Position numbers and translations under genes: made by a program
Part shown: positions 1-64,000 of the stretch, one piece after another
Layout: each line of letters starts with the position of its first letter
How positions within the stretch are numbered: the first letter of the stretch is position 1
Assembly (NCBI GenBank): GCA_963702845.1
Contig: OY969763.1
Coordinates: forward strand, 4,992,001-5,056,000
Direction: 5' to 3'
Length of the DNA stretch: 64,000 nt
From: an uncultured Verrucomicrobiae bacterium
Lineage (GTDB): Bacteria > Verrucomicrobiota > Verrucomicrobiia > Limisphaerales > Palsa-1400
The notes under the pieces: model-generated
Told to the model about the DNA's origin: nothing
The model's database searches: none
Seen by the model: the letters and a program-made list of their open reading frames with translations, nothing else

Positions 1-316
1 GCTGGGACTTTCCGGCCGCAAAACCAACCGCGCCACCATCGTCGCACTGATGCGCATCGTGTTGTTGCCGACGGCCGCTTTCACTGTTGCAGGAATTTTA
101 ATTGCCATCATGGCTCCAAGTGGCAACCCGAGTTTGATGGGTTTTGGTATTTTCTGGATCGTGCTGTGTATCGTCACGAACCTGGTGTTCATGGCGAGCG
201 CGAACAATCACCTCCGCCAGTTTCGCGACGTCCTTGCCCAGCGGTTCGCAACTAAAGTTGTTGAACAATCTGCGCAGGCGATTAACGCGAAGTCGCAGGT
301 CGCGATCGCCAAATAA
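1..316 (+). CDS. Partial (5'-truncated) membrane protein, C-terminal part; possibly an ABC-2-type permease
   Basis: Frame is open from position 2 to TAA at 316 with two hydrophobic TM-like segments. The family guess is weak. Confidence 0.55.
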   Translation, partial: LGLSGRKTNRATIVALMRIVLLPTAAFTVAGILIAIMAPSGNPSLMGFGIFWIVLCIVTNLVFMASANNHLRQFRDVLAQRFATKVVEQSAQAINAKSQVAIAK

Positions 317-2344
317 CTAGTTCGTGGCGCTCCGCATTGCGGCGAACAGGCTCTTGCCCGATTCGACGGTAACGGGTGTCTTCGATTTTTCGTCGCCGTG
401 TTCCACCAGGTCTTCCGGGAGTTCCTGGAGGAACGGGGACGGATGGCATGGCAATGCCTGGCCATATTTTTTGCGGGCCTGACAGTGACTCAGCGTCAGA
501 GTTTGCATCGCGCGAGTCATGCCGACGTAAAATAGCCGGCGTTCTTCGTCCAAAGTATCTTCAATTTTCGAGCGCGAGTGCGGCAGGAGTCCATCTTCCA
601 TACCGACGATGAACACATGGGGAAATTCCAAGCCTTTGCAACTGTGCATCGTGATGAGCGTCACCGCATCACCTGTTTCTTTTTCCTCCTCGCGATCTGA
701 GTCGAGGGTGATGTCGTCGAGAAATTCTCCCAACCGTTTCGCGGGCGTCGGGGCTTCGTCCGTCCTGTTGAGCGACAAAATCAACTCCTTCAAGTTTTGC
801 ACACGGGAATCGGCAGCTTCAGGGGTTTTTTCACCGCGACGGATGTCACTGATGTAACCGATCTCATCGATGAAGCTGTCCGCCCATGATTGCAGGGAGA
901 TCGACTGTTCCTCGATCAACGGGGCTTGTGTTCGTTCGATAAATTCGGTGAAGGCGCGAATGGAGTCAGCGGTTCTGGTTTGAAATGTCGCGAGCACTGC
1001 GTCGTTTTTCATGGCGCAGTAAACGGGGCAATGATGCTCCTGGCTCGCAGCCAGCAGCCGCTCCATCGTCACGTCGCTCAGGCCACGCGCCGGGGTGTTG
1101 GCGACCCGTAGCAAACTCACGTCGTCGTTCGGGTTGATGAACATTTTGATGTAGGCCAAAAAATCTTTGATTTCGCGACGATCGAAATAGCTTTGGCCGC
1201 CGATGAGATGATAGCGAATGCCGGATTGGCGCAACGCGGTTTCCAAAACGCGCGACTGCTGGTTCGTACGGAAAAGAATGGCATGCGAGCCCCACGGGAC
1301 CTTGTGAGCGAGGCGGTTGAATTCGATTTGTTCGGCAGTGCGTTTGGATTCTTCTTCATCCTCCATGTAGGTTTGGAGGACGATTTTCTTACCGACACCG
1401 TTTTGCGACCAGAGTTGTTTCGGGCGACGGCGCGCGTTGTTTTTGATGACGGCGTTGGCGGCGTTGAGGATGGTTGTTGTCGAACGATAGTTTTGCTCGA
1501 GTTTGACGATTTTTACTTTCGGAAAATACCGCTCGAGTTCCAGCAGGTTGGCGATTTCCGCGCCGCGCCAACCGTAAATACTTTGGTCGTCGTCGCCGAC
1601 AACGCAGAGGTTCTGGTGTTCGCACGTCAGTAAATGGACCAACTTGAACTGAGCGGCGTTGGTGTCCTGATATTCGTCGACCATGACGTATTTGTATTTC
1701 GTGCGGCAGACGTCGAGAGCATCGGGATGCTCCTTGAAGAGGCGCAACGTGAGCAAAATCAGGTCGTCAAAATCAACTGCGTTGCAGGCGTGGAGAGCGC
1801 TTTCGTAGCGCTTACGGACATGTTCGGCGAGAGCGGCCACGTTTGGGTCGGAGAACGCTTTAGAATTTTCGCCGGCGTTTTTATATTTGCTCAGCAGCGC
1901 GAGCACATCCCCGGGATCGGCCTTGTTTGATTTGTCGTTGATGTGGCTAAGGATTTTCTTAATCGCCCCGAGTTGTTCCGATTCGCTGTAAATGACGAAA
2001 TTACGTTTATATCCAAGCTTATCGATGTGCTGGCGCAAAATGCGCACGCACAAGGAGTGAAAGGTGCAGATAGTCGGGCGTGGCGGTTTCTCGCCGTTCT
2101 CGGTTTTACGCCTAACCGGACCAATAGTCTTGGTCACACGTTCCCGCATTTCGCGCGCGGCTTTGTTGGTGAAAGTAACAGCCAGGACGTTTCCCGGGTT
2201 AACTCCCTTTTCAATCAAGTGCGCGATTCGAAAAGTGATGACGCGCGTCTTGCCCGTGCCCGCGCCAGCCAGGATCAAAACCGGACCTTCCGTGGTCTGA
2301 ACAGCAGTACGTTGAGGCGGATTAAGCGCGGACAAATTTAGCAC
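317..2344 (-). CDS. SF1 ATP-dependent DNA helicase, UvrD/Rep/PcrA family (no obvious C-terminal Tudor extension, Rep-like)
   Basis: AGAGTGKT Walker A, TFTNKAA, TFHS, VDEYQDTN, GDDDQSIYGWRGA, EQNYRS, TMHSCKGLEF, EERRLFYVGMTRA. Confidence 0.96.
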   Translation of the reverse strand: MLNLSALNPPQRTAVQTTEGPVLILAGAGTGKTRVITFRIAHLIEKGVNPGNVLAVTFTNKAAREMRERVTKTIGPVRRKTENGEKPPRPTICTFHSLCVRILRQHIDKLGYKRNFVIYSESEQLGAIKKILSHINDKSNKADPGDVLALLSKYKNAGENSKAFSDPNVAALAEHVRKRYESALHACNAVDFDDLILLTLRLFKEHPDALDVCRTKYKYVMVDEYQDTNAAQFKLVHLLTCEHQNLCVVGDDDQSIYGWRGAEIANLLELERYFPKVKIVKLEQNYRSTTTILNAANAVIKNNARRRPKQLWSQNGVGKKIVLQTYMEDEEESKRTAEQIEFNRLAHKVPWGSHAILFRTNQQSRVLETALRQSGIRYHLIGGQSYFDRREIKDFLAYIKMFINPNDDVSLLRVANTPARGLSDVTMERLLAASQEHHCPVYCAMKNDAVLATFQTRTADSIRAFTEFIERTQAPLIEEQSISLQSWADSFIDEIGYISDIRRGEKTPEAADSRVQNLKELILSLNRTDEAPTPAKRLGEFLDDITLDSDREEEKETGDAVTLITMHSCKGLEFPHVFIVGMEDGLLPHSRSKIEDTLDEERRLFYVGMTRAMQTLTLSHCQARKKYGQALPCHPSPFLQELPEDLVEHGDEKSKTPVTVESGKSLFAAMRSATN

Positions 2345-2449
2345 GACGGCGGATTTTAGGGATGCGCCGCGGACGTTGCTAGAGAATTACCGTTCGTCCG
2401 GAAACTTTTCTGATTTACAGATCAGAAAACTTTTGTTTCTCGCGACGGT

Positions 2450-3517
2450 TTACATCGCGGCACTGGCCGCGCCAACCGCCACCGCCAGTTGCGATGACAT
2501 TTGTTCCAACTCGGTAGCCTGCTCCGGCGGGAGTCCTTCGACCTGCAACTCGCGCGCAGGATTCCACGTTTCGCAGCTAATCATCATCTCCGTCTGGAGC
2601 TGGTCGCGGATGTAATCAGAACGTGCCGCGCCGCCAGAGAGATAAACCTTTTCCACATGCTGATCATGTTGGTGCTCGAAGAAGTCGACCGAAGCGCGCA
2701 GTTCGCGCCCGAGTGGCGCCACCAGCGGTTGCAGGTGGTCCTCGACTTCCGTCGGCATACCGACCTTGATCCCCTCGGCTTCGGCGTAACTAATGCCCAT
2801 CGACTCAGAGAGCCCGGACGTCAGCTTGTCGCCGCCGATTTCAACGACGCGGCTTAAAAGCAAATTGCCTTTGGAAACAATGTTAATTGTCGAATGTTTG
2901 AAACCCAGATCAACCAGGGCGAAGACTTTCGTCTCAAAAATGTCAGGGTGCACAAACTCAAACGCGTTGACCGGCCCAACGATCGTCAAAGCCACTTCAT
3001 CAGGAATAAACCCAGCCGTCTTGACGGCAGTTTGGAGATCATTGATGAGACTGGTCTTCGCACCGCCGGTCCATACTTTGAATTTTTGAACTGAGCCTTT
3101 TACGCTCTCGGTTTTCTTTTTCGGGTCATTCGGAACGATGTAACAGTCAAACGTGTGATCGGAGAGATCGTGTTGCAGATAGGCTTTGCTGTTCAATTGC
3201 AACATCTGCCGCATTTGGCTGACCGGCAGCAACGGCAGTTCAATGCCGCGCAAAATGGAATCGTGCGCACTGATCGAGAGGGTCATCTGCCGGGTTTTTG
3301 GCTCGAGCGACTGCGCCACCTCGCGCAAGTGTTCTGCCAACATCGTCGCCGAAAATCCATGTTCGTATACCGGCGCCTCTTTAATCGCGTAGCGCGCCAA
3401 TCTGAAGCCGTTGCCGCTTCTCTGCAGCAGCACGGCTTTTGTCGTGCGCCCGCCGAGATCGATCGAAAGGACCTGGTCGCGCTTCTTCTGGCCCACTAGA
3501 GGGAAGTTGAAATTCAT
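2450..3517 (-). CDS. pilM: Type IV pilus assembly ATPase-fold protein PilM
   Basis: Actin-like motifs SIDLG, ALVDLG, EIGGDKLT, EAEGIK, VYLSGGAA; downstream of prepilin genes. Confidence 0.85.
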   Translation of the reverse strand: MNFNFPLVGQKKRDQVLSIDLGGRTTKAVLLQRSGNGFRLARYAIKEAPVYEHGFSATMLAEHLREVAQSLEPKTRQMTLSISAHDSILRGIELPLLPVSQMRQMLQLNSKAYLQHDLSDHTFDCYIVPNDPKKKTESVKGSVQKFKVWTGGAKTSLINDLQTAVKTAGFIPDEVALTIVGPVNAFEFVHPDIFETKVFALVDLGFKHSTINIVSKGNLLLSRVVEIGGDKLTSGLSESMGISYAEAEGIKVGMPTEVEDHLQPLVAPLGRELRASVDFFEHQHDQHVEKVYLSGGAARSDYIRDQLQTEMMISCETWNPARELQVEGLPPEQATELEQMSSQLAVAVGAASAAM

Positions 3518-3565
3518 GGGGATGTCTTCTTGATAGTTCTCGTCTGTGACAAATTAACAACGTTG

Positions 3566-5773
3566 TTACTCTGATACAGTGGTGTAGCGTTGTGTCAGTG
3601 GAATTTCGTTCCAGGTTCTAATGGCGAAGGCAGCGGTCGGACCGGTCTTCCTGAGCTCTTCGTCGTAATGGAAGTGGAAGTGACCATTGAGAGTCGCTGA
3701 ATTTACGACGGCCGCGCCAATGAAGTCGGTCGTGTTGTTACCGCCGCCATTTAACGAAAAGTCCGCCTCTGGGGCATATATAGAGCCAGTGAATCCCGCG
3801 TTGCCGGAGAGTGAGATGCTGGTGTTACCAGGCAGACCATAATACATGAAGCTCGTTGCAAGGCCATCCTGGTTCCACACGCCATTTCCTGAAAGTTTGA
3901 CGCTCGGCGCTGAAGTGTAGAGCTTGAGAGTGGCGCCAGGGGCGATCGTGATGGAGGAGGTGTTGATGTCGTCGGTGACATACAGGACAGCATTACCAGT
4001 TACCAGGACGTCTCCGCTGAGAGTGCCAATCTCGTAATTGCCGTTGCCGAGCAGAAAATCATAGGAGCTCGCGGTTGGAGCTGTGGTTGTTGTCGTATAG
4101 ATATAATAGGTGTAACTGACGATTTGTGCCCAGGTCCAACCGGTGATCAGGCTGTAGGTGTAGCTGGCAATCCCTTCATAAGTGTAACCAGAAACCTGGT
4201 TATAGGTATAACTGGTGATCTGGCTGGAAGTATAACCGGTGATCTTGCTGTATGAGTAGCCTGAGATGGGATACCAGTTCCACGCAGAACTGTTATTATT
4301 ACCATTACCGCCCTGCCAAGGGGGGGTCGAAGGGCAGTAGGTCCCGACGGCAGGACGATTTTTATCCGAAGCAACCGAAGTGCTACAATTGGTCGTCACA
4401 CTGCCCAGGTAAGATCCAGCACCCGGGTAACCGCCGGAGCTCGCGGGCGTCGTATTAGTTGTCACTGCGCCTAGATAGGTGCCAGCGGATGGGTAACTGC
4501 TAGAGATCGTGGAGGTGGTATTAGTTAACACCAGACCCACATAGGTCCCAGCGGTTGGATAGCTCGAGGAAGTGGTCACAACGGTGTTGGTTACAGGGGT
4601 TCCAATATAGCCGGTAGGAAATGAGGAGCTGCTGAGGTTCGCGGTATTGGTTATGACTGCCCCAACATAGGTTCCGGCGGTGGGAAACGTTGTCGTTGTT
4701 GTAGTCGTTGTATTTTGGTTGGGCGTGCCGAGATAGGTTCCAGCGGAAGGAAAACTGGTAGTCGTAACGGTTACTGTGTTGGTCGTGATGGGGTCCATCC
4801 CAGCCGGCCAGGTCGTCACTGTATTTGTGACTATCGCCGCGTTCCGAGCAGCATTTGTCGATATACCAGGACCAGGCGTCAAATAACCACCGGTAAATGG
4901 CACTTGCACGTCCGGAAGATAGACGTTCATGTCATCGGAGAAATAGCCGGGCTCGATGCCGCTGTGCGACTGCTGCCAGGCAAGGTCACCGACTGCACCA
5001 TTAGGTCCGAGGGCTATGCTTCCGCCCGGTCCAGTTTCAGCGTGTCCGTAGATATTCGCATTGCCGAGGTTCACAGAATTGATAAGACCCGAGACAACTG
5101 CGATGTCGCCGTTTGCCTTATTTTTGGTCGGGTCGTACTGACCTCCCGTGCTGTAGGCGGGATCGCTTGAATCGAAGCTGTCGGTTTGAACGCCGTTACC
5201 ATGCATGTCGATGCTGTTTTTTGCCACGAGGCCGTGGGCAAAGATGGCTTGCGATCCGCAGTTGACTTGAACCTTGCGGGCGACATCCGAAGAACCGATC
5301 CCAGTTTGAGTCTGCGTTCCAATCTGCGCAAGAAAGGGAAACGGCGCACCGAAAATAGTGCCAGTCAGACTGGCAAGATGTCCCTGGGACACCACCGCAG
5401 GGTTGGTCCTAGAAAACGGAGCAACTGTAACAATATCAACTGTGTAGCCGGCGCCGTTCGGTAAGGAGGTCGTCTTTTCATATCCTATATCGATGGCATT
5501 CCAGCCTTGGGTGGCCCAGGGGTTGTTGCCGGATTGATGTGTAATATCCGAGTAAGCGCAGTCGTAGTTCAAGTGCGCCATCGCTTCTTCGATGCCCGCC
5601 TCGACAATCGGAATGCTGGCATTCCAATTTTGGGAACGCGCCACGGCCTTGTTCTCCCCATCGGTCAAGTTGAGGAAGGTCAGCAGCGCCAACCCTGCGA
5701 AGCCCAGGATGCAAATCGCAACGATTAGAACATTGGCGCGCTCGCTTTTTCTTTGAGTGATTTTAGTTTTCAT
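3566..5773 (-). CDS. PilX-like minor pilin with large Thr/Ser-rich repeat insertion and Gly/Asn-rich C-terminal beta-rich domain
   Basis: Basic leader + hydrophobic helix lacking E5, 'IVEAGIEEAMAHLN' PilX-N motif, C-terminal 'GSIYAPEADFSLNGGG...FHFHYDE'; third gene of a prepilin trio. Confidence 0.78.
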   Translation of the reverse strand: MKTKITQRKSERANVLIVAICILGFAGLALLTFLNLTDGENKAVARSQNWNASIPIVEAGIEEAMAHLNYDCAYSDITHQSGNNPWATQGWNAIDIGYEKTTSLPNGAGYTVDIVTVAPFSRTNPAVVSQGHLASLTGTIFGAPFPFLAQIGTQTQTGIGSSDVARKVQVNCGSQAIFAHGLVAKNSIDMHGNGVQTDSFDSSDPAYSTGGQYDPTKNKANGDIAVVSGLINSVNLGNANIYGHAETGPGGSIALGPNGAVGDLAWQQSHSGIEPGYFSDDMNVYLPDVQVPFTGGYLTPGPGISTNAARNAAIVTNTVTTWPAGMDPITTNTVTVTTTSFPSAGTYLGTPNQNTTTTTTTTFPTAGTYVGAVITNTANLSSSSFPTGYIGTPVTNTVVTTSSSYPTAGTYVGLVLTNTTSTISSSYPSAGTYLGAVTTNTTPASSGGYPGAGSYLGSVTTNCSTSVASDKNRPAVGTYCPSTPPWQGGNGNNNSSAWNWYPISGYSYSKITGYTSSQITSYTYNQVSGYTYEGIASYTYSLITGWTWAQIVSYTYYIYTTTTTAPTASSYDFLLGNGNYEIGTLSGDVLVTGNAVLYVTDDINTSSITIAPGATLKLYTSAPSVKLSGNGVWNQDGLATSFMYYGLPGNTSISLSGNAGFTGSIYAPEADFSLNGGGNNTTDFIGAAVVNSATLNGHFHFHYDEELRKTGPTAAFAIRTWNEIPLTQRYTTVSE

Positions 5774-5782
5774 AGCAGTGAA

Positions 5783-6328
5783 TTATTTTTTCCGTATGAC
5801 AATTTTCGCAGTTTGGACGACTTCCGTATTGTAGAGCGCCGACCCGTAAAGGCTGCGTTTACAGGTCCAGGTGACCTGAACGACTTTGCAAAGGGCCGCA
5901 TTGGAGGTAATCGGATATTGGTTGTAGGTGTTGTTACTGGTGTTCCGCTGAAAAAGGTCAAAACGCAAATCAGTGCAATGATCCAGTAACTTGGTGGCAT
6001 TCCCATTCTTCCAGCGCATCAGACTCTGGGCATTGGGATCGTAAATAAATTTTAGGGTTTGATGGTCGGGGGCATCTTCGAAATCGAGTTCCTTTGCGGT
6101 GTTTGCCACAAGACCGAAAGTCTGCCGAATATCCATCGTCATGTGGTCCAAGGCATTTCGGCTTTCATTTTCCAGATCGGCATAGTTCGCCACCGCGGCG
6201 AAGCTGCGCATCGTGAACAGCGAAATTGAGGCGAGCGTCGTCAGAACTACCGCTCCAATGCCCGTAGCCACGAGCATTTCAACCAGGGTCATGCCAGAGA
6301 AGGTGCGCTTTTTGAGCTTAATAAACAT
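5783..6328 (-). CDS. Prepilin-type N-methylation domain protein (PilW-like)
   Basis: Class III signal KKRTFSG|MTLVEMLVA followed by a hydrophobic helix. Confidence 0.88.
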   Translation of the reverse strand: MFIKLKKRTFSGMTLVEMLVATGIGAVVLTTLASISLFTMRSFAAVANYADLENESRNALDHMTMDIRQTFGLVANTAKELDFEDAPDHQTLKFIYDPNAQSLMRWKNGNATKLLDHCTDLRFDLFQRNTSNNTYNQYPITSNAALCKVVQVTWTCKRSLYGSALYNTEVVQTAKIVIRKK

Positions 6329-6794
6329 ATTGTTGTAAGCCCTGACGAGCCACGAGGGTTTGCATCGTGCGGGTGCGCTGCACGCCGGAGGAGGTCCAGT
6401 TCAAGGTCACCGTCACCAGCTTCAAATCGGACGAATAGCTGGTACCCAATGGCGAATTCACGATGGTCATGGTGCCGTTGTAGGTCACACCAATAGCCGT
6501 GCCAGAAGTGTCAACCGAATAATTCTCGGTGAAATTGGTCGGGATAACGAACCCGTTGGCACCGTTGATCTGGTCCCACGTGTAAAGGCGGATGGTTTCG
6601 AACTTTTCGAGAATAAGCTGAGTCGCGCGCAGATTCTCACGGGTAACCTGAGTCACGCTCATGCCGTAAGTAATTCCTGTATACAGACTTAAGGTCCCTA
6701 AAAGAACCAAAACGGAAGCAACAAACGTCTCCAGCAGCGTGAACGCGTGGCTGCCGCAGCGTTTCGAAGTCGTTAATGCTAAGCGTAATTTCAT
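6318..6794 (-). CDS. Prepilin-type N-methylation domain protein (PilV-like)
   Basis: Start taken at ATG 6794 (MKLRL); HA|FTLLETFVA class III signal; RENLRATQ motif. Confidence 0.85.
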   Translation of the reverse strand: MKLRLALTTSKRCGSHAFTLLETFVASVLVLLGTLSLYTGITYGMSVTQVTRENLRATQLILEKFETIRLYTWDQINGANGFVIPTNFTENYSVDTSGTAIGVTYNGTMTIVNSPLGTSYSSDLKLVTVTLNWTSSGVQRTRTMQTLVARQGLQQYVY

Positions 6795-6967
6795 CTGTTT
6801 TTGCCGAGCGTTGTCAATTCTCGTCGGATTCTTACTAGCATTAGCCTTGCCATCATCAAATTGGCGAAAATAGGGCGTTGTCGTTGACAGAGAGCGCCGT
6901 AGACAGCAAAGCCAGGGCAGTTTGTCTTGGACGCAACACAAACCCGCAGGCATGATATTAGAAGAGG

Positions 6968-9900
6968 ATGCCAGCCAACGGCCAACAAGTGATGTTACCG
7001 GAGCAATTGCGCCTGCAGTTTGCATCCGTGGAACGCAGGCTTTGGCGCGTCGAAACAGCCGTCGCGGTCTGTTCTGTCGTCGCGGCGCTGGTGATTTCGT
7101 GGTTGATGCTCTTTGTTTCCGATCGCATTTGGCCCACGCCGGTCTGGTTGCGCGCCCTGTTATTCGGTATCGGTCTGGCGGTGGGTGCCGTCGCGGTGCT
7201 GCGTTGGATGGATCGTTGGGTCTGGCACAAACGCGACCAGCGTGAACTGGCGATGTTGGTGCAAAAGAAATACCGCAAACTCGGCGATCGCTTGTTGGGT
7301 ATCGTGGAACTTGCCGGTGAACACCAGCATTCCGCTAATTTTTCCCCTGCCCTGTATCGCGCCGCGATTGAGCAAGTGGCTAACGAGGCGGTCGGTTATA
7401 ATTTTCCGGCCAGCGTCAGTTCGCAGGCAGCGCGCAAATTTTCCACAATCGCGGCGGCGGCGATCATTTGTTTAATGCTCGCGTGTGTGGCGTTGCCGCT
7501 GGCGAGTTGGAATTCGATGCTTCGTTGGGTTCTGCCCGCGGCCAATATTCCGCGTTATACGCTGGTGACGCTTGAAGGGTTCCCCGCGGAAATCATCGTT
7601 CCGCACGGTGAACCGTTCGCGCTGTCTGGTCACGTGAATTACCGTTCGTTCTGGAAACCGCATAATATTTTCGGATTGATCGGCACCCAACCGAAGATCG
7701 CGGGTTCGTCACGATCAGGCAGCGTGCAATTGCAGGTGCCGGCCCAGGTGGAGAATGGCGTGTTGGTTGTCCGCGCGGGCGACGCAGAAACGCGCGTCAA
7801 GATTTTGCCGAGCTTACGTCCCGCGATTAAAGACCTGAGTGCATCCATCCAACTGCCATCATACCTTCGTTACGAACCGCAAACGCAAAAGCTCAATAGC
7901 GGTGCGTTACTCGTGCTCGAAGGAAGCCGTGCCGCGTTCGCGGGCAGTATGACTCGTCCGCTCATCGAAGCGAACATGAGCAGTGAACCGGGCTCAGCTA
8001 TTCCATTGAAATTGAAGGACGAAAATTTTTCCACCGAGCCAACTCCGGTCGATGGTGTTTCGCACTTCACGATGACGTGGAAGGATAATTTAGGGCTCAC
8101 CAATGCAGCGCCGTTGCGGCTCTCGGTCCAGACGCAAAAAGATTCCCCACCGATGCCCGAGTTACCGGATTTACCGCGCGATTGCGCCATGCTCGCCAGC
8201 GACGTTCTCACGATTAAACTCGAAGCACGCGACGACTTCGGGGTGCGCGACATCGGTTTGGTATGGGATTTCGCGTCCGATAACCCAGGCTCGCAAAGCG
8301 CCGTTACGGAAACAAAAGTCCAAACCGAATCGCCGCACGAAAAGAAAACTGAGCACGAGTTTAAGTGGAGCCCGTCGCTTTGTCGCATCCCGCCTGATTC
8401 GGTTGTGGAACTCCAGGGCTATGCGCGCGATTACTATCCTGAACGCGAACGCGTTCGTACTCCGCCGTATCGCATTCGTGTTTTAAGTCCCGAACAACAT
8501 GCGGAAATGTTGCGCCAACGTCTGGAAGCCTTGATGTCCAGCTCCGAAGAAGTCACACGTGCCCAGGAAAAAGTCGTCGCGAACGCACGCGACGCGAAAG
8601 AAAACGCCAAGCTCAACGAACAACAACAAAACGCGCGCCTCGGCCAAACCAAGGACGACCAAAACCGCAACGCAAACGATTTGCAAAATCTCGCCAAAGC
8701 GGGCGAACGTGTTCTGCAGGAAGCGATGAAGAACCCGATCTTCAAGGAAGACACGGTGCAAAAATGGAGCAAGACGTTGCAGCAATGGCAGGATCTCGCG
8801 AAACAAAAAATGGGCGATGCCGCCAAGTCGATGCAATCAGCCCAGCAAAGTTCGAAGAACTCCGACGCGCGCCAACAAGAGATGGCCAAGGCTGTGCAAA
8901 AAGCGCAGGAAGCGCTCGAAGCTTTGCAAAAGATGCAGCAGAAGGCCTCAGAAAATCTCGATCAGTTGCAGGCCTTAACGCTCGCTGAGCGCCTTCGCCG
9001 GGCCGGCGCACGAGAAACTGAAATCAGCGGTGACCTGCAAAAGAACGCGCAGGAAACCGTTGGGCTGTTGCCGAGCGAGTTGCCTGACAAATTGAAACAG
9101 CAGGACGCAACTTTGGCGAACGGCCAACAAGCGGTGCAACAGGAAGCCAGCAAGCTGCAATCGGAGATCAGCCGTTTTTCCGAGCGCACCAGCAAAGTGA
9201 ATTATCTCGAGGTAAGCAAGGCCATGAAAGAATCGCGCACCTCCGACGAACTCGATCGTCTCGGCGGCGAAATTCGCGACAACATCGTTCTGCAATCCTC
9301 CACCGACTTGGGCGAGTGGTCGAAACGTTTTGACGATTGGGCTAAAAAGCTCGAGCCGGAAAAAGATTCTCAAGGCGGCGACGGCAAAGGCAGCGGGCAA
9401 TCCAAGAAAAACGACATGACAAAAACGCTGGTCGCACTCCTTCGGCTGCGCGAAGGGGAACTTACCTTGCGCGATCAAACCAGTTTGCTCGACGGCAATC
9501 GTGGCACTGAAAACGATTACAAAAGCGCCGCCAAGGACCTCGCCGCGAAACAAAAAGAAATCGCCGATAAACTCGACGCTCTGGAAAAGGACAACAGCAT
9601 TCCCTCGTTGATGAAGCCGTTTGTCGAAACTTATGACTCGCTCGCTGAAGCGCAGGGGCTCCTGGACAAACCGCAAACCGACAAAACCACCGACGACGCC
9701 CAGGTCAAATCCGTTGACCTCATGACCGACTTGATCAACTTGATCAATGAACAGGCGAAACGTCCGCCACCGCAATCGCAACCGCAGCAATCCGAGCAAC
9801 AATCCAGCGCGGAAGATATGGCTTTCCTCATGCAGATGATGAAAAACGCGCGCGAAAGCCAGAGCAAGCCGATGCAGAATTCCGGCGGTGGTAACACTAG

Positions 9901-10069
9901 CGGCGGCAGTGCCAATCGTGCCGGTGGCCCGATCAACGGCAATGTTCAAGGCAAAGGTGCCGCTGCGAGAAACGTTGGCAAAGCGAGCAGCGTCATTGAA
10001 AATGCGCCGGCAGAGTTCCGCGACGCGTTAGAAAATTATTATCGTGGCATCGAACAGAACACTCACTAG
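6968..10069 (+). CDS. Large membrane-anchored coiled-coil protein (DUF4175-like)
   Basis: Three N-terminal TM segments, 'LGDRLLGIVEL', Ig-like middle, 'ARDDFGV', Q/K-rich coiled coils, terminal 'PAEFRDALENYY'. Confidence 0.75.
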   Translation: MPANGQQVMLPEQLRLQFASVERRLWRVETAVAVCSVVAALVISWLMLFVSDRIWPTPVWLRALLFGIGLAVGAVAVLRWMDRWVWHKRDQRELAMLVQKKYRKLGDRLLGIVELAGEHQHSANFSPALYRAAIEQVANEAVGYNFPASVSSQAARKFSTIAAAAIICLMLACVALPLASWNSMLRWVLPAANIPRYTLVTLEGFPAEIIVPHGEPFALSGHVNYRSFWKPHNIFGLIGTQPKIAGSSRSGSVQLQVPAQVENGVLVVRAGDAETRVKILPSLRPAIKDLSASIQLPSYLRYEPQTQKLNSGALLVLEGSRAAFAGSMTRPLIEANMSSEPGSAIPLKLKDENFSTEPTPVDGVSHFTMTWKDNLGLTNAAPLRLSVQTQKDSPPMPELPDLPRDCAMLASDVLTIKLEARDDFGVRDIGLVWDFASDNPGSQSAVTETKVQTESPHEKKTEHEFKWSPSLCRIPPDSVVELQGYARDYYPERERVRTPPYRIRVLSPEQHAEMLRQRLEALMSSSEEVTRAQEKVVANARDAKENAKLNEQQQNARLGQTKDDQNRNANDLQNLAKAGERVLQEAMKNPIFKEDTVQKWSKTLQQWQDLAKQKMGDAAKSMQSAQQSSKNSDARQQEMAKAVQKAQEALEALQKMQQKASENLDQLQALTLAERLRRAGARETEISGDLQKNAQETVGLLPSELPDKLKQQDATLANGQQAVQQEASKLQSEISRFSERTSKVNYLEVSKAMKESRTSDELDRLGGEIRDNIVLQSSTDLGEWSKRFDDWAKKLEPEKDSQGGDGKGSGQSKKNDMTKTLVALLRLREGELTLRDQTSLLDGNRGTENDYKSAAKDLAAKQKEIADKLDALEKDNSIPSLMKPFVETYDSLAEAQGLLDKPQTDKTTDDAQVKSVDLMTDLINLINEQAKRPPPQSQPQQSEQQSSAEDMAFLMQMMKNARESQSKPMQNSGGGNTSGGSANRAGGPINGNVQGKGAAARNVGKASSVIENAPAEFRDALENYYRGIEQNTH

Positions 10070-11039
10070 AGCCGCCGTCCTGATCGCTTTGATAACGCTC
10101 GCTATTGGCGCGCGTGCGCAACAGCTTTACCAATCCAGTTCCATGCCGGTCGAGGTCGAGCGTATTTACGTCAAAGCGATGGATTACCTGGCCAAGTCGC
10201 AACTGCCCGCCGGCAATTGGTCCGATTCAACGCACGGCTCCGACCCGGCCGTCGTTGGCCTCGCCGTCGTCTCGATGCTCGCCCATGGTGACGACCCGAA
10301 CTTGGGCCCTTACAGTACCGCAATTAAACACGGTCTCGATTTTATTTTAAAACTGCAGGATCCGAAGACCGGCTACATCGGCACCTCCATGTATAATCAC
10401 GGCTTCAGCACTCTGGCATTAGCGGAATCCTACGGCGCCGTCGACGACCCGCGCCTCGGCCCGGCTCTGCAGAAGGCGATCGAACTGATCGTCGACAGCC
10501 AGGAACATAACGCGCAGCACGCCTGGCGTTACTCGCCGCAAAGTACCGATGCCGACACGACCGTCAGCGGCGCACAGATGGTCGCACTTTTTGCCGCGCG
10601 AAATGCCGGCGTTCCCGTTCCTGAAAAGGCGATTCAAAACGGAATAAAGTTTTTCCTCTCGATGCAAACCCCGGAAGGCGGCTTTGGTTATACGTCGCCG
10701 GTTGGCCCGAATGGTCCACGTGCTGCCATCGGCTGTTTGATTCTCGCCCTCGCTAAAGAAAAAGACTCACCCGCGTTCAAAGCCGCCTTTGAATATTTGA
10801 AAAAAGCGCGCAGTGAATCGCAGTATCCGGAGTATTTCGCCTACTACGCTTCGCAAGCGTTTTTCCACGGTTCGCCCGAGCAATGGCAAACCTGGAATCG
10901 CGACAACATCAAAACGTTGAAAGCTACTCAAAGCGTCGATGGAAACTGGGACGGCCAATTTGGACCGGTGTTTGCCACGTCCGCGTCATTGTTGTCGCTG
11001 GCGTTGAATTATCGTTATCTGCCAATCTATGAGCGCTAA
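10044..11039 (+). CDS. Secreted prenyltransferase/squalene-cyclase-repeat (alpha/alpha barrel) protein
   Basis: Signal peptide; repeated QW-like motifs (YLAKSQLPAGNW, QTPEGGFGY, QSVDGNW); MYNHGF; DADTTVSGAQ. Confidence 0.85.
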   Translation: MASNRTLTRAAVLIALITLAIGARAQQLYQSSSMPVEVERIYVKAMDYLAKSQLPAGNWSDSTHGSDPAVVGLAVVSMLAHGDDPNLGPYSTAIKHGLDFILKLQDPKTGYIGTSMYNHGFSTLALAESYGAVDDPRLGPALQKAIELIVDSQEHNAQHAWRYSPQSTDADTTVSGAQMVALFAARNAGVPVPEKAIQNGIKFFLSMQTPEGGFGYTSPVGPNGPRAAIGCLILALAKEKDSPAFKAAFEYLKKARSESQYPEYFAYYASQAFFHGSPEQWQTWNRDNIKTLKATQSVDGNWDGQFGPVFATSASLLSLALNYRYLPIYER

Positions 11040-12489
11040 ACCGCGCAAACTTCAAAATTCAAACTCCAAAACTCAAGGAAGTGTTTTTGAGTGTTGGGGT
11101 TTTCTTGGAGTTTGGAGTTTGGCATTTGGAGTTTTCTTCTGTGCGTTGGCGGCGTTCGCCAAACCTGCATCCGAACCTGCACCCGTTTCCGGCGACCTGC
11201 TACAATTCCTCGACGGCTCCGCCTTGCACGGCCAGATCACCGCGATGAATACGAACACCGGTGTTCGTGTGGACAATCCAAACGTCACCCAGCCTATCGC
11301 CTTTAAACCCAATCACGTCGACTTCATTCGTTTTTCCAAAGCCGAAGCCCTGCCGACAAGCGCTGAGTCCGGCAATTGTCACTTCCGGTTTTTCAATGGC
11401 GACGAAGTCTTCGGGGTGTTGAACTCGCTTGACGATCACCACCTTGAGCTCACCGCATGGTTCGGCAGCGTCTTGAAAATTCCGCGCCCGGCTGTGCAAT
11501 CGATCACATTCCTCTCGCGCGGCTACCGCGTTGTTTATGAAGGGCCGACCGATCTCGATGGCTGGAGCGTCAGCGGTGTTCCGGGCGGCGCGAGCAACTG
11601 GTGGTACCGCGACGGCTCATTCTTCGGTGCTGCCGGCACGCTCGGGCGCAAGTTCGACCTCACCAACTCCTGCACCGTCGAATTCGATCTCACCTCAAAA
11701 GCGACCTATCAAAATTTGATGCTCAGCCTCTACACCGATTCCATCGACCGTCTCGACTTCGGCAACGACGGTTACATCTTCACCTTTTCCGCCGACAGCG
11801 CTCAACTTCGCCGCGCGCAACGTGGCGTGTCTCCCGTCGATATGGGCAACGCGGTTCTTGCGCATCCCGACAGTAAAGATCGCGTCCACATCACCATTCA
11901 CGCCAACAAAGAAGACGGCAGCATCACGCTCATGGCCAACAATCAGGTCGCCAAACGTTGGAAAGACAGCACAGGCTTCGCTGCCCATGGTACCGGGCTC
12001 TTGTTCGAAAACATTGGCGGCGGCCAGCCAGTCCGCATCAGCAATCTGCGCATCAGCTCATGGCAAGGCCGCTTCGAGCCGGACACAAATCCTCTCATCC
12101 AGACCAACGTCGATTCCGTCCTCTTCGCCAATCGCGATCGCGCGCAGGGAAAAATCACTTCGTTTCAGGACGGTAAAGTCGCGCTCACTGCCGGAACGAA
12201 TCATCTCGATGTCCCGATGCAACGCGTCCGACAGATTACTTTTGCTCCCGCTCCGAATGCGCACGAAGAGCGCGGGCCGTGGGAAGTCCGTGCGTATTTT
12301 CTACGCGGCGGCATGATTTCTTTCCGGCTCGCCAATTGGGACAAAGACAAAGTTTCCGGTGAGAGCGCCATTTTCGGTCCGCTCTCGTTTCAAACCCAAA
12401 CCGTGCGCGAGATGGAATTCAATTTAGACAAACGCCGCGGCGACACTCTCGCTGCTGTGCCCGACGAATTCGGAGGTGGCGATGAATAA
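11029..12489 (+). CDS. Hypothetical exported protein (repeated small beta domains + lectin-like core)
   Basis: 486-aa ORF overlapping the upstream stop; 'D.L.F.NGD...G' repeats; paralogous to the next gene. Confidence 0.7.
   Translation: MSAKPRKLQNSNSKTQGSVFECWGFLGVWSLAFGVFFCALAAFAKPASEPAPVSGDLLQFLDGSALHGQITAMNTNTGVRVDNPNVTQPIAFKPNHVDFIRFSKAEALPTSAESGNCHFRFFNGDEVFGVLNSLDDHHLELTAWFGSVLKIPRPAVQSITFLSRGYRVVYEGPTDLDGWSVSGVPGGASNWWYRDGSFFGAAGTLGRKFDLTNSCTVEFDLTSKATYQNLMLSLYTDSIDRLDFGNDGYIFTFSADSAQLRRAQRGVSPVDMGNAVLAHPDSKDRVHITIHANKEDGSITLMANNQVAKRWKDSTGFAAHGTGLLFENIGGGQPVRISNLRISSWQGRFEPDTNPLIQTNVDSVLFANRDRAQGKITSFQDGKVALTAGTNHLDVPMQRVRQITFAPAPNAHEERGPWEVRAYFLRGGMISFRLANWDKDKVSGESAIFGPLSFQTQTVREMEFNLDKRRGDTLAAVPDEFGGGDE
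11039..11135. repeat. Heptamer-repeat inverted element (AAACTCC-like ... TTTGGAG-like) inside the 5' end of a CDS
   Basis: aaacttc aaaattc aaactcc aaaactc ... ttggag tttggag tttggca tttggag. Confidence 0.7.
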
Positions 12490-13934
12490 ACTCTGCGCAC
12501 TCCTCCTTTCCCTCGCTGCCGCCTGCCTCAGCGCAACGGGCCAGGGCATCATTATTCGCGGCGGCGGACAAATCCAGGTCCAGGGCAATGGCGTCCTGCT
12601 CTTCAATTCGCCGACAATTGTTAACGAACTGCCGGACATTTCGATCCCATTGGGCAACACCTCCGACAGCGTGCTTTTTACCAACGGTGATTTTCTTTAC
12701 GGCAAATTGCTCGGAATCGGCCCGCGACACGAAATCCGCTGGCAACATCCCGATGCCACCGCGCCCATTGAGTTCAAGTCCACCAACATCAGCCAGATCG
12801 ATCTCTCCAGCACCCGTCGTTCGCTTGAGGAAACGAACAATTGCAAAGTCGACTTCATCAACAATGACACCCTCAAAGGCACCTTCGTCTCGTGTGACAA
12901 AGATTCGCTCGTGCTCGACACCGCCTATGCCGGACAGCTTCATTTGTCTCGTTCGATGTTGGAATCGTTGGTGATTATCCCGTCCGCACAACCCGCCATA
13001 TTCGAAGGGCCGGCCGGCATCGACGGCTGGACTCCCGGCAAGTCCGTCGCCATTCCGATGAGTGAATCCGGCCAGTTCTCGTTTCGCAACGGCTCATTTT
13101 ACGCAACCAAAGCAGCCTCGATCGCACGCGACCTCCATCTGCCCGAGACCGCGCAAATTGAGTTCGATCTCGTTTGGAAATCCACACTCCACATGGCAAT
13201 CGCGCTTTACACCGATTCTCTTCAACCGGTCAGCCTCGCCTCGAAAGAGACCGCGCCCGACTTCGGCGGTTTCTACAGTTTTCAGGTCAACAGCTCCTAC
13301 ATGGACATGATGCCGATTAAAAAGAAAGACCCGCTTAAATCTCTTGGCGCCATTGCCGTTCCCGCGTTGATGCAGCGCAACCGCGCGCACTTCGACATTC
13401 GTGCCAGCAAACGCGATCATAAAATCGCCCTGCTCATCAACGGCGTGTCTCGTCAAAGAATGGATCGACCCCGACGGCTTTGCCGGCCAAGGTACCGCGA
13501 TGCGTTTCGTCCATCAGGGCCAGGGCTCGATCAAACTGAGCAACATCCGCATCCGCCCCTGGGACGGCCAACTTGAACAACCCTCTCCAGCCCCAGCCCA
13601 TCGCCCGACTGACAGCGTCCGTCTCGCCGACGGCTCACGTTTGAACGGCCAAATCAATGGCATCAACAATGGCAAACTTTCGATTACCACAGACACAACA
13701 ACCGCTTCCCAGGTCAATCTCTCGCAGCTTCGCCAAATCGATTTCGCCAGCCAGAACCTGTCAGCCACTCAGACCAATTCTCAACCCGTCAAAGTTCTTC
13801 TCACTCCAGGCTACACCATCAGCGGCCAGCTCGAGAGTTGGACACCCGACGCGCTGACGTTGACGAGCCCCTCATTCGGCAAAGCGAAGTTTGATCCGAA
13901 AGCAGTTTCACGCCTTCAATTCACACACGACTAA
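12482..13934 (+). CDS. Hypothetical exported protein, paralog of upstream gene; split by one frameshift near 13447
   Basis: ORFs 12476-13576 and 13401-13934 join (LLING..|VKEWIDPDGFAGQGT), matching 'VAKRWKDSTGFAAHGT' in the paralog. Confidence 0.7.
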
Positions 13935-14105
13935 GTTTTTATTTCACCGCCCGTTCTGTTTACTGAACTCAAATTTTTCCCAAAGTTAACCCCTTGCCAA
14001 AAACTGAAACCGCTCCGAGGTTCTCTTTGGGTAACGCAGGCAGGATTGAAGGGACACGCAGGAAAGGGGTTTAAGGGACCAGGAAAGGCATGAGGGTAAG
14101 GTTTT

Positions 14106-14189
14106 AGAGCTTTGCGCAGAACCGCTAGTAATCCTCGCAAGAGGGAACGCGAAAAGGATCTAACGATCCGCCGTCCTACGCAAAGCTCT
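14106..14189 (+). ncRNA. Candidate structured RNA (three-way junction), family unassigned
   Basis: Outer stem agagctttgcg/cgcaaagctct enclosing tcctc-GCAA-gaggg and ggatc-TAAC-gatcc hairpins; AGTA/GAA internal loop. Confidence 0.5.
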
Positions 14190-14247
14190 TGTTGCAGTCA
14201 TCGTTGGCCAAATTTTTGAATCGTAACTTCATCCAGGGCGTCGGATA

Positions 14248-16896
14248 ATGCGACGCGTGATGGTGAAGACTTTCAAACAACGGGTGCTTTGGGTGTTTCT
14301 GGCGTTTGTGCTCGTCTCGTTTTCCGCATCGGCCGCACCTTCGGAAACAAACGCATTTTCCGCTGCTGCAAAATTGTTCCAGGACAATTTTTACGGCCGC
14401 GCTGAGACCGGGTTCAGCAATTTCGTCGCGACCTATACCAACTCAATTCATCGCCCGGTCGCGATTCTCTATCAGGCCCGCTCGCGTTTTTACCAAAGCA
14501 ATTACGTCGGCGCCATTGATCTACTGCAACAGAACCAGGCCAAGGCGAATGGTTCCGCAGACGAATATCAGTTTTGGATTGCACGTTCTCTGTTCGAAAA
14601 ACCCGACTACCGCGCCGCCGCAGATGCTTTTGGCGTTTTGCTCCAAAATTACCCGCACTCCTCGCATCGTCTTGACGCCGCGTTTACCCAGGCCAAGGCC
14701 TATTCCGTTTTAGGCGACTGGCCCAAAGTCATCCAACTCCTCGAAAAGCCCGACGGCAATTTCCAATCGGCAGCGCGCACCCAACCCGACAACCTCGTCG
14801 GAGTCGACGGCTTCCTATTGCTCGCTGAAGCGTTGTTCCGTGAGCATCGCAACGCCGATGCTGAAGAGGTCGTGCGCGGCATGAAGGTCGATCCTTCGAT
14901 GAAAGAGGCCAACTGGCGCAGATATTATCTGCTCTGTCGAATTCAATTCGCCGCTGGTAAAACCCAGCGCGCGTTGACGAACACCGCAACCATGCTAAGC
15001 GCCGCGATCGGCCAGCGCCAGTGGATGGCTGAATCAAAATTTCTCGAAGGCGAAATCCTGGAAAAACTCGAGCGTTACGCCGACGCTTTGCAGTCCTACA
15101 CCAACAATCTTGCCGAAGATTTGCCGACCAACATCCAACGCCAATCGCTTTTCAAGACAATCGACCTGATGCTCAAGCTCGGCCAAACCGACGAAGCCAT
15201 CAAACATCTCGAAACGTTCATCGAAGAACGTCCGAAAGATCCAGCCCTGGACGTGGCACGCTTGTCGTTGGGCGAATTGGATTTGAAAGCCTACAACGCA
15301 GCCCTTCGTTCGCCGCCCGCCGCCGATTCCGCTGCAGCCGCGACCAACCTGTTGCAATCGGCCATCACCAATTTTGATCGCGTCATCGCTGATTTCCCGC
15401 AAAGTCCGTTGCTCGGCAAAGTGCATCTGGATCGCGGTTGGTGCGATTGGTTGCAAGGCCACGTCCGCGAAGCGCAAACGAATTTTTCCGAAGCCGTGCA
15501 GCGTCTGCCATTATCCGAAGATCAGGCCATCGCCCGCTTCAAGCTCGCTGACACGCAATATTCCCAGACCAACTATCCAGCGGCTTTGACCAACTACAAT
15601 CTCGTCGTTCAAAGTGCGCAATCCCTGCCGCCGATCAAAGAAGGTTTGTTCGACGAGGCGCTCTATCAAATTGTCCGCTGCGCCATTGCCTGCGGTGATG
15701 AGAAAACCGCCAGCGCCGCGGCCGAAAAAATCCAAAGCCTTTATCCAAACAGCCTGTTCGTGGACCGCGCGTTGCTCTTGTTCGGCGAAGATCAGAACCG
15801 CCGCCGTAATTACGGTGAAGCGCGCAAAACATTTTCTCAGCTGCTCGACAAATTCCCGAACACAACCGTTCGTCCGCAAGTGCAGTTAGCCATCGCCCAG
15901 AGCTACGCGCAGGAAAGTTTGTGGGCCGATGCCGCGACGCAATACGACCAATGGGTGGCGAAATTCCCGCGAAATCCGTTGTTGGCACAGGCCGAATTCT
16001 GCCGCGCCCTCGCTTACGACAAAGCTGGGAAGGAAACCAACGCCTTCATGCTGTTTACCAATTTCGTCGCGCGCTTTCCGAGCAACACATTCGCCGCGTG
16101 GGCGCAAAACTGGATTGCTGATGCCTATTTCAATCAGGACGCGTACGTGCCGGCCGAAAAAGCTTACCAGGAACTTTATCAGCGCTACCCCGCTTCCGGT
16201 GAACTTGCCTACCAGGCGCGTTTAATGGCGGCTCGCGCTGCGCTTGCCGGCCAACGTGCACCCGACGCCAGCAGTTATTTGCTGGAACTAATCAACGACA
16301 CCAACGCTCCAGCATTAATCGTTTCGCAAGCACATTTCGCGTTCGGTGATGCGAAGGTGCAGCAATTTCATGACAGCCTCAAAGAACCGACCTGCACGAA
16401 TTATTTCAGGGAAGCCCTCGCCGCGTTCAGCATCCTGACCAACGGCGTGCCGACCAACGCCACCGCTCCGCTGGCCATGGGTCGCATTGGTGATTGTTAC
16501 TTCGCATGGGCCACGGACAAATCCGAACCTGCATTGTTTGACTCAGCGATTGCCGCCTTCTCCAGCGCCGCCGCCATGCCGCAAGCCACCATCGAAACAC
16601 GCAGCCAGGCTGAAGTCGGCATCGGCCGTTGCTACGAAGCCCAGGGCAAGCTCGACCTCGCCCTTGAACACTACAGCAAAGTCATTCCTGATTTCAGCGA
16701 GGATCCGACCCGCTTCAATTCATTTTGGGCCAAAGAAGCCGGCGTGCGCGCTGCTGCTGTTTGCGAAGCGCAGCAGCAATGGGACAAGGCTGTGAACGTT
16801 TACAATCGCGTCAAAAACCTTTTCCCCGCCCTGCGCCCGACACTCGACAAAAAAATCGCGGCCGCTCAACAACATAAAGCAGCGGCGAAAGACTAA
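14248..16896 (+). CDS. Exported tetratricopeptide-repeat protein
   Basis: Signal peptide (ASA-AP) and many 'A...F..L...YP.S' TPR units. Confidence 0.9.
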   Translation: MRRVMVKTFKQRVLWVFLAFVLVSFSASAAPSETNAFSAAAKLFQDNFYGRAETGFSNFVATYTNSIHRPVAILYQARSRFYQSNYVGAIDLLQQNQAKANGSADEYQFWIARSLFEKPDYRAAADAFGVLLQNYPHSSHRLDAAFTQAKAYSVLGDWPKVIQLLEKPDGNFQSAARTQPDNLVGVDGFLLLAEALFREHRNADAEEVVRGMKVDPSMKEANWRRYYLLCRIQFAAGKTQRALTNTATMLSAAIGQRQWMAESKFLEGEILEKLERYADALQSYTNNLAEDLPTNIQRQSLFKTIDLMLKLGQTDEAIKHLETFIEERPKDPALDVARLSLGELDLKAYNAALRSPPAADSAAAATNLLQSAITNFDRVIADFPQSPLLGKVHLDRGWCDWLQGHVREAQTNFSEAVQRLPLSEDQAIARFKLADTQYSQTNYPAALTNYNLVVQSAQSLPPIKEGLFDEALYQIVRCAIACGDEKTASAAAEKIQSLYPNSLFVDRALLLFGEDQNRRRNYGEARKTFSQLLDKFPNTTVRPQVQLAIAQSYAQESLWADAATQYDQWVAKFPRNPLLAQAEFCRALAYDKAGKETNAFMLFTNFVARFPSNTFAAWAQNWIADAYFNQDAYVPAEKAYQELYQRYPASGELAYQARLMAARAALAGQRAPDASSYLLELINDTNAPALIVSQAHFAFGDAKVQQFHDSLKEPTCTNYFREALAAFSILTNGVPTNATAPLAMGRIGDCYFAWATDKSEPALFDSAIAAFSSAAAMPQATIETRSQAEVGIGRCYEAQGKLDLALEHYSKVIPDFSEDPTRFNSFWAKEAGVRAAAVCEAQQQWDKAVNVYNRVKNLFPALRPTLDKKIAAAQQHKAAAKD

Positions 16897-16905
16897 ATTC
16901 GCACT

Positions 16906-16932
16906 TCGTAGCAGCCGACGTAAGAAGGCTCC
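16906..16932. repeat. GTAG-type REP-like element (related copy at about 50300-50325 in the opposite orientation)
   Basis: tcgtagcagccgacgtaagaaggctc vs reverse complement of gagactcgttacctcgtctcctaca. Confidence 0.5.
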
Positions 16933-16961
16933 GATTTTGTCGCTGTATATTACGTAGACAT

Positions 16962-17471
16962 ATGAGCAAAGCCTTCACACGCGATGACGACAGCGCTGCA
17001 CCAATCCTGCAACGCCCTGTGTCCCCGCTTCCGCCCGGCGTCAAAAATTATATGACCGCAGCCGGTGCGAAACGCATCGAAGACGAACTCAAGCACCTGC
17101 GCGAAGTGGAACGGCCTCCCGTGGTGACGTCAAACGACTCAGGCAAAGCCGAACACCTGCAAAAAATTGATTCACGAATTGCTTACCTCGACCAAAGCTT
17201 GCTCGCCGCTGAAGTTGTCCACCCGCCCGCCCAATCCGACGATAAAGTCCGCTTCGGCGCAACCGTCACCGTGCGCGACAAGAGCGGCGGCGAAACGAAA
17301 TATCGCATCGTCGGCGTGGACGAAACTGACACCGACCGCGACTGGGTCAGTTGGCGCTCCCCAATTGCCAAAGCATTACTGAACGCAAGCGTCAGCCAAC
17401 GTGTAAAATTCCAAATCCCCGCAGGAACCCAGGAATGGGAAATCGTTTCGATCAGCTATGAAGACCAGTAA
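16962..17471 (+). CDS. GreA/GreB family elongation factor-like protein
   Basis: NYMT..G...I..EL, IDSRIAYL, VRFGATVTV, YRIVGVDE, VSWRSPIAKALL. Confidence 0.88.
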   Translation: MSKAFTRDDDSAAPILQRPVSPLPPGVKNYMTAAGAKRIEDELKHLREVERPPVVTSNDSGKAEHLQKIDSRIAYLDQSLLAAEVVHPPAQSDDKVRFGATVTVRDKSGGETKYRIVGVDETDTDRDWVSWRSPIAKALLNASVSQRVKFQIPAGTQEWEIVSISYEDQ

Positions 17472-17510
17472 GCAGCAGTAATCGGTGAGAAGACGTCGGC
17501 CAACTGATTA

Positions 17511-18650
17511 CTATTTACTTCCCTCCACCCTCGCCAACACCGCCGCACAAATATCCTTCGCCGCATTCGGTCTCCCCAACGCCGCCGCCGCCGCGGTCAT
17601 TTGCAATAATTTTTTGGAACTCAGCAGTTCCTTAAGTCGAAATGGCAAATCTTCCACGCGATTCAATTTGATCGCCGCGCCTCGTTCCAAAAGAAAATCA
17701 CTGTTCGCGGTTTCCTGTCCAGGGATTGGATTCAAGATCACCAACGGCCGTCCGATAGCCATCGCTTCGGATGTCGTTAATCCACCGGGCTTCGTCACGA
17801 TCAAACTCGAAGCGCACATCAATTCGTGCATGTTGTTGCAAAACCCGAGAACGTGTGTCGGATGCTTCCGGTCCCGCCCCGCCAAGTCCTTACGCAACTC
17901 TTCATTGCGACCGCACACCACCATCGTTTGGAAATGCGCTTCCACTTTATCTAACTCATCGAGAATCTCAGCCACGGGCCCCATGCCAAATCCGCCGCTC
18001 AATACCAGCACCGTTGGTAAATCATCGCGCAAACCGTAGTGGCGTCGCACTCCGAGCACATCAATCGGCTGAGCGAACTTCGCGCCAATCGGAATACCCG
18101 TCGCAACAACATCCTTCTCGATGGCACCACGCGCGACCAGACTCGCGCCCGTTTCCAGAGCAGCCACGCAATACATATCCACACCCGGCTCCAGCCAAAA
18201 CGCATGCGCCTCGAAATCCGTCACCACGCAAACATTGAACGAACTCGCCGCCGCCTTTTTACTTTTCGCCGCCTTGGCGCGCATGTGACCTAAAATTTCC
18301 AAAGGCAAAAAGTGCGGGCACAATACCACATCCGGTTTGAAGTTCTTCAGATACGTGACGAACTTTTTATTGGTGTGATGGGCGAAACTCCGTCGAATGC
18401 TCGTGGCGCGACGCACCTTGCTCGCGTTATCCGTCTTTTTGAAAATCATCCCGTAAATTTCCGGCGCACGTTCGACGAATTTGACGTAGCCCTTCGCATA
18501 CATCTTTCGATAAAGCCGCGGCGCAAACTCGAGAACATCTTTGCACTCCACCACATCGCGTGGGCGCATCGCGCGCCAGGCTTGTTCAAGAGCAGATGCT
18601 GCCGCCAGATGTCCGCCACCGGCGGTGACCGTTGCAATGAGTATACGCAT
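17511..18650 (-). CDS. Diacylglycerol glycosyltransferase, MGDG synthase/UgtP (GT28) family
   Basis: AGGGHLAAA, VVTDFEAH, TGIPI, GGFGMG, VTKPGGLTTSEA, IPGQETANS. Confidence 0.9.
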   Translation of the reverse strand: MRILIATVTAGGGHLAAASALEQAWRAMRPRDVVECKDVLEFAPRLYRKMYAKGYVKFVERAPEIYGMIFKKTDNASKVRRATSIRRSFAHHTNKKFVTYLKNFKPDVVLCPHFLPLEILGHMRAKAAKSKKAAASSFNVCVVTDFEAHAFWLEPGVDMYCVAALETGASLVARGAIEKDVVATGIPIGAKFAQPIDVLGVRRHYGLRDDLPTVLVLSGGFGMGPVAEILDELDKVEAHFQTMVVCGRNEELRKDLAGRDRKHPTHVLGFCNNMHELMCASSLIVTKPGGLTTSEAMAIGRPLVILNPIPGQETANSDFLLERGAAIKLNRVEDLPFRLKELLSSKKLLQMTAAAAALGRPNAAKDICAAVLARVEGSK

Positions 18651-18660
18651 AGTAAGCGTG

Positions 18661-20382
18661 CTATTTGCGCAGTCGATACGACTTCACCGGAAGACCAACC
18701 GTATTATTCGTGGCCGTTACCTTGCCGCCAATAATCTGCGTCCCGTTCGTGTCGTTCGCCCAAACAGTGTTCGTGCTCAGCAAATTGGTCGCCGATTGCA
18801 AAAGAAAACCCGGCGCATTGGTCGTCCACGAAACCCGCACCGTGCTTGCATTAAGATTCGTCACGCCGAGGATCAGCGGTTCGATAAAGAACGTGCTGGA
18901 ATTCACATTACCACCAATCGTAAACACCGTGATTGGCCCAGTCGAGGCACCGAATGGAACGGTCGTGGTCAAAGAATTGGTAGTTGCACTAATGAGCGGC
19001 GCTTTTACGCCATTAAACTGTATATTCGTCACACCAAAAAAATTCGTTCCCAAAAGAGTCACATCAACCCCAATAACACCCGCTGGCGGATTGACTGAGG
19101 CAATCACCGGCGCTCCAAAAAACGCATCCAAACTTTGCACAGAGCCACCCGGTGTCGTCACAGTCACCTGCCCGCTCGTCGGCCCTCCTGGGACAATGGC
19201 GTTGATCTGCGTGTTCGCCACTACCGTGTAAGAGGTTGCATTGACTCCGCTGAACAGCACCGACGTCGCGTTCGTTAAATTGCTCCCAATAATCGTCACC
19301 GTCGCTCCAATCGCCGCAATCGTCGGCGAAATACTGGTAATCGTCGGCGGAAGGAAAAAATTTGTCGACGATGACGTCGTTCCATCGCTCGATTGCACCG
19401 TAATCGGCCCGGACGTCGCGCTGAACGGCACGAGCGCTTGGAGTTGGTTGAAGTTCGTCGACGTAATCAACGCCTGAGCTCCATTGAAACGCACCACCAA
19501 ACCGCTGCCGTTCAGGTTTGTGCCAACGATAGTGATTAACGTTCCGATGTTCCCCGCAAACGGCGAAAAGGACACAATATCCGGAAGCACAAAGAAATTT
19601 GTCGACGAGATGAAGTGCCCTCCCGGCGTAAACACGTGCAACACTCCAGTGGTCGCGTTCTCAGGAACCGTCGCCGTGATCTGCGTATTCGAATTGGTCG
19701 TATACACGATCGCATTGAGAGCACCAAATGCGACGTTCGTCACGCCAAAGAAGTTCGTGCCTTTGATGACAACATTTGTTCCTGGGCGGCAGTTCGCAGG
19801 CGAAAAACTCGTCGCCCCGGGCGGAAAATAAAACAGATTTGAACTCGTCCAAGCACCCGCGGCCGTCGTTGCGGTGAGTGGACCTGTCGTCGCACTGGCG
19901 GGAATGATGACCGTCAAGTGCTGATCATCCGTGGGTACGAAATACGATGCTCCTGTCCCGTTGAACTTGATCGTGCCCGCGCCGCTGGCAAAAGGGGTGA
20001 AATGCGCACCCGTGAGAGTTATTGAACTACCGACCGCCCCGCTTGCCGGGAAGCTCGCGATGTAAGGTCCAGCGCCAATGGTAGTAAATGAATCAGCACT
20101 GGTTCCGCTTGTGCCTCCTTTCTTCACGGTGATCGGCCCAGCCGCGGGCGTTCCTGACGGAACAAACGCATTAATCTGCGTGCCGAACTGATCAGCGACC
20201 GCGAACGCTGCAGCATGACCGTTGAAGTCAACTTCAGTCGCACCCGTAAACCCGGTGCCGGTAATATTCACAGGGTCGCCCGGTTGACCGTAGGCTGGAG
20301 AAAAACCAGTAATCGTCTGCCCACCCGCCGCAACGGCGAATAAACAGAGCGCGAACAGATAGCAAAAAGGACGAAGTTGCAC
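18661..20382 (-). CDS. Exported IPT/TIG-repeat protein (six domains) with Verrucomicrobia-type C-terminal 'YRL' domain
   Basis: Repeats 'I.SFSP..G..G..V.I.GTNF.....V.F.G'; start taken at GTG 20382 before the signal peptide. Confidence 0.88.
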   Translation of the reverse strand: MQLRPFCYLFALCLFAVAAGGQTITGFSPAYGQPGDPVNITGTGFTGATEVDFNGHAAAFAVADQFGTQINAFVPSGTPAAGPITVKKGGTSGTSADSFTTIGAGPYIASFPASGAVGSSITLTGAHFTPFASGAGTIKFNGTGASYFVPTDDQHLTVIIPASATTGPLTATTAAGAWTSSNLFYFPPGATSFSPANCRPGTNVVIKGTNFFGVTNVAFGALNAIVYTTNSNTQITATVPENATTGVLHVFTPGGHFISSTNFFVLPDIVSFSPFAGNIGTLITIVGTNLNGSGLVVRFNGAQALITSTNFNQLQALVPFSATSGPITVQSSDGTTSSSTNFFLPPTITSISPTIAAIGATVTIIGSNLTNATSVLFSGVNATSYTVVANTQINAIVPGGPTSGQVTVTTPGGSVQSLDAFFGAPVIASVNPPAGVIGVDVTLLGTNFFGVTNIQFNGVKAPLISATTNSLTTTVPFGASTGPITVFTIGGNVNSSTFFIEPLILGVTNLNASTVRVSWTTNAPGFLLQSATNLLSTNTVWANDTNGTQIIGGKVTATNNTVGLPVKSYRLRK

Positions 20383-20628
20383 GGTTGTGATGTCGTTTAA
20401 GGATTCAACCCACTCACCGATTTTTGTATCACGGCGGCCCATTTCGAACAAGCCGATTATGAGCAAATTCAACAAAGTGCGACGGACCAAATCCCTTGCA
20501 ACTCTCTGCGCCTTCGCTCCTTTGCATTGAAACCAATAATTCGAAACCCAACCTTCCTATCCCACTGATTATCAATGGAACACTCGCATTTCCTCTCACG
20601 GCAAGACTCCTGCTCTATCAACCCTGAG

Positions 20629-21318
20629 ATGCAATATTTGAAGAGCGATTTTTTCAGCGCCCTGAACATGAACTGGTTCGACCTTGCGGTCGTTGTCTGG
20701 TTGATCGTCGGTGTTTTCCGTGGACGCAAGCACGGCATGTCCCAAGAGCTGCTGCCGTTGACGCAATGGATCGCCTTCGTCGTAGTTGCCAGTCTCTTTT
20801 ACATCCAAATCGCGCACCCGCTCGCGCAACGCACCGGTCTCACCCTTTTGCCATGCGCCATCGCCACATACTGCTTCCTCGGTTGCCTGGTTTATGGTTT
20901 GCTCGGAAATCTTAAAAAGAAGCTCGACGACAAATTCCAGGAAGGCGATTACTTCGGCTCCGGTGAATACTATCTCGGCATGACCTCGGGCGTCATTCGT
21001 TTCATCTGCATTCTCATCGCTTTTTTAGCCGTAATGAATTCCCGCATCATCACCAAGGCCGAACGGGAGGCCACCCTCAAGATGCAGGAAAAAAACTTTG
21101 AAGGCGTTCGCTTCCCGACTTACGGCGAAGTCCAGAGCGCCGTGTTATTCGAATCGGCCACCGGCAATTTCGTCCGCGCTTATCTGCCGCACTTTCTCAT
21201 CGCACCCGTCAACGCAAACGACGCCCCCACGCCTCAACTCCTTCACGCCACTAGTAAGGCCGTGGCAAAATCCACCACCAGCAACGACGGCGGCCTGAAA
21301 ATCACCTTCGCGAAATAA
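20629..21318 (+). CDS. CvpA family membrane protein
   Basis: 'NWFDLAVVVWLIVGVFRGRKHGMSQEL' N-terminus, four TM segments, 'LGMTSGVIR'. Confidence 0.8.
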   Translation: MQYLKSDFFSALNMNWFDLAVVVWLIVGVFRGRKHGMSQELLPLTQWIAFVVVASLFYIQIAHPLAQRTGLTLLPCAIATYCFLGCLVYGLLGNLKKKLDDKFQEGDYFGSGEYYLGMTSGVIRFICILIAFLAVMNSRIITKAEREATLKMQEKNFEGVRFPTYGEVQSAVLFESATGNFVRAYLPHFLIAPVNANDAPTPQLLHATSKAVAKSTTSNDGGLKITFAK

Positions 21319-21477
21319 TCGTCACACGCGATTCTTTCCTCCTGTCGGCAAGTATCGGCAGTCATCTTTTCCCATTCAGTTTCCGTCGATGGTTACTTCC
21401 ACCTAACCAAAAAATGGCGCGACAATGCCAAAATACGGCTTTTGCCCTAACCGCTCCATGTTATCTTCATTCACACT

Positions 21478-22638
21478 GTGAAGAGAAAGTTATCTGGAAC
21501 TGCGTTGATCGTCTTTGTCAGCGGATTGGCATTATTCGCGCGTGACGACATTCGCACCTATACCATCCCCAAAGAACGTCCCTCGTCACAAGCTCAAGCC
21601 GAAGCTCCCACCTCGCAGGCTGAATCCTCTGCCCCTGTTAAATGGACCGCCCCGAGCGGTTGGCAGGAACGCGCCCCCGGCAACATGGTCATCGGCAGTC
21701 TCGCTGTTCCCGGCAAAGACGGCAAAAGCGCCGATGTCAGCATCACCACTTTCCCAGGCGACGTCGGCGGCGAATTGGCCAACCTGAATCGTTGGCGCAC
21801 TCAACTCGGCCTGCCCCCGGTTTCCGACCCCGGCAAGAGCGAAGCACTCACTGTTGGCGGCGAGACCGGCAAGCTTTACGAACTGAGCAACGATAACGCG
21901 AGCATCTTCGTCGCTTCGATTCCTCGCAACGGTGCAACCTGGTTCTTTAAACTCAAAGGCGACAAAGAAACTGTCGAGAGTTCCAAACCCGCTTTCCGCG
22001 AATTTTTGAAGTCCATCCAATTTACCGATTCCGGTGAGACCGCCAGCGCAGCAGACCCCCATGGTGCATTGGCGAATGTTCCGGCCAACGGTGCCGACCC
22101 TCACGCTGGGCTTAACATCCCGGCTGTGACGGACGCCTCCGACCCGCATGCGGGCGTCGCCAAGCCAGATGGCGATCCGCATGCAGGACTCGGCACAACG
22201 CCTGACGCCGACAGCACTGGTCCCAAGATGGACATCCCGTCCAACTGGACGGAAAAACCGGCCGGCCAAATGGTGCTTAAGAGTTACAGCGTTGCCGGCT
22301 CGAAAGGCGGACAGGCGACCGTCGCCATCAGCACCTTCCCCGGCGATGTCGGTGGCAAACTGCCCAACGTAAATCGTTGGTGCCGCCAGATGGGCAAACC
22401 CGAAGTCGATGATTCTCAGCTAAATACCGTCGCCCCAGCTTTCGAAACACAAGGCGGCACCGGCTATTCCGTCGATATCGACGGCACTGACGTCAAAACC
22501 GGCAAACCCGCGCACCTCGTTGCCGTCGCCGTCCCGCACGACGGAAACACCTGGTTTTACAAATTCTTGGGCGACAAGGACACAGTTAAAGAATCGAAGG
22601 CCGCCTTCTTGAAATTCGTCAAAAGTGTGCGCTACTAA
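21478..22638 (+). CDS. Exported two-domain protein with DPHxG linker repeats, first gene of the cytochrome c maturation operon
   Basis: Duplicated domain 'P..W.E.....M...S........V.I.TFPGDVGG.L.N.NRW..Q.G....TWF.K..GDK.TV..SK.AF..F.KS'; four DPH(A/G) motifs between the copies. Confidence 0.8.
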   Translation: MKRKLSGTALIVFVSGLALFARDDIRTYTIPKERPSSQAQAEAPTSQAESSAPVKWTAPSGWQERAPGNMVIGSLAVPGKDGKSADVSITTFPGDVGGELANLNRWRTQLGLPPVSDPGKSEALTVGGETGKLYELSNDNASIFVASIPRNGATWFFKLKGDKETVESSKPAFREFLKSIQFTDSGETASAADPHGALANVPANGADPHAGLNIPAVTDASDPHAGVAKPDGDPHAGLGTTPDADSTGPKMDIPSNWTEKPAGQMVLKSYSVAGSKGGQATVAISTFPGDVGGKLPNVNRWCRQMGKPEVDDSQLNTVAPAFETQGGTGYSVDIDGTDVKTGKPAHLVAVAVPHDGNTWFYKFLGDKDTVKESKAAFLKFVKSVRY

Positions 22639-22711
22639 GCCGGTATTTTAGGTAAGGCATGTGCGACCCGGAAATTCCGGCTCCGCGTGCCCGATAAGTT
22701 GAAACAAATTT

Positions 22712-23980
22712 GTGAACAAGCTGCTAAAGATCCTGACATCCATCCGGCTAACCGTCATCTGCCTGTGCTTCGGCATCGCGCTCGTATTCATCGGCACGAT
22801 CGCTCAGGTCGATGAGGGCCTTTATCAGGCGCAAAACCGTTATTTCCGCAGCTTGTTGATTTGGTGGTCGCCCGGTGATAGTCATCTCCATATTCCCATT
22901 TTTCCCGGCGGTTACCTGGTCGGTGGCCTACTTTTGGCGAACCTCATCGCCGCGCACGTCACACGCTTCAAACTCAGCAAACACAAAATCGGTATCTTGC
23001 TCACGCACTTCGGTTTGATCCTGTTGTTTGTCGGCCAATTCGCCACCGACCTATTCTCTCACGAAAGCGCCATGCGCCTAACTGAAGGCGAGTCGAAGAA
23101 CTTTTCCGAAGCGTTTCGCTCGACTGAATTGGCGTTGGTCGACACCTCCGACGCAAACAGCGATCGAGTTTATGCCGTCTCTGATTCGTTGCTGGAGAAA
23201 AAGAAAACAATCCAGAGCGATAAATTGCCCGTGACAGTCAACGTGAAGAACTATTGGCCGAACGCGACCTTATTCCGCACGCCCGCTATCGCCACCAACA
23301 TTCCCAAAGGAACGATTCTCCCGAAAGACCTCGGCGTCACCGGTGGCGATCTCGACGGTTACTGCGTTCTTCCGCAAGCTCCCGTTACCGACACCGAACA
23401 TCGCAACATCCCGGCGGCGCTGGTCGAATTTGCCGAAGGCGACAAGCCGCTCGGCACATATCTCGTCACTGCCGCGCTTGACGCCAACCAACCGCTCAGC
23501 GTCAACGGCAAGTCCTACGAAGTCTCCCTGCGTTTCGAACGGGAATATTATCCGTTCAGCCTCACCTTGCTCAAAGCGACGCATGAACAATATAAAGGCA
23601 CGGACATCCCGAAGAATTTTGCCAGTCGCGTGCGCATTGAAAATCCTGAAAAACATGAAGCGCGCGAAACCGTCATTTACATGAACAACCCGCTGCGTTA
23701 CGCCGGCCTGACCTTTTTCCAATTTCAAATGGAAGCAGCGGAAATGCACCAAGCCGGCCAAGCATCGTCGACGTTCCAGGTCGTCCGCAATCCAAGCTGG
23801 TTGACGCCGTATCTCGCCTGCATCCTCGTCGCGCTCGGGCTGATCATCCAATTCATGACGCACCTTTTCAAGTTCGCCACCAAACGCCGCGCTCCAGCGG
23901 CAGAAAACGCAAAGACGCAAAGAGGCAAAGACGCGAAGAAGGAAAAGGTTAACGTTGCGCAGGAGGTTTCACTTTCATGA
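22712..23980 (+). CDS. Cytochrome c biogenesis protein ResB/CcsB family
   Basis: 'S.RLTV...IGTIAQV', 'GILLTHFG', 'PKNFASRV', 'IYMNNPLRYAGLTFFQ'. Confidence 0.85.
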   Translation: MNKLLKILTSIRLTVICLCFGIALVFIGTIAQVDEGLYQAQNRYFRSLLIWWSPGDSHLHIPIFPGGYLVGGLLLANLIAAHVTRFKLSKHKIGILLTHFGLILLFVGQFATDLFSHESAMRLTEGESKNFSEAFRSTELALVDTSDANSDRVYAVSDSLLEKKKTIQSDKLPVTVNVKNYWPNATLFRTPAIATNIPKGTILPKDLGVTGGDLDGYCVLPQAPVTDTEHRNIPAALVEFAEGDKPLGTYLVTAALDANQPLSVNGKSYEVSLRFEREYYPFSLTLLKATHEQYKGTDIPKNFASRVRIENPEKHEARETVIYMNNPLRYAGLTFFQFQMEAAEMHQAGQASSTFQVVRNPSWLTPYLACILVALGLIIQFMTHLFKFATKRRAPAAENAKTQRGKDAKKEKVNVAQEVSLS

Positions 23981-26061
23981 CAAACGACAATCAAACTACC
24001 TCTGCTTCGCGCCTCGGCGCCATTGCGTTGAAAATTTTGCCATGGTGTTTTTTCGCATTGTTCGCGACCGAAATTATTGTCGTGTTCGGGCCAAAGAGCG
24101 ACAAAGCCGGTTTTAAAACGCGCGAGTTCGGTGCGTTGCCTGTGTCTGTTCAATGGTCGTATTCAGCCCTTCGATTCCGTTGGCCTCAATTCCCTGCGCC
24201 AAATCCGCAGCACCAGCGACGTCCCGCTGGAATACGTTACGAATAAACTCGGCGTCGTGGAGGAAGTTCCGGGTTGGAAATTCTGGCACCATCCGAAAAA
24301 GCTGAAATCCACCGAATGGTTGATGGAAGTGATGTTCAAATCGGAACAGGCCGATGAGCGTCCGATTTTCCTCATCCACCATCCAGACATTTCTGGCCGA
24401 ATTGAAACTCGGCGACAAAGGCATCGAAAATTCCGGCCTGCGCTATTACACGTTCAATCAGCTCAAGCCGCTGATGATCGGAAATCTGGGATCAAGCCGG
24501 CCTGGCATATCAAGCCGACGAAAAGCAACGGTCTCCACTGCAGAAGCAGGTCATCAAGCTGCAAAACGCGCTTTTCCTCTATGAAAACTTGAAGGTCGCC
24601 ATCGTGCCGCCCTATTTCGACGATTTTGCCGCTGCAATATAAGAGCTGGGAGAAAACGATCCGCGCCCGGGCATGGCCGCCATCGAAGCGCAACAAGCCC
24701 ACAAAACTTACGACACCAATGCACTGGAACATTCTGGATGCCGGTCAGCGCCGCCTAGGCAGTTCTCCACCAACCAATATGCCGGCCGTTATTACCCAAT
24801 GGTGGTTCCGCCACCGGACCCCAACCGAACCGCGATAACTGGGGCAACATCGGTCAAAGGCTTCCTTGACGTCGCCAGCGAAAAGAACCGCGGTTATCAA
24901 CCCGTCCGCAACTTCGCCACCATGGCCACCGCTTATAGCAAGGCGACACTGCCGAATTCAACAAAGCGCTCGTCGAATACAAGAGCTGGTTGCAGCAAAA
25001 ATTCGCGCCTGAAGTTAAAAAGGGTAGCGAAGAGTTTTATCTTCAACGACACCAAGCCATTCCTGCACGCGACGATCATTTACATTTTCGCGTTTGTGCT
25101 CGCCGGATTTTCGTTGCTGACGTTCTCGGCATTGCGCCGACTTTCGGAATCGCTGCGCAAATCGTCGTTTTATCTCGTCATGCTCGCGGGCGTCGTTCAT
25201 ACGTTCGGCCTGATTTTCCGTATGTATCTGGAAGGCCGGCCGCCGGTCACCAATCTTTATTCGTCCGCGATTTTCATCGGTTGGGGTGCGATGATTCTCG
25301 GCCTTGTCCTGGAACGAATTTATCGCGTCGGCATCGGCGTCGCAGTGGCGTCGTTGCCGGTTTCATCACATTGCTGATCGCCCACAACCTCGCCCTCGGC
25401 GGCGACACAATGGAAATGATGCGCGCCGTGCTCGATACCAATTTCTGGCTCGCGACCCATGTCGTTGTCGTCACGCTCGGTTACGCCTCCACCTTCGTCG
25501 CCGGTTTCCTCGCGATCGTTTACGTCGCTCTCGGCTGGACCACGCGCTTGCTCGCGCCAAACGCCGCCGCGACACGCGCTCCGTCCGGAGCCGCCGATTC
25601 CACCGGACCTCGGCAAATCACTGGCCAAAATGGTTTACGGCATCGTCTGCTTCGCCACGTTATTCAGCTTCGTCGGAACCGTTCTCGGCGGCATCTGGGC
25701 CGACCAATCGTGGGGCCGTTTCTGGGGCTGGGATCCGAAAGAAAACGGCGCGCTCATCATCGTCCTCTGGAACGCGCTCATCCTCCACGCCCGCTGGGGC
25801 GGCATGGTTCGCGAACGCGGCCTGATGGCGATGGCCATCTTCGGCAACATCGTGACGAGCTTGTCCTGGTTCGGCGTGAACATGCTCGGCGTCGGCCTCC
25901 ACTCCTACGGTTTCATGGACCAGGCGTTCTGGTGGCTGATCGCCTTTGATATCAGCCAATTGTTACTCATCGTGATGACAGTCATCCCGACGCATTACTG
26001 GAAGAGTTTCAAACGTGATGACGGAACAGGTCCAGCGCTGACAACACCAGCCGCTGCATAG
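23977..26061 (+). CDS. ccsA: Cytochrome c biogenesis protein CcsA (System II); broken by many frameshifts, probably sequence errors
   Basis: Fragments in several frames: NGRIQPFDS, GRPPVTNLYSS, LDTNFWLATHV, GGIWADQSWGRFWGWDPKE (WWD), GVGLHSYGF. Confidence 0.85.
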
Positions 26062-26188
26062 CACTAGCGCGATTCGACGACTCTTGAAATGACAACCAAG
26101 CGCGGGCCGCGCTAAATTTTCGTCGTGAACTGATTACTGCTCACCGGTTACTGCTTACTTCCTTTTTCCCCATTTCCTCGTATCTTCT

Positions 26189-27272
26189 GTGGCTATGGCC
26201 AAAACCCGCGTCGTCATTGGGATGAGCGGCGGCGTTGATTCGTCCGCTGCGGCAGCCTTGCTTTTCGAGCAGGGCTATGACGTCGTCGGCATCACTCTCA
26301 AGCTGTGGCCGCAGGATTGCGTCTCTCGTGCCGAAGACAAATGTTGCGGCCCGCAAGCGGTCACGGACGCTCGCAGCGTCTGTCACAAGCTCGGCATTCC
26401 TTACTATCTCATCGACGAAGCCGACGCGTTCCAAAAGCAGGTCATCGCGTATTTCGCTGAGGAATACAAAGCCGGCCGCACGCCAAACCCTTGCGTCATG
26501 TGCAATGAAAAGTTGAAGTTCGGCGCGTTGCTCGACCGCGCCCGCCAACTCGGCGGCGATTTCATCGCAACCGGCCATTTCGCCCGCGTGGAAAAAAATG
26601 CCGAAGGCTCCCGCACCCTGTTGAAACGCGGCCTCGATCCGCGCAAAGACCAAAGCTATTTCCTTTTCTCGCTGCGACAGGACCAACTTGCGCACGCCAT
26701 GTTTCCGCTCGGTTTTAAGACGAAGCAGGACACGCGCGAAGTGGCCCGGCACTGCAATCTCAAGACCGCCGACAAAGAAGAGAGCATGGAAATTTGTTTC
26801 GTGCCGGACAACGATTACGGCGCGTTTCTTTCAAAAGCGAACCTCGTCCAACCGCACAAGGTGAAATCGTTGACCTGCAGGGCCGCATTCTCGGTCATCA
26901 CAAGGGAATTGAGTTTTACACCATCGGCCAGCGCAAAGGCCTCGGCATCACATCGCCGAAACCCTTTATGTCATCGAACTCGACGCCGCAAACAACCGCG
27001 TCGTCGTCGGTGATGACTCAGCTTTGGATCGCGATGAATTTGTGATCGAACGTTGCAACTGGATTCCATTCGAGAATCCGCCGGCGCAAATCGAAGCGAC
27101 GGCGAAAATTCGTTACAATCACCCTGGCGCGCCGGCGACAATTACTCCGCTCGACGACGGCAAAGCAAAAGTGAAGATGCACACTATTCAACGCGCGATC
27201 ACGCCCGGGCAGGCGTGTGTGTTGTATCAGGACGACCTAGTGGTCGGCGGCGGTTGGATTGCTCGCGGTTAA
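26189..27272 (+). CDS. mnmA: tRNA 2-thiouridylase MnmA (CxxC type); two frameshifts near 26860 and 26960
   Basis: [62 protein letters not shown] across three ORFs. Confidence 0.93.
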
Positions 27273-27371
27273 AACAATCGCGCCCGCCACGCCAAGCTTT
27301 GGACGTGGTACATTGGGGTCGGACGATTTCCAACGAAATAGGGCTCCTGTGCTTCCGAAGTGGGCATCGAC

Positions 27372-28764
27372 TCACTGATTTTCTTTCCCGTCCGACTTTT
27401 TCATCAGAATATTTTTGCGACATGTGCACGAAACGACCACGCCGCCACCAGCACGCGGTTTGATGGACGCCGTTCCGCCGATCATTCGCGCGCGATGTTG
27501 AATGACGCGCAGTCCCATGCCGGTATTTCGCGGTCCGTTCTTAGGCAACCCGCAGCCGTTATCCTGGATGCGTAACACGACACCCGACGTCGTCACCTTC
27601 AACGAAATCAAAATTTCATTCGCCTTGCCGTGCTTGATCGCATTCGTCGTCGCCTCCTGCGCGATGCGATACAAATGCACCGCAACCGCATTGTCGGCGA
27701 TCCGAATATCGGGATCGCACTTGAACTCGCACTTCACGTTGAAGAACGTCTGCATGTTTTCGGCCAATTGCTGCAGCGCCGTATCGATGTCGTTACTTTC
27801 CAGAACCGTCGGGCACAATCCACGCGACATCCGACGCGCTTGCACCAACGCATCATTGATCAAGCTCGCGATCGTCCCGGCATCCGACGCCTCTTCGCGA
27901 CCGCGCGCTTCCAAGCGGTTCTGGAGCGTCTTGGCCATGAAAGCAATTCCGGTCAGAGCCTGGCCCAGGCCGTCGTGGAGATCCTGGCCGATGCGCCGCT
28001 GCTCGCGCTCGCTCACCTGTTGGATTTCGCGCTCAAGATCGCGACTCTCCGTCACGTCGCGCAAAATGCTCAGATTCAAATCCGCCGCCAATTTGCTTGC
28101 CGAAAACTCGATGTAACGCCGTTCCCCATTAGCGCGGCAAACCGACAATTCACCCAATCCATCCTCGCGATGATCCGTGCGAACCTCTTCGGCGTTCAGC
28201 ACCAGGTCCGACCACTTCATCTTGAGCAACCGGTCGCGCGAAGCCCCGAGCAACTTGCACGCGGCGCCGTTGACTTCCACGAATTGCCCATGGTCATCCG
28301 AAATCAAAATCGCATCCATGCTGCGTTCGAACAGCAAACGAAAGCGCTCATTGCTTCGCTGCAATGCGTGAAACGTCGCCGCCTGCTGCACCGAATAGCG
28401 GATCGAACGTTCCAGCACGGTCGGGTCCAGCTTATCTTTCAGCAAATAATCCGCCGCACCGAGTTCAGCCGCCTGCGCGTCGACTTCCGGATCAACCGCT
28501 CCCGTCAGCATGATAATGGGCGCCGACAATCCGAAGTCATTCGCCTCACGCAGCAAATCCAAGCCCGTTTTGGCCCCGAGATAATGGTCGAGCAGATAAA
28601 CGTCGTGCCGCTGCTCGCGCATTTTGGCGAGGCCCTCCTCGTAATTCCCAGACCATTCGATTTCGTACAGTTTTTCCGGGAATGTTCCTCAGCATCCGAC
28701 GCAGAAGAATCGAAAAAACCTCTTCGTCATCGATCAGCAGAACGCGTAAAGGTGGGTGCTCCAT
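27372..28764 (-). CDS. Receiver-PAS-HisKA_3 sensor histidine kinase; frameshift near 28670
   Basis: VLLIDDEE...YLLDHYL REC domain; PAS; EQRRIGQDLHDGLGQ; YRIAQEATTNAIKHG; DNGCG; GMGL. Confidence 0.88.
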
Positions 28765-28980
28765 CGCAAAAGAAATATTTTAAGTTTAAATCAGGACATC
28801 AACATCGGGACATCAGATGCTCAAGTACCTCCTACAGGCACCTGAAAAATTTGCAACCCGACCTTTGCGTAAGTGAAAACATTGGCCACGTTAATGGTCA
28901 CGGACGCGGTCCGGGTATTCGGTTGGTTGTGAGGATATTATCCATGTCGCAAAACAACGCTTCAAGGGAAATCGCCCCTC

Positions 28981-29066
28981 GAACCGCGTAGCGGTTCTTG
29001 AAGGTAGCCGTGGGTTTTAACCACGAATGAGACGTCAAAAGAGGGTTGTGTCGCGTAGCGACACAT
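28981..29066. repeat. REP/REPIN-like palindromic cluster (CGCGTAGCG cores)
   Basis: gaaccgCGTAgcggttc, gaaggtagccgtgggttttaaccacg, tgtgtcgCGTAgcgacaca. Confidence 0.65.
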
Positions 29067-29159
29067 GAACCCGAAAAAACCGAAACATACCCACTGCATG
29101 TGGCTAACCGGGGCTGGCTTCAATGGCTATCCCCTATCATGTGGTGCGCGCAAAAAAAC

Positions 29160-29558
29160 GATTTTGGAAGGGCTGTAAGCCGAATTTTGTCTGAACTCTT
29201 GCGAGTCGAGAGAATCATTTGTCTCAGCAGCCGATACCCGGGACCTGTCCCGCTTTCGCGGAACTCAGAGCGGGCCGCTCCAGGGTCCCCTATTTGGCCT
29301 TGCACCCGATGGGGTTTTCCGTGCCACTGCCATTACTGGCAGCGCGGTGGGCTCTTACCCCACCTTTTCACCCTTACCGGCGCATTGCTGCACCGGCGGT
29401 TTATTTTCTGTGGCACTTTCCGTCAACGCAGCCTCACGACTGCATTGCCCGCGTGTATCCCGGAATCAAGTTCCAGGTTACGCGGCATCGCGCCCTCTAG
29501 TGTTCGGACTTTCCTCCCCGTCCTTGCGGACAGAGCGATCCTCCACCCTTCCAAAATC
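29160..29558 (-). ncRNA. rnpB: RNase P RNA (type A)
   Basis: Minus strand has GAGGAAAGTCC near the 5' end and ACAAAATTCGGCTTA near the 3' end; ends pair (gattttggaaggg/cccttccaaaatc). Confidence 0.96.
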
Positions 29559-29732
29559 ACGCACATCATACCGCGAATCCCCCTCTTTACAAGACGCCCT
29601 GCCGACCAGAAGCCAACATGCTCGAACACTCCCGCGTTTACTGTAAAACATTTTCATGCTTTCCCCGATAGGTCGTTTGCTTGTCTGTATTTAGTAAGTG
29701 AGGACAATGGGGTCGCGCCAACCATCCCAAAT

Positions 29733-31715
29733 ATGTTTAAGTGTCCCCCTGTCGCCCTTTTTATGCTGGCGATAGCGACATGTGTCACGTACGCGCAGCC
29801 CGCCAGTCCTTTTGATAGTTCGCCCCAAGCTTACAAATCGCTCAGTCTCGAAGACCTGATGAACCTGCCGGTCACATCAGTCTCCCGCCAACCCGAGCCC
29901 TACAGCGTCGCCCCCGCAGCCTTGCAAGTGGTAACGGGCGATGAAATTCGCCGTTACGGCGCCTCGAGTTTTCCGGAAGCCTTGCGCCTGGCCGACAATC
30001 TCGACGTCGCCCAAGTCAGTTCGTCCAGCTGGGCAATCAGCTCGCGCGGCTTCAATTCGTCGGTCGGAAACAAACTGCTCGTCCTGATGGACGGCCGCAC
30101 CATCTACACCCCGTTGCTCTCCGGCGTCATCTGGGCCAACCAGGACTACTTGCTTCAGGACATCGATCGTATCGAAGTTATCAGTGGTCCGGGTGGAACC
30201 CTTTGGGGCGCCAACGCGGTGAACGGCGTCATCAATATTGTCAGCAAAAACGCACGCGACACGCAGGGCTTCTATGGCGAAGTTGGCGGCGGTTCGTGGT
30301 TGCACGACTTTGTCGGACTGCGCTACGGCGGGACAATCACGACAAACGTCTTCTACCGCGCTTACGTGAAGTATTTCGAGCGCGGCCCATTGGAATACGC
30401 CGATGGCGCCAGCGCGCATGACCCTTGGAACCGCGGCCAGGGCGGCTTCCGCATCGACGACGAACGCTCCTCCGTCAGCAAGTTCACGCTACATGGCGAT
30501 TTCTACGCAGGTGACACCAGTATTGTTCCCGCCGGTCAAGGCACCCCGCAAGCGGTTGGCAACGCCAGCGGCGGCAATCTACTCGGGCGCTGGACGCGCA
30601 CGCTGGCCGAGGAATCGGACATGTCGCTGCAAACCTACTACGATCACACCCATCTCGGCGTGCCCTTCCCGGCTTCTGGCTCTGTGCCGTCGGGTATTTT
30701 TCGTGACGACCTCGACACTTTCGATATCGATTTCCAACACCGCATTCCCATCGGTGACCGTAATCGCGTCATCTGGGGTGCCGGTTATCGTTTCATAAAC
30801 GACAACTCCACTGAAGCGCCTTTGGTTGCCTTCTTTCCGGCCGTCTTCAATCAGAACATCTTCAGCTTTTTTGTGCAGGACGAAATCAAACTGCACGAAA
30901 ACTTGTTCTTTACTCTCGGCACAAAACTCGAGCACAACGACTACACCGGCTTCGAAGTCGAACCCAGCGGCCGCATCGAATGGCACGTCCATGAGAAGCA
31001 CATGATCTGGGGCGCCATCTCCCGCGCTGTGCGGACGCCTTCTCGTTTTGACCGCGACATCTTCGAACCAGCGCCCGAGTTCGGCAACGTGCTCGGAACC
31101 AGCAATTCCAACTTTCGTTCCGAATTTGTCCTCGTTTACGAACTCGGCTATCGCGCCGAACTCACCAAACGCGTCTCCGGTTCGCTCTCGCTTTTCTTCA
31201 ACAATTACGAAGACCTTCGCACCATCGGCACTACGAGCGGCGGTTTGCCTTTAGTTTTCCAAAACAATCTGCACGGCTATACCTACGGCCTCGAACTCAG
31301 CAGCGATTACCAGGTGCTCGACTGGTGGCGCTTGCACCTGGGCTACGATTTGCTTGAAGAACATTTGCGCGTCAAAAACGGCGAGTTCGATGTCAACAAC
31401 GGTCTCAACGAAACAGCCGATCCGAAAAATCAACTCTTTCTGCGCTCCTCCATGGATTTGCCGTACAACATCGAATTCAACACGGCCCTGCGCCTGATTG
31501 GCGCCGTCCACAACGACAGCGGTCCGACAGTCGGCACTGTCCCCAGCTACGTCGAACTCGACGCCCGCATCGCCTGGCACGCCACCAAACACCTTGAACT
31601 TTCCATCGTCGGCGAAAACCTCCTGCACCAACGCCACCCCGAAGCCGGTTTCCCTGGCCCCGCGCAAGAATGGGCCATCCGCAGCGCCTACGGCAAACTC
31701 GCCTACCAATTTTAG
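29733..31715 (+). CDS. TonB-dependent receptor
   Basis: Start taken at ATG 29733; plug motifs SLEDLMNLPVTSVSR, NKLLVLMDGR, IDRIEVISGPGGTLWGANAVNGVINI; terminal YQF. Confidence 0.93.
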   Translation: MFKCPPVALFMLAIATCVTYAQPASPFDSSPQAYKSLSLEDLMNLPVTSVSRQPEPYSVAPAALQVVTGDEIRRYGASSFPEALRLADNLDVAQVSSSSWAISSRGFNSSVGNKLLVLMDGRTIYTPLLSGVIWANQDYLLQDIDRIEVISGPGGTLWGANAVNGVINIVSKNARDTQGFYGEVGGGSWLHDFVGLRYGGTITTNVFYRAYVKYFERGPLEYADGASAHDPWNRGQGGFRIDDERSSVSKFTLHGDFYAGDTSIVPAGQGTPQAVGNASGGNLLGRWTRTLAEESDMSLQTYYDHTHLGVPFPASGSVPSGIFRDDLDTFDIDFQHRIPIGDRNRVIWGAGYRFINDNSTEAPLVAFFPAVFNQNIFSFFVQDEIKLHENLFFTLGTKLEHNDYTGFEVEPSGRIEWHVHEKHMIWGAISRAVRTPSRFDRDIFEPAPEFGNVLGTSNSNFRSEFVLVYELGYRAELTKRVSGSLSLFFNNYEDLRTIGTTSGGLPLVFQNNLHGYTYGLELSSDYQVLDWWRLHLGYDLLEEHLRVKNGEFDVNNGLNETADPKNQLFLRSSMDLPYNIEFNTALRLIGAVHNDSGPTVGTVPSYVELDARIAWHATKHLELSIVGENLLHQRHPEAGFPGPAQEWAIRSAYGKLAYQF

Positions 31716-31780
31716 CCCGGCATTTACACCGCATCCGAGTCTTTGCGATCTTCGCGCCTTCGCGTTAAAAAGCAGCTTCC

Positions 31781-32345
31781 AAAAAACCATGCCAACCCCG
31801 CTCGTTCGACAAATTTAGTCATAAAAAACTGCCATTTCTTTCCCTGATTTCCCTCCTTTCCCTACATTTTTTGACGAGTAGCTCCTTCCTGCCATAATCC
31901 CACCCGCACGCACGCACAAGCGTGCCCGCCGGGCAATCACACCCGTTGGCCCGTCCTCCATAGCTTCACGCGAAGGAGGAAACATGGAAAGGTTCGTTAT
32001 GTGGAAATGCTCGAAGATACCGAAGGTTTTGCAGCGCGTGTGCCCGAAGCAGACGCTGAGCTCCCCCGCCGCTTTGGAATTGTGCGCGTGGACCTGCAAC
32101 TCGACGCATCCTTTCCAGCCCTCAACCCTCAACTCTCAACCATCGAAAATTGCACCTGCTGCCACCTTCTGTCACCTACTGCCGGCCATTGCCACCGGAA
32201 AAATCTTTTATACAAAGGGTCTAAATCTCAAAAATATCCACGCCCGCTTGCGTTTCGTGCGATTTCACATGCTGTTTTAACCCCCCATTTTCGCACGTTT
32301 TTCACGCAATCCGACTCACCGGCCCACCGACTTACCGACTCACAA
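31781..32345 (+). repeat. Modular intergenic element, copy A (conserved head + 7/10/8-bp periodic body)
   Basis: 31813-31875 matches the reverse complement of 45696-45758 at 58/63 nt (hand alignment); same downstream module order. Confidence 0.85.
31871..31898 (+). promoter_or_regulatory. Sigma70-like promoter inside element A
   Basis: TTGACG-16 nt-CATAAT with TG upstream of the -10; -35, TG and AxAAT are kept in copy B while the spacer diverges. Confidence 0.6.
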
Positions 32346-32427
32346 CCCGTATGTGCCCACCACCCTGTTGTCTTGCCTTGCGAGCCCATTCCGAGTATTG
32401 ATTTTACTGCCCAAGCGACACCTCTTT

Positions 32428-35400
32428 ATGAATCGGTTTCGAACCTTCCTGCTCATCCTGTCTCTGGTTCTGGCCATCGGCTCGCCGCGCGCTAAGGCTG
32501 CGACGCTCAACGTCCCACCACGCGCCACCAATGCCCTTGCCGGCCAGCAATTCGTCAACGTCATCACCTCAATGGCCGCGCCGCCGGACACGCAGCGCGA
32601 GAATTGGATTTTCGCCCAGATCGCCAGCGGCAACGTCCCCAATTTCATGCACACGTTGGTCCCTATCACGACGAACCTGACCATCAGCGGCGTGCCGCAC
32701 ACCGTAACTTACTACGTCACGCCCGACTACATGGCCATTGGTTCCGATTCCGATTATTTCCTCGAACCCATGACCCCGCTGCTCGCCCAACGTGTCGACA
32801 CACTCCTCGGCACCATTCGCCCCACGCGAAAAATGGTCAACGACATCGCCAACAAAGCCGTCGTCCATCTTCAGCCGAACCCGATTCCGCCGGACCCGAA
32901 CATGATTACCGTGCCGTATTTCAATCAGCACAATACGATGGTCTGGACCCAACGCGTCGTCACGCTGGCCGCGCACCCGCTCGGCTCACTCGTCGACGGC
33001 GACAAAAAAGACGTCATCGTTTCCACACTCATTTACAACAATCTGCATTCCGGCGTGCCGAAACCCGTCGTCATCTACGGCTGGCACTATCCCGACGGTA
33101 CATTCATCCAACCCGCATACAACGGCCATGAAGAAACCTACGCCGATTACAGTCACGGCATCCGCATGGTCCAAAACGCCATCATCCTCGACGGCACCAA
33201 CACAACCATCACCGCTGTCCTCACAAATCCAGCAGTCGCCGCCATCCTGAGCGATGAAACCACGTTCACCGGCAACACCATTCCGCAGCCGTACTACACT
33301 GTCGCCGCCGTCGCGCCGACGATCATCACCCATCCATTCAGCCGCGCGGTCGGTCCCGGCACCAATGTTCAATTCTCCGTGCTCTCCGTCGGCGACCCGC
33401 CGCTCACCTACACCTGGAAGCAAAACGGCTCAGCCATATCCGGTGCGACCAATTCCGTCCTCACCATCAACAACGCGCAGTCAGGCAACGTCGGCACTTA
33501 CAGCGTCGTCGTCGGCAACGCCAGTGGCACAGCTACAAGTTGGAACGCGACACTGACGGTTAACGCGCAGACGCATCCGATTTTGTTCTCTGACGATTTC
33601 GACAACAACAACTCCGCCAACTGGAATGTGTTCTGGGGCGCGGACAACAGCGTGCCCGATTACACGGTCACGTGGGCTTACGACTACGGCGCGACTCCTT
33701 ATTTATACAGCGGCCTCAGTCACTTGATCCCGCCTTCACCGCATTCTACCGGGTCAACTAAAGGCGTGAAGTTCACCGTCAACACCACCAACGGCGCGAA
33801 CGTCGGCGTAAACATTTATCCAAAAAACAAAACCTTCAGCGGCAACTTCGCCGTGAAATTCGACATGTGGATCAATTACCCCGGCACCGCGAATGGCAGC
33901 GGCGCGAGCGGCAGCACGCAATTTGGAATTTTCGGCATCGACCACACCGGCACCCGCGCAAACTGGGGCGCAGCCAGCGCGACCGCCACCGATGGGCTCT
34001 GGTTTGGTTCTGACGGCGATGGCGGCACCACCCGCGATTACCGCGCTTATCTCGGCAATGTGTCCGGCACACAAACCGAACTCATCGGCGCGACCAGCGG
34101 CCTGACCGCCTCGAACCACGCCGCTGCCATTTATCAAACGCTCTTCCCCGCTCCGCCAAACGAATCCGCCGGTGCCCCCGGCAAAACCTGGGTCTCAGTT
34201 GAAGTCGATCAAACGAACAATAACCTCACCGTGTTGATGAACGGCACAGTCATCGCGCAGCGCACCAACACATCCGTTTTCATTAACGGCACAATCATGC
34301 TGGGGTTAATGGACGTCTTCCCATCGCTCGCCAGTCCCGTCGCCGAGTCCTACGTCATATTCGACAATGTCACCGTCGAAGACCTCAGCTCCAGCGGAGT
34401 TGCTCCCAACATCAATTCTCAACCACAAAACCAAAGCGTCCCACTCGCCACGCCCGCGACTTTCACCGTCAGTGCCACCGGTTCGTCGCTCAGCTATCAA
34501 TGGCTCTTCGAGGGCAACAACATCGCCGGTGCCAATGGCTCGTCGTACACCATCGCCAGCGCTCAAAACACAAATATCGGTTACTACAGCGTCATCGTGA
34601 GCAACGCGCTCGGGACCGCCACTAGTTCGAGCGCCAACCTGACCATCAGCGGGTATTATCTCGATACGCTCGACGCCAACAGCTCAGCGAATTGGGTCAC
34701 GAACACATCGTCTGCGGACAACCGCATCACGTGGAATTTCGATTACTCAACTGTCGGAATCCCACTGCTCAGCGGAGCGAGCAGCACGCGCGCGTTAAAG
34801 ATGGAAGCGAACCTTTCTTTGGCTGCCGTCGCCGCGATCAATCTATCGCCAAAAAACCAAAGTTTCACAGGCGATTACCAATTGCGCTTCAATGTCTGGT
34901 TGAACTTCGTGGGCCCCGCGCCCGGCGGCGGCACTGGTTCCACCGAAGCGTTCACCGCCGGCATCGGCACCACCGGCGATCGAGTCGAGTGGGCGCAAGC
35001 GGGCAACACAGCCAACGGTGTTTGGGTTGCAGGCAATGGTGATGGTGGATCGAGTCCCGTCACACCGACCTATCCCGACTACGCGATCTACACCAACGCA
35101 ACCATTGGTGCCGCGTCGACGCTCGTTCGCACCAACTCCGGACTCTACGCCGCACCCAACAACGCCAACCCGAGCACTTATCACGGCAACACCTATTACA
35201 CCGCCGCGTTCCCCGGCAAAACCATCCCGGCCGCTCAAACCGCGCTTGCGCCTTCGACCCAAACCGGCACTGCTAGTACTGGTTCGCTCGGTTTCAGTTG
35301 GCACGAAGTCATCCTGAAAAAAGTCAGCAACGTGGTAACGTGGTCGATCGATGGCGTGCGGATCGCTTCGGTGACGAATGGCGTCATCGCGGGCAACAAT

Positions 35401-36960
35401 GTCTCCATCGGTTACATGGACCCGTTCCCGAGCGTCGCACAGACGAATTTTGAATTTGGTCTCTTTGCCAATTTCCGCGTCGAACCAACCGGTGCAGAAA
35501 CCGGAACTGCCCCAACCATCACCGCACAACCGCAAAGCACCAGCGTGAGCCCCGGCGCAACCGCGACGTTCAGCGTGACCGCGAGAAGCTCCAGCCCGTT
35601 GCGTTATCAATGGCAAAAGAACGGCATCACTATTTCCGGCGCGACCGCATCGGCGTTCACGATCGTCAACGCGCAACAATCCGACGCGGGCACGTACCAT
35701 GTTTTGGTGATGAACGATTTCAATTTCGTCACGAGCAGCGATGCAACACTTACGGTCTTGAGCGGACCGACACGCTTGCAAGGCATGGCGCTCAACCCCG
35801 ATAATTCCGTCACCACCACCTGGACAACCGACGCTTCGAGCACCTACACGCTCCAATACAAATCAAACCTGACCGACGCCGTCTGGACGCCTCTCGCCAG
35901 CTATATCGCCTCCGGCCCGACGCTCACCATTCCTGACGGACCGATCACCGATTCGCAACGCTTTTACCAACTCTCATCTGACCAACACCTCAGCGACATC
36001 GCCGGTGTGATGAATTTCACTTTACTGGGAAACTCCGACAATTTCGTTTCTCTACCGCTGGTGCGCGGCCCTTCGTCGGTCGCCGATATTTTATCCGCAT
36101 CAGGAAACGTCATTACGACCATTGATTCACCGTGGACCAACGGCCAGTTCGTTTACCCAGCTAACGTGCAGTCGAATACTTATTACGCGCGTTTCATCTC
36201 CGGCGCCCTCGCCGGCCGCATCTACACCGTCACCGACAACACCGCGAACACAGTGACAATTAACCTCGGCTCCGATTCCGTCGCCGCAGTCGCGCAATAC
36301 GACCAAATCTCGATTGAACCCTATTGGACCCTCGCCACCGCGTTCCCGAACGGCGCGGGCGTGAACGTTTCGCCCACCCAGGGCAATCGCAACACCGAAA
36401 TTCTTTTGCCCGATCAATCCAGCCCCGGCGTGAATCTTAGTTCAGCGCGCGTTTACTTTTTCAACGCGGGCATTTGGAAACAAGTCGGCCAGGGCGGCGC
36501 CAATCACAACGACGATGTGCTCGCGCCCAACATTCACTTCATCATTCGCCACAACGTCGCCACCAACACAACCCTCTCGATCACCGGCCTCGTCGTCTCA
36601 AGCGCATTGTCCATCCCGTTGCAAACATCCAGCACCACCGCGCAAGACAACTACATCGGCCTCGCTCGCCCCGTTACGATGACGTTGAACACCTCCGGTC
36701 TCATCAGCAGCGGAGCGTTTAGCACAAGCCCGCTCCCCGGCACGCGCACCGACGAACTGCTCACTTTCGATAACGGCGTCGCGCAGAAAAATAAATCTTC
36801 CTCGGCAGTGTATTATTACTGGAGCAATGCGTGGCGTCGGGTCGGTTCCGGAAGTCAGGACGTCGGAGACACGCAAGTATTCGCACCCGGCACCGGCGTC
36901 ATCATCCGCAAAGCCACCAACAGCCCTGCCTCGGTTTGGGTTACCTTACCGACCTGGTGA
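32428..36960 (+). CDS. Large exported multidomain protein: uncharacterised N-terminal enzyme-like domain, 3 Ig domains, 2 related beta-sandwich domains, FYxL domain, C-terminal TIGR02597-like domain
   Basis: Start taken at ATG 32428 with signal peptide; Ig repeats 'P.I..QP.......G..ATF.V.A.....L.YQW'; C-terminal 'PYWTLATAFP...DNYIGLARP...GVIIRK' recalled as TIGR02597-like. Confidence 0.85.
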   Translation: MNRFRTFLLILSLVLAIGSPRAKAATLNVPPRATNALAGQQFVNVITSMAAPPDTQRENWIFAQIASGNVPNFMHTLVPITTNLTISGVPHTVTYYVTPDYMAIGSDSDYFLEPMTPLLAQRVDTLLGTIRPTRKMVNDIANKAVVHLQPNPIPPDPNMITVPYFNQHNTMVWTQRVVTLAAHPLGSLVDGDKKDVIVSTLIYNNLHSGVPKPVVIYGWHYPDGTFIQPAYNGHEETYADYSHGIRMVQNAIILDGTNTTITAVLTNPAVAAILSDETTFTGNTIPQPYYTVAAVAPTIITHPFSRAVGPGTNVQFSVLSVGDPPLTYTWKQNGSAISGATNSVLTINNAQSGNVGTYSVVVGNASGTATSWNATLTVNAQTHPILFSDDFDNNNSANWNVFWGADNSVPDYTVTWAYDYGATPYLYSGLSHLIPPSPHSTGSTKGVKFTVNTTNGANVGVNIYPKNKTFSGNFAVKFDMWINYPGTANGSGASGSTQFGIFGIDHTGTRANWGAASATATDGLWFGSDGDGGTTRDYRAYLGNVSGTQTELIGATSGLTASNHAAAIYQTLFPAPPNESAGAPGKTWVSVEVDQTNNNLTVLMNGTVIAQRTNTSVFINGTIMLGLMDVFPSLASPVAESYVIFDNVTVEDLSSSGVAPNINSQPQNQSVPLATPATFTVSATGSSLSYQWLFEGNNIAGANGSSYTIASAQNTNIGYYSVIVSNALGTATSSSANLTISGYYLDTLDANSSANWVTNTSSADNRITWNFDYSTVGIPLLSGASSTRALKMEANLSLAAVAAINLSPKNQSFTGDYQLRFNVWLNFVGPAPGGGTGSTEAFTAGIGTTGDRVEWAQAGNTANGVWVAGNGDGGSSPVTPTYPDYAIYTNATIGAASTLVRTNSGLYAAPNNANPSTYHGNTYYTAAFPGKTIPAAQTALAPSTQTGTASTGSLGFSWHEVILKKVSNVVTWSIDGVRIASVTNGVIAGNNVSIGYMDPFPSVAQTNFEFGLFANFRVEPTGAETGTAPTITAQPQSTSVSPGATATFSVTARSSSPLRYQWQKNGITISGATASAFTIVNAQQSDAGTYHVLVMNDFNFVTSSDATLTVLSGPTRLQGMALNPDNSVTTTWTTDASSTYTLQYKSNLTDAVWTPLASYIASGPTLTIPDGPITDSQRFYQLSSDQHLSDIAGVMNFTLLGNSDNFVSLPLVRGPSSVADILSASGNVITTIDSPWTNGQFVYPANVQSNTYYARFISGALAGRIYTVTDNTANTVTINLGSDSVAAVAQYDQISIEPYWTLATAFPNGAGVNVSPTQGNRNTEILLPDQSSPGVNLSSARVYFFNAGIWKQVGQGGANHNDDVLAPNIHFIIRHNVATNTTLSITGLVVSSALSIPLQTSSTTAQDNYIGLARPVTMTLNTSGLISSGAFSTSPLPGTRTDELLTFDNGVAQKNKSSSAVYYYWSNAWRRVGSGSQDVGDTQVFAPGTGVIIRKATNSPASVWVTLPTW

Positions 36961-38160
36961 AAGCGTGTTGAGCAGAGCGGCCAATCGCCTCGTCTGGTCC
37001 CGACGCGAATAGTGTTCAACCGCTTGCTCGTTGCGCGTCAGCTTGATGTCGCCGGTTTGTTTCCACTCGGCGTACCACTTTGTGAGAACGCCCGCGATTT
37101 CCTGCGGTGTGCTGGTGATCTCGCCGGCCCTTGTCCGGCGGACGATGTCGCACGCATCACCGCCGTCGTCAGGTGCGAGCAAGATGGGACGTTTCGCGCC
37201 AAGATAGTCAAAAATTTTCGCCGGCAAAACACCGGGATGATCGGTGCAAGTCAACAAGAGCAACGCCGCGCTCTTCTGTTGAATTTCAATGACTTGTTTG
37301 TGTGGAACCTTGGGATGGGCTTTGACCGGCAACGTCTCCAACGCGCCGGGACAGGTCTCATTGATCTGTTCGACCGATGGTCCGTAAAAGTTGACCTGGA
37401 TTTTGTCGCGAGGAATCGAGCCGCTGTTTAACGCAAGCCGAAGCCCTTGCATGAACAGGTCAGGATGCTCAAGCCGAACGATTGAGCCGGTGTAAGAAAT
37501 TGTGAAAACCGATTTGTCCGGTTGCACGCCTGTCGGAAACAGCGCCGGGTCATAACCGTTTTCAATGACCTGCACTTGTTTGCCGATCCTGGGCGAAAGC
37601 TCTTTGGCCCAGCTCGGCGAGACAATCGCGACCGCGTTGGCATCGCGGCAGAGTCGTCGCTCGTGATAAGCCCAAATGGGCCGCTTGTACCATGAACCAA
37701 ACGGAACAAGACTGTAGCTGTCGCGCAAATCGGCAATCCACGGCTTGTTGATTCGCTTGGCCGTTTGACTCGCTAAACCCATCGTGACAATTGGATCGCT
37801 CGTCGCCCACACGGCATCAAACTGAGTTTCGCGACAAAGTTCGGTGATGGCTTCAGTCGCCTTGCGCGACCACAGGTGTGGCGCGAGGTGCGGGCTCGCG
37901 TAGGGCAATAATTTTCGAACCACCATGCGTTCGTAAAACGTGCGATACGGCGGCTGGGGAACGCGCACGATTTTGACGTCGTCCGGTATTTTGCCGACGA
38001 AGTTCGGATCTGAATCACGACCCTCGGCCGGCCAGTCCTGGCAGACGACGGTAGGCAGCCATCCGTTTTCGGGCAGATACTTTGCGAAGCAACCGGTGCG
38101 ATAACTGGCCACGTGATTGCGCGGAGGAAAGTAAAATGCGATCAAGAGGACTCGTTTCAA
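36946..38160 (-). CDS. Glycosyltransferase, GT4-like
   Basis: Start taken at TTG 38160 (KRVLLIAFYFPP); PWIADLRD, IENGYD, PAKIFDYLGAKRPIL. Confidence 0.88.
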   Translation of the reverse strand: MKRVLLIAFYFPPRNHVASYRTGCFAKYLPENGWLPTVVCQDWPAEGRDSDPNFVGKIPDDVKIVRVPQPPYRTFYERMVVRKLLPYASPHLAPHLWSRKATEAITELCRETQFDAVWATSDPIVTMGLASQTAKRINKPWIADLRDSYSLVPFGSWYKRPIWAYHERRLCRDANAVAIVSPSWAKELSPRIGKQVQVIENGYDPALFPTGVQPDKSVFTISYTGSIVRLEHPDLFMQGLRLALNSGSIPRDKIQVNFYGPSVEQINETCPGALETLPVKAHPKVPHKQVIEIQQKSAALLLLTCTDHPGVLPAKIFDYLGAKRPILLAPDDGGDACDIVRRTRAGEITSTPQEIAGVLTKWYAEWKQTGDIKLTRNEQAVEHYSRRDQTRRLAALLNTLSPGR

Positions 38161-38235
38161 CGCGGCGCGAAGGTAGTTCGCAGAGGAAATGCTTTTCAAG
38201 CATAAAGAAAGCCATGAGAATGCGCGCCGTCGCGC

Positions 38236-39327
38236 ATGAACGCCGTTATCCCGCACAAATCCAAACCTGCCGTGCGGCATTTGCACGTTCTGCAGAACTC
38301 TTTCTTTGTCACGCCGTTCCTGGATTTTTTGAAAAAGCACTTTCCGGAAGAGTTTGCCGGTTCGACGTTTTACGCGATGGGTTACAGGGACCGCATCCAA
38401 ACCGACGTTCCAGTGACGGTCGTGAAATCGTTTGGCGACTTTATCAAGCTCTACCTAAAAATGCGACGCTACGACCGCATTTTCTTCCATTCATTTCCAG
38501 CAGCACACAAGCGGCTGATGTTGATGGCGCTGTCGCCTTCGTTGCTGAAGCGCATGACATGGATTATCTGGGGCGCGGACCTCTACAACGAATACGAATA
38601 CTTGAGCACCAGCCCGAAGGGTTCTCACCGTTCGCGCTTGCGATTATTGCGGTTTGTCACGTCGCGGTTTGGCGCGGTCGCAACGCTTTTGCCAAGCGAC
38701 TTTGAATATGCAAAGAGCATCTTTGGTTTGCGCGGCCAGCATAAGCCGGTGAGTTACATTCCGGTTTCGGATTTGCCGCACGTCGCGGAGAGAACGCGCC
38801 AACCCGGCGAACCATTGCGCATTCTCATCGGCAACTCGTCCACGCGCACCAGCCGATTCGAAGACGCGTTTGAAAAGTTGAAAGTTTATCGCGACGAGAA
38901 CATTGAAATTTTCGTTCCGCTCTCTTACGGCGATAAGGAATACGCGCGTGAAATCGCCAGGCTCGGCGCGGATATTTTCGGCAACAAGTTCAAGCCGCTC
39001 CTCGAGTGGATGGCACCCGCTGATTACGGCGCTTTGCTCAACAGCATCGACATCGGCGTGTTCAACCACAAGCGACAGCAGGCGTTGGGCAACATCTATC
39101 ACATGTTCGCCGCCGGTAAAAAAGTTTATGTCCGGAGCGACGGCGCGATGTGGTCGTTCTTCAACTCTGATTTGAAGACAGAAATCGGAGACGCCTGCGA
39201 TTTGGGAAAGATTTCGTTCGACGAATTAGCCAAACCGGTAGACGGACGCGCTAACCACGAGAAGATCGGCGGGCACATCGGTCTGCCGAACTTGATCAAA
39301 ATGTGGAACGGGATCTTGCGCGAGTAG
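38236..39327 (+). CDS. WecF-like (GT56) 4-alpha-L-fucosyltransferase family protein
   Basis: WIIWGADLY, ILIGNS, IFVPLSYG..EY, FNHKRQQALGNI, GKKVYV. Confidence 0.8.
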   Translation: MNAVIPHKSKPAVRHLHVLQNSFFVTPFLDFLKKHFPEEFAGSTFYAMGYRDRIQTDVPVTVVKSFGDFIKLYLKMRRYDRIFFHSFPAAHKRLMLMALSPSLLKRMTWIIWGADLYNEYEYLSTSPKGSHRSRLRLLRFVTSRFGAVATLLPSDFEYAKSIFGLRGQHKPVSYIPVSDLPHVAERTRQPGEPLRILIGNSSTRTSRFEDAFEKLKVYRDENIEIFVPLSYGDKEYAREIARLGADIFGNKFKPLLEWMAPADYGALLNSIDIGVFNHKRQQALGNIYHMFAAGKKVYVRSDGAMWSFFNSDLKTEIGDACDLGKISFDELAKPVDGRANHEKIGGHIGLPNLIKMWNGILRE

Positions 39328-39329
39328 CC

Positions 39330-40046
39330 TCACGCGATGGGCTTGATGGCCGTTCCGTTCAGCCCGATTGGCATTAGCTGGTCGGTGTAAGCGTCCGGTG
39401 GGTCATCAATTCTCTCAAGCCAGAGCACGACAGGGATGGCCATGCGGGCAAGAAGCGATTTTAAAGACCGACGCCATCCCCGCGCTGACCGGCGTCGAAT
39501 CCACAGACTTAACATTTGTGCCATACTGGCGTCCCATCCTCCGGACGCTCGAATCATGATTGATGAAAAGCCGCTATTGGTCAGGTGACGTTTCAGCGAA
39601 AACGGCGTGTAACGATATTCATCGTAAGGTGAGCAATGAAGCGGCCACAAAAACGGCACGGTGAAATACATGAACCCGCCGGGCTTCAACACCCGCAATA
39701 TTTCCTTCATCACAACTTCCGGTTCTGGACAATGCTCGAAAACTTCAGTCGCCATCACGCAGTCCACGCTCGCATTCTCCATCGGGATTACTTTTCCGTC
39801 CCATTCCAGGTCAGGTTTGCCATACTCGTTATTCGGTAGATCAAGGCCAATGTAACGCGTCACCCGGCTGCCGGGTTGAACAAATAACGATTTGTAAGGC
39901 ATGCGTCCGCATCCAACGTCCAGCACCGTGCCGTGAAAATTCGGCAATTCGCGTGTGAGGGCCTTGAGCACGGCACGACGCGGTATGTAAATGTCGATCC
40001 TTCTGGCGGTGCACTTGGGATTGAGGAAATCATGTTGGTCGGCCAT
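39330..40046 (-). CDS. Class I SAM-dependent methyltransferase
   Basis: VLDVGCGRMPY, TEVFEHCPEP, RVLKPGG, TVPFLWPLH; start taken at ATG 40046. Confidence 0.9.
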   Translation of the reverse strand: MADQHDFLNPKCTARRIDIYIPRRAVLKALTRELPNFHGTVLDVGCGRMPYKSLFVQPGSRVTRYIGLDLPNNEYGKPDLEWDGKVIPMENASVDCVMATEVFEHCPEPEVVMKEILRVLKPGGFMYFTVPFLWPLHCSPYDEYRYTPFSLKRHLTNSGFSSIMIRASGGWDASMAQMLSLWIRRRSARGWRRSLKSLLARMAIPVVLWLERIDDPPDAYTDQLMPIGLNGTAIKPIA

Positions 40047-40157
40047 ACAAACAATTTTGAATTGTTGCGCAGTTTGCCGATATGAACAAACGGCGTCCAG
40101 ATAAACCAATTCTTCTCGCCTGCTTTTGTTCGACACGGCAGAATAGTCGCGCTCCTT

Positions 40158-43100
40158 ATGAAACAACTTTTGCTGCTTGCTGTTTGCGCCTCAACAGCTG
40201 CGTATGCCTCCACTGCTCAATTCAAATTCGCCCACCAAACACTTACTGTGCCTGATGGGTTCACCGTCGAACAGGTTACCGCGACCGATCTGCTCCCAAG
40301 ACCGATCGAAGCCGACTTTGACGAACAGGGCCGCCTTTACGTTACTGACTCGTCTGGCTCGAATGAAAAGCCGCCGGTGCAACTGGAGCAAAAGGCACAC
40401 CGGGTGTTGCGCCTTGAAGATACGAAAGGGAACGGTCATTTCGATAAAACCACGGTGTTTGCGGACAAGCTGACGTTTCCGGAAGGGTGTTTGTGGTATA
40501 ACGGATCGCTGTATGTCAGCGGTGTGCCGAGCATCTGGAAACTCACTGATACGAACGGTGATGGCGTAGCGGATTTGCGCGAAGAATGGCATCTGGGCAA
40601 GACGATGACTGGTTGCGCTAATGACCTTCACGGGCCATACCTCGGATTGGATGGTTGGATTTATTGGTGCAAGGGCGCCTTCGCGGAACAGACTTACGAC
40701 GATCCCGGCCACAAGCCGATCAGCAGTCGTGCCTCACACATTTTTCGGAAGCGACCGAAAGGCGGGATTGTGGAATCGGTCCTGACCGGCGGAATGGATA
40801 ATCCCGTTGGTCTGACTTTTACACCGGAAGGCGAACGCATCCTGAGCGGTACATTCTTTGTTCATCCCGAAGCGGGCGATCGCGATGGACTCATTCACGC
40901 GATTTACGGTGGTGTTTATGGCAAGCCGCATCCTGATGTGCTCGATGGCCACAAAAAAACCGGCGAACTCATGCCACTGATGACTCATCTTGGGCCAGCG
41001 GCGGCGTGTGGGTTGACGCGCTATCAATCGACGCAATTCGGCAATGATTTTCAAAATAACCTGTTCGTTTGCTGCTTCAATTTGCGGAAGGTCGTGCGTG
41101 TCGTTCAGGAACCCGACGGCGCGACCTACAAGACGAAGGAACAGGACTTCGTCGTCTCGGACAGCACGGATTTTCATCCCACGGATGTTCTCGAAGATGC
41201 CGACGGCAGCTTGCTCGTCGTCGACACCGGTGGTTGGTATAAGATTTGTTGCCCGACCTCACAGCTTTGGAAACCGGATTCGCTTGGCGCAATTTACCGC
41301 ATTCGTAAAAGTGGCGCACATAAGGTCGAAGACCCGCGCGGGTTGAAACTCGATTGGAGCAACACCGAAGCTGAGCAGTTGACGAAGCTTCTCGACGACA
41401 AACGTCCGGTGGTGGTTGAGCGCGCTATCCAACAACTCGGCAAAATTGGACATCCAGCGGTTCAGCCGTTGTCGAACGTGCTAACGAAATCGCCATCGGT
41501 TGAAGCACGGCGCAATGCTGTTTGGGCTTTGACACGTATCAATGACAAGACTGCCCGCGATGCGGCGCGTTACGCGTTGATGGATGCAAATGAATCAGTG
41601 CGGCACGCCGCCATTCATTCGGTGAGCGTGTGGCGTGATGCCGATGCGCAATTTCCGTTGCATCCGCTCATGCGCACGGGCAGCGCACAAATCCGGCGCG
41701 CCGCCGCTGAAACGCTCGGTCGTTTGCAGAGCAAAGCCGCGATTAGTGCTTTGTTCGATGGCGCGCCGACCAAACATGATCGCGTGCTCGAACATTCCAT
41801 CACTTACGCGCTCATCGATATTGATGACCCTGCGGCGACAGTCATTGGTCTAACGAACACGAACGTGTTTGCGCAACGTTGCGCTTACATCGCGCTCGAT
41901 CAGATGGACAATGGCGGGTTGAAGCCGGAACAGGTTTCACCGTTGCTCTTGTCTTCCGACACGAATCTGAAAGAAACCGGCGCGTGGCTCGTGTCGCATC
42001 ATCCGGAATGGGGCGAAGCGCTTGCGGGGTTGCTCCGTGACGCGTTGAACAAGGCGTCGACGCCTGAGCAACAGGACGCGTTGGAAAAGCAACTCGCTCA
42101 ACTCGCATCGAATGCGAAAGTTCAGGAATTGTTGGCCGAGAGCGTCACTGCAGAATCGAAACCGGCGCAACTCATCGCCGTTCGTGCGATGACACAAGCG
42201 CATCTTCGCGCGGCGCCCATCGCCTGGGGCACGGCTTTGAGCAAAGCGCTTGCCGGGTCTAATGCGACGCTCGTCCGTGAAGCTGTCAGCACGGCGCGTT
42301 ATGTCACATTCGAAGAACGCCCACCCGGATTGAGTGATGCGCTGGTTCGAGTTGCTAACAACAGTGCATTGCCGGACGAAGAACGTCTCAATGCTCTCGC
42401 TGCCGCACGGAGTCAGATCAAGCTCGATCCTGAACTGTTCGAGTTTGTGCGGGCACAACTCGATCCGAACAAACCAGTCGCGGCACGTGTGACGGCTGCA
42501 TCGGTTATCGAACGTGCCAAACTAACACCGGAACAACTGAAGGCACTGACCGAAAATGTTAAAGCAGTCGGCCCGATGGAGTTAACCCATCTGCTCGCGG
42601 CTTATGGCCATGCATCAGAGGAAGCCCTGGGCATGTCCATCGTGGAAGCGCTCAAGGAATCGAAAGCCCGCTCGACGCTTCGCGCCGATGCGGTGAAGCC
42701 TCAGTTCGCGAAATTTCCCGCGCCAGTTCAGCAGAAGCTTGATGAGTTCCTGAAATCGCTCAACGTCGATTCCGCCAAACAACAGGCGCATATCGATGAT
42801 CTGCTATCGCAAATCAAGGGCGGCAACATCTATCGCGGTCAGGCCGTCTTCAATGGCGCGAAAGCCGCGTGTTCCACTTGCCACTCGATTGGTTACGGCG
42901 GAGGCCATGTTGGACCGGACCTGACGCGCGTCGGCCAGATCCGCACCGAGCGCGATATTCTCGAAGCAATTGTTTATCCGAGCTCGAGTTTCGTCCGCAG
43001 CTTTGAACCGTTTATTGTCACCACTAAAGATGGCGAAGACTACAGCGGCGTGATCAAGAAAGACGCGCCCGACGAAGTCATTCTCGCAACCGGCCCGCAA

Positions 43101-43250
43101 TCCGAGCAACGCATCCAGCGCTCGAACATCGCCGACATGCGCATGGGCTCAGTCTCGATCATGCCGCAAGGCCTCGACGAACAACTGAGCAAACAGGAAC
43201 TGGCTGACCTGGTCGTGTTCCTCAAGTCGTCCGTCGGCGGCACTCACTAG
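40158..43250 (+). CDS. PVC-type heme-binding CxxCH protein (beta-propeller dehydrogenase-like + HEAT repeats + cytochrome c)
   Basis: Signal peptide; VPDGFTVEQV, DTNGDGVAD, FHPTDVLEDADGSLLVVDTGGW; HEAT repeats; CSTCH, VGPDLT, SIMPQGL. Confidence 0.92.
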   Translation: MKQLLLLAVCASTAAYASTAQFKFAHQTLTVPDGFTVEQVTATDLLPRPIEADFDEQGRLYVTDSSGSNEKPPVQLEQKAHRVLRLEDTKGNGHFDKTTVFADKLTFPEGCLWYNGSLYVSGVPSIWKLTDTNGDGVADLREEWHLGKTMTGCANDLHGPYLGLDGWIYWCKGAFAEQTYDDPGHKPISSRASHIFRKRPKGGIVESVLTGGMDNPVGLTFTPEGERILSGTFFVHPEAGDRDGLIHAIYGGVYGKPHPDVLDGHKKTGELMPLMTHLGPAAACGLTRYQSTQFGNDFQNNLFVCCFNLRKVVRVVQEPDGATYKTKEQDFVVSDSTDFHPTDVLEDADGSLLVVDTGGWYKICCPTSQLWKPDSLGAIYRIRKSGAHKVEDPRGLKLDWSNTEAEQLTKLLDDKRPVVVERAIQQLGKIGHPAVQPLSNVLTKSPSVEARRNAVWALTRINDKTARDAARYALMDANESVRHAAIHSVSVWRDADAQFPLHPLMRTGSAQIRRAAAETLGRLQSKAAISALFDGAPTKHDRVLEHSITYALIDIDDPAATVIGLTNTNVFAQRCAYIALDQMDNGGLKPEQVSPLLLSSDTNLKETGAWLVSHHPEWGEALAGLLRDALNKASTPEQQDALEKQLAQLASNAKVQELLAESVTAESKPAQLIAVRAMTQAHLRAAPIAWGTALSKALAGSNATLVREAVSTARYVTFEERPPGLSDALVRVANNSALPDEERLNALAAARSQIKLDPELFEFVRAQLDPNKPVAARVTAASVIERAKLTPEQLKALTENVKAVGPMELTHLLAAYGHASEEALGMSIVEALKESKARSTLRADAVKPQFAKFPAPVQQKLDEFLKSLNVDSAKQQAHIDDLLSQIKGGNIYRGQAVFNGAKAACSTCHSIGYGGGHVGPDLTRVGQIRTERDILEAIVYPSSSFVRSFEPFIVTTKDGEDYSGVIKKDAPDEVILATGPQSEQRIQRSNIADMRMGSVSIMPQGLDEQLSKQELADLVVFLKSSVGGTH

Positions 43251-45269
43251 TTATTCGTCGCTGCTCGCCAGTTTTGCCAACACGCTGAAATCTTCGAGTG
43301 TCGTGGTGTCGCCTTTGATTTCGACGCCGGTGGCGATTTGTTTCAGTAAACGGCGCATGATTTTACCGGAGCGGGTCTTGGGCAATGTTTCGGCAAAACG
43401 GATGTCGTCCGGCTTCGCCACGGGGCCGATTTCTTTGGCGACGTGAGCGCGCAACTCTTCACGAATAGCAGGACTGGCTTTGATGCCGGTTTTTAAAGTG
43501 ACGAATGCGACTAAGGCCTGGCCTTTTAAATCGTCGGGACGGCCGACGACGGCGGCTTCGGCAACTTTTTGGTTGCTGACCAATGCGCTTTCAACTTCGG
43601 CAGTGCCGATGCGGTGGCCGGCGACGTTCAGGACGTCGTCGATGCGGCCGACGATCCAGAAGTAACCGTCTTTGTCCTGACGGCATCCGTCACCAGTAAA
43701 ATAGCTGCCTTTGACTTCGCTCCAGTACGTTTCGACGAAACGTTTTGGGTCGCCCCAGATGCCGCGGAGCATGCTCGGCCATGGTTTGCGGACGACGAGT
43801 TTGCCGCCGGAATTTTTCGGGACGGGGTTGCCTTCATTATCCACGACTTCGGGCAGGATGCCGAAGAAAGGGAGCGTGGCGGTGCCGGGCTTGGTCGGGG
43901 TCGCACCGGGAAGCGGGCTAATCATGATGCCGCCGGTTTCAGTTTGCCACCAGGTATCGACAATCGGGCAACGTTTACCGCCGATGACTTCGTGATACCA
44001 CATCCACGCTTCCGGATTGATCGGTTCGCCAACCGTGCCGAGCACGCGCAGGGAACTGAGATCGTGTTTCTTCGGCCATTGGGTGCCCCACTTCATGAAG
44101 GCGCGAATGGCGGTCGGCGCGGTGTAGAGAATGGTGATGCCGTATTTGGCGATGATACGCCAGAAACGGTCGGACTCGGGCCAGTTGGGCGCGCCTTCAT
44201 ACATGAAGCTAGTTGCGCCGTTGGCGAGCGGGCCGTAAACGACGTAGCTGTGGCCGGTTACCCAACCGATATCGGCCGTGCACCAATAGACATCTTCATC
44301 GCGCAGATCGAAAACGTATTTGGTGCTGAGTTTCGCGCCGAGCAAATAACCGGCGGTGGTGTGCAGGATGCCTTTGGGTTTGCCGGTCGAACCGCTGGTG
44401 TAAAGAATGAAGAGCGGGGCTTCGCTGTCCATTTTTTCGGCGGGACAGTTGGCGTCAACGTATTCGAGTTCGCGATGCCACCAGACGTCGCGGCCTTCCT
44501 GGATGTGGATTTCGTTGTTGGCGCGGCGCAGGACGACGACTTTTTCGATCGTTTTGGCGAGTTGGTTGCCTTCGGCATCTTTGATGTCGAGTGCGTCGTC
44601 GACGTTTTTCTTGAGCGGGACGACTGCACCACGACGATAACCGCCATCACAGGTGATGACGAGTTTCGCCTGGCAATCCTGAATACGGTCCGCAACGGAT
44701 TGGGCACTGAAACCGCCGAAGACGACGGAATGCACCGCGCCGATGCGGGTGCAGGCGAGCATGGCGATGGCGGCTTCGGGGACCATCGGCAGATATATAA
44801 TGATTCGGTCGCCTTTTTTGATGCCGTTGCGTTTGAGAACGTTTGCGAAGAGGCAGACTTCGTGATGGAGTTGCTTGTAGGTTAGCGTGCGTTCTTCCCC
44901 GACTTTGCCGGGTGATGCTGGTTCGCCTTCCCAAATGAGCGCGGCCTTGTTGGCGGTGGCGGTGCCGAGATGTTGGTCGAGGCAGTTGTAGCTGACGTTG
45001 GTTTTGCCGCCTATGAACCATTTGGCGTAGGGCAGTTTCCATTGCAGGACTTTGCCGAAAGGCTTGAACCAGACGAGTTCCTGCTTGGCGGTGCGGCCCC
45101 AGAATTTTTCGGGCTGCTTGATGGATTCGTTGTAGAGCTTCTTATATTCGGCCATCGATTTGATGTGGGCCTTGCTCGAGAATTCTTTCTTGGGTGGAAA
45201 AACGCGGGTTTCCTGAAGCATGGAGGTGATGTTGGCTCCGGGTGCGTTGCTGGATTTAATTTTGTCCAT
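43251..45269 (-). CDS. acs: Acetyl-CoA synthetase (acetate-CoA ligase)
   Basis: [52 protein letters not shown]; start taken at ATG 45269. Confidence 0.97.
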
Positions 45270-45289
45270 AAAAGCTGAAAATTTTGGCG

Positions 45290-45319
45290 ATTTTATCGGG
45301 GCGCGGTGAGGGGCGTCAA
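45290..45319 (-). promoter_or_regulatory. Putative sigma70 promoter of acs
   Basis: TTGACG-18 nt-TAAAAT, ending 20 nt before the acs ATG. Confidence 0.55.
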
Positions 45320-45354
45320 TCGCCGAAGTGAGAGTGGTACCACAGCGATCCCAG

Positions 45355-45790
45355 GGTAAGTCGGTAAGTTGGTGAGTTGGTACGAAAGTGGGTGGAAATG
45401 CGGTGGCGCGAGGAAAAGTTTTTTTGGGCGTTAATGGGTAGAATCGGACGGAAGCGGTCATTATTGGATGAAAGTGGACGTTAATGGGCACCCTCCTTTG
45501 GGTTAATTGGGCACTAATGGGCAGGAAAGTTTCAAGTAAAGATGGGCACAGGTCGACAGAGTTGGACGATCGGCGATCGGCGATAGCAATGGCCATTGGT
45601 TTCATAACTGACCTTTCAAATTTTCCGCAGAGCGCCAGTGCTCAGCGGGCATGGGTTATCCGTGCGGGGAGAATTGTTGCAGGAAGTCACGGCCTGTCAA
45701 AAAATGTAGGGAAAGGAGGGAAGCCAGGGAAAGAAACGGCACTTTTTTGTGACTAAATCTATCAACTGAACTGGTTGGCATGGTTTTTGA
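45355..45790 (-). repeat. Modular intergenic element, copy B (inverted relative to copy A)
   Basis: Shares AAAAACCATGCCAA, triple (T/C)TTCCCT, TTTTTTGAC, CCCGCACG, GAAAGGT..GTTATG and CC(G/A)ACT(T/C)A octamers with copy A. Confidence 0.85.
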
Positions 45791-45944
45791 AAGGAGCATT
45801 AACCACGGAGCAGAGGACTCAGCCGAAGAGAACACAAAACGACTCGCGAGGGGGCGCCGAAATTGCTTTGACCGTCAACTATTAAGCGGGTTTGCTAGGG
45901 GAAATAATTAATGTCTTATCGGGAATTATTCTTGGTGAATTGGA

Positions 45945-48900
45945 ATGAAAACTACTCTCTTGTTGGTCGCTGCGTGCCTTGATCTGGCCATGGGCGTGCG
46001 TGCATCAGGGCCGAACATCGTCATGCAGCCGGCGAATCAGCGGACTTGTAGCGGCGGGAACGTCATGTTCAGTGTGTATTCGGATGACACGAACGCGCTG
46101 TCGTATCAGTGGTTCAAAGGTGAAAATCGTATTGCCGGGGCGACGGATGCGAGGTTGGTGCTGAGGAATGTGACCGATGCGGATGTGGATAGTTATTCGG
46201 TGATGGTCAGAGTTGGTGCGGATTCGACGGTGAGTTCGAATGCGACGCTGATTTTGTATGCGGATGGGAATGTGATGGGTAATTCGGTTTTACTGAGCCC
46301 GCAATTAGAGTCGCTCAGCCGGATCAAAGCGGTGGCTTGCGGTTATAATCATGGGCTGGCGCTTCGGTATGATGGGACGTTGTTAACGTTCGGCAGGCCG
46401 GTAAGTGGGCAGTATCAAGGGCCTTACAATATTTTCTCGTATTTGCCCCCTGGGCTGACAAACGCAACCGCGATTGCGGTTGATGATACGTCTGTAGGAA
46501 TGGCGCTGCAGGCGAATGGGATCCCGCGCGTTTGGGCGTTTGAAGCGTCGCGCGAATTGCCGGTTCCCGCCGAAGCACACGATGTTGTTGATATTGCCGC
46601 GACGACTGCGGTGGCGGTGGCGTTGCGAGCGGATGGAACGGTGGTTTGCTGGCAGTTCAACACCAATTCAGGCGCATTCGGTGCTACCAATTCAGGTGCG
46701 TTCGTTCCTGACCCAATTACTGATGCGGTGGCCATTTCGGCGCAATCGCAAGTTGCGTCGGTGCTGCGCCGTAATGGAACGGTTTTGCAATGGAATCAGT
46801 CCGGCATGGTTCAATTCACACCTGACGTAACGAACGTGTGCAAACTCGTTACGGGGAATTTTAGTGTGGTGATGTTGCAGGATGGAGAGGTCATCACCTG
46901 GTTTCAGGGTGGCGGTTACAATGGCGCGTCCCAAACTGTTGTTCCTACTCTAATTCTTGATCCGCCTACTAACATTGTGGAATTGGCGCTAAATAACGAG
47001 GTGTTGACCAGTGATGGGTCGTTAGTGCCGTTGCAATCGTCCCCTTTTGGGGTGAATACACGCGTCGGGCTAGGGCTGGTAGAACATGTTGCAGGTTCGG
47101 TCATGATACGGCAGGCGGACACGCCGGTGATTTTTTATCTGTATATAGCGCCACAACTGACAGGGCAGCTGCCGGTGGTGCTGGGACAGTCGGCGAAGCT
47201 TCTTGCGGGAGAAGCGCGCAAGATCCTGGTGAGTGCGGCTGGCCGTGCGCGGTTGTCTTATCAATGGTTCAAAGACGGCAAAATAGTTGCGGGCGCGACC
47301 TCGTCTGCGTTGTACCTGCGTGGGTTAACGACCGACTCAGGCTCGTACACTGTGCTGGTGAGGAATCGTGCCGGAGCGACAACGAGCCACGCGGTCGATG
47401 TTTCTGTCGCGCAACCGGCGCTGACGGTGAGTGGTTTGCCAAGTATTCGGACCACGAACGATACGGTGCATTACGAAGGGACTTACCCAATCGGCAACAC
47501 GCTCATGATTGGGGTTTATCCAACCGTGCGGATTCCCCCTCCTCCTCCTCCTCCTCCTATCGCGCCTTCTGTTTTCCAGTACGTGCCGACAGGGCCGACG
47601 TACGGGCCGACGCCAACACTTGAAACCAACGGTTCGATCGTCAGTTGGTCGGTGGACTTTCCTCTGCCAGCGGGCACGAACGCATTTTCGTTTTGGAATG
47701 TCGGGCCGGATCAGGGTGCAACGATCACGAGACAGGTTTATCGGGTTGCAACGAGCAGGCTGACGATGAATATATTTGGTGGCTACGTCCAACCGAACTT
47801 GAACGGGCGGGAACTCGAGGTCGGCAAAACATACACGCTGCGAGCCAGTCCAGCCATTGGGTTTTACTTTGCCGGATGGTATGAAGCTTCGAGCAATTCC
47901 CCTGTCGTGATCTCTGGCAATTTAAATTCGCCAACCTTCACCTTCACGATGGTTTCTAATCTTGTGGTGAATCCGCTTTTTCATCCTAATCCGTCTCAGG
48001 CGTTCAACGGATTGTACCGCGGATTGGTTTACCCCGACGAAGGCATTGACCATGAGACCTCGGGTTATATCGAAGTGCTTCTGGAACGTTGGGGAACGTA
48101 CACCGCACGCTTGTTGCTCGGCGGCACAACGTATCGTTTTTCCGGAAGTTTTTCTAACCCTGCAACAAACTCACTTATAGAATACCCGGGGCTTCAAACA
48201 GTTGTTTACCTGCCGCGGCCAGGCAAAGTGCCACTTACGGTGTTATTGAGTCGTGGTTACGGCATCGAGGGATATGTAACGGATAATTACACGTATTCGT
48301 TTATTGCGGCAGACTTGCCGGCCTACAATCCGGATCAAGCCGGCAGGTATACAGTTGTTTTTGCAGGGGCGACCAACAACGTAGGGCCGTTCGGTAACGG
48401 TTATGCCACCGTGATGGTCAGTGCAGCCGGGGCTTTAACGATGGTCGGCAGCCTCGCGGACGGGACGCCGATCAGTCAAAGCACTGCGGCGTTGCAAAAT
48501 GGCATGTTTCCGTTGTATGTGCCGCTTTATAAAGGGAATGGATCGATAATCAGTTGGGTGCCGGTGCAATCGATTGCTCTAAACTTTCCCTTCAGTTGGA
48601 CTCGACCGAGCGATTCGACAGGCGGGTTGTTTGCGCAGGGTTTTACGAATGAGTTTTTGCTCACCGCTTCGAGGTATTCGCCGACAGGAAATGTTTTTGG
48701 GACAAATCAGGCGTCGATTTTTGTGCAGAGCGAGGACGGCAATGTGAATTTAGTTGATCCATGTGCGATTTCGAGCTCTGGGGCGCTCAGCATTGATCCG
48801 TCGTCAGGGGATGATCTGCACATCTACGTCAATCGAGCGACTGGGTCTTTTAGCGGAAGTTTTGTTGCTCCGGACACTAAACAGGTCGTTCCGGTGCGTG

Positions 48901-48980
48901 GGGCGATTTTGCAGAATCTGCATCAGGCATGGGGATACTTTTTGCGGACGAACCAGAGTGGGGCGTTTGGGATGCAGTAG
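45945..48980 (+). CDS. Large exported protein: Ig, RCC1-like repeats, Ig, poly-Pro, small repeat domain and C-terminal beta-rich region
   Basis: Signal peptide; 'LSYQWFK.G..I.GAT' Ig motifs; 'AVACGYNHGLALRYDGTL' RCC1-like; P8 run. Confidence 0.82.
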   Translation: MKTTLLLVAACLDLAMGVRASGPNIVMQPANQRTCSGGNVMFSVYSDDTNALSYQWFKGENRIAGATDARLVLRNVTDADVDSYSVMVRVGADSTVSSNATLILYADGNVMGNSVLLSPQLESLSRIKAVACGYNHGLALRYDGTLLTFGRPVSGQYQGPYNIFSYLPPGLTNATAIAVDDTSVGMALQANGIPRVWAFEASRELPVPAEAHDVVDIAATTAVAVALRADGTVVCWQFNTNSGAFGATNSGAFVPDPITDAVAISAQSQVASVLRRNGTVLQWNQSGMVQFTPDVTNVCKLVTGNFSVVMLQDGEVITWFQGGGYNGASQTVVPTLILDPPTNIVELALNNEVLTSDGSLVPLQSSPFGVNTRVGLGLVEHVAGSVMIRQADTPVIFYLYIAPQLTGQLPVVLGQSAKLLAGEARKILVSAAGRARLSYQWFKDGKIVAGATSSALYLRGLTTDSGSYTVLVRNRAGATTSHAVDVSVAQPALTVSGLPSIRTTNDTVHYEGTYPIGNTLMIGVYPTVRIPPPPPPPPIAPSVFQYVPTGPTYGPTPTLETNGSIVSWSVDFPLPAGTNAFSFWNVGPDQGATITRQVYRVATSRLTMNIFGGYVQPNLNGRELEVGKTYTLRASPAIGFYFAGWYEASSNSPVVISGNLNSPTFTFTMVSNLVVNPLFHPNPSQAFNGLYRGLVYPDEGIDHETSGYIEVLLERWGTYTARLLLGGTTYRFSGSFSNPATNSLIEYPGLQTVVYLPRPGKVPLTVLLSRGYGIEGYVTDNYTYSFIAADLPAYNPDQAGRYTVVFAGATNNVGPFGNGYATVMVSAAGALTMVGSLADGTPISQSTAALQNGMFPLYVPLYKGNGSIISWVPVQSIALNFPFSWTRPSDSTGGLFAQGFTNEFLLTASRYSPTGNVFGTNQASIFVQSEDGNVNLVDPCAISSSGALSIDPSSGDDLHIYVNRATGSFSGSFVAPDTKQVVPVRGAILQNLHQAWGYFLRTNQSGAFGMQ

Positions 48981-49026
48981 TGCGAGATCAGACGAAAAGA
49001 TAAACAATGTGCTGAGCTGAACTGAG

Positions 49027-49458
49027 ATGACTAACCCCGCTGCGGAAAAGATACCGATCTACACTCCGAAACAGATCTTTGCTGGTTCTGTGTTAGGCGG
49101 ACCAGTAGCTCTCGTTTACTTCCTACGGAGCAATTTTCAACGATTGGGGAATGCATCCGCAGCAAAACAAACGCTGATTTGGGGGACATTATTCAATCTC
49201 GCAGTCATCGTGATGCTCCCGTTCCTGCCAGAACGATTCCCAAAATTTATCTTTCCGTTGGCCTACAGTTGGGCGGCTCGCGCCATCGCGGACAGCAGGC
49301 AGTTGAACAACGAAGCTATTGCAGCGTCAGATCGGTATCGGTTTCGCTCCAACTGGGCAGTGGTTGGTTGGAGTATTGCATTAGTCGTGGGCACGCTAGT
49401 AGTGTGGTTTGGAATTCTACTCCTTCTCGATCATTTCCACGTAATCAACCTCGGCTGA
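49027..49458 (+). CDS. Hypothetical membrane protein
   Basis: 143-aa ORF with several TM segments; 'IYTPKQIFAGSVLGGP'. Confidence 0.7.
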   Translation: MTNPAAEKIPIYTPKQIFAGSVLGGPVALVYFLRSNFQRLGNASAAKQTLIWGTLFNLAVIVMLPFLPERFPKFIFPLAYSWAARAIADSRQLNNEAIAASDRYRFRSNWAVVGWSIALVVGTLVVWFGILLLLDHFHVINLG

Positions 49459-49523
49459 CCCAGTTTGGTTGAAGACGGAGACGAACTCTCGACATCGCGG
49501 GGCCTTCTTGGAAAACTGGCGAC

Positions 49524-50129
49524 GTGAAACAATCTGTTGTTTGTCTTGATCTCGAAGGTGTTCTGGTCCCCGAAATTTGGATCAATGTCGCGGAGAAAAC
49601 TAAGATTCCCGAACTGCGGCGCACCACTCGGGATGAGCCTGACTACGACAAGTTGATGCGCGGGCGGATTGAGATTTTGGATAAGCATGGGTTGAAGCTG
49701 TCGCATATCCAGGAGGTCATTGGGGAGATGGAGCCGTTGCCGGGTGCGATTGAATTTATGCGGGAACTGCGGTCGATGACGCAGGTGGTTATTTTGTCGG
49801 ATACGTTTGATCAATTCGCCAAGCCGATTATGAAGCAATTGGGTTGGCCGACGATTTTTTGCAACCAATTGATCATCGAGAATGGACGCATCGCCGGTTA
49901 TAAAATGCGGCAGGAGCATCCGAAGAAGAGCGCGGTGATTGCGCTGAAGAGCTTGAATTATTTCATCATCGCGGCCGGGGATTCGTTCAATGACACGTTG
50001 ATGTTAGCGGAGGCGAATATCGGGTTTTTGTTCCACGCGCCGGATAATATTAAGAAGCAGTTTCCGCAGTATAAGACTTACGAGGAGTATAATGAGCTGC
50101 TTTCGGCGATGAAGAAGGAATTGGCGTAG
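49524..50129 (+). CDS. thrH: Phosphoserine phosphatase / homoserine phosphotransferase ThrH
   Basis: CLDLEGVLVPEIW, TTRDEPDYDKLM, ILSDTF, AAGDSFND. Confidence 0.93.
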   Translation: MKQSVVCLDLEGVLVPEIWINVAEKTKIPELRRTTRDEPDYDKLMRGRIEILDKHGLKLSHIQEVIGEMEPLPGAIEFMRELRSMTQVVILSDTFDQFAKPIMKQLGWPTIFCNQLIIENGRIAGYKMRQEHPKKSAVIALKSLNYFIIAAGDSFNDTLMLAEANIGFLFHAPDNIKKQFPQYKTYEEYNELLSAMKKELA

Positions 50130-50325
50130 GCAAAATCCGAAATCCGAAATTCGAAACAAATTCCAAATTCGACTGAGAGGCAACAGCGGCAGAGGGGCCG
50201 AACGTCGGCGTCGCATTCCGCAGTCCAAGACGCTTCGCGAGGATTTGACGCGGGTACCATGTTATAAGCTCTGCGGCTTTTTCAAGACCTGAGGAAGTTA
50301 GAGACTCGTTACCTCGTCTCCTACA
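50130..50325. repeat. Cluster of short REP-like repeats between convergent thrH and gpsA
   Basis: aaatccg aaatccg aaattcg heptamers; gcggcagag...cgcagtccaagacgcttcgcg; gagactcgttacctcgtctcctac. Confidence 0.55.
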
Positions 50326-50329
50326 AATA

Positions 50330-51310
50330 TTAATGTTCGCGTTTGAGTTCGCGGGTCATCAAATCGTGGACGGCGCGGCGGATGTCTTTGCCGCGATAAA
50401 GCATTTCGTGGACTTCGTCGATGATGGGGGTTTTGACGTTTACTTTGCGCGCGAGTTGGTAGGCGGAACGGGCGGTTGGGTAGCCTTCGGCGACGGTGAT
50501 GGTGCTGGCCAAGATGTCGGCGACTTTTTCGCCGCGACCGACGCGTTCGCCGAAACCGCGATTGCGGCTCAATTTTGAAAAGCACGTCACCGTGAGGTCC
50601 CCCAAGCCGCTGAGTCCGGCGAAGGTTTCGGTGTGGGCGCCGCACGCCACTCCCAAGCGGCGGATTTCCACGATGGCGCGGGTGACCAGGGCGGCTTTGG
50701 CGTTGTCGCCGAAGCCAAGGCCGTCGCCAATGCCGCCGGCGATGGCGACAACGTTTTTCACAGCGCCGCCCAGTTCGACACCGAGGACGTCGCTGGTCGT
50801 GTAAACGCGAAAGGAGGGTGTGCTGAAAAGATGTTGGACGGTTTTGGCGATTTCGATGTCGGGATGGGCGGCAACGATTGCGGCGGGAATATTTTGCGCA
50901 ACTTCCATGGCGAGGGTCGGTCCGGAAAGGGCGGCGGCGGAAGCGCCGGGCATGGTTTCGCGCAAAATGCCGGACATGGTAAGGCCGGTTTCGTATTCGA
51001 TTCCTTTGGTGACACTGACGGCGATGCCTTTGAAGTGCTCGAGGCCATTGGCGACTTCGCGAAAGTATTTCGATGGGACAGCGATGACGGCGCACTCGGC
51101 GGAGTGAATCGCTTTGTCGAGGCCTGGCTCGAAGTGGAGTTCCGGCGAAAGGGCGATGCTGGGTAGGTAACGATGGTTTTTTCCGGCACGCTTGACGATT
51201 TCGAGATTTTCAACGTCATGTCCCCACAACGTGACGGCGTGTCCGTTCTGACAAAGCAGATTTGCGAGGGCTGTTCCCCAGGCTCCCGCACCGACGACTG
51301 TAACGCGCAT
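50330..51310 (-). CDS. gpsA: NAD(P)H-dependent glycerol-3-phosphate dehydrogenase
   Basis: GAGAWGTALA, TKGIE, LSGPTLA, GGAVKNVVAI, GLSGLGDL.TC.S.LSRN, VAEG. Confidence 0.97.
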   Translation of the reverse strand: MRVTVVGAGAWGTALANLLCQNGHAVTLWGHDVENLEIVKRAGKNHRYLPSIALSPELHFEPGLDKAIHSAECAVIAVPSKYFREVANGLEHFKGIAVSVTKGIEYETGLTMSGILRETMPGASAAALSGPTLAMEVAQNIPAAIVAAHPDIEIAKTVQHLFSTPSFRVYTTSDVLGVELGGAVKNVVAIAGGIGDGLGFGDNAKAALVTRAIVEIRRLGVACGAHTETFAGLSGLGDLTVTCFSKLSRNRGFGERVGRGEKVADILASTITVAEGYPTARSAYQLARKVNVKTPIIDEVHEMLYRGKDIRRAVHDLMTRELKREH

Positions 51311-51311
51311 A

Positions 51312-51950
51312 TTACGTTTTCTTTTTGCCGATGCGGTTTTCGGTGCCGTTCATCAGACGTTGGATGTTGGCCTTGTGTTTGTAAATGGCGAGCGCGCCAA
51401 GTGCCGCGAGCGCGTAGACAATGGCGGGATAGCCGACGGATGCGGACGGACTGCCGCGCCAAACCCAGCCGGCGATGGGCAAACTAATGGCAGCAGCGAT
51501 CGAGGCGACGGACACATATTTCGTCCCGATGGCGAAAGCAACCCAAACGACAAGTGCCGTCAGACCGGCCAACGGGGACCATGCAAAAAGAACGCCGCCC
51601 GTGGTAGCGACACCTTTGCCGCCTTTAAACTTCAGCCAGCAGGTGTAGTTGTGACCAAGAATGGCGCCGATGCCGCTAAGGAGGGACAGGGTTTGTTTGG
51701 ATGCGTCCGGGAAGAATTTGATGAGAATTATCGGCACTAGCAGACACGCGAGCACGCCTTTGATGAAGTCGACGAGCAACACCACTATTCCCGGTCCTTT
51801 GCCGAGCGTGCGAAAAACATTGGTCGCGCCGATGTTGCCGCTACCGACTTTGCGCACGTCGATGCCTTTGGCTTTGCCCGCGAGATAACCCGTGGGCAGC
51901 GAGCCGATCAAGTATGCGGCGATAATGGCGATGATGTATCCGATGCGCTT
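51312..51950 (-). CDS. plsY: Glycerol-3-phosphate acyltransferase PlsY (start codon uncertain)
   Basis: YLIGSLP, GSGNIGATNVFR, GHNY, FKGGKGVAT, HKANIQRLMNGTE. Confidence 0.95.
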   Translation of the reverse strand, partial: KRIGYIIAIIAAYLIGSLPTGYLAGKAKGIDVRKVGSGNIGATNVFRTLGKGPGIVVLLVDFIKGVLACLLVPIILIKFFPDASKQTLSLLSGIGAILGHNYTCWLKFKGGKGVATTGGVLFAWSPLAGLTALVVWVAFAIGTKYVSVASIAAAISLPIAGWVWRGSPSASVGYPAIVYALAALGALAIYKHKANIQRLMNGTENRIGKKKT

Positions 51951-52015
51951 ACCTTTAATTCGTTGTGCGGCTGAGTCAACTGGTTTGTGGCGCGTGAGTT
52001 CAATTACGAAAAAAC

Positions 52016-52058
52016 GGCCTCCTCTCCCTGACCTCTCCTCCAACGGAGGTGAGGGCGA
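52016..52058. repeat. CCCTCTCC-type REP-like hairpin
   Basis: cctctccctgacctctcctccaacggaggtgaggg. Confidence 0.45.
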
Positions 52059-52117
52059 AGAACTGCGCGGCAGTTTTGCATTGCAATCGGGTGACGGTTC
52101 TCTTGTTCTTAGCGGTC

Positions 52118-52564
52118 GTGACTTTTCGTTTTCTGAAGTTTTGGTTACCAGTGGTTATCTGGATATTGGTAATTTTTACCGCATCAACCAACGTTGGGAC
52201 GCCGCAACATTCGTCGCGGTTCCTGCGACCATTGCTGCAAATTTTCAAACCTGACCTGAGCGAGGAGCAGTTTGAGAAAATTCATTATGCGGTGCGGAAG
52301 ACCGGACATTTCGTCGAATACGCGATTCTAGCGGCGTTGTTATGGCGCGCGTTGAAGACGGAACGGTGGTTCACCAATCTGATTCCGGGTGCACAATTTG
52401 TCGCTGTGTTGTTGCTGTGCGCTTTCTATGCCTCGACGGATGAGTTCCACCAGCGCTTTGTCAAAGGGCGCGAGCCATCGGTGCATGATGTGGTGCTGGA
52501 TTCCAGCGGCGCGGCCGTCGGACTGGTTGTTTACGGTTTAATGACACGAAAAAAGCGAAGGTGA
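52118..52564 (+). CDS. VanZ family membrane protein
   Basis: VRKTGHFVEYAIL, YASTDEFHQRFVKGR, DVVLDSSGA; start taken at GTG 52118. Confidence 0.88.
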   Translation: MTFRFLKFWLPVVIWILVIFTASTNVGTPQHSSRFLRPLLQIFKPDLSEEQFEKIHYAVRKTGHFVEYAILAALLWRALKTERWFTNLIPGAQFVAVLLLCAFYASTDEFHQRFVKGREPSVHDVVLDSSGAAVGLVVYGLMTRKKRR

Positions 52565-52565
52565 T

Positions 52566-54980
52566 ATGGGACGTCCGCTGCTCAGTGTAGCGGTGTTTTA
52601 TACGACGGGAATTCTCGTTGGGGAATTCTTGAGGGCGCCTTTGCTCGGGTTATTACTTGCGGCCGGCGTCGCAGCAGTTGGCGGGTTGGGGTGGCGGCGT
52701 GCGCGGCCAATATTTTTTGCGACTTTGTTCCTGCTTCTCGGATTGGCGAATACAACGTGGCGGACTTCCATTACTTCCCCTGCTGACTTGCGCGTCTTGA
52801 TCGGTGAAAAAACGGAGATGGTGAGCATCCGAGGCAAGTTGTTCGCCGCTCCTGCGGAACATATTTTTGAACGGCATCACGAAGAACAAATGCGAACGGT
52901 CGCTTACGTCGATGTGTCGTCGCTGGCGCACGGGACGAATTGGCAGGTCGCTAACGGGCAAGTCATCGTGATGACTCCGGGGGTGTTGGCGGATCATTTT
53001 TACAACGGACAAAATGTGCAGGTTAGTGGAGTGATCCTGCCGCCGAGCGGTCCGTTTGCAGATGGGTTGTTCGATTCAAAATCTTTCCTGAAGCGCAAAG
53101 GTATTTACTACCAACTTCGCGTGGCTTCTACGAATGATTGGCAGGTTGCAGGAGTTTCTGCGCCACAGCCGTTATCAGATCGATTTTTTGATTACGCGAA
53201 AAAGACGCTCGCGCTCGGTTTGCCCGTAGAAGATTTGCCGCTGCGATTGACGTGGACGCTGGTGTTGGATTGGAAAGCGCCAATGACGTCGACGGTGGAG
53301 GAACCCTTCGTCCGTGCCGGGACATTTCACATCTTTGCAGTCGATGGTCTGAGAATCGGCCTGATTACGATGATGTTCATCACACTGCTACAAGTGTTGC
53401 AGGTGCCGCGTCGATGGGCAGGCGTGCTGGCGGTTGTCGGAATTTGGTTTTATGTGGGCGTCACCGGGTTTCCTGCGTCAGCGATTCGTGCGGCGATTAT
53501 GGCGACGGTCGTTATTGGCGGATGGATTCTCAAACGGCCGAGCGACTTGATGAATTCGCTGTTTGCGGCGGCGTTGATCATTTTAATTTGGGACCCACAA
53601 CAATTGTTTCAGCCAGGATTCCAACTTTCGTTTTTGGTGGTGCTCTGCATTTTGCTGATCCTGCCGATCATTCACGAGTGGATGAAGAAGCCGTTTGCGC
53701 CAGACCCTTTTCTACCGCGGCAAATTTCGTCACAACAATTCTGGCATGGCGATTGGATTGCGTATCCGCGCACGTTTCTGATCGATAGTTTTGCAATCTC
53801 TCTTGCGGCCTGGCTCGGGTCGATTCCGTTGGCGGCATATTACTTTCACGTGTTCAACATCGTGAGCACGCCGGCCAATTGGGTGGTCGTGCCGCTGACG
53901 GCGTTGGCGTTGATCAGTAGTTTGGCAAGTTTGCTGATCGGTTGGTGTTTGCCGGGAACGGCTGCGCTCTTCAATCACGCGACTTGGGGACTGATGAAGT
54001 GCATCATCGTCATTAGCGATTACGCAGTCCACTGGCGACCAGCAGCGCTCAACGTTTCCGCGCCGACATTGCTGACGACGCTTTGGTATTATGCGGTGCT
54101 GCTCGCGTTGCTCACCGGTTGGATTTTTCGGACGAAACATAAACGGCTCGTCGTTGTTTCGCTCTCGTGTCTTACGGTCGCATGCTTTGTGCAATGGCTC
54201 ACGCCATCGCCGACGAAACTGCATGTGCTGCCGTTGGGTGGCGGTCAATGCGTGCTGGTCGATTCGGGCGGAGTAAAAACAGATTTGCTTGTCGACTCGG
54301 GCGATGAACAGAACGTGGAGCGGATTACGAAACCATTTTTGCAGGCGCAGGGTGTCAATTGGATTGATAGTTGTTGTTTGAGCGTGGCGCATGTAAGCGC
54401 GATGGGTGGGGTGGAAATTGTGCAGACGAATTTCTCTGTTAATCGCTTCGTGACGAGCGCGACAAAGAATCGGGCGATCGTCTACAAGAAAGTCGTTGCG
54501 GATTTGGATCAATTGCCAGAGGCGCGCAGGACTGTGAAAGCGGGAGATCAAATGTCTCGTTGGAATGTTTTGCATCCGGATGCTGACCAATTTTCGCGGG
54601 GGGACGACAATGCGGTGGTGTTGCAACGCACGATTGGCAAGACGTGCGTAATCCTCTTATCGACACTCGGGCGCGCTGGTCAGATTGCGCTGGCTGAGCG
54701 GCAACCAGACTTGCGCGCTGATATTGTGATTGCCGGGTTGCCCGCTAACGAAGAGCCGTTGTGCGGGCCGTTGCTAGATGTGCTGCGGCCTAAGCTCATC
54801 ATCATCGTTGATTCGGATTTTCCCGCGACGCGACGTGCGCCCGAAAAATTGCGAATGCGATTGGCGAATTCGAAGGCGCGGGTGATTTATTGCCGCGACG
54901 CGGGTGCGCTGACGTTTGCATTTAAATCGAACAGTTGGAAAGTAACGGACGCAAACGGGACTGTGCTCGAAACAAATTAA
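52566..54980 (+). CDS. comEC: ComEC/Rec2 competence channel (DUF4131 + Competence + degenerate MBL-fold)
   Basis: SAIRAAIM, PGFQLSF, WLGSIPL, ANWVVVP, LLVDSG, KPFLQAQGVN. Confidence 0.9.
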   Translation: MGRPLLSVAVFYTTGILVGEFLRAPLLGLLLAAGVAAVGGLGWRRARPIFFATLFLLLGLANTTWRTSITSPADLRVLIGEKTEMVSIRGKLFAAPAEHIFERHHEEQMRTVAYVDVSSLAHGTNWQVANGQVIVMTPGVLADHFYNGQNVQVSGVILPPSGPFADGLFDSKSFLKRKGIYYQLRVASTNDWQVAGVSAPQPLSDRFFDYAKKTLALGLPVEDLPLRLTWTLVLDWKAPMTSTVEEPFVRAGTFHIFAVDGLRIGLITMMFITLLQVLQVPRRWAGVLAVVGIWFYVGVTGFPASAIRAAIMATVVIGGWILKRPSDLMNSLFAAALIILIWDPQQLFQPGFQLSFLVVLCILLILPIIHEWMKKPFAPDPFLPRQISSQQFWHGDWIAYPRTFLIDSFAISLAAWLGSIPLAAYYFHVFNIVSTPANWVVVPLTALALISSLASLLIGWCLPGTAALFNHATWGLMKCIIVISDYAVHWRPAALNVSAPTLLTTLWYYAVLLALLTGWIFRTKHKRLVVVSLSCLTVACFVQWLTPSPTKLHVLPLGGGQCVLVDSGGVKTDLLVDSGDEQNVERITKPFLQAQGVNWIDSCCLSVAHVSAMGGVEIVQTNFSVNRFVTSATKNRAIVYKKVVADLDQLPEARRTVKAGDQMSRWNVLHPDADQFSRGDDNAVVLQRTIGKTCVILLSTLGRAGQIALAERQPDLRADIVIAGLPANEEPLCGPLLDVLRPKLIIIVDSDFPATRRAPEKLRMRLANSKARVIYCRDAGALTFAFKSNSWKVTDANGTVLETN

Positions 54981-56327
54981 TTAAGCAGCGACGGTTTTAG
55001 CCTTCTCTCCATCGGCCAGTGACACTTCCACAGGAGCGCGCTCGAAATCGTTGGCTTGCATGAGCAGCTGCTCTTTCAAGCCGCCGAGGGGCGCGATGAA
55101 TTTGTCGGGAATGATTTGCAGGCGCGTGTTGTAGTAGGTGGCGATTTCGTTGAAGTAACCACGGGCGAGCGCGATGCGCTGCTCGGTGTCGATGAGGTTC
55201 TGTTGCAGATTTAGGAACGATTGCTGTGCGGTCAGTTCGGGATAACGTTCGACAATCGCGATTAGAGTTTTGCTGGTGGCCTGGTAATCGGGGCCGGGGT
55301 GGCCGGGCGGCGTGGCGCCGAGCTGCGAGCGCAAGGTGGCAAGTTCGGTTTGAAGATTGCGTTCGTAATCGCGAAGGCCTTCGACGGTTTGGACGAGATT
55401 GGGAATGAGATCGTGACGGCGTTTGAGTTGCACGTCGACTTGCGACCAGCCTTGGCGAACGCGTTGGCGTAAATCGATCAAGGAATTGAAAACCATCCAA
55501 ACCCAACAACCGGCGGCGATGCCAAAATAAACAACACCAGTCATTACGAGAACAACGGGATTTGCCTGGCCAAACTGCAGGTAACCCAAAGCGTATGCGC
55601 CGACGAGAGAGAGAACGAATCCAAAAATGCCCCAACCCCATTCGCCCCAACCGAAGCTGCCACTGATTTGTTCTTCGGAACGGGTGGAAATCAAAAACAT
55701 CGGTGCATTTTTGTCGGCGGCGATTTCGGCAGCGACCATGTCCTCGCGTTCGCGCGCCTGGCCGATGACGTAAAGCGGCACGTGCAAAAAAATAGCTTGT
55801 TCGGTGAAACGGCGGCGGAAATCGGAATCGCTCACCGCGCCAGCTGGGCCTTTGCCATAATACAAGCCGCTAAGCGGGCCGCAGGTTTCGTCGAAGGTGG
55901 TTTGCGGCTCGATCTTCGCGTCGTCAGGAATCACGCGAACCACGCCGCAATCGTCCTTCAAATAAAACGCCTGCGTGTCGCTGCCGTTGGCGACGGTGGT
56001 CCAGCCGCTTTCGTGGCGGGTGCGGGTTTGGGTGCGACCTTCGTTGTCGGTGTAGGTTTCGGTGACGGTGCGCGACCAATGCTCTTCGACCGACCACGAA
56101 TAACAAACGCACGGTTGCTCGGCGAGGTAGCTGGTGAGAGGCGCTTCGGATTCGGCAGTGCCTTTGACTTCAACAAGCCCGATGAAGACACCGGTCGTTT
56201 TTGAAGTCGGCAAATCGTTGACCAAACGCTTGCAGCGGGCGGCGCGGATTGCGGCCCACAAACAGGCGAGCGCACCCACAAAGCCAATCCATGGGACGAG
56301 CGGCAGCCATTCGGGACCATTGGTCAT
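54981..56327 (-). CDS. GIDE-like domain fused to LemA
   Basis: N-terminal 'LPTSKT..V..GLVEVKG...FYLKDDCGVVRVIP'; C-terminal 'FNSLIDLR...WSQVDVQLKRRHDLIPNLV...ERYPEL...TEQRIALAR'. Confidence 0.85.
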   Translation of the reverse strand: MTNGPEWLPLVPWIGFVGALACLWAAIRAARCKRLVNDLPTSKTTGVFIGLVEVKGTAESEAPLTSYLAEQPCVCYSWSVEEHWSRTVTETYTDNEGRTQTRTRHESGWTTVANGSDTQAFYLKDDCGVVRVIPDDAKIEPQTTFDETCGPLSGLYYGKGPAGAVSDSDFRRRFTEQAIFLHVPLYVIGQAREREDMVAAEIAADKNAPMFLISTRSEEQISGSFGWGEWGWGIFGFVLSLVGAYALGYLQFGQANPVVLVMTGVVYFGIAAGCWVWMVFNSLIDLRQRVRQGWSQVDVQLKRRHDLIPNLVQTVEGLRDYERNLQTELATLRSQLGATPPGHPGPDYQATSKTLIAIVERYPELTAQQSFLNLQQNLIDTEQRIALARGYFNEIATYYNTRLQIIPDKFIAPLGGLKEQLLMQANDFERAPVEVSLADGEKAKTVAA

Positions 56328-56362
56328 ATCACGATGTTGTGTGAAGCGAGCTGAGTTGTGAA

Positions 56363-58867
56363 TTACAAAGCGGGCGCGGTTTTGGAATTCGCGAAGAAGT
56401 TTTTCACTTCCGCCACAGGATCTTTCACTACCAACTCCAACGCGGAATCATTGAACCAGTCGCGCGGCATGTGTGCGGCGTAAGGCTCTTGCACGAATCG
56501 CTGGCAGAGCAACGCGATCACGCCGCGATCTGTTTCGCTGCGGATTAAACGTCCGGCGGCCTGAACGACGCGGGTCATGCCCGGTTGCAAGTAGGCGTAT
56601 TCGAAACCGGCTTGCTCAGTTTCCTCAAAGTAGCAGCGCAAGAGTTCGCGTTCGAAGGAGATTTGCGGCAGACCCGGTGAAACGATGAAAACGCCGGACA
56701 GGAGTTCGCCGGGATAATCGACGCCTTCGGCATACATCCCGCCGAGCACTGCGAGCAGAAGATTCCCGGTGCCATTGCGGGTCGAAAGAATTTTAAAAAT
56801 TTCTTCGCGTTCTTTTTCGGAAAAGTCCGAGCGTTGCGCGAGCACGCGACTGCGCGTTGCGGGCAAACGTTCGTGGACCTTTTGCAAAAATGTGTAGCTC
56901 GGAAAAAGCGTGAGGACGTTGCCATTCTGCGCATCGGCCATTTGGGCGATGAGTTGGGAAATGCGACCGAAATTTTGTTCGCGCGCGGCGAAGGTGGTCC
57001 GCACTTGAGGCAGAATCATGATACGACGGTTCTCTTTGGGAAACGGCGGCGGCAGCGAAATGGCCGATGTGCGTTCTTTTTCCAACCCAAGCGTGCGTCG
57101 CACCACTTCCACCGGTGACAGAGTGGCGGATAGAAGCACGCTCGCAGAAACCGACTGAAACACCGGGCCGAGCGCGCGGGCTGGATCGAGGCAAACAATC
57201 GCGAGCCGTACACCCGCGGGCCGACGCTCAACAACGCACGAGAAACCCGGGCCGAACAGTGCTAGGACGGTGATGAATCGTTGCAGCGCGAAATGTGCTT
57301 CAACCAACGGATCGTCGGGCATCGCGAGTTTCTGTTCACGTTTCCATGACAGGTAGCGAACGAAGCGGCCTTCCCAGTTTCGCCATAGCACTTTGAGTGC
57401 GTCTCTCGGCGGTTGCGTTTCGGCGATCGATGTTTTTTCCGGCAGCAATTCCGCGCAGGTTTGTAACATCTCGCATGCTTCGTTAAACGACTCCGACAAA
57501 CCATCGACGAGATCCTCCGCAATTTCGGTCGAGTCGGTCGGCGTCAGCGACCACAGGTCCGGTTCGGCCTGCTGCCGCTTTTTCTTTTTTTTATGAGTGC
57601 GCAGGGTGGAGAGCCATTCGATGACATTACGGAACTGTTCCTCGAGAAGTTCGGGCGAAAAAATCTTTCGACCGCGATCAGGCAAGTTGTGGGCTTCGTC
57701 GATCAGCAGAACGGCTTGGTCCAAATCATCGCGACTGAGATGGCGCAAAGCCGTGCCGGGTTCAAAGACGTAATTATAATCGGCAACGACCGCATCGGCG
57801 CGGGCGGCCAGTTCGAGTTGAACTTCAAACGGGCAGACCTTCTCGCGTTTGGCTTCGGCAAAGACAATGTCTGGGTCGTAGTGCGCGTTTTCCTGACGAA
57901 GATGGTCGAGGATGCGGGACTTGTTCATCTTCTCGGCGTAGCCCTTCGCGTAAGGACAAAAGTCTTCGTGGCAAAGCACGCGGTCGTTGGCGCACATCTT
58001 TTCCTTGGCGCGCAATTGCACGGTGCGAAAAGCACCGCTCTCGTTCATGGCGCGAAATGCGGACACGGCCATTTTCTGCTGAAGGGTTTTGGACGTGAGG
58101 AAGACGACTTGTTTGCCGGTGATGAGACCGTGCGCGAGTGCGGGGTAAATTCCGGCGGCGGTTTTCCCAGAACCGGTGGGAGCTTCGGCCATGAGATGAC
58201 CGCCGGTCTCCATGGTCTCTCGAACGGCAGCGATGATGCGCTGCTGCCCGGGACGTGGGTTTTGGTGAGGGAACGGTAACGAACGCGCGGCGGTGGCTTT
58301 TAACTCGCGTTGCTTTGCTTCCTCGCGCCAGATGGCAAGCAGCGCCTGCAAGCGACGTTGCACCAATTTTTCTTCAACGGCGCTGTCGTATGTGAGCGAG
58401 ATGGGATGCTCGCGGTCGCTGACCAAATCGACATAAACTAACGAACCTTCGACTGGTTTGTTCCCGAGCAGTTGCCAGAGATGGCAATAAATCAGCAATT
58501 GCCGTCGGTGCTTTTCACTGCCGGTGGCCGAACGGCGCAGATCGTCGACAGCGAGATAACCGGATTTAAATTCTTCGATGAGCCAAGCGCCGGACTCGAG
58601 TTGGATGCAGCCATCAAGCCGACCCGTGACGTGCGCGGTCCAATCTTCAACGGCGATCTTTGCCTGGAGGAAAACTTCGCTGCGATAACCGGGTTTGGTC
58701 GCGATGCGTTGAGCCAGAACCCGGCTGTGTAATTCCGCGCCGAGGCCGAGGCGGTTCCAGCCTTCACCTTGCGCGAAGCCGATGCGCGGAAATGCTTCCT
58801 CTTCGGCTAACTCGCGGACGGAAACCTCGAAAATCTTGTTGGCTGGATCAAATTTCAACCGCGCCAA
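56363..58867 (-). CDS. XPD/DinG-family Fe-S helicase with N-terminal PD-(D/E)XK (RecB/Cas4-like) nuclease domain
   Basis: GRLDG..IEEFKS..QLLIY; APTGSGKT; C-x6-C-x4-C...CPF; ADYNYVF; DEAHNL; SATLSP; QAAGRLIR. Confidence 0.9.
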   Translation of the reverse strand: MARLKFDPANKIFEVSVRELAEEEAFPRIGFAQGEGWNRLGLGAELHSRVLAQRIATKPGYRSEVFLQAKIAVEDWTAHVTGRLDGCIQLESGAWLIEEFKSGYLAVDDLRRSATGSEKHRRQLLIYCHLWQLLGNKPVEGSLVYVDLVSDREHPISLTYDSAVEEKLVQRRLQALLAIWREEAKQRELKATAARSLPFPHQNPRPGQQRIIAAVRETMETGGHLMAEAPTGSGKTAAGIYPALAHGLITGKQVVFLTSKTLQQKMAVSAFRAMNESGAFRTVQLRAKEKMCANDRVLCHEDFCPYAKGYAEKMNKSRILDHLRQENAHYDPDIVFAEAKREKVCPFEVQLELAARADAVVADYNYVFEPGTALRHLSRDDLDQAVLLIDEAHNLPDRGRKIFSPELLEEQFRNVIEWLSTLRTHKKKKKRQQAEPDLWSLTPTDSTEIAEDLVDGLSESFNEACEMLQTCAELLPEKTSIAETQPPRDALKVLWRNWEGRFVRYLSWKREQKLAMPDDPLVEAHFALQRFITVLALFGPGFSCVVERRPAGVRLAIVCLDPARALGPVFQSVSASVLLSATLSPVEVVRRTLGLEKERTSAISLPPPFPKENRRIMILPQVRTTFAAREQNFGRISQLIAQMADAQNGNVLTLFPSYTFLQKVHERLPATRSRVLAQRSDFSEKEREEIFKILSTRNGTGNLLLAVLGGMYAEGVDYPGELLSGVFIVSPGLPQISFERELLRCYFEETEQAGFEYAYLQPGMTRVVQAAGRLIRSETDRGVIALLCQRFVQEPYAAHMPRDWFNDSALELVVKDPVAEVKNFFANSKTAPAL

Positions 58868-58904
58868 TTATAACCGATTGAGCGACGGCGTGATATTTTT
58901 TTCC

Positions 58905-59198
58905 CTACTTTACGTTGAGCCTACTTGCGACTTCAGCGACTGACATGTCCGCAACGAAAATCAATTTATGCCGCGAAGTTTTTCCTTTCGCCACTTGAAC
59001 ATTGCTTTTTGCACAGCCGAGTGTGTCGGCCAGCAGTTTAATTACTGCTTCGTTGGCGGCAGCGTCCACAGGCGGCGCAGTGACTTTGATTTTCAACTCG
59101 TCGCCTGACGCTGGACCGATTTCGTTCTTTGAAGCCCGCGGCTGGACTTTGATTGCAATGTAAGTCCCGGCCGGATTTGGCTTCAGAAACGCGCTCAT
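58905..59198 (-). CDS. DUF167 (YggU/UPF0235) protein
   Basis: VQPRASKN, VTAPPVDAAAN, GKTSRHK. Confidence 0.9.
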   Translation of the reverse strand: MSAFLKPNPAGTYIAIKVQPRASKNEIGPASGDELKIKVTAPPVDAAANEAVIKLLADTLGCAKSNVQVAKGKTSRHKLIFVADMSVAEVASRLNVK

Positions 59199-60379
59199 TA
59201 ACTTTGGCTTAAGCGCTTCTTGGGCTCTTCGAACATCATCTCGTGCGCTTCACGGAGGACACCGGGGATGCGTTCAGCAAACGGGTTCCTGGCACACGCG
59301 CGGATAACTTTTTTGTCATCGAACGCCGTCGCATTTTGGCCGGGGAACCAGTGGTCGGCCTGGCCGAGGAGGTTGTAGCGCATCTTGCCCCATGTCACCA
59401 GGTCGAGCGATTTCGCATACGTCCAGAGACGCAAAATTTCCGAAACGTTGATGTCGCCAGGAATGTCGAAGTGTTCGGGCAACCCTTCGTGCCAGCGCGC
59501 GCACCAATCGGCGCCGAGCACGAATTTCATTTGGTCACGTAAACGTTTTTCAATCGGCGCAATCGTCTGGGGAATGTTATCGTAATACTCGAGCGCGGCA
59601 ATGTGCTCGTCGAAATCGGACGGCTTGGACGCGCCACAACTCAGGGTGTGAACCTCCGACCGCGCGAGACAAAAGAGGTCATTGAACTGCATCGGCGACA
59701 GCGGCGCGCACAGGTCGACCAAAGTTTGGGGCGGTTCGTAAAGTTTTCCGCCTTTGTCGTTCGGGCTGATGATGAACACGCCCATGTCGCGCTCAGTCGC
59801 GGCTTTGACCGCCGGCCAATTCAGGTGATTGACGAAATACCAATGAAGATTGATGTAATCGAACTCGTCGCTTTCGATGGCCTGACAAATCACGTCAGTG
59901 GTCGCATGCGTGGAAAAGCCGATGTGTCGAACGCGTCCTTCTTTTTGCAACTGGCGCGCGACTTCGAGACAGCCGCCCTGCTTCAACGTCCAATCGAGCA
60001 ATTCACGATTGTTGATACCGTGAATGCCGAGCAGGTCCACGTAATCGAGCTTCAGGTATTTGAACGATTGCTCGAACGTTTCGAGAAATTCTTTGGCCGT
60101 CGCTTTTGGGCTGACTTTGGTTTGAACAATAATTTTCTCGCGCGGCAATTTCGGCAGCACGTTGCCAAGTTGCATTTCCGACGTGCCGTAGCCACGAGCG
60201 GTTTCGATGTGATTGATGCCGAGTTCGATTGCGCGGTGAATGGTCGCTTCGAGGTTCGCCTGGTTGTCGGCGGGAATCTCACTGGGCACGACATCCTGCC
60301 ATTTATACTGGTAACGCATCCCCCCGCAACTGATGACGGGCATCTGCAATTCAGTCCTCCCAAATCTGCGATAGCGCAT
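59198..60379 (-). CDS. Aldo/keto reductase family oxidoreductase
   Basis: [32 protein letters not shown]; start taken at ATG 60379. Confidence 0.9.
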
Positions 60380-60410
60380 AATCGGGGATTGTGCATACAA
60401 TTGACCTCCC

Positions 60411-61403
60411 ATGAAAGCCAAAGAAAACTCGGCCAGCAAATGGATCAATTTCCGGCCTGAAATCAAAGTGCTTGATTGCACCATTCGCGACGGCGGGTTG
60501 ATGAACAACCATCATTTCACCGACGAATGCGTCAAAGCCGTTTACACCGCGTGCGTCGATGCCGGCATCGATTACATGGAGCTTGGCTACAAGGCGTCGC
60601 GCAAGGTCATTACGCCCGGCGAGCATGGCAAATGGAAATACTGCGTCGAAGACGAAATGCGGAAAGTCATCGGCGATCACGATTCGGGCAAACTAAAACT
60701 CTCCGTCATGGCCGACGCCGAACGTTGCGATTACCACGAAGATATTCTTCCGCAAAAGGACAGTATTTTCAGCATGATCCGTGTGGCGACCTATATTAAT
60801 CAGATTCCTGCCGCGCTCGACATGGTCAAAGACGCACACGACAAAGGTTACGAAACCACGCTCAATTTGATGGCCGCATCGATTGTGCCCGAACGTGAAT
60901 TGAACGAAGGCCTGGAGCTGATGGCAAATTCAGAAACCAAAGCCGTCTATGTGGTAGACAGCTTCGGTGCGCTCTACCGCGAGCAAGTCGATTTCATGAT
61001 GGAGAAATACCTGGCTTATTGTAAGCCCAAGAAAGTCGAAGTGGGCATGCACGCGCACAACAATCTCCAACTCGCCTACGCCAATACCATCGAAGCCATC
61101 ATCAAAGGCGCGAATATGCTCGACGCCACCATGGCCGGCCTCGGTCGCGGCGCTGGCAATTGTCCGATGGAGCTGCTGCTCGGTTTCCTGCACAACCCGA
61201 AATACAAACTGCGTCCGGTCTTAAAATGCGTTCAGGAAACAATCGAGCCGTTGCGCGCAAAACTCGGCTGGGGTTTCGACCTGCCTTATATGATGACCGG
61301 TTTGCTGAACCAGCATCCGCGCGCAGCCATGAAAGCCAAAGCGAATGGGTCGCAAGCGGACATTCTTGAATTTTACGACGCGTTGGTGGACGAGAATGCT
61401 TAG
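60411..61403 (+). CDS. DRE-TIM metallolyase (HMGL-like / 4-hydroxy-2-oxovalerate aldolase-like)
   Basis: [37 protein letters not shown]. Confidence 0.88.
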
Positions 61404-61533
61404 GCGTCGGCGAATGCGGCTTTCATAGGTCAGAAAAAGTTGCCCGACTGATCGGTTGATCAGAGTCAACCCTTGGCATGTTAGAGGTAATTACCTCTTG
61501 CCAATCCGGGGAGTGATTTTTAAGTTGCTAGCG

Positions 61534-61920
61534 ATGGAAAGTTCGCAATTGGAACAATACATACCGGTGGGTATCCTGGCGATTTTCGCGCTGCTCTTTG
61601 CCGGCGGGACGCTCGTGGCTTCGGTGATTTTCGGCAAGCTCGGTCGTCGCAGCAAAATCAAAGATTCCGCTTATGAATGCGGCATGTTGCCCATCGGCGA
61701 AGGTAACTCGCGCTTGTCGGTGAAGTTCTACCTCGTGGCGATGCTCTTCATCCTTTTCGATATCGAAGTCGTTTTCCTTTATCCCTGGGCGGTCGTTTAC
61801 AAAGACATGCTTAAGAACAATGCCGGGTTGATTTTCGGTTCGATGATGTCGTTCCTGGTAATTTTGTTTGTGGGTTACATCTACGCGCTAAAGAAACACG
61901 CGTTTGATTGGAAAGAATAA
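61534..61920 (+). CDS. nuoA: NADH-quinone oxidoreductase subunit A
   Basis: AYECG, VKFYLVAMLFILFDIEVVFLYPWA; start taken at ATG 61534. Confidence 0.95.
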   Translation: MESSQLEQYIPVGILAIFALLFAGGTLVASVIFGKLGRRSKIKDSAYECGMLPIGEGNSRLSVKFYLVAMLFILFDIEVVFLYPWAVVYKDMLKNNAGLIFGSMMSFLVILFVGYIYALKKHAFDWKE

Positions 61921-61970
61921 TGCAGTTTACGCAGGTCGGTTGATCGGTTGTCCCCCCAACTCATCCTTCT

Positions 61971-63404
61971 ATGACCACTATTAAATTCGGTACGGCTGGT
62001 TGGCGCGCTCTCATCGCTAAAGAATTCACGTTTGAAAACGTTCGCCTGTGCGCCCAAGGCGTCGCGGGTTATCTCAAGGCGGAACTCGCTAAACCTGACT
62101 CTCCCATCCATGGGCGCAAGCCGGAGGTCATCATCGCGCATGATTGCCGTTTTCTCGGACGCGAGTTTGCGCTCGCGGTGGCGGAGGTTTTTACGGCCAA
62201 CGGATTGAAGCCAGTCCTCGGTGATCGCGATATGCCGACGCCGGTGCTGGCGTTTACGATTCGCAAACGCAAAGCGCTCGGCGGCATCAATATTACTGCC
62301 AGTCACAATCCGCCGGAATATTCCGGGTTTAAGTTTTCCATATACGATGGCGCAGGGGCGCCGCCGGAAGTGACGAAACAAATCGAGGGAACGATCGCAA
62401 AATTGCAGACAGCGAATTGGTCGTTTAAGTCGGTCATCACCGGGACCTTTCAGTGTTCCACCATCAATCCTCAGCCGGATTATTTTAAGCAGATCCATAA
62501 GCTGGTTGATTTCGCCACGATTAAAAAGGCGAAGCTGAAGATCGCTGTCGATGTAATGTATGGGTGCGGCCGCGGGTACCTCGATACGCTTCTTAAAGAG
62601 GCTGGCGCGCAGCTCACCGTGTTTCACGATGTTCCAAATCCCTTGTTCGGCGGGCATCCGCCGGAGCCGAGCGCGGAGCATTTACCGGACGTCATCAAAA
62701 CGGTTCGCAGCGGCAAGGCGCAACTTGGGCTTTCAACTGATGGCGATGCGGATCGCTTTGGGATCGTCGATAAGGACGGCACGTTCATGACCCCGAACCA
62801 GGTTCTGGCGTTGACGTTGTATCATCTGAAAAAAAATCGCGGCTGGACGGGCGCGGCGGTGCGCACCGTTCCGACAAGCGCGCAAGTGGATGCGGTGGCG
62901 CGGTTGCTTGGTGTGACGATGCATGAGGTGCCGGTCGGTTTTAAATACATCGGCGCGTTAATGGAAAGTGAACCGATTATCGTTGGCGGTGAAGAGTCTG
63001 GTGGGCTGAGTGTCAAAGGGCACGTGCCGGAGAAGGACGGAATTCTCGCCTGCTTGCTCATGGCTGAATTGGTCGCGACGGAACGGAAGTCGCTTGGGCA
63101 GATTCTCAAAGAGATCGAAAAGAAAACCGGCCCGTTCTTTACTGATCGCATCAACATCAAGGTTGCCTTGGATAAGAAGGAGCAGTTGTTGGCGAAGCTC
63201 GGCAAAGGGTTGGATAAAGTCGGTTCATTTAAGGTGGAGAAATTCATTACGACTGACGGTTTCAAATTTCTGCTGCCCGATTTTGAATGGGTCGCCTTCC
63301 GCGCTAGCGGCACAGAACCAGTCTTCCGCTGCTATATCGAAGCGAAATCGAAGAAACATTTGGAAACACTGCGCAAAGCGTGCCGTGTTTTGTTGGAGTC
63401 TTGA
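61971..63404 (+). CDS. Phosphoglucomutase/phosphomannomutase
   Basis: FGTAGWR, TASHNP, DGDADR, GGEESGG, FRASGTEP. Confidence 0.95.
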   Translation: MTTIKFGTAGWRALIAKEFTFENVRLCAQGVAGYLKAELAKPDSPIHGRKPEVIIAHDCRFLGREFALAVAEVFTANGLKPVLGDRDMPTPVLAFTIRKRKALGGINITASHNPPEYSGFKFSIYDGAGAPPEVTKQIEGTIAKLQTANWSFKSVITGTFQCSTINPQPDYFKQIHKLVDFATIKKAKLKIAVDVMYGCGRGYLDTLLKEAGAQLTVFHDVPNPLFGGHPPEPSAEHLPDVIKTVRSGKAQLGLSTDGDADRFGIVDKDGTFMTPNQVLALTLYHLKKNRGWTGAAVRTVPTSAQVDAVARLLGVTMHEVPVGFKYIGALMESEPIIVGGEESGGLSVKGHVPEKDGILACLLMAELVATERKSLGQILKEIEKKTGPFFTDRINIKVALDKKEQLLAKLGKGLDKVGSFKVEKFITTDGFKFLLPDFEWVAFRASGTEPVFRCYIEAKSKKHLETLRKACRVLLES

Positions 63405-63433
63405 TTCGGAGTTGGCGACGCCGACACTCCGAA
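63405..63433. terminator. Hairpin between convergent PGM and tRNA genes
   Basis: ttcggagt...actccgaa stem flanked by an A-tract. Confidence 0.5.
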
Positions 63434-63445
63434 AAAGAAAAGATT

Positions 63446-63520
63446 TGGTAGCGCGTACGGGAATCGCACCCGTCTTTCAGCCTTGAGAGGGCCGTGTCCT
63501 AACTGATAGACGAACGCGCC
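63446..63520 (-). tRNA. tRNA-Glu (CTC), CCA encoded
   Basis: GGCGCGT acceptor...CGGCC CT CTC AA GGCTG anticodon arm...ACGGG TGCGATT CCCGT...ACCA. Confidence 0.93.
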
Positions 63521-63577
63521 AACCAGAGAACACTAGAGTATTGGGCCGGCTGACTGATGTCAACCGGGCCAACCTGC

Positions 63578-64000
63578 TCAACGGCCGAACGATACCAGTT
63601 GCCTTTTTGCGCGAACGCGGCCGGTCTTGGCCAACGCCAGCTTTACTTCGGCGTTTCCGCGCAACGCTTTGGAATACGGACACGTTCGATGCGCCTGTTC
63701 CAACAACCTTTCCGCCGTGATGCGGTCGACGCCGGGTAAATCAGCCCGCAATTCCACCCCAAGCTGCTGGCCCCCTTCGTTCGTCTCTTTCAAATTCACG
63801 ACAGTGGTTAGTGTTGAGTCCTTTAGCGAGATGCGAGCGGCTCGGGCTGCTTGTTCCAAAGCAGATCGGAAACACGAACCGTAGGCGGCCGCGAAAAGCT
63901 CTTCTGGATTTGTGCCTTGGTCGTCCGCCTCTCCGCCCATCTCCGGCGGTGGACGAATGGCCATGCGAAACCGTTTATCGGGGGAACTCACACTTCCGTT
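63578..64000 (-). CDS. Ohr family peroxiredoxin (5' end probably outside the window)
   Basis: GTNPEELFAAAYGSCF and AHRTCPYSKALRGN. Confidence 0.9.
   Translation of the reverse strand, partial: NGSVSSPDKRFRMAIRPPPEMGGEADDQGTNPEELFAAAYGSCFRSALEQAARAARISLKDSTLTTVVNLKETNEGGQQLGVELRADLPGVDRITAERLLEQAHRTCPYSKALRGNAEVKLALAKTGRVRAKRQLVSFGR

What the first reader, a model, noticed from the sequence alone, without database searches (positions are those of the whole stretch)
4100..4830. PilX-like pilin with a nested out-and-back repeat stalk
Seen: the insertion has about 7 outbound 18-22 aa units (consensus xxxxSSSYPxAGTYxGxVxTNT), then a tip segment with two Cys (TTNC...GTYCP...WNWY), then exactly 7 returning 8-aa units (PISGYSYS, KITGYTSS, QITSYTYN, QVSGYTYE, GIASYTYS, LITGWTWA, QIVSYTYY). 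Inference: each outbound module is completed by one returning strand. That would form a hairpin rod whose length changes only by paired duplication at two distant sites, displaying a disulfide-closed tip from the pilus tip complex. I do not recognise this as a described pilin architecture.
Basis: partly seen in the sequence, partly recalled or inferred. Interest (0 to 1): 0.7.

Follow-up and report, generated by a model that had tools for sequence, protein, structure and literature searches.

The report
Pilin with nested out-and-back repeat stalk
This bacterial pilin-like protein carries two different repeat series that relatives gain and lose together almost one for one, and that are predicted to zip into a single rod of adjustable length, likely extending the reach of the pilus tip.

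Summary
Confirmed. The 735-aa gene (3566-5773, minus) is a PilX-like pilin after pilV- and pilW-like genes and before pilM; its predicted body resembles ComZ (pilin plus beta-solenoid). An insert at a host hairpin holds Pro-loop units of about 22 aa, a tip, then 8-aa Tyr units. Across relatives (0 to 18 modules) the two arm lengths co-vary: independent-contrast r 0.995 and 0.96 in two pilin scaffolds; 29 of 31 new proteins fit within 12 residues; 16 of 16 stalks picked by pilM match by eye. Spare cysteines on both arms sit at mirror height in 6 of 6 proteins. AlphaFold2 of the whole protein makes the return arm one 77-residue strand; the stalk alone did not fold confidently and no contact map was available. 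Corrections: one homolog has an unmatched outbound unit, and the tip cysteine pair is in 9 of 60 stalks, on the outbound arm only. The module also occurs in HpsA-like PilX and in secreted Ig-domain proteins. Out-and-back stalks are known (antigen I/II, chemoreceptors); I found no report of this beta type. This scan noted a similar layout on other DNA. Function is inferred.

The parts
6318..6794 (-). PilV-like minor pilin gene (start taken at the ATG at 6794)
   Evidence: Prepilin-like N-terminus seen in the sequence; no Pfam or NCBIfam hit; homologs precede the PilX gene in 11 of 14 insert-bearing loci
5783..6328 (-). PilW-like minor pilin gene
   Evidence: N_methyl PF07963 over cut-off; homologs in 11 of 14 insert-bearing loci
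3566..5773 (-). PilX-like, ComZ-like pilin, 735 aa, host of the stalk
   Evidence: DUF7305 E 2e-17; model matches ComZ (Foldseek E 5e-4; VIA Z 13.7), GspK (Z 10.9) and DUF3494 solenoids (Z 17.7)
5618..5737 (-). N-terminal hydrophobic pilin helix (res 13-52)
   Evidence: Sequence; helix 12-52 in the model
4874..5245 (-). Beta-solenoid, part before the insert (res 177-300)
   Evidence: Model and fold search
4817..4873 (-). Outbound base strand, extending the host hairpin (res 301-319)
   Evidence: Strand 301-319 in the model; insert-less relatives have a short hairpin here
4778..4822 (-). Short base Pro-loop unit (res 318-332)
   Evidence: Parse
4388..4777 (-). Six full outbound units of 20-22 aa (res 333-462); most predicted as a 14-residue strand plus a loop of 6-8 residues
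   Evidence: strands 347-360, 369-382, 389-402, 411-424, pLDDT about 75-87
4268..4387 (-). Tip unit with Cys463 and Cys480 and the turn (res 463-502)
   Evidence: low confidence in the model, pLDDT about 47-57
4103..4267 (-). Seven 8-aa return units (res 503-557)
   Evidence: part of the unbroken strand 499-575
4049..4102 (-). Return base strand rejoining the host (res 558-575)
3647..4048 (-). Beta-solenoid, part after the insert (DUF7305 positions 47-184; res 576-709)
2450..3517 (-). pilM-like gene directly downstream
   Evidence: PilM_2 over cut-off; TIGR01175 E 7e-30, below its cut-off

Best explanation
The protein is a PilX-like pilin with a predicted ComZ-like body, and its insert likely folds as one out-and-back beta rod in which each outbound unit of about 22 residues is predicted to zip onto 8 residues of a single returning strand, which would push a thin hairpin tip beyond the cap of a type IV pilus. 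Shown: anatomy, insertion site, 1:1 co-variation, mirror placement of spare cysteines. Predicted: overlapping 14-residue outbound strands on one continuous return strand. Inferred: about 2.6 nm per module from the usual beta-strand rise (about 25 nm here with the base ribbon, about 50 nm for 18 modules); length changes by separate local duplications or deletions in each arm, with a one-unit bulge tolerated for a time and selection restoring the match; role as a spacer that reaches surfaces, polymers or DNA.
For: Arm lengths: r 0.986 (38 DUF7305-type proteins) and 0.93 (22 HpsA-like), with two turns mis-called; independent contrasts r 0.995 (36) and 0.963 (21), slope 2.7-2.8 against 22/8 = 2.75 expected. 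Automated unit counts equal in 47 of 60. The line predicts the outbound length within 12 residues in 29 of 31 further proteins. In 20 same-family genomes chosen by pilM, stalks run 0, 2, 3, 4, 5 modules; r 0.994 on 15 parsed, and 16 of 16 match by eye. Six of six proteins with a spare Cys on both arms have them at mirror height; five independent cases, mean offset 0.09 mirror against 0.56 parallel, p 0.004. L010 has young 66-bp and 24-bp arrays in both arms, and its most alike units occupy the same modules (DNA correlation 0.65 mirror, -0.07 parallel). The full model gives pLDDT about 75-87 for both arms and one strand 499-575. Host fold and operon.
Against: The stalk folded alone gave mean pLDDT 43 with the return arm unstructured (13-row alignment). 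No coordinates were available, so the register in the full model was not read; pTM is 0.54. P0019 has one unmatched outbound unit, and P0110 lies 22 residues off the line. The protein-level mirror test was inconclusive (mirror above parallel in 8 of 15); at DNA level it favoured mirror in 2 of 4 genes. Five proteins have a lone Cys on one arm. Most tips are plain short hairpins (42 of 60), so a ligand-binding tip is not shown. No localisation, expression or binding data.
Confidence: 0.62

Rival explanations
1. The rod forms as described, but its side surface (regular Thr, Ser, Asn and Tyr arrays) is the binding site for a linear or crystalline polymer; more modules give more avidity and the tip is only a turn.
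For: Most tips are minimal hairpins. Thr is 25% of the outbound arm and Tyr 21% of the return arm. The host solenoid resembles ice-binding proteins. The module also sits in secreted Ig-domain proteins.
Against: The Tyr positions are near-invariant structural-looking anchors on both arms, which fits small cores. Distinct elaborate tips recur, including a Cys type in both scaffolds.
Confidence: 0.22
2. The arms pair between chains (an intertwined dimer or trimer, as in phage fibre needles) rather than within one chain.
For: Matched counts would be needed in that case too; the isolated monomer did not fold confidently; T4 gp37 chains go out and back in a trimer (PMC9603124).
Against: The monomer model with the host body is confident in both arms. 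PilX/GspK-type subunits are usually single-copy in tip complexes (own knowledge).
Confidence: 0.07
3. The cassette caps a type II secretion pseudopilus or stays in the periplasm, and the stalk acts there (for example in secretin gating) rather than outside the cell.
For: GspK matches at Z 10.9; the genome has 14 matches to the PilB/GspE ATPase family.
Against: pilM follows the cassette in the window and L076, and follows the HpsA-like version in 20 of 20 family members. ComZ and cyanobacterial PilX with this body are proposed pilus-tip proteins. The same stalk occurs in non-pilin secreted proteins.
Confidence: 0.06
4. The two series are independent low-complexity linkers, and the co-variation reflects shared ancestry.
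For: The stalk alone gave a low-confidence model; within-gene mirror similarity is weak.
Against: Independent contrasts r 0.995 and 0.963 with slope near 22/8; out-of-sample fit; mirror cysteines.
Confidence: 0.03

Closest known systems
ComZ of Thermus thermophilus (PDB 6QVI; PMC6561018) and cyanobacterial PilX-Com / PilX-EPS (HpsA-like) pilins (PMC13759059)
   Same: Pilin fold with a beta-solenoid like that of ice-binding proteins; encoded with other minor pilins; proposed tip cap. ComZ is the top Foldseek hit and spans the model at Z 13.7. The second scaffold matches part of the HpsA model.
   Different: In the passages read, neither is described with a paired out-and-back repeat insert. DNA binding, shown for ComZ, is untested here.
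Streptococcal antigen I/II adhesins (SpaP, SspB)
   Same: [quoted passage not shown]
   Different: There the arms are an alanine-rich alpha-helix and a polyproline II helix (recalled; the primary paper was not held) holding a large variable domain on a wall-anchored Gram-positive protein. Here the predicted stalk is beta, the units are 22 + 8 residues, the tip is mostly a bare hairpin and the host is a pilin. No sequence match to any solved structure.
Chemoreceptor (MCP) cytoplasmic hairpins
   Same: Hairpin length varies by matched insertions or deletions in both arms (PMC5907407, passages).
   Different: Alpha-helical coiled coil, equal heptads on both arms, cytoplasmic.
Periscope proteins (SasG, Rib, SHIRT; PMC8201768)
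   Same: Surface rods whose repeat number sets how far the end projects (abstract).
   Different: Their repeats are contiguous tandem domains with high DNA identity; here each module is split between two distant segments, and the window's units are diverged.
T4 long tail fibre needle (gp37)
   Same: Each chain runs out to a tip and turns back, as an insertion in another domain (PMC9603124, passages).
   Different: A trimer; no variable paired repeats are described in the passages read.

Membership tests
ComZ-like / PilX tip pilins | N-terminal hydrophobic pilin helix and pilin head fold | tested here: met
   Helix 12-52 in the model; GspK Z 10.9 and other pilins Z 5-8. PilX_N did not hit the protein itself; Atlas neighbours carry DUF7305, some PilX_N.
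ComZ-like / PilX tip pilins | Beta-solenoid inserted in the pilin fold | tested here: met
   DUF3494 solenoids Z 15.7-17.7; ComZ Z 13.7 over model residues 47-726, rmsd 11.7; on a predicted model.
ComZ-like / PilX tip pilins | Encoded with partner minor pilins and pilus genes | tested here: met
   pilV- and pilW-like genes upstream, pilM downstream.
ComZ-like / PilX tip pilins | Binds the neighbouring pilin and sits at the pilus tip | not testable with these tools
ComZ-like / PilX tip pilins | DNA binding and role in competence | not testable with these tools
   A ComEC gene lies in the window, which is context only.
Antigen I/II adhesins | Stalk formed by two flanking regions pairing around a central part | tested here: met
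   By co-variation, mirror cysteines and a predicted model; not by experiment.
Antigen I/II adhesins | Alanine-rich helical and proline-rich repeats, variable domain, wall anchor (features recalled) | tested here: not met
   Arms are Thr/Ser/Gly- and Tyr/Thr-rich and predicted beta; host is a pilin; no such Pfam hit.
Periscope proteins | Variable repeat number in a surface rod | tested here: inconclusive
   Number varies from 0 to 18 between species; variation among strains of one species was not seen, read coverage being sparse.
Periscope proteins | Contiguous tandem domains with high DNA identity | tested here: not met
   Modules are split between two arms; no DNA array in the window or L076, one in L010 at 78-81%.
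HpsA (NF038301) | Score over the curated cut-off (second scaffold only) | tested here: not met
   P0029, P0045, P0048 score 51-67 bits against 400, on a C-terminal stretch; the window protein has no hit.

The most novel reading that the evidence does not exclude
A new repeat fold: a portable, self-zipping beta rod built from modules split between two distant chain segments, swapped between two pilus-tip scaffolds and secreted adhesins, that sets the length of a one-molecule antenna (up to about 50 nm) able to project through the secretin even when the pilus is retracted.
Probability: 0.3. Interest if true: 0.85.

Novelty: new variant of a known kind. Interest (0 to 1): 0.72.

Why it matters
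Nearly all extensible bacterial surface rods repeat contiguous domains. This family appears to repeat a module whose two halves lie far apart in the chain, with a graded natural series from 0 to 18 modules in two scaffolds. That makes a standing question directly testable: how nested repeats change length when two sites must change together. The series offers a natural unmatched case (P0019) and natural cross-arm cysteine pairs as rulers. It would add a new kind of tip appendage to type IV pili in Verrucomicrobiota, and a thin rod of tunable length with both ends at the base would be a useful design scaffold.

Tried and rejected
No sequence match in solved structures for the whole-protein profile (0 hits) or the stalk profile (one at E 1.6). 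Pfam on the insert gave only a below-cut-off DUF6554 hit. The Atlas gave no usable hit for the insert. No homolog among proteins over 1287 aa (weak evidence). Fold searches with the full model were filled by the pilin and solenoid, so the stalk fold is barely tested; viral hits had rmsd 40-60 and were not used. The stalk-only model (pLDDT 43) was too poor to search with. CdrA was considered as a nested precedent from memory and dropped: 'nested' and 'discontinuous' do not occur in PMC13405001. The protein-level mirror test was inconclusive. The indel-position test leaned mirror (0.79 against 1.3 modules, 20 non-independent pairs) and is given little weight. The PilY1 search rang in no control genome and shows nothing. 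No RNA holder listed. (10 of 301 genomes) undercounts: four genomes without a match there carry short stalks. Loci L078-L080 were false hits. Promoter and terminator scans were uninformative. Regex anchoring failed and was replaced by alignment anchors.

Full report
Observation. The ORF at 3566-5773 (minus) encodes 735 aa without a break. It follows pilV- and pilW-like genes and precedes pilM. After residue 300 come a short base unit, six units of 20-22 aa built around a Tyr-Pro loop, a tip unit with Cys463 and Cys480, and seven 8-aa units with two aromatic residues. With base and tip counted on both sides the tally is 8 and 8. The module occurs once in the genome. Short contigs of other runs and an 88% identical relative show that it is real sequence.

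Host. Relatives are from Verrucomicrobiota by their record titles. Most of the 74 loci lack the insert and have a short hairpin at the site; the insert opens at its turn. The AlphaFold2 model (28-row alignment, mean pLDDT 77.5, pTM 0.54) matches ComZ, GspK and DUF3494 solenoids. ComZ is a pilin with an inserted solenoid, proposed as a tip DNA receptor (PMC6561018, passages). Cyanobacterial PilX proteins share this body and split into a compact and an HpsA-like subfamily (PMC13759059, passages).

Three carriers. The same module sits in a second PilX-like scaffold with a partial HpsA match, in the same operon layout (L077). Profile comparison of the two scaffolds aligns the insert only. In 20 same-family genomes the gene before pilM is this second scaffold in 20 of 20, whereas the window and L076 have the DUF7305 type there. 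A profile search of 1.84 billion representatives gave 85 hits; besides the two pilin types, fragments and low-complexity noise, they include non-pilin proteins with the solenoid and stalk followed by Ig, cohesin or propeller domains. So the stalk moves between carriers (inference).

Co-variation. Of 65 insert-bearing sequences, 5 truncated ones were dropped. Arm lengths correlate at r 0.986 (38) and 0.93 (22), with two turns mis-called and then corrected by hand. Independent contrasts on trees of the host bodies give r 0.995 (36 contrasts) and 0.963 (21), slopes 2.7 and 2.8 against 22/8 (P0002 left out). Automated counts are equal in 47 of 60; by eye the 13 misses are parser errors at short base units, a Pro-less loop or a tip Pro. 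Of the 78 new hits, the 31 with DUF7305-type anchors on both sides were tested against the earlier line: 29 lie within 12 residues, one is a mis-called turn and one (P0110) is 22 off. The pilM-picked set gives no insert (2), a plain hairpin (1), a truncated gene (1) and 16 stalks of 2-5 modules, all matched by eye; r 0.994 on the 15 parsed (two are also among the 60). One real exception: P0019 has one more outbound unit than P0016 with an equal return arm, although the parser scored it as equal; it is on 9 contigs from three sources.

Direction of pairing. Among 91 inserts, six proteins have a spare Cys on each arm, all at mirror height; five independent cases give p 0.004 against uniform placement. 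Five proteins have a lone Cys on one arm. Extra-long segments also mirror by eye in P0021, P0016 and L076. In the model the return arm is a single strand 499-575, and the outbound arm gives 14-residue strands separated by short loops. The stalk alone, with a 13-row alignment, gave pLDDT 43 and no return strand. This is a result against; shallow alignment and the missing base could explain it.

How length changes. L010 has young arrays in both arms (66 bp x 7.9, 24 bp x 9.1), and its most alike units lie in the same modules, yet some near-identical outbound units face unlike return units. The protein-level mirror test was inconclusive. With P0019, this favours separate local duplications in each arm and selection for a match over a single coupled event; a double crossover is not excluded.

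Tip and function. Tips fall into a Cys type (9 of 60), two other motifs (9) and short or other hairpins (42). The window's tip is poorly predicted. I commit to a rigid spacer that extends the reach of the pilus tip (0.62). The rod itself I put at about 0.9; the main doubt is whether the tip or the side surface binds. Lengths in nanometres rest on the usual beta-strand rise (own knowledge).

Known systems. Out-and-back stalks exist in antigen I/II adhesins (PMC3656908, passages; the helix/polyproline detail is recalled, and the primary paper was not held), chemoreceptor hairpins (PMC5907407, passages) and the T4 gp37 needle (PMC9603124, passages). Variable-length rods are known as periscope proteins (PMC8201768, abstract and opening). 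Passages of PMC13405001, PMC7616799, PMC3004832 and PMC13730344 were read without finding this layout, and a term search of PMC9210967 gave nothing. No supplements were read; the alignments in S5 Fig of PMC13759059 could show cyanobacterial inserts. Ten library searches (listings only, except the papers named) found no description of this module or of DUF7305; subscription journals are largely missing. Verdict: a real and well-supported new variant of a known architectural idea, on a known kind of pilin; interest 0.72.

Noticed in passing
window 52566-54980 (+): ComEC/Rec2 competence gene (Competence and DUF4131 over cut-off).
   Followed up: partly
window 24673-26061, 26189-27013 and 12476-13934 (+): Genes that appear split over overlapping frames (a cytochrome c assembly-like gene, an mnmA-like gene, a secreted protein; names from reading the ORFs), perhaps indel errors of the assembly. 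The pilin ORF is intact.
   Followed up: no
G000 whole genome: 80 matches to the prepilin N-methylation motif and 14 to the PilB/GspE/PilT ATPase family, but only one DUF7305-type PilX by tblastn.
   Followed up: partly
L033:4041-8920 and L051:3994-8899: Tandem pilV-pilW-pilX cassettes in which the first PilX lacks the stalk and the second carries a 3-module one.
   Followed up: partly
P0063, P0075, P0076, P0089 (stalk base): A four-cysteine mini-motif replaces the base unit; possibly two disulfides or a metal site.
   Followed up: no
P0098, P0122, P0095, P0032: A second, shorter module type (about 18 aa outbound, 5-7 aa return) sits at the base or makes up most of the stalk; mixed stalks keep mirror order by eye.
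   Followed up: partly
L076 and P0022: Possible tip swaps: L076 groups with the Cys-tip clade by its body but has a plain hairpin tip; P0022, of the second scaffold, has a Cys-type tip.
   Followed up: partly
window 32353-36960 and 45945-48980 (+): Large secreted-looking proteins with several Ig domains; the second has RCC1-like repeats.
   Followed up: no
window 6968-16896 (+): Divergent operon with a 1033-aa protein without a Pfam hit, a prenyltransferase/squalene-cyclase-like protein and a TPR protein.
   Followed up: no

Follow-up and report, generated by a model that had tools for sequence, protein, structure and literature searches.

The window (the whole 64,000-nucleotide stretch of chromosome that was analysed) carries two copies of a module in opposite orientations, each co-oriented with the host gene downstream of it: copy A (+) precedes a gene for a large Ig-domain protein (32428..36960, +), and copy B (-) precedes the acetyl-CoA synthetase gene, acs (43251..45269, -). 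Each copy contains a 63-nt core (A, 31813-31875, +; B, 45758-45696, -), and on re-comparison 58 of 63 positions matched (92% over 63 nt), confirming the identity claimed in an earlier, sequence-only reading. The cores lie approximately 430 and 550 nt upstream of the host start codons.

Left modules in the family are of two types. In copy A (all features +) the left module, made up of an A-run and CCATGCCAA (31781..31795), is followed by the core, which comprises an A-tract, three 9-bp boxes (31839-31845, 31848-31854 and 31857-31863), a T-tract and a -35 box. A predicted sigma-70 promoter (31871..31898; TTGACG, 16 nt, extended -10 CATAAT) leads into a leader with an ATG (31899..32001); this leader also precedes the small-terminase gene at genome position 4,752,870 (BLAST, 75.5% over 274 nt against 4,752,753-4,753,022). 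Downstream are a 7-mer run (32119..32141), a 10-bp-phased array with an A/T tract (32151..32210), which is a candidate small-terminase wrapping (pac-like) site, and a conserved block 3' of the array (32199..32348) that ends in 8-mers and is common to at least five other loci. Copy B (all features -) contains the following parts: left module (45775..45788), core with three 9-bp boxes (45696..45758), predicted sigma-70 promoter (45673..45700; TTGACA, 16 nt, extended -10 AACAAT), leader and ATG (45603..45672), 7-mer run (45567..45584), 10-bp-phased array with an A/T tract (45410..45525) of a type seen before the small-terminase gene at genome position 1,810,752, and 8-mer run (45355..45382). The acs gene also has a predicted promoter of its own (45290..45319, -), which is present in relatives without the element.

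Tandem Repeats Finder recovered the 9-bp boxes (31839-31869; 45708-45733), 7-mer runs (32119-32141; 45567-45584) and 8-mer runs (32311-32343; 45355-45382) in both copies, and the 10-mers of copy A (32153-32183); the ATGs reported at 31999 and 45605 are both there. The 10-mers of copy B fell below the thresholds of both repeat scans but are backed by BLAST of the same stretch to eight other copies, with matches to seven gene-less copies of the 1,810,752-type subfamily and to 3,863,5xx. The bodies were said to be unalignable after the ATG, which is true of A against B, but each aligns to other copies in the genome; copy A has a twin at 5,602,9xx (88% over 578 nt).

A pattern search identified 33 copies in the genome, while the same pattern reversed gave none, so that the suggested dispersed family was borne out and the description of a two-copy element was not. 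Eight of the 33 head phage-derived genes; the other 25, both window copies among these, are gene-less but still have the promoter and leader, together with an array of 10-bp phase and its A/T tract, and in many cases the opening codons of a terminase gene remain as well. Stubs of both terS and terL starts were found among the gene-less copies, eight of which are cut-off 5' ends of one terminase gene, ending 18-71 nt into terS. Copies carry two to four 9-bp boxes, and left modules are shuffled among members of the family.

Judged by its sequence, the head of the module resembles a sigma-70 promoter, and three 9-bp boxes lie upstream of it. Copies A and B each match the sigma-70 consensus at 10 of 12 positions, with a spacer of 16 nt and a TG ahead of the -10 box, and across the module the -35 box lies at a fixed offset, with a -10 box in 25 of 33 copies compared to 1.8 expected, in line with the earlier claim that selection keeps the promoter and its upstream boxes. 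The downstream gene was co-oriented at 23 of 25 non-phage copies compared to a background of 56% (p 1e-4), although in both this and the promoter count the copies are related and hence not independent; no bias by replichore or replication strand was seen. At least 22 promoters have the same -35 box, spacer and -10 box without the 9-bp boxes, and lead into boxA-like signals; the promoter part may, on this comparison, predate its phage use. An rRNA promoter origin was rejected (the 16S leader is without the core, and a boxA-like word occurs in only one of 50 boxed copies), as was reverse-strand coding, the frames being unconserved between box types.

The eight gene-bearing copies, a possibility that the earlier reading had raised, point to what the family serves and what that reading had missed, namely phage-derived terminase and head genes. 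Four Mu-gp27-like small terminases (PHROG-426, E 2e-8 to 2e-4) are headed by the core, as are the four blocks into which the head module is split (protease-capsid, connector-portal-terminase, a holin-like block and a helicase); the genes identified are protease, capsid, connector, portal, DnaB/AAA_25 helicase, TerS and TerL. The blocks sit in both orientations among host genes; in tailed relatives the same head genes form one operon. No integrase was found within about 80 kb of the head module, and no tail gene was found by a search that could miss divergent tails. The head module is under purifying selection (dN/dS 0.08-0.25, with dS like that of host genes), while one terS pair gave a dN/dS of 0.84, some terS paralogs are decayed and the terL belonging to the module carries an amber stop codon in frame. 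In a quick tree the capsids of five family members formed one clade apart from viral capsids, grouped by host family, and this clade was patchy, occurring in 28 of 351 genomes of the order. As judged from these gene sequences, the head module is likely to be a host-tamed, apparently tail-less phage.

Sister species carry the module at several of the same sites, both window sites among these, and were recovered by BLAST only, each with its own box type. The G002 ortholog of the Ig-domain gene also has a copy in front, and at acs the element is present in G002 and absent in G001, G003 and G012. The exact core pattern was found in none of 40 relatives and a looser pattern in one of 30, while in G001, G002 and metagenome relatives the core occurs in a version of their own, placed ahead of genes for the helicase, the connector, the holin-like protein, the protease or a terminase (in the metagenome scan 15 of 27 matches were true copies and 12 were unrelated). 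Two box types were without a match in viral contigs, the surroundings of 36 viral capsid or terS loci contained no core, and phage and plasmid collections gave no match to the module; by these sequence searches the module is genus-specific. At the connector and holin-like promoters the leader was closest to its ortholog (rank 1 of 49), and the boxes followed species (rank 38 and 36 of 49), with a box similarity of 0.80 within species and 0.60 between. Leaders do not follow their orthologs at six of the eight shared sites, and whole-copy replacement therefore explains those sites as well as selection does; left and leader similarity were still weakly correlated (Mantel r 0.2). The upstream neighbour differs at five of eight shared sites, with one clear case of cargo gain or loss, before rlmI.

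A predicted winged-helix, Xis-like protein is encoded beside the head module, at genome position 5,223,832, and is a candidate reader of the boxes. Its modelled structure overlays those of Xis, BldC and RdfS (TM by target 0.60-0.84) with E-values of 0.2-0.5, none passing 0.001; its Pfam and PHROG matches were below cut-off, a PDB sequence search gave no match, and a single-sequence fold was unusable (pLDDT 44). BldC binds 9-bp direct repeats, according to PMC5859096, and the likeness to the BldC/Xis/RdfS systems described there lies in 9-bp direct repeats of varying number and a predicted same-fold protein beside the head module, although the fold match here is weak by E-value. An XRE-type HTH protein beside the module is an unlikely box reader because G000 and G002 do not differ in its helix region or in a palindrome next to it.

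The explanation favoured here, with moderate confidence, is that the window copies are gene-less members of a 33-copy module. This module is likely an activator-controlled promoter common to a set of phage head and packaging genes that is likely domesticated and apparently without a tail, and it has likely been spread and homogenised by inter-copy recombination rather than by a transposase. It counts against this explanation that only eight of the 33 copies head phage genes and that most other terS genes have promoters of other kinds. RNA polymerase would fire from the -35/-10 pair, the Xis/BldC-like protein would bind the 9-bp boxes head to tail, and the small terminase would wrap the 10-bp arrays in the manner of a pac site. 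Crossing-over within the promoter would swap left flanks, boxes and upstream cargo genes, leading to a separate box sequence in each species. The window copies would be activated together with the phage-derived regulon, acting as second promoters from which transcription enters acs and the Ig-domain gene, and both are likely traces of a virus-derived control and packaging system spreading through the chromosome of a soil-type bacterium. The earlier suggestions of a phased protein-binding platform and of a non-autonomous mobile cassette would each then be partly right.

Genome-wide, 89 10-bp arrays were identified, 12 of which lie beside a core (0.3 expected), and in other genomes of the family arrays flank 11 of 23 terS-like genes (one of the 11 being a 9-mer hairpin arm rather than a 10-mer array) compared to 0 of 23 inside genes. 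By position, the arrays belong with terminase genes across the family and are pac-like candidates. The 7- and 8-mers are generic repeats and not specific to the element: such runs occur at other intergenic spots of the window too, and only two of 14 triple runs of the copy A 7-mer lie within 900 bp of a core, contrary to the claim that selection on the element keeps their periodicity.

The arrays also bear on an unlikely alternative, in which the gene-less copies are working pac sites: a head-only machine of the host, equipped with many small-terminase paralogs, would start packaging at dozens of promoter-plus-array modules and move chosen chromosome regions, with the ragged early-terS ends as cut scars. 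The layout is like that of the SPP1/SF6 pac (Greive et al., PMC4737164), in which direct repeats and A/T-rich, bendable DNA extend over promoters and the terS start, as repeats do here; the eight terS stubs and the number of arrays fit, as does the presence, for a single capsid, of 14 matches to terS and of terL at seven or eight loci. The 10-mers here, for their part, are helically phased, vary from one paralog to another and are found at dozens of sites in the chromosome that carry no gene. Against this alternative, deletions that remove the HTH domain would likewise end early in terS, and the same paper reports little specificity of the SF6 terminase domain for repeats. Moreover, the terS expansion is family-wide (29 of 31 genomes) whereas the capsid is not, and with no tail gene found DNA delivery would be unexplained.

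A reading considered quite improbable takes the module for a selfish repeat of MITE- or REPIN-like, non-autonomous kind, moved by a transposase acting in trans (one of the Y1/RAYT type in the genome, for instance); the promoter would then be incidental, and the phage genes would only have captured copies. It would account for the lineage-specific bursts of one subfamily seen in each species, with many unshared sites, for hairpin-arm repeats flanking many copies, and for the genome's seven Y1_Tnp matches, of which one directly adjoins a copy that bears terS. Nevertheless, no terminal inverted repeat (longest match 3-7 nt in all eight copies tested) or target-site duplication (longest direct match in the flanks 3-4 nt in eight copies; empty sites without a clean junction) was found, module ends are ragged, the core does not fold (z -0.7 and +0.4), and among 66 neighbouring proteins 65 are not transposases, the remaining one being a divergent Y1_Tnp outside the module. 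Mu-type transposition proteins of the relatives had no match in the genome, and all species examined retain copies on the same phage genes. The core is not the end of a known IS family, no inverted ends, target duplications or cognate transposase having been found, a point on which the sequence-only reading holds.

It is very unlikely that the copies are merely passive remains of terS-terL cassette insertions with their coding parts deleted, the promoter match reflecting recent common descent and the gene-less copies being unused. The terS and terL stubs, the decayed terS paralogs and the empty acs site in three relatives would all be expected of such remains, but the -10 box is kept across differing subfamilies, orientation is biased, and both window sites are occupied in G002 despite a dS of about 0.5-1 between the species. 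The earlier proposal that the scattered copies yield regulated short RNAs or peptides and conserve their periodicity has almost no standing, for although many leaders are followed by an ATG with a purine-rich lead-in, several leader ATGs (that of copy B at 45605, stop-free into acs, included) open frames into the downstream gene and the box-less promoters lead into boxA-like signals, there was no Rfam match above gathering score for the element (the window holds only RNase P and a tRNA), leaders folded no better than shuffles (z -1.4 and -1.5), frames and lengths after the ATG vary between and even within subfamilies, and the arrays have a helical period and travel with terminase genes.

Taken as the shared promoter of domesticated head and packaging genes, the module can be set beside several known systems. 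Gene transfer agents such as RcGTA (Kogay et al., bioRxiv 10.1101/2022.06.10.494566) likewise have phage-derived head and packaging genes in split loci and under purifying selection; theirs are vertically inherited in a clade, as those here may be, and here too Caudoviricete-derived particle proteins (capsid, protease, portal, connector, TerS and TerL) are encoded over several loci among host genes. Unlike RcGTA, the present system is of Mu-like lineage origin with an HK97-type capsid family match, has no tail found and many terminase paralogs, and shares a predicted promoter that has spread to 25 gene-less sites. Capsid-forming PICIs (PMC10085698) have the same combination of capsid, protease, portal, connector, TerS, TerL, replication helicase and regulator pair, and no tail; here, too, head, connector and terminase genes occur without tail genes being found, but cf-PICIs are contiguous 14-kb islands, whereas the blocks are scattered among host genes and neither an integrase nor a contiguous island was found. 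A literature search outside subscription journals found nothing on the element or on a GTA-like, head-only system in Verrucomicrobiota, for which the family would supply a candidate regulon, with four natural box alleles, candidate activators that match them, and predicted packaging-start sites numbering in the dozens. Should the arrays prove to be pac sites, packaging would be host-directed rather than random. A tentative and rather unlikely extension is that the genus owns a head-only packaging machine of phage origin and a chromosome seeded with dozens of cassettes that combine a promoter with a packaging start. Each cassette would be read by its own small-terminase paralog, and the cassettes would direct the regions packaged and act as cargo-swapping crossover joints, with a species-specific 9-bp code co-evolving with the Xis-like activator.

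The module also resembles the putative mobile promoters (PMPs) of Nijveen, Matus-Garcia and van Passel (2012, PMC3575422), which are near-identical promoter regions before unrelated genes with no known RNA or IS, and whose origin and mode of movement are stated there as unknown. PMPs are defined by an identity of at least 80% over 50 nt or more in front of genes that are not paralogs, which the 58/63 before unrelated downstream genes exceeds, but the window cores lie outside the -150 to -50 region from the start codon, and PMPs occur mostly as pairs whereas the module has 33 copies. Unlike PMPs, it has phased arrays, boxes that turn over by species at fixed loci, and a source that can be traced to terminase and head operons; one mobile-promoter family would here derive from the late operon of a tamed phage. 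The PeSL cassettes of T4-type phages (Arbiol et al. 2010, PMC2839356) are repeated, chimeric sigma-70-like promoter cassettes flanking swappable genes. The module differs in its chromosomal setting in a bacterium, in its extra 9-bp boxes and 10-bp arrays, and in that no terminator stem-loop was found at the head of either window copy, but a strong sigma-70-like promoter is predicted in silico and one cargo gene, a cupin gene, lies between two direct copies (4,390,834 and 4,389,636).

The sequence-only reading had reported two inverted copies of a modular element, copy A (31781-32345, + strand) and copy B (45355-45790, - strand), and this observation is real: their 63-nt cores (31813-31875, + strand; 45758-45696, - strand) are the same at 58 of 63 positions, both ATGs are present (31999 and 45605), and the 9-, 7-, 10- and 8-mer runs were recovered. 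The module is not confined to this pair, as a profile search of the source genome (a single contig of 6.03 Mb) identified 33 copies with E < 1e-20 and one further weak match; Rfam returned no family match for it. The window covers G000:C1:4,992,001-5,056,000 of this genome (G000), and homologs with a named source indicate Limisphaerales, Verrucomicrobiota. All 33 copies have in common an A-tract, two to four 9-bp boxes, a T-tract and, at a fixed offset, the -35 box of a predicted sigma-70 promoter, while a -10 box (A at position 2, T at position 6 and at least 4/6 matches) is retained in 25 compared with 1.8 expected from shuffles. Against the promoter consensus the two window copies each match at 10 of 12 positions, and each has an extended -10. 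The next gene lies in the same orientation at 31/33 copies, and at 23/25 non-phage copies compared with a background of 56%, although these promoter and orientation counts overstate independence because the copies are kin; no replichore bias was seen. At least 22 box-less promoters in the source genome share the -35, spacer and -10 (0 at that score in the reversed genome), and many of these are followed by a hairpin, a boxA-like word and 10-mer arrays, in that order.

A check for copies that carry a conserved gene had been suggested, and eight copies were found to head terminase and phage-head genes. Mu-gp27-like small terminases (terS; PHROG 426, with Pfam PF11985 just under cut-off) lie behind four copies, and a large terminase (terL) follows at three of these. 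Four more copies head blocks at 5.227-5.251 Mb, in both orientations and with host genes between them: a DnaB/AAA_25 protein; protease and capsid; connector, portal and terL; and small genes, the last of which is a truncated terS and the first of which, without family match, is labelled 'holin-like' by position. As the same head and packaging genes form one operon in tailed relatives, it seems that a single late operon was broken up, each piece with its own promoter copy. No integrase was detected within about 80 kb of this head module, nor any match to a tape-measure protein, and a query with neck, tail and transposition proteins encoded by three complete related prophages gave no match in the source genome, although PHROGs recognises few of those tails. 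The head-module terL (G000:C1:5,247,803-5,249,251) contains one in-frame amber stop, none being listed for the other six terL matches, and is either a pseudogene or an assembly error; its counterpart in the congener G001 is intact.

Between the source genome and its congeners G001 and G002, dN/dS of the head module was 0.08-0.25 compared with 0.03-0.13 for host genes at similar dS; one terS pair, which may not be orthologous, gave 0.84. The capsid is 89-90% identical to those of both congeners and 75-77% identical to those of two further members of the family, and these five capsids form one clade in a quick tree of 42 rows, in which the remaining capsids clustered according to host family and separately from the viral clade. 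Within the order the capsid is patchy (28/351 genomes). In a metagenome relative (loci L194 and L195) the helicase and connector blocks adjoin genes that in the source genome lie at about 52-53 kb and 60 kb of the window, so rearrangement of the head module has taken place at, or close to, these promoters.

Judging by its position in five lineages, the core is most likely the regulon promoter of a tamed set of head and packaging genes. At least 17 copies with a different box sequence were found in G002 (67% complete) and at least six with a third box sequence in G001, while metagenome loci gave 13 with source-type boxes, one with G002-type and one with a fourth type. In every species, where loci were recovered, a copy precedes helicase, connector, holin-like, protease or terS genes. 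A downstream gene could be mapped for 15 G002 copies, and eight of these precede the same gene as a copy in the source genome, both window sites among them. Compared by leader, the promoters of the connector and holin-like genes rank their orthologs first of 49, whereas compared by boxes they rank them 38 and 36, and box identity is 0.80 and 0.79 within species compared with 0.60 between orthologs; at the other six shared sites the leader has been replaced too, and five of the eight have different upstream neighbours in the two genomes. Before rlmI the source genome has an additional cupin gene flanked by two direct module copies, and the acs (acetyl-CoA synthetase) site is without a module in G001 and in the further relatives G003 and G012. 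The core was not found beyond the genus in the genomes searched, and searches of viral contigs, phages and plasmids did not find it either.

An Xis-like protein at 5,223,832, which is 58% identical in G002 compared with 86% for its XRE neighbour, would be the strongest candidate for reading the 9-bp boxes. Its model (pLDDT 70) can be superposed on those of Xis, BldC and RdfS, but the E-values are 0.2-0.5; BldC is described as binding 9-bp direct repeats head to tail (PMC5859096). The divergent XRE/Xis-like gene pair (G000:C1:5,223,720-5,223,835 and L132:1391-1500) has a conserved palindrome between -35 and -10, which is similar to the spacer word conserved in the core promoter and is possibly a repressor operator.

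An IS end, one of the origins considered for the core, is not supported: the module did not pass the tests for IS elements or MITEs, and only one of 66 neighbouring proteins was of transposase type (66/102 ORFs scanned, the rest being phage genes, those window genes that had been scanned before, leader ORFs and certain short or shadow ORFs). In eight gene-less copies, which show no inverted ends or target duplication, the match to the 1,810,752 terS locus begins at the boxes and stops 18-71 nt inside terS; two more share terS-terL junction arrays (10/25 gene-less copies in all). Near-identical leaders are often paired with unrelated left flanks, and vice versa, a pattern that crossovers within the core would produce. 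The leader of copy A is that of the terS at 4,752,870, and its array is of a different type; the copy B leader belongs to the same group, and its array is of the 1,810,752 type. The module likely spread as terminase cassettes were duplicated and as cores and flanking micro-repeats recombined with one another, as has been shown for PeSLs (PMC2839356). The module works like a putative mobile promoter (PMC3575422) and like a PeSL, but did not pass the tests for a PeSL. The genes served form a GTA-like set (as defined in bioRxiv 10.1101/2022.06.10.494566) and did not pass the tests for a cf-PICI (PMC10085698). The literature searched yielded nothing on this promoter/head-gene system. The window copies, both gene-less, might serve as second promoters under induction, as decoys or as ectopic pac sites.

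Ten- or eleven-bp arrays ahead of an A-tract number 89 in the source genome, 12 of them by a core (0.3 expected) and three by other terS genes. terS-like genes occur in 29/31 family genomes (up to 14 per genome); most family genomes have several Mu-gp27-like genes, some in tandem pairs and many without terL nearby. Arrays flank 11 of 23 terS-like genes examined, one of the 11 being a 9-mer hairpin arm, and none lie inside the genes. A second promoter family, a 10-5-10 palindrome of about 30 copies shared unchanged by G001 and G002, lies in front of other terS genes, of HTH genes and of gene-less modules with the same arrays. Two more multi-copy HTH families (up to nine matches) lie behind such palindromes (G000:C1:877,5xx, 2,816,5xx and 2,924,2xx), one of which may resemble small terminases. 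The module's array layout resembles the SPP1 pac region, and the SPP1-type terminase is described as picking bent DNA with little sequence specificity (PMC4737164).

Repeat periodicity had been proposed as a conserved feature of the element. The copy A 7-mer is generic (2/14 triple runs near a core), while the 8-mer triple is rarer, with 3/4 near a core. Further intergenic 7-, 8- and 11-mer runs at 11046-11134, 23907-23939, 26129-26159 and 50133-50167 have no tie to the module. The boxes at 31848-31860 hold a 9-nt match to the 16S rRNA 3' tail (a Shine-Dalgarno on the other strand), which is probably chance because G001 boxes are without it. Downstream of copy A is a large Ig-domain gene and downstream of copy B is acs, into which the copy B ATG opens a 112-codon stop-free frame (45605-45269, - strand); an unrelated G002 copy at the acs site (L123) likewise opens a frame into acs, and several further copies have frames that continue in phase into host genes. 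An RNase P RNA gene (29160-29554, - strand) lies inside a long ORF call (29046-31715), and the TonB-dependent receptor must begin later, near 29734; in a metagenome relative (L185) a module copy lies just upstream of the RNase P gene.
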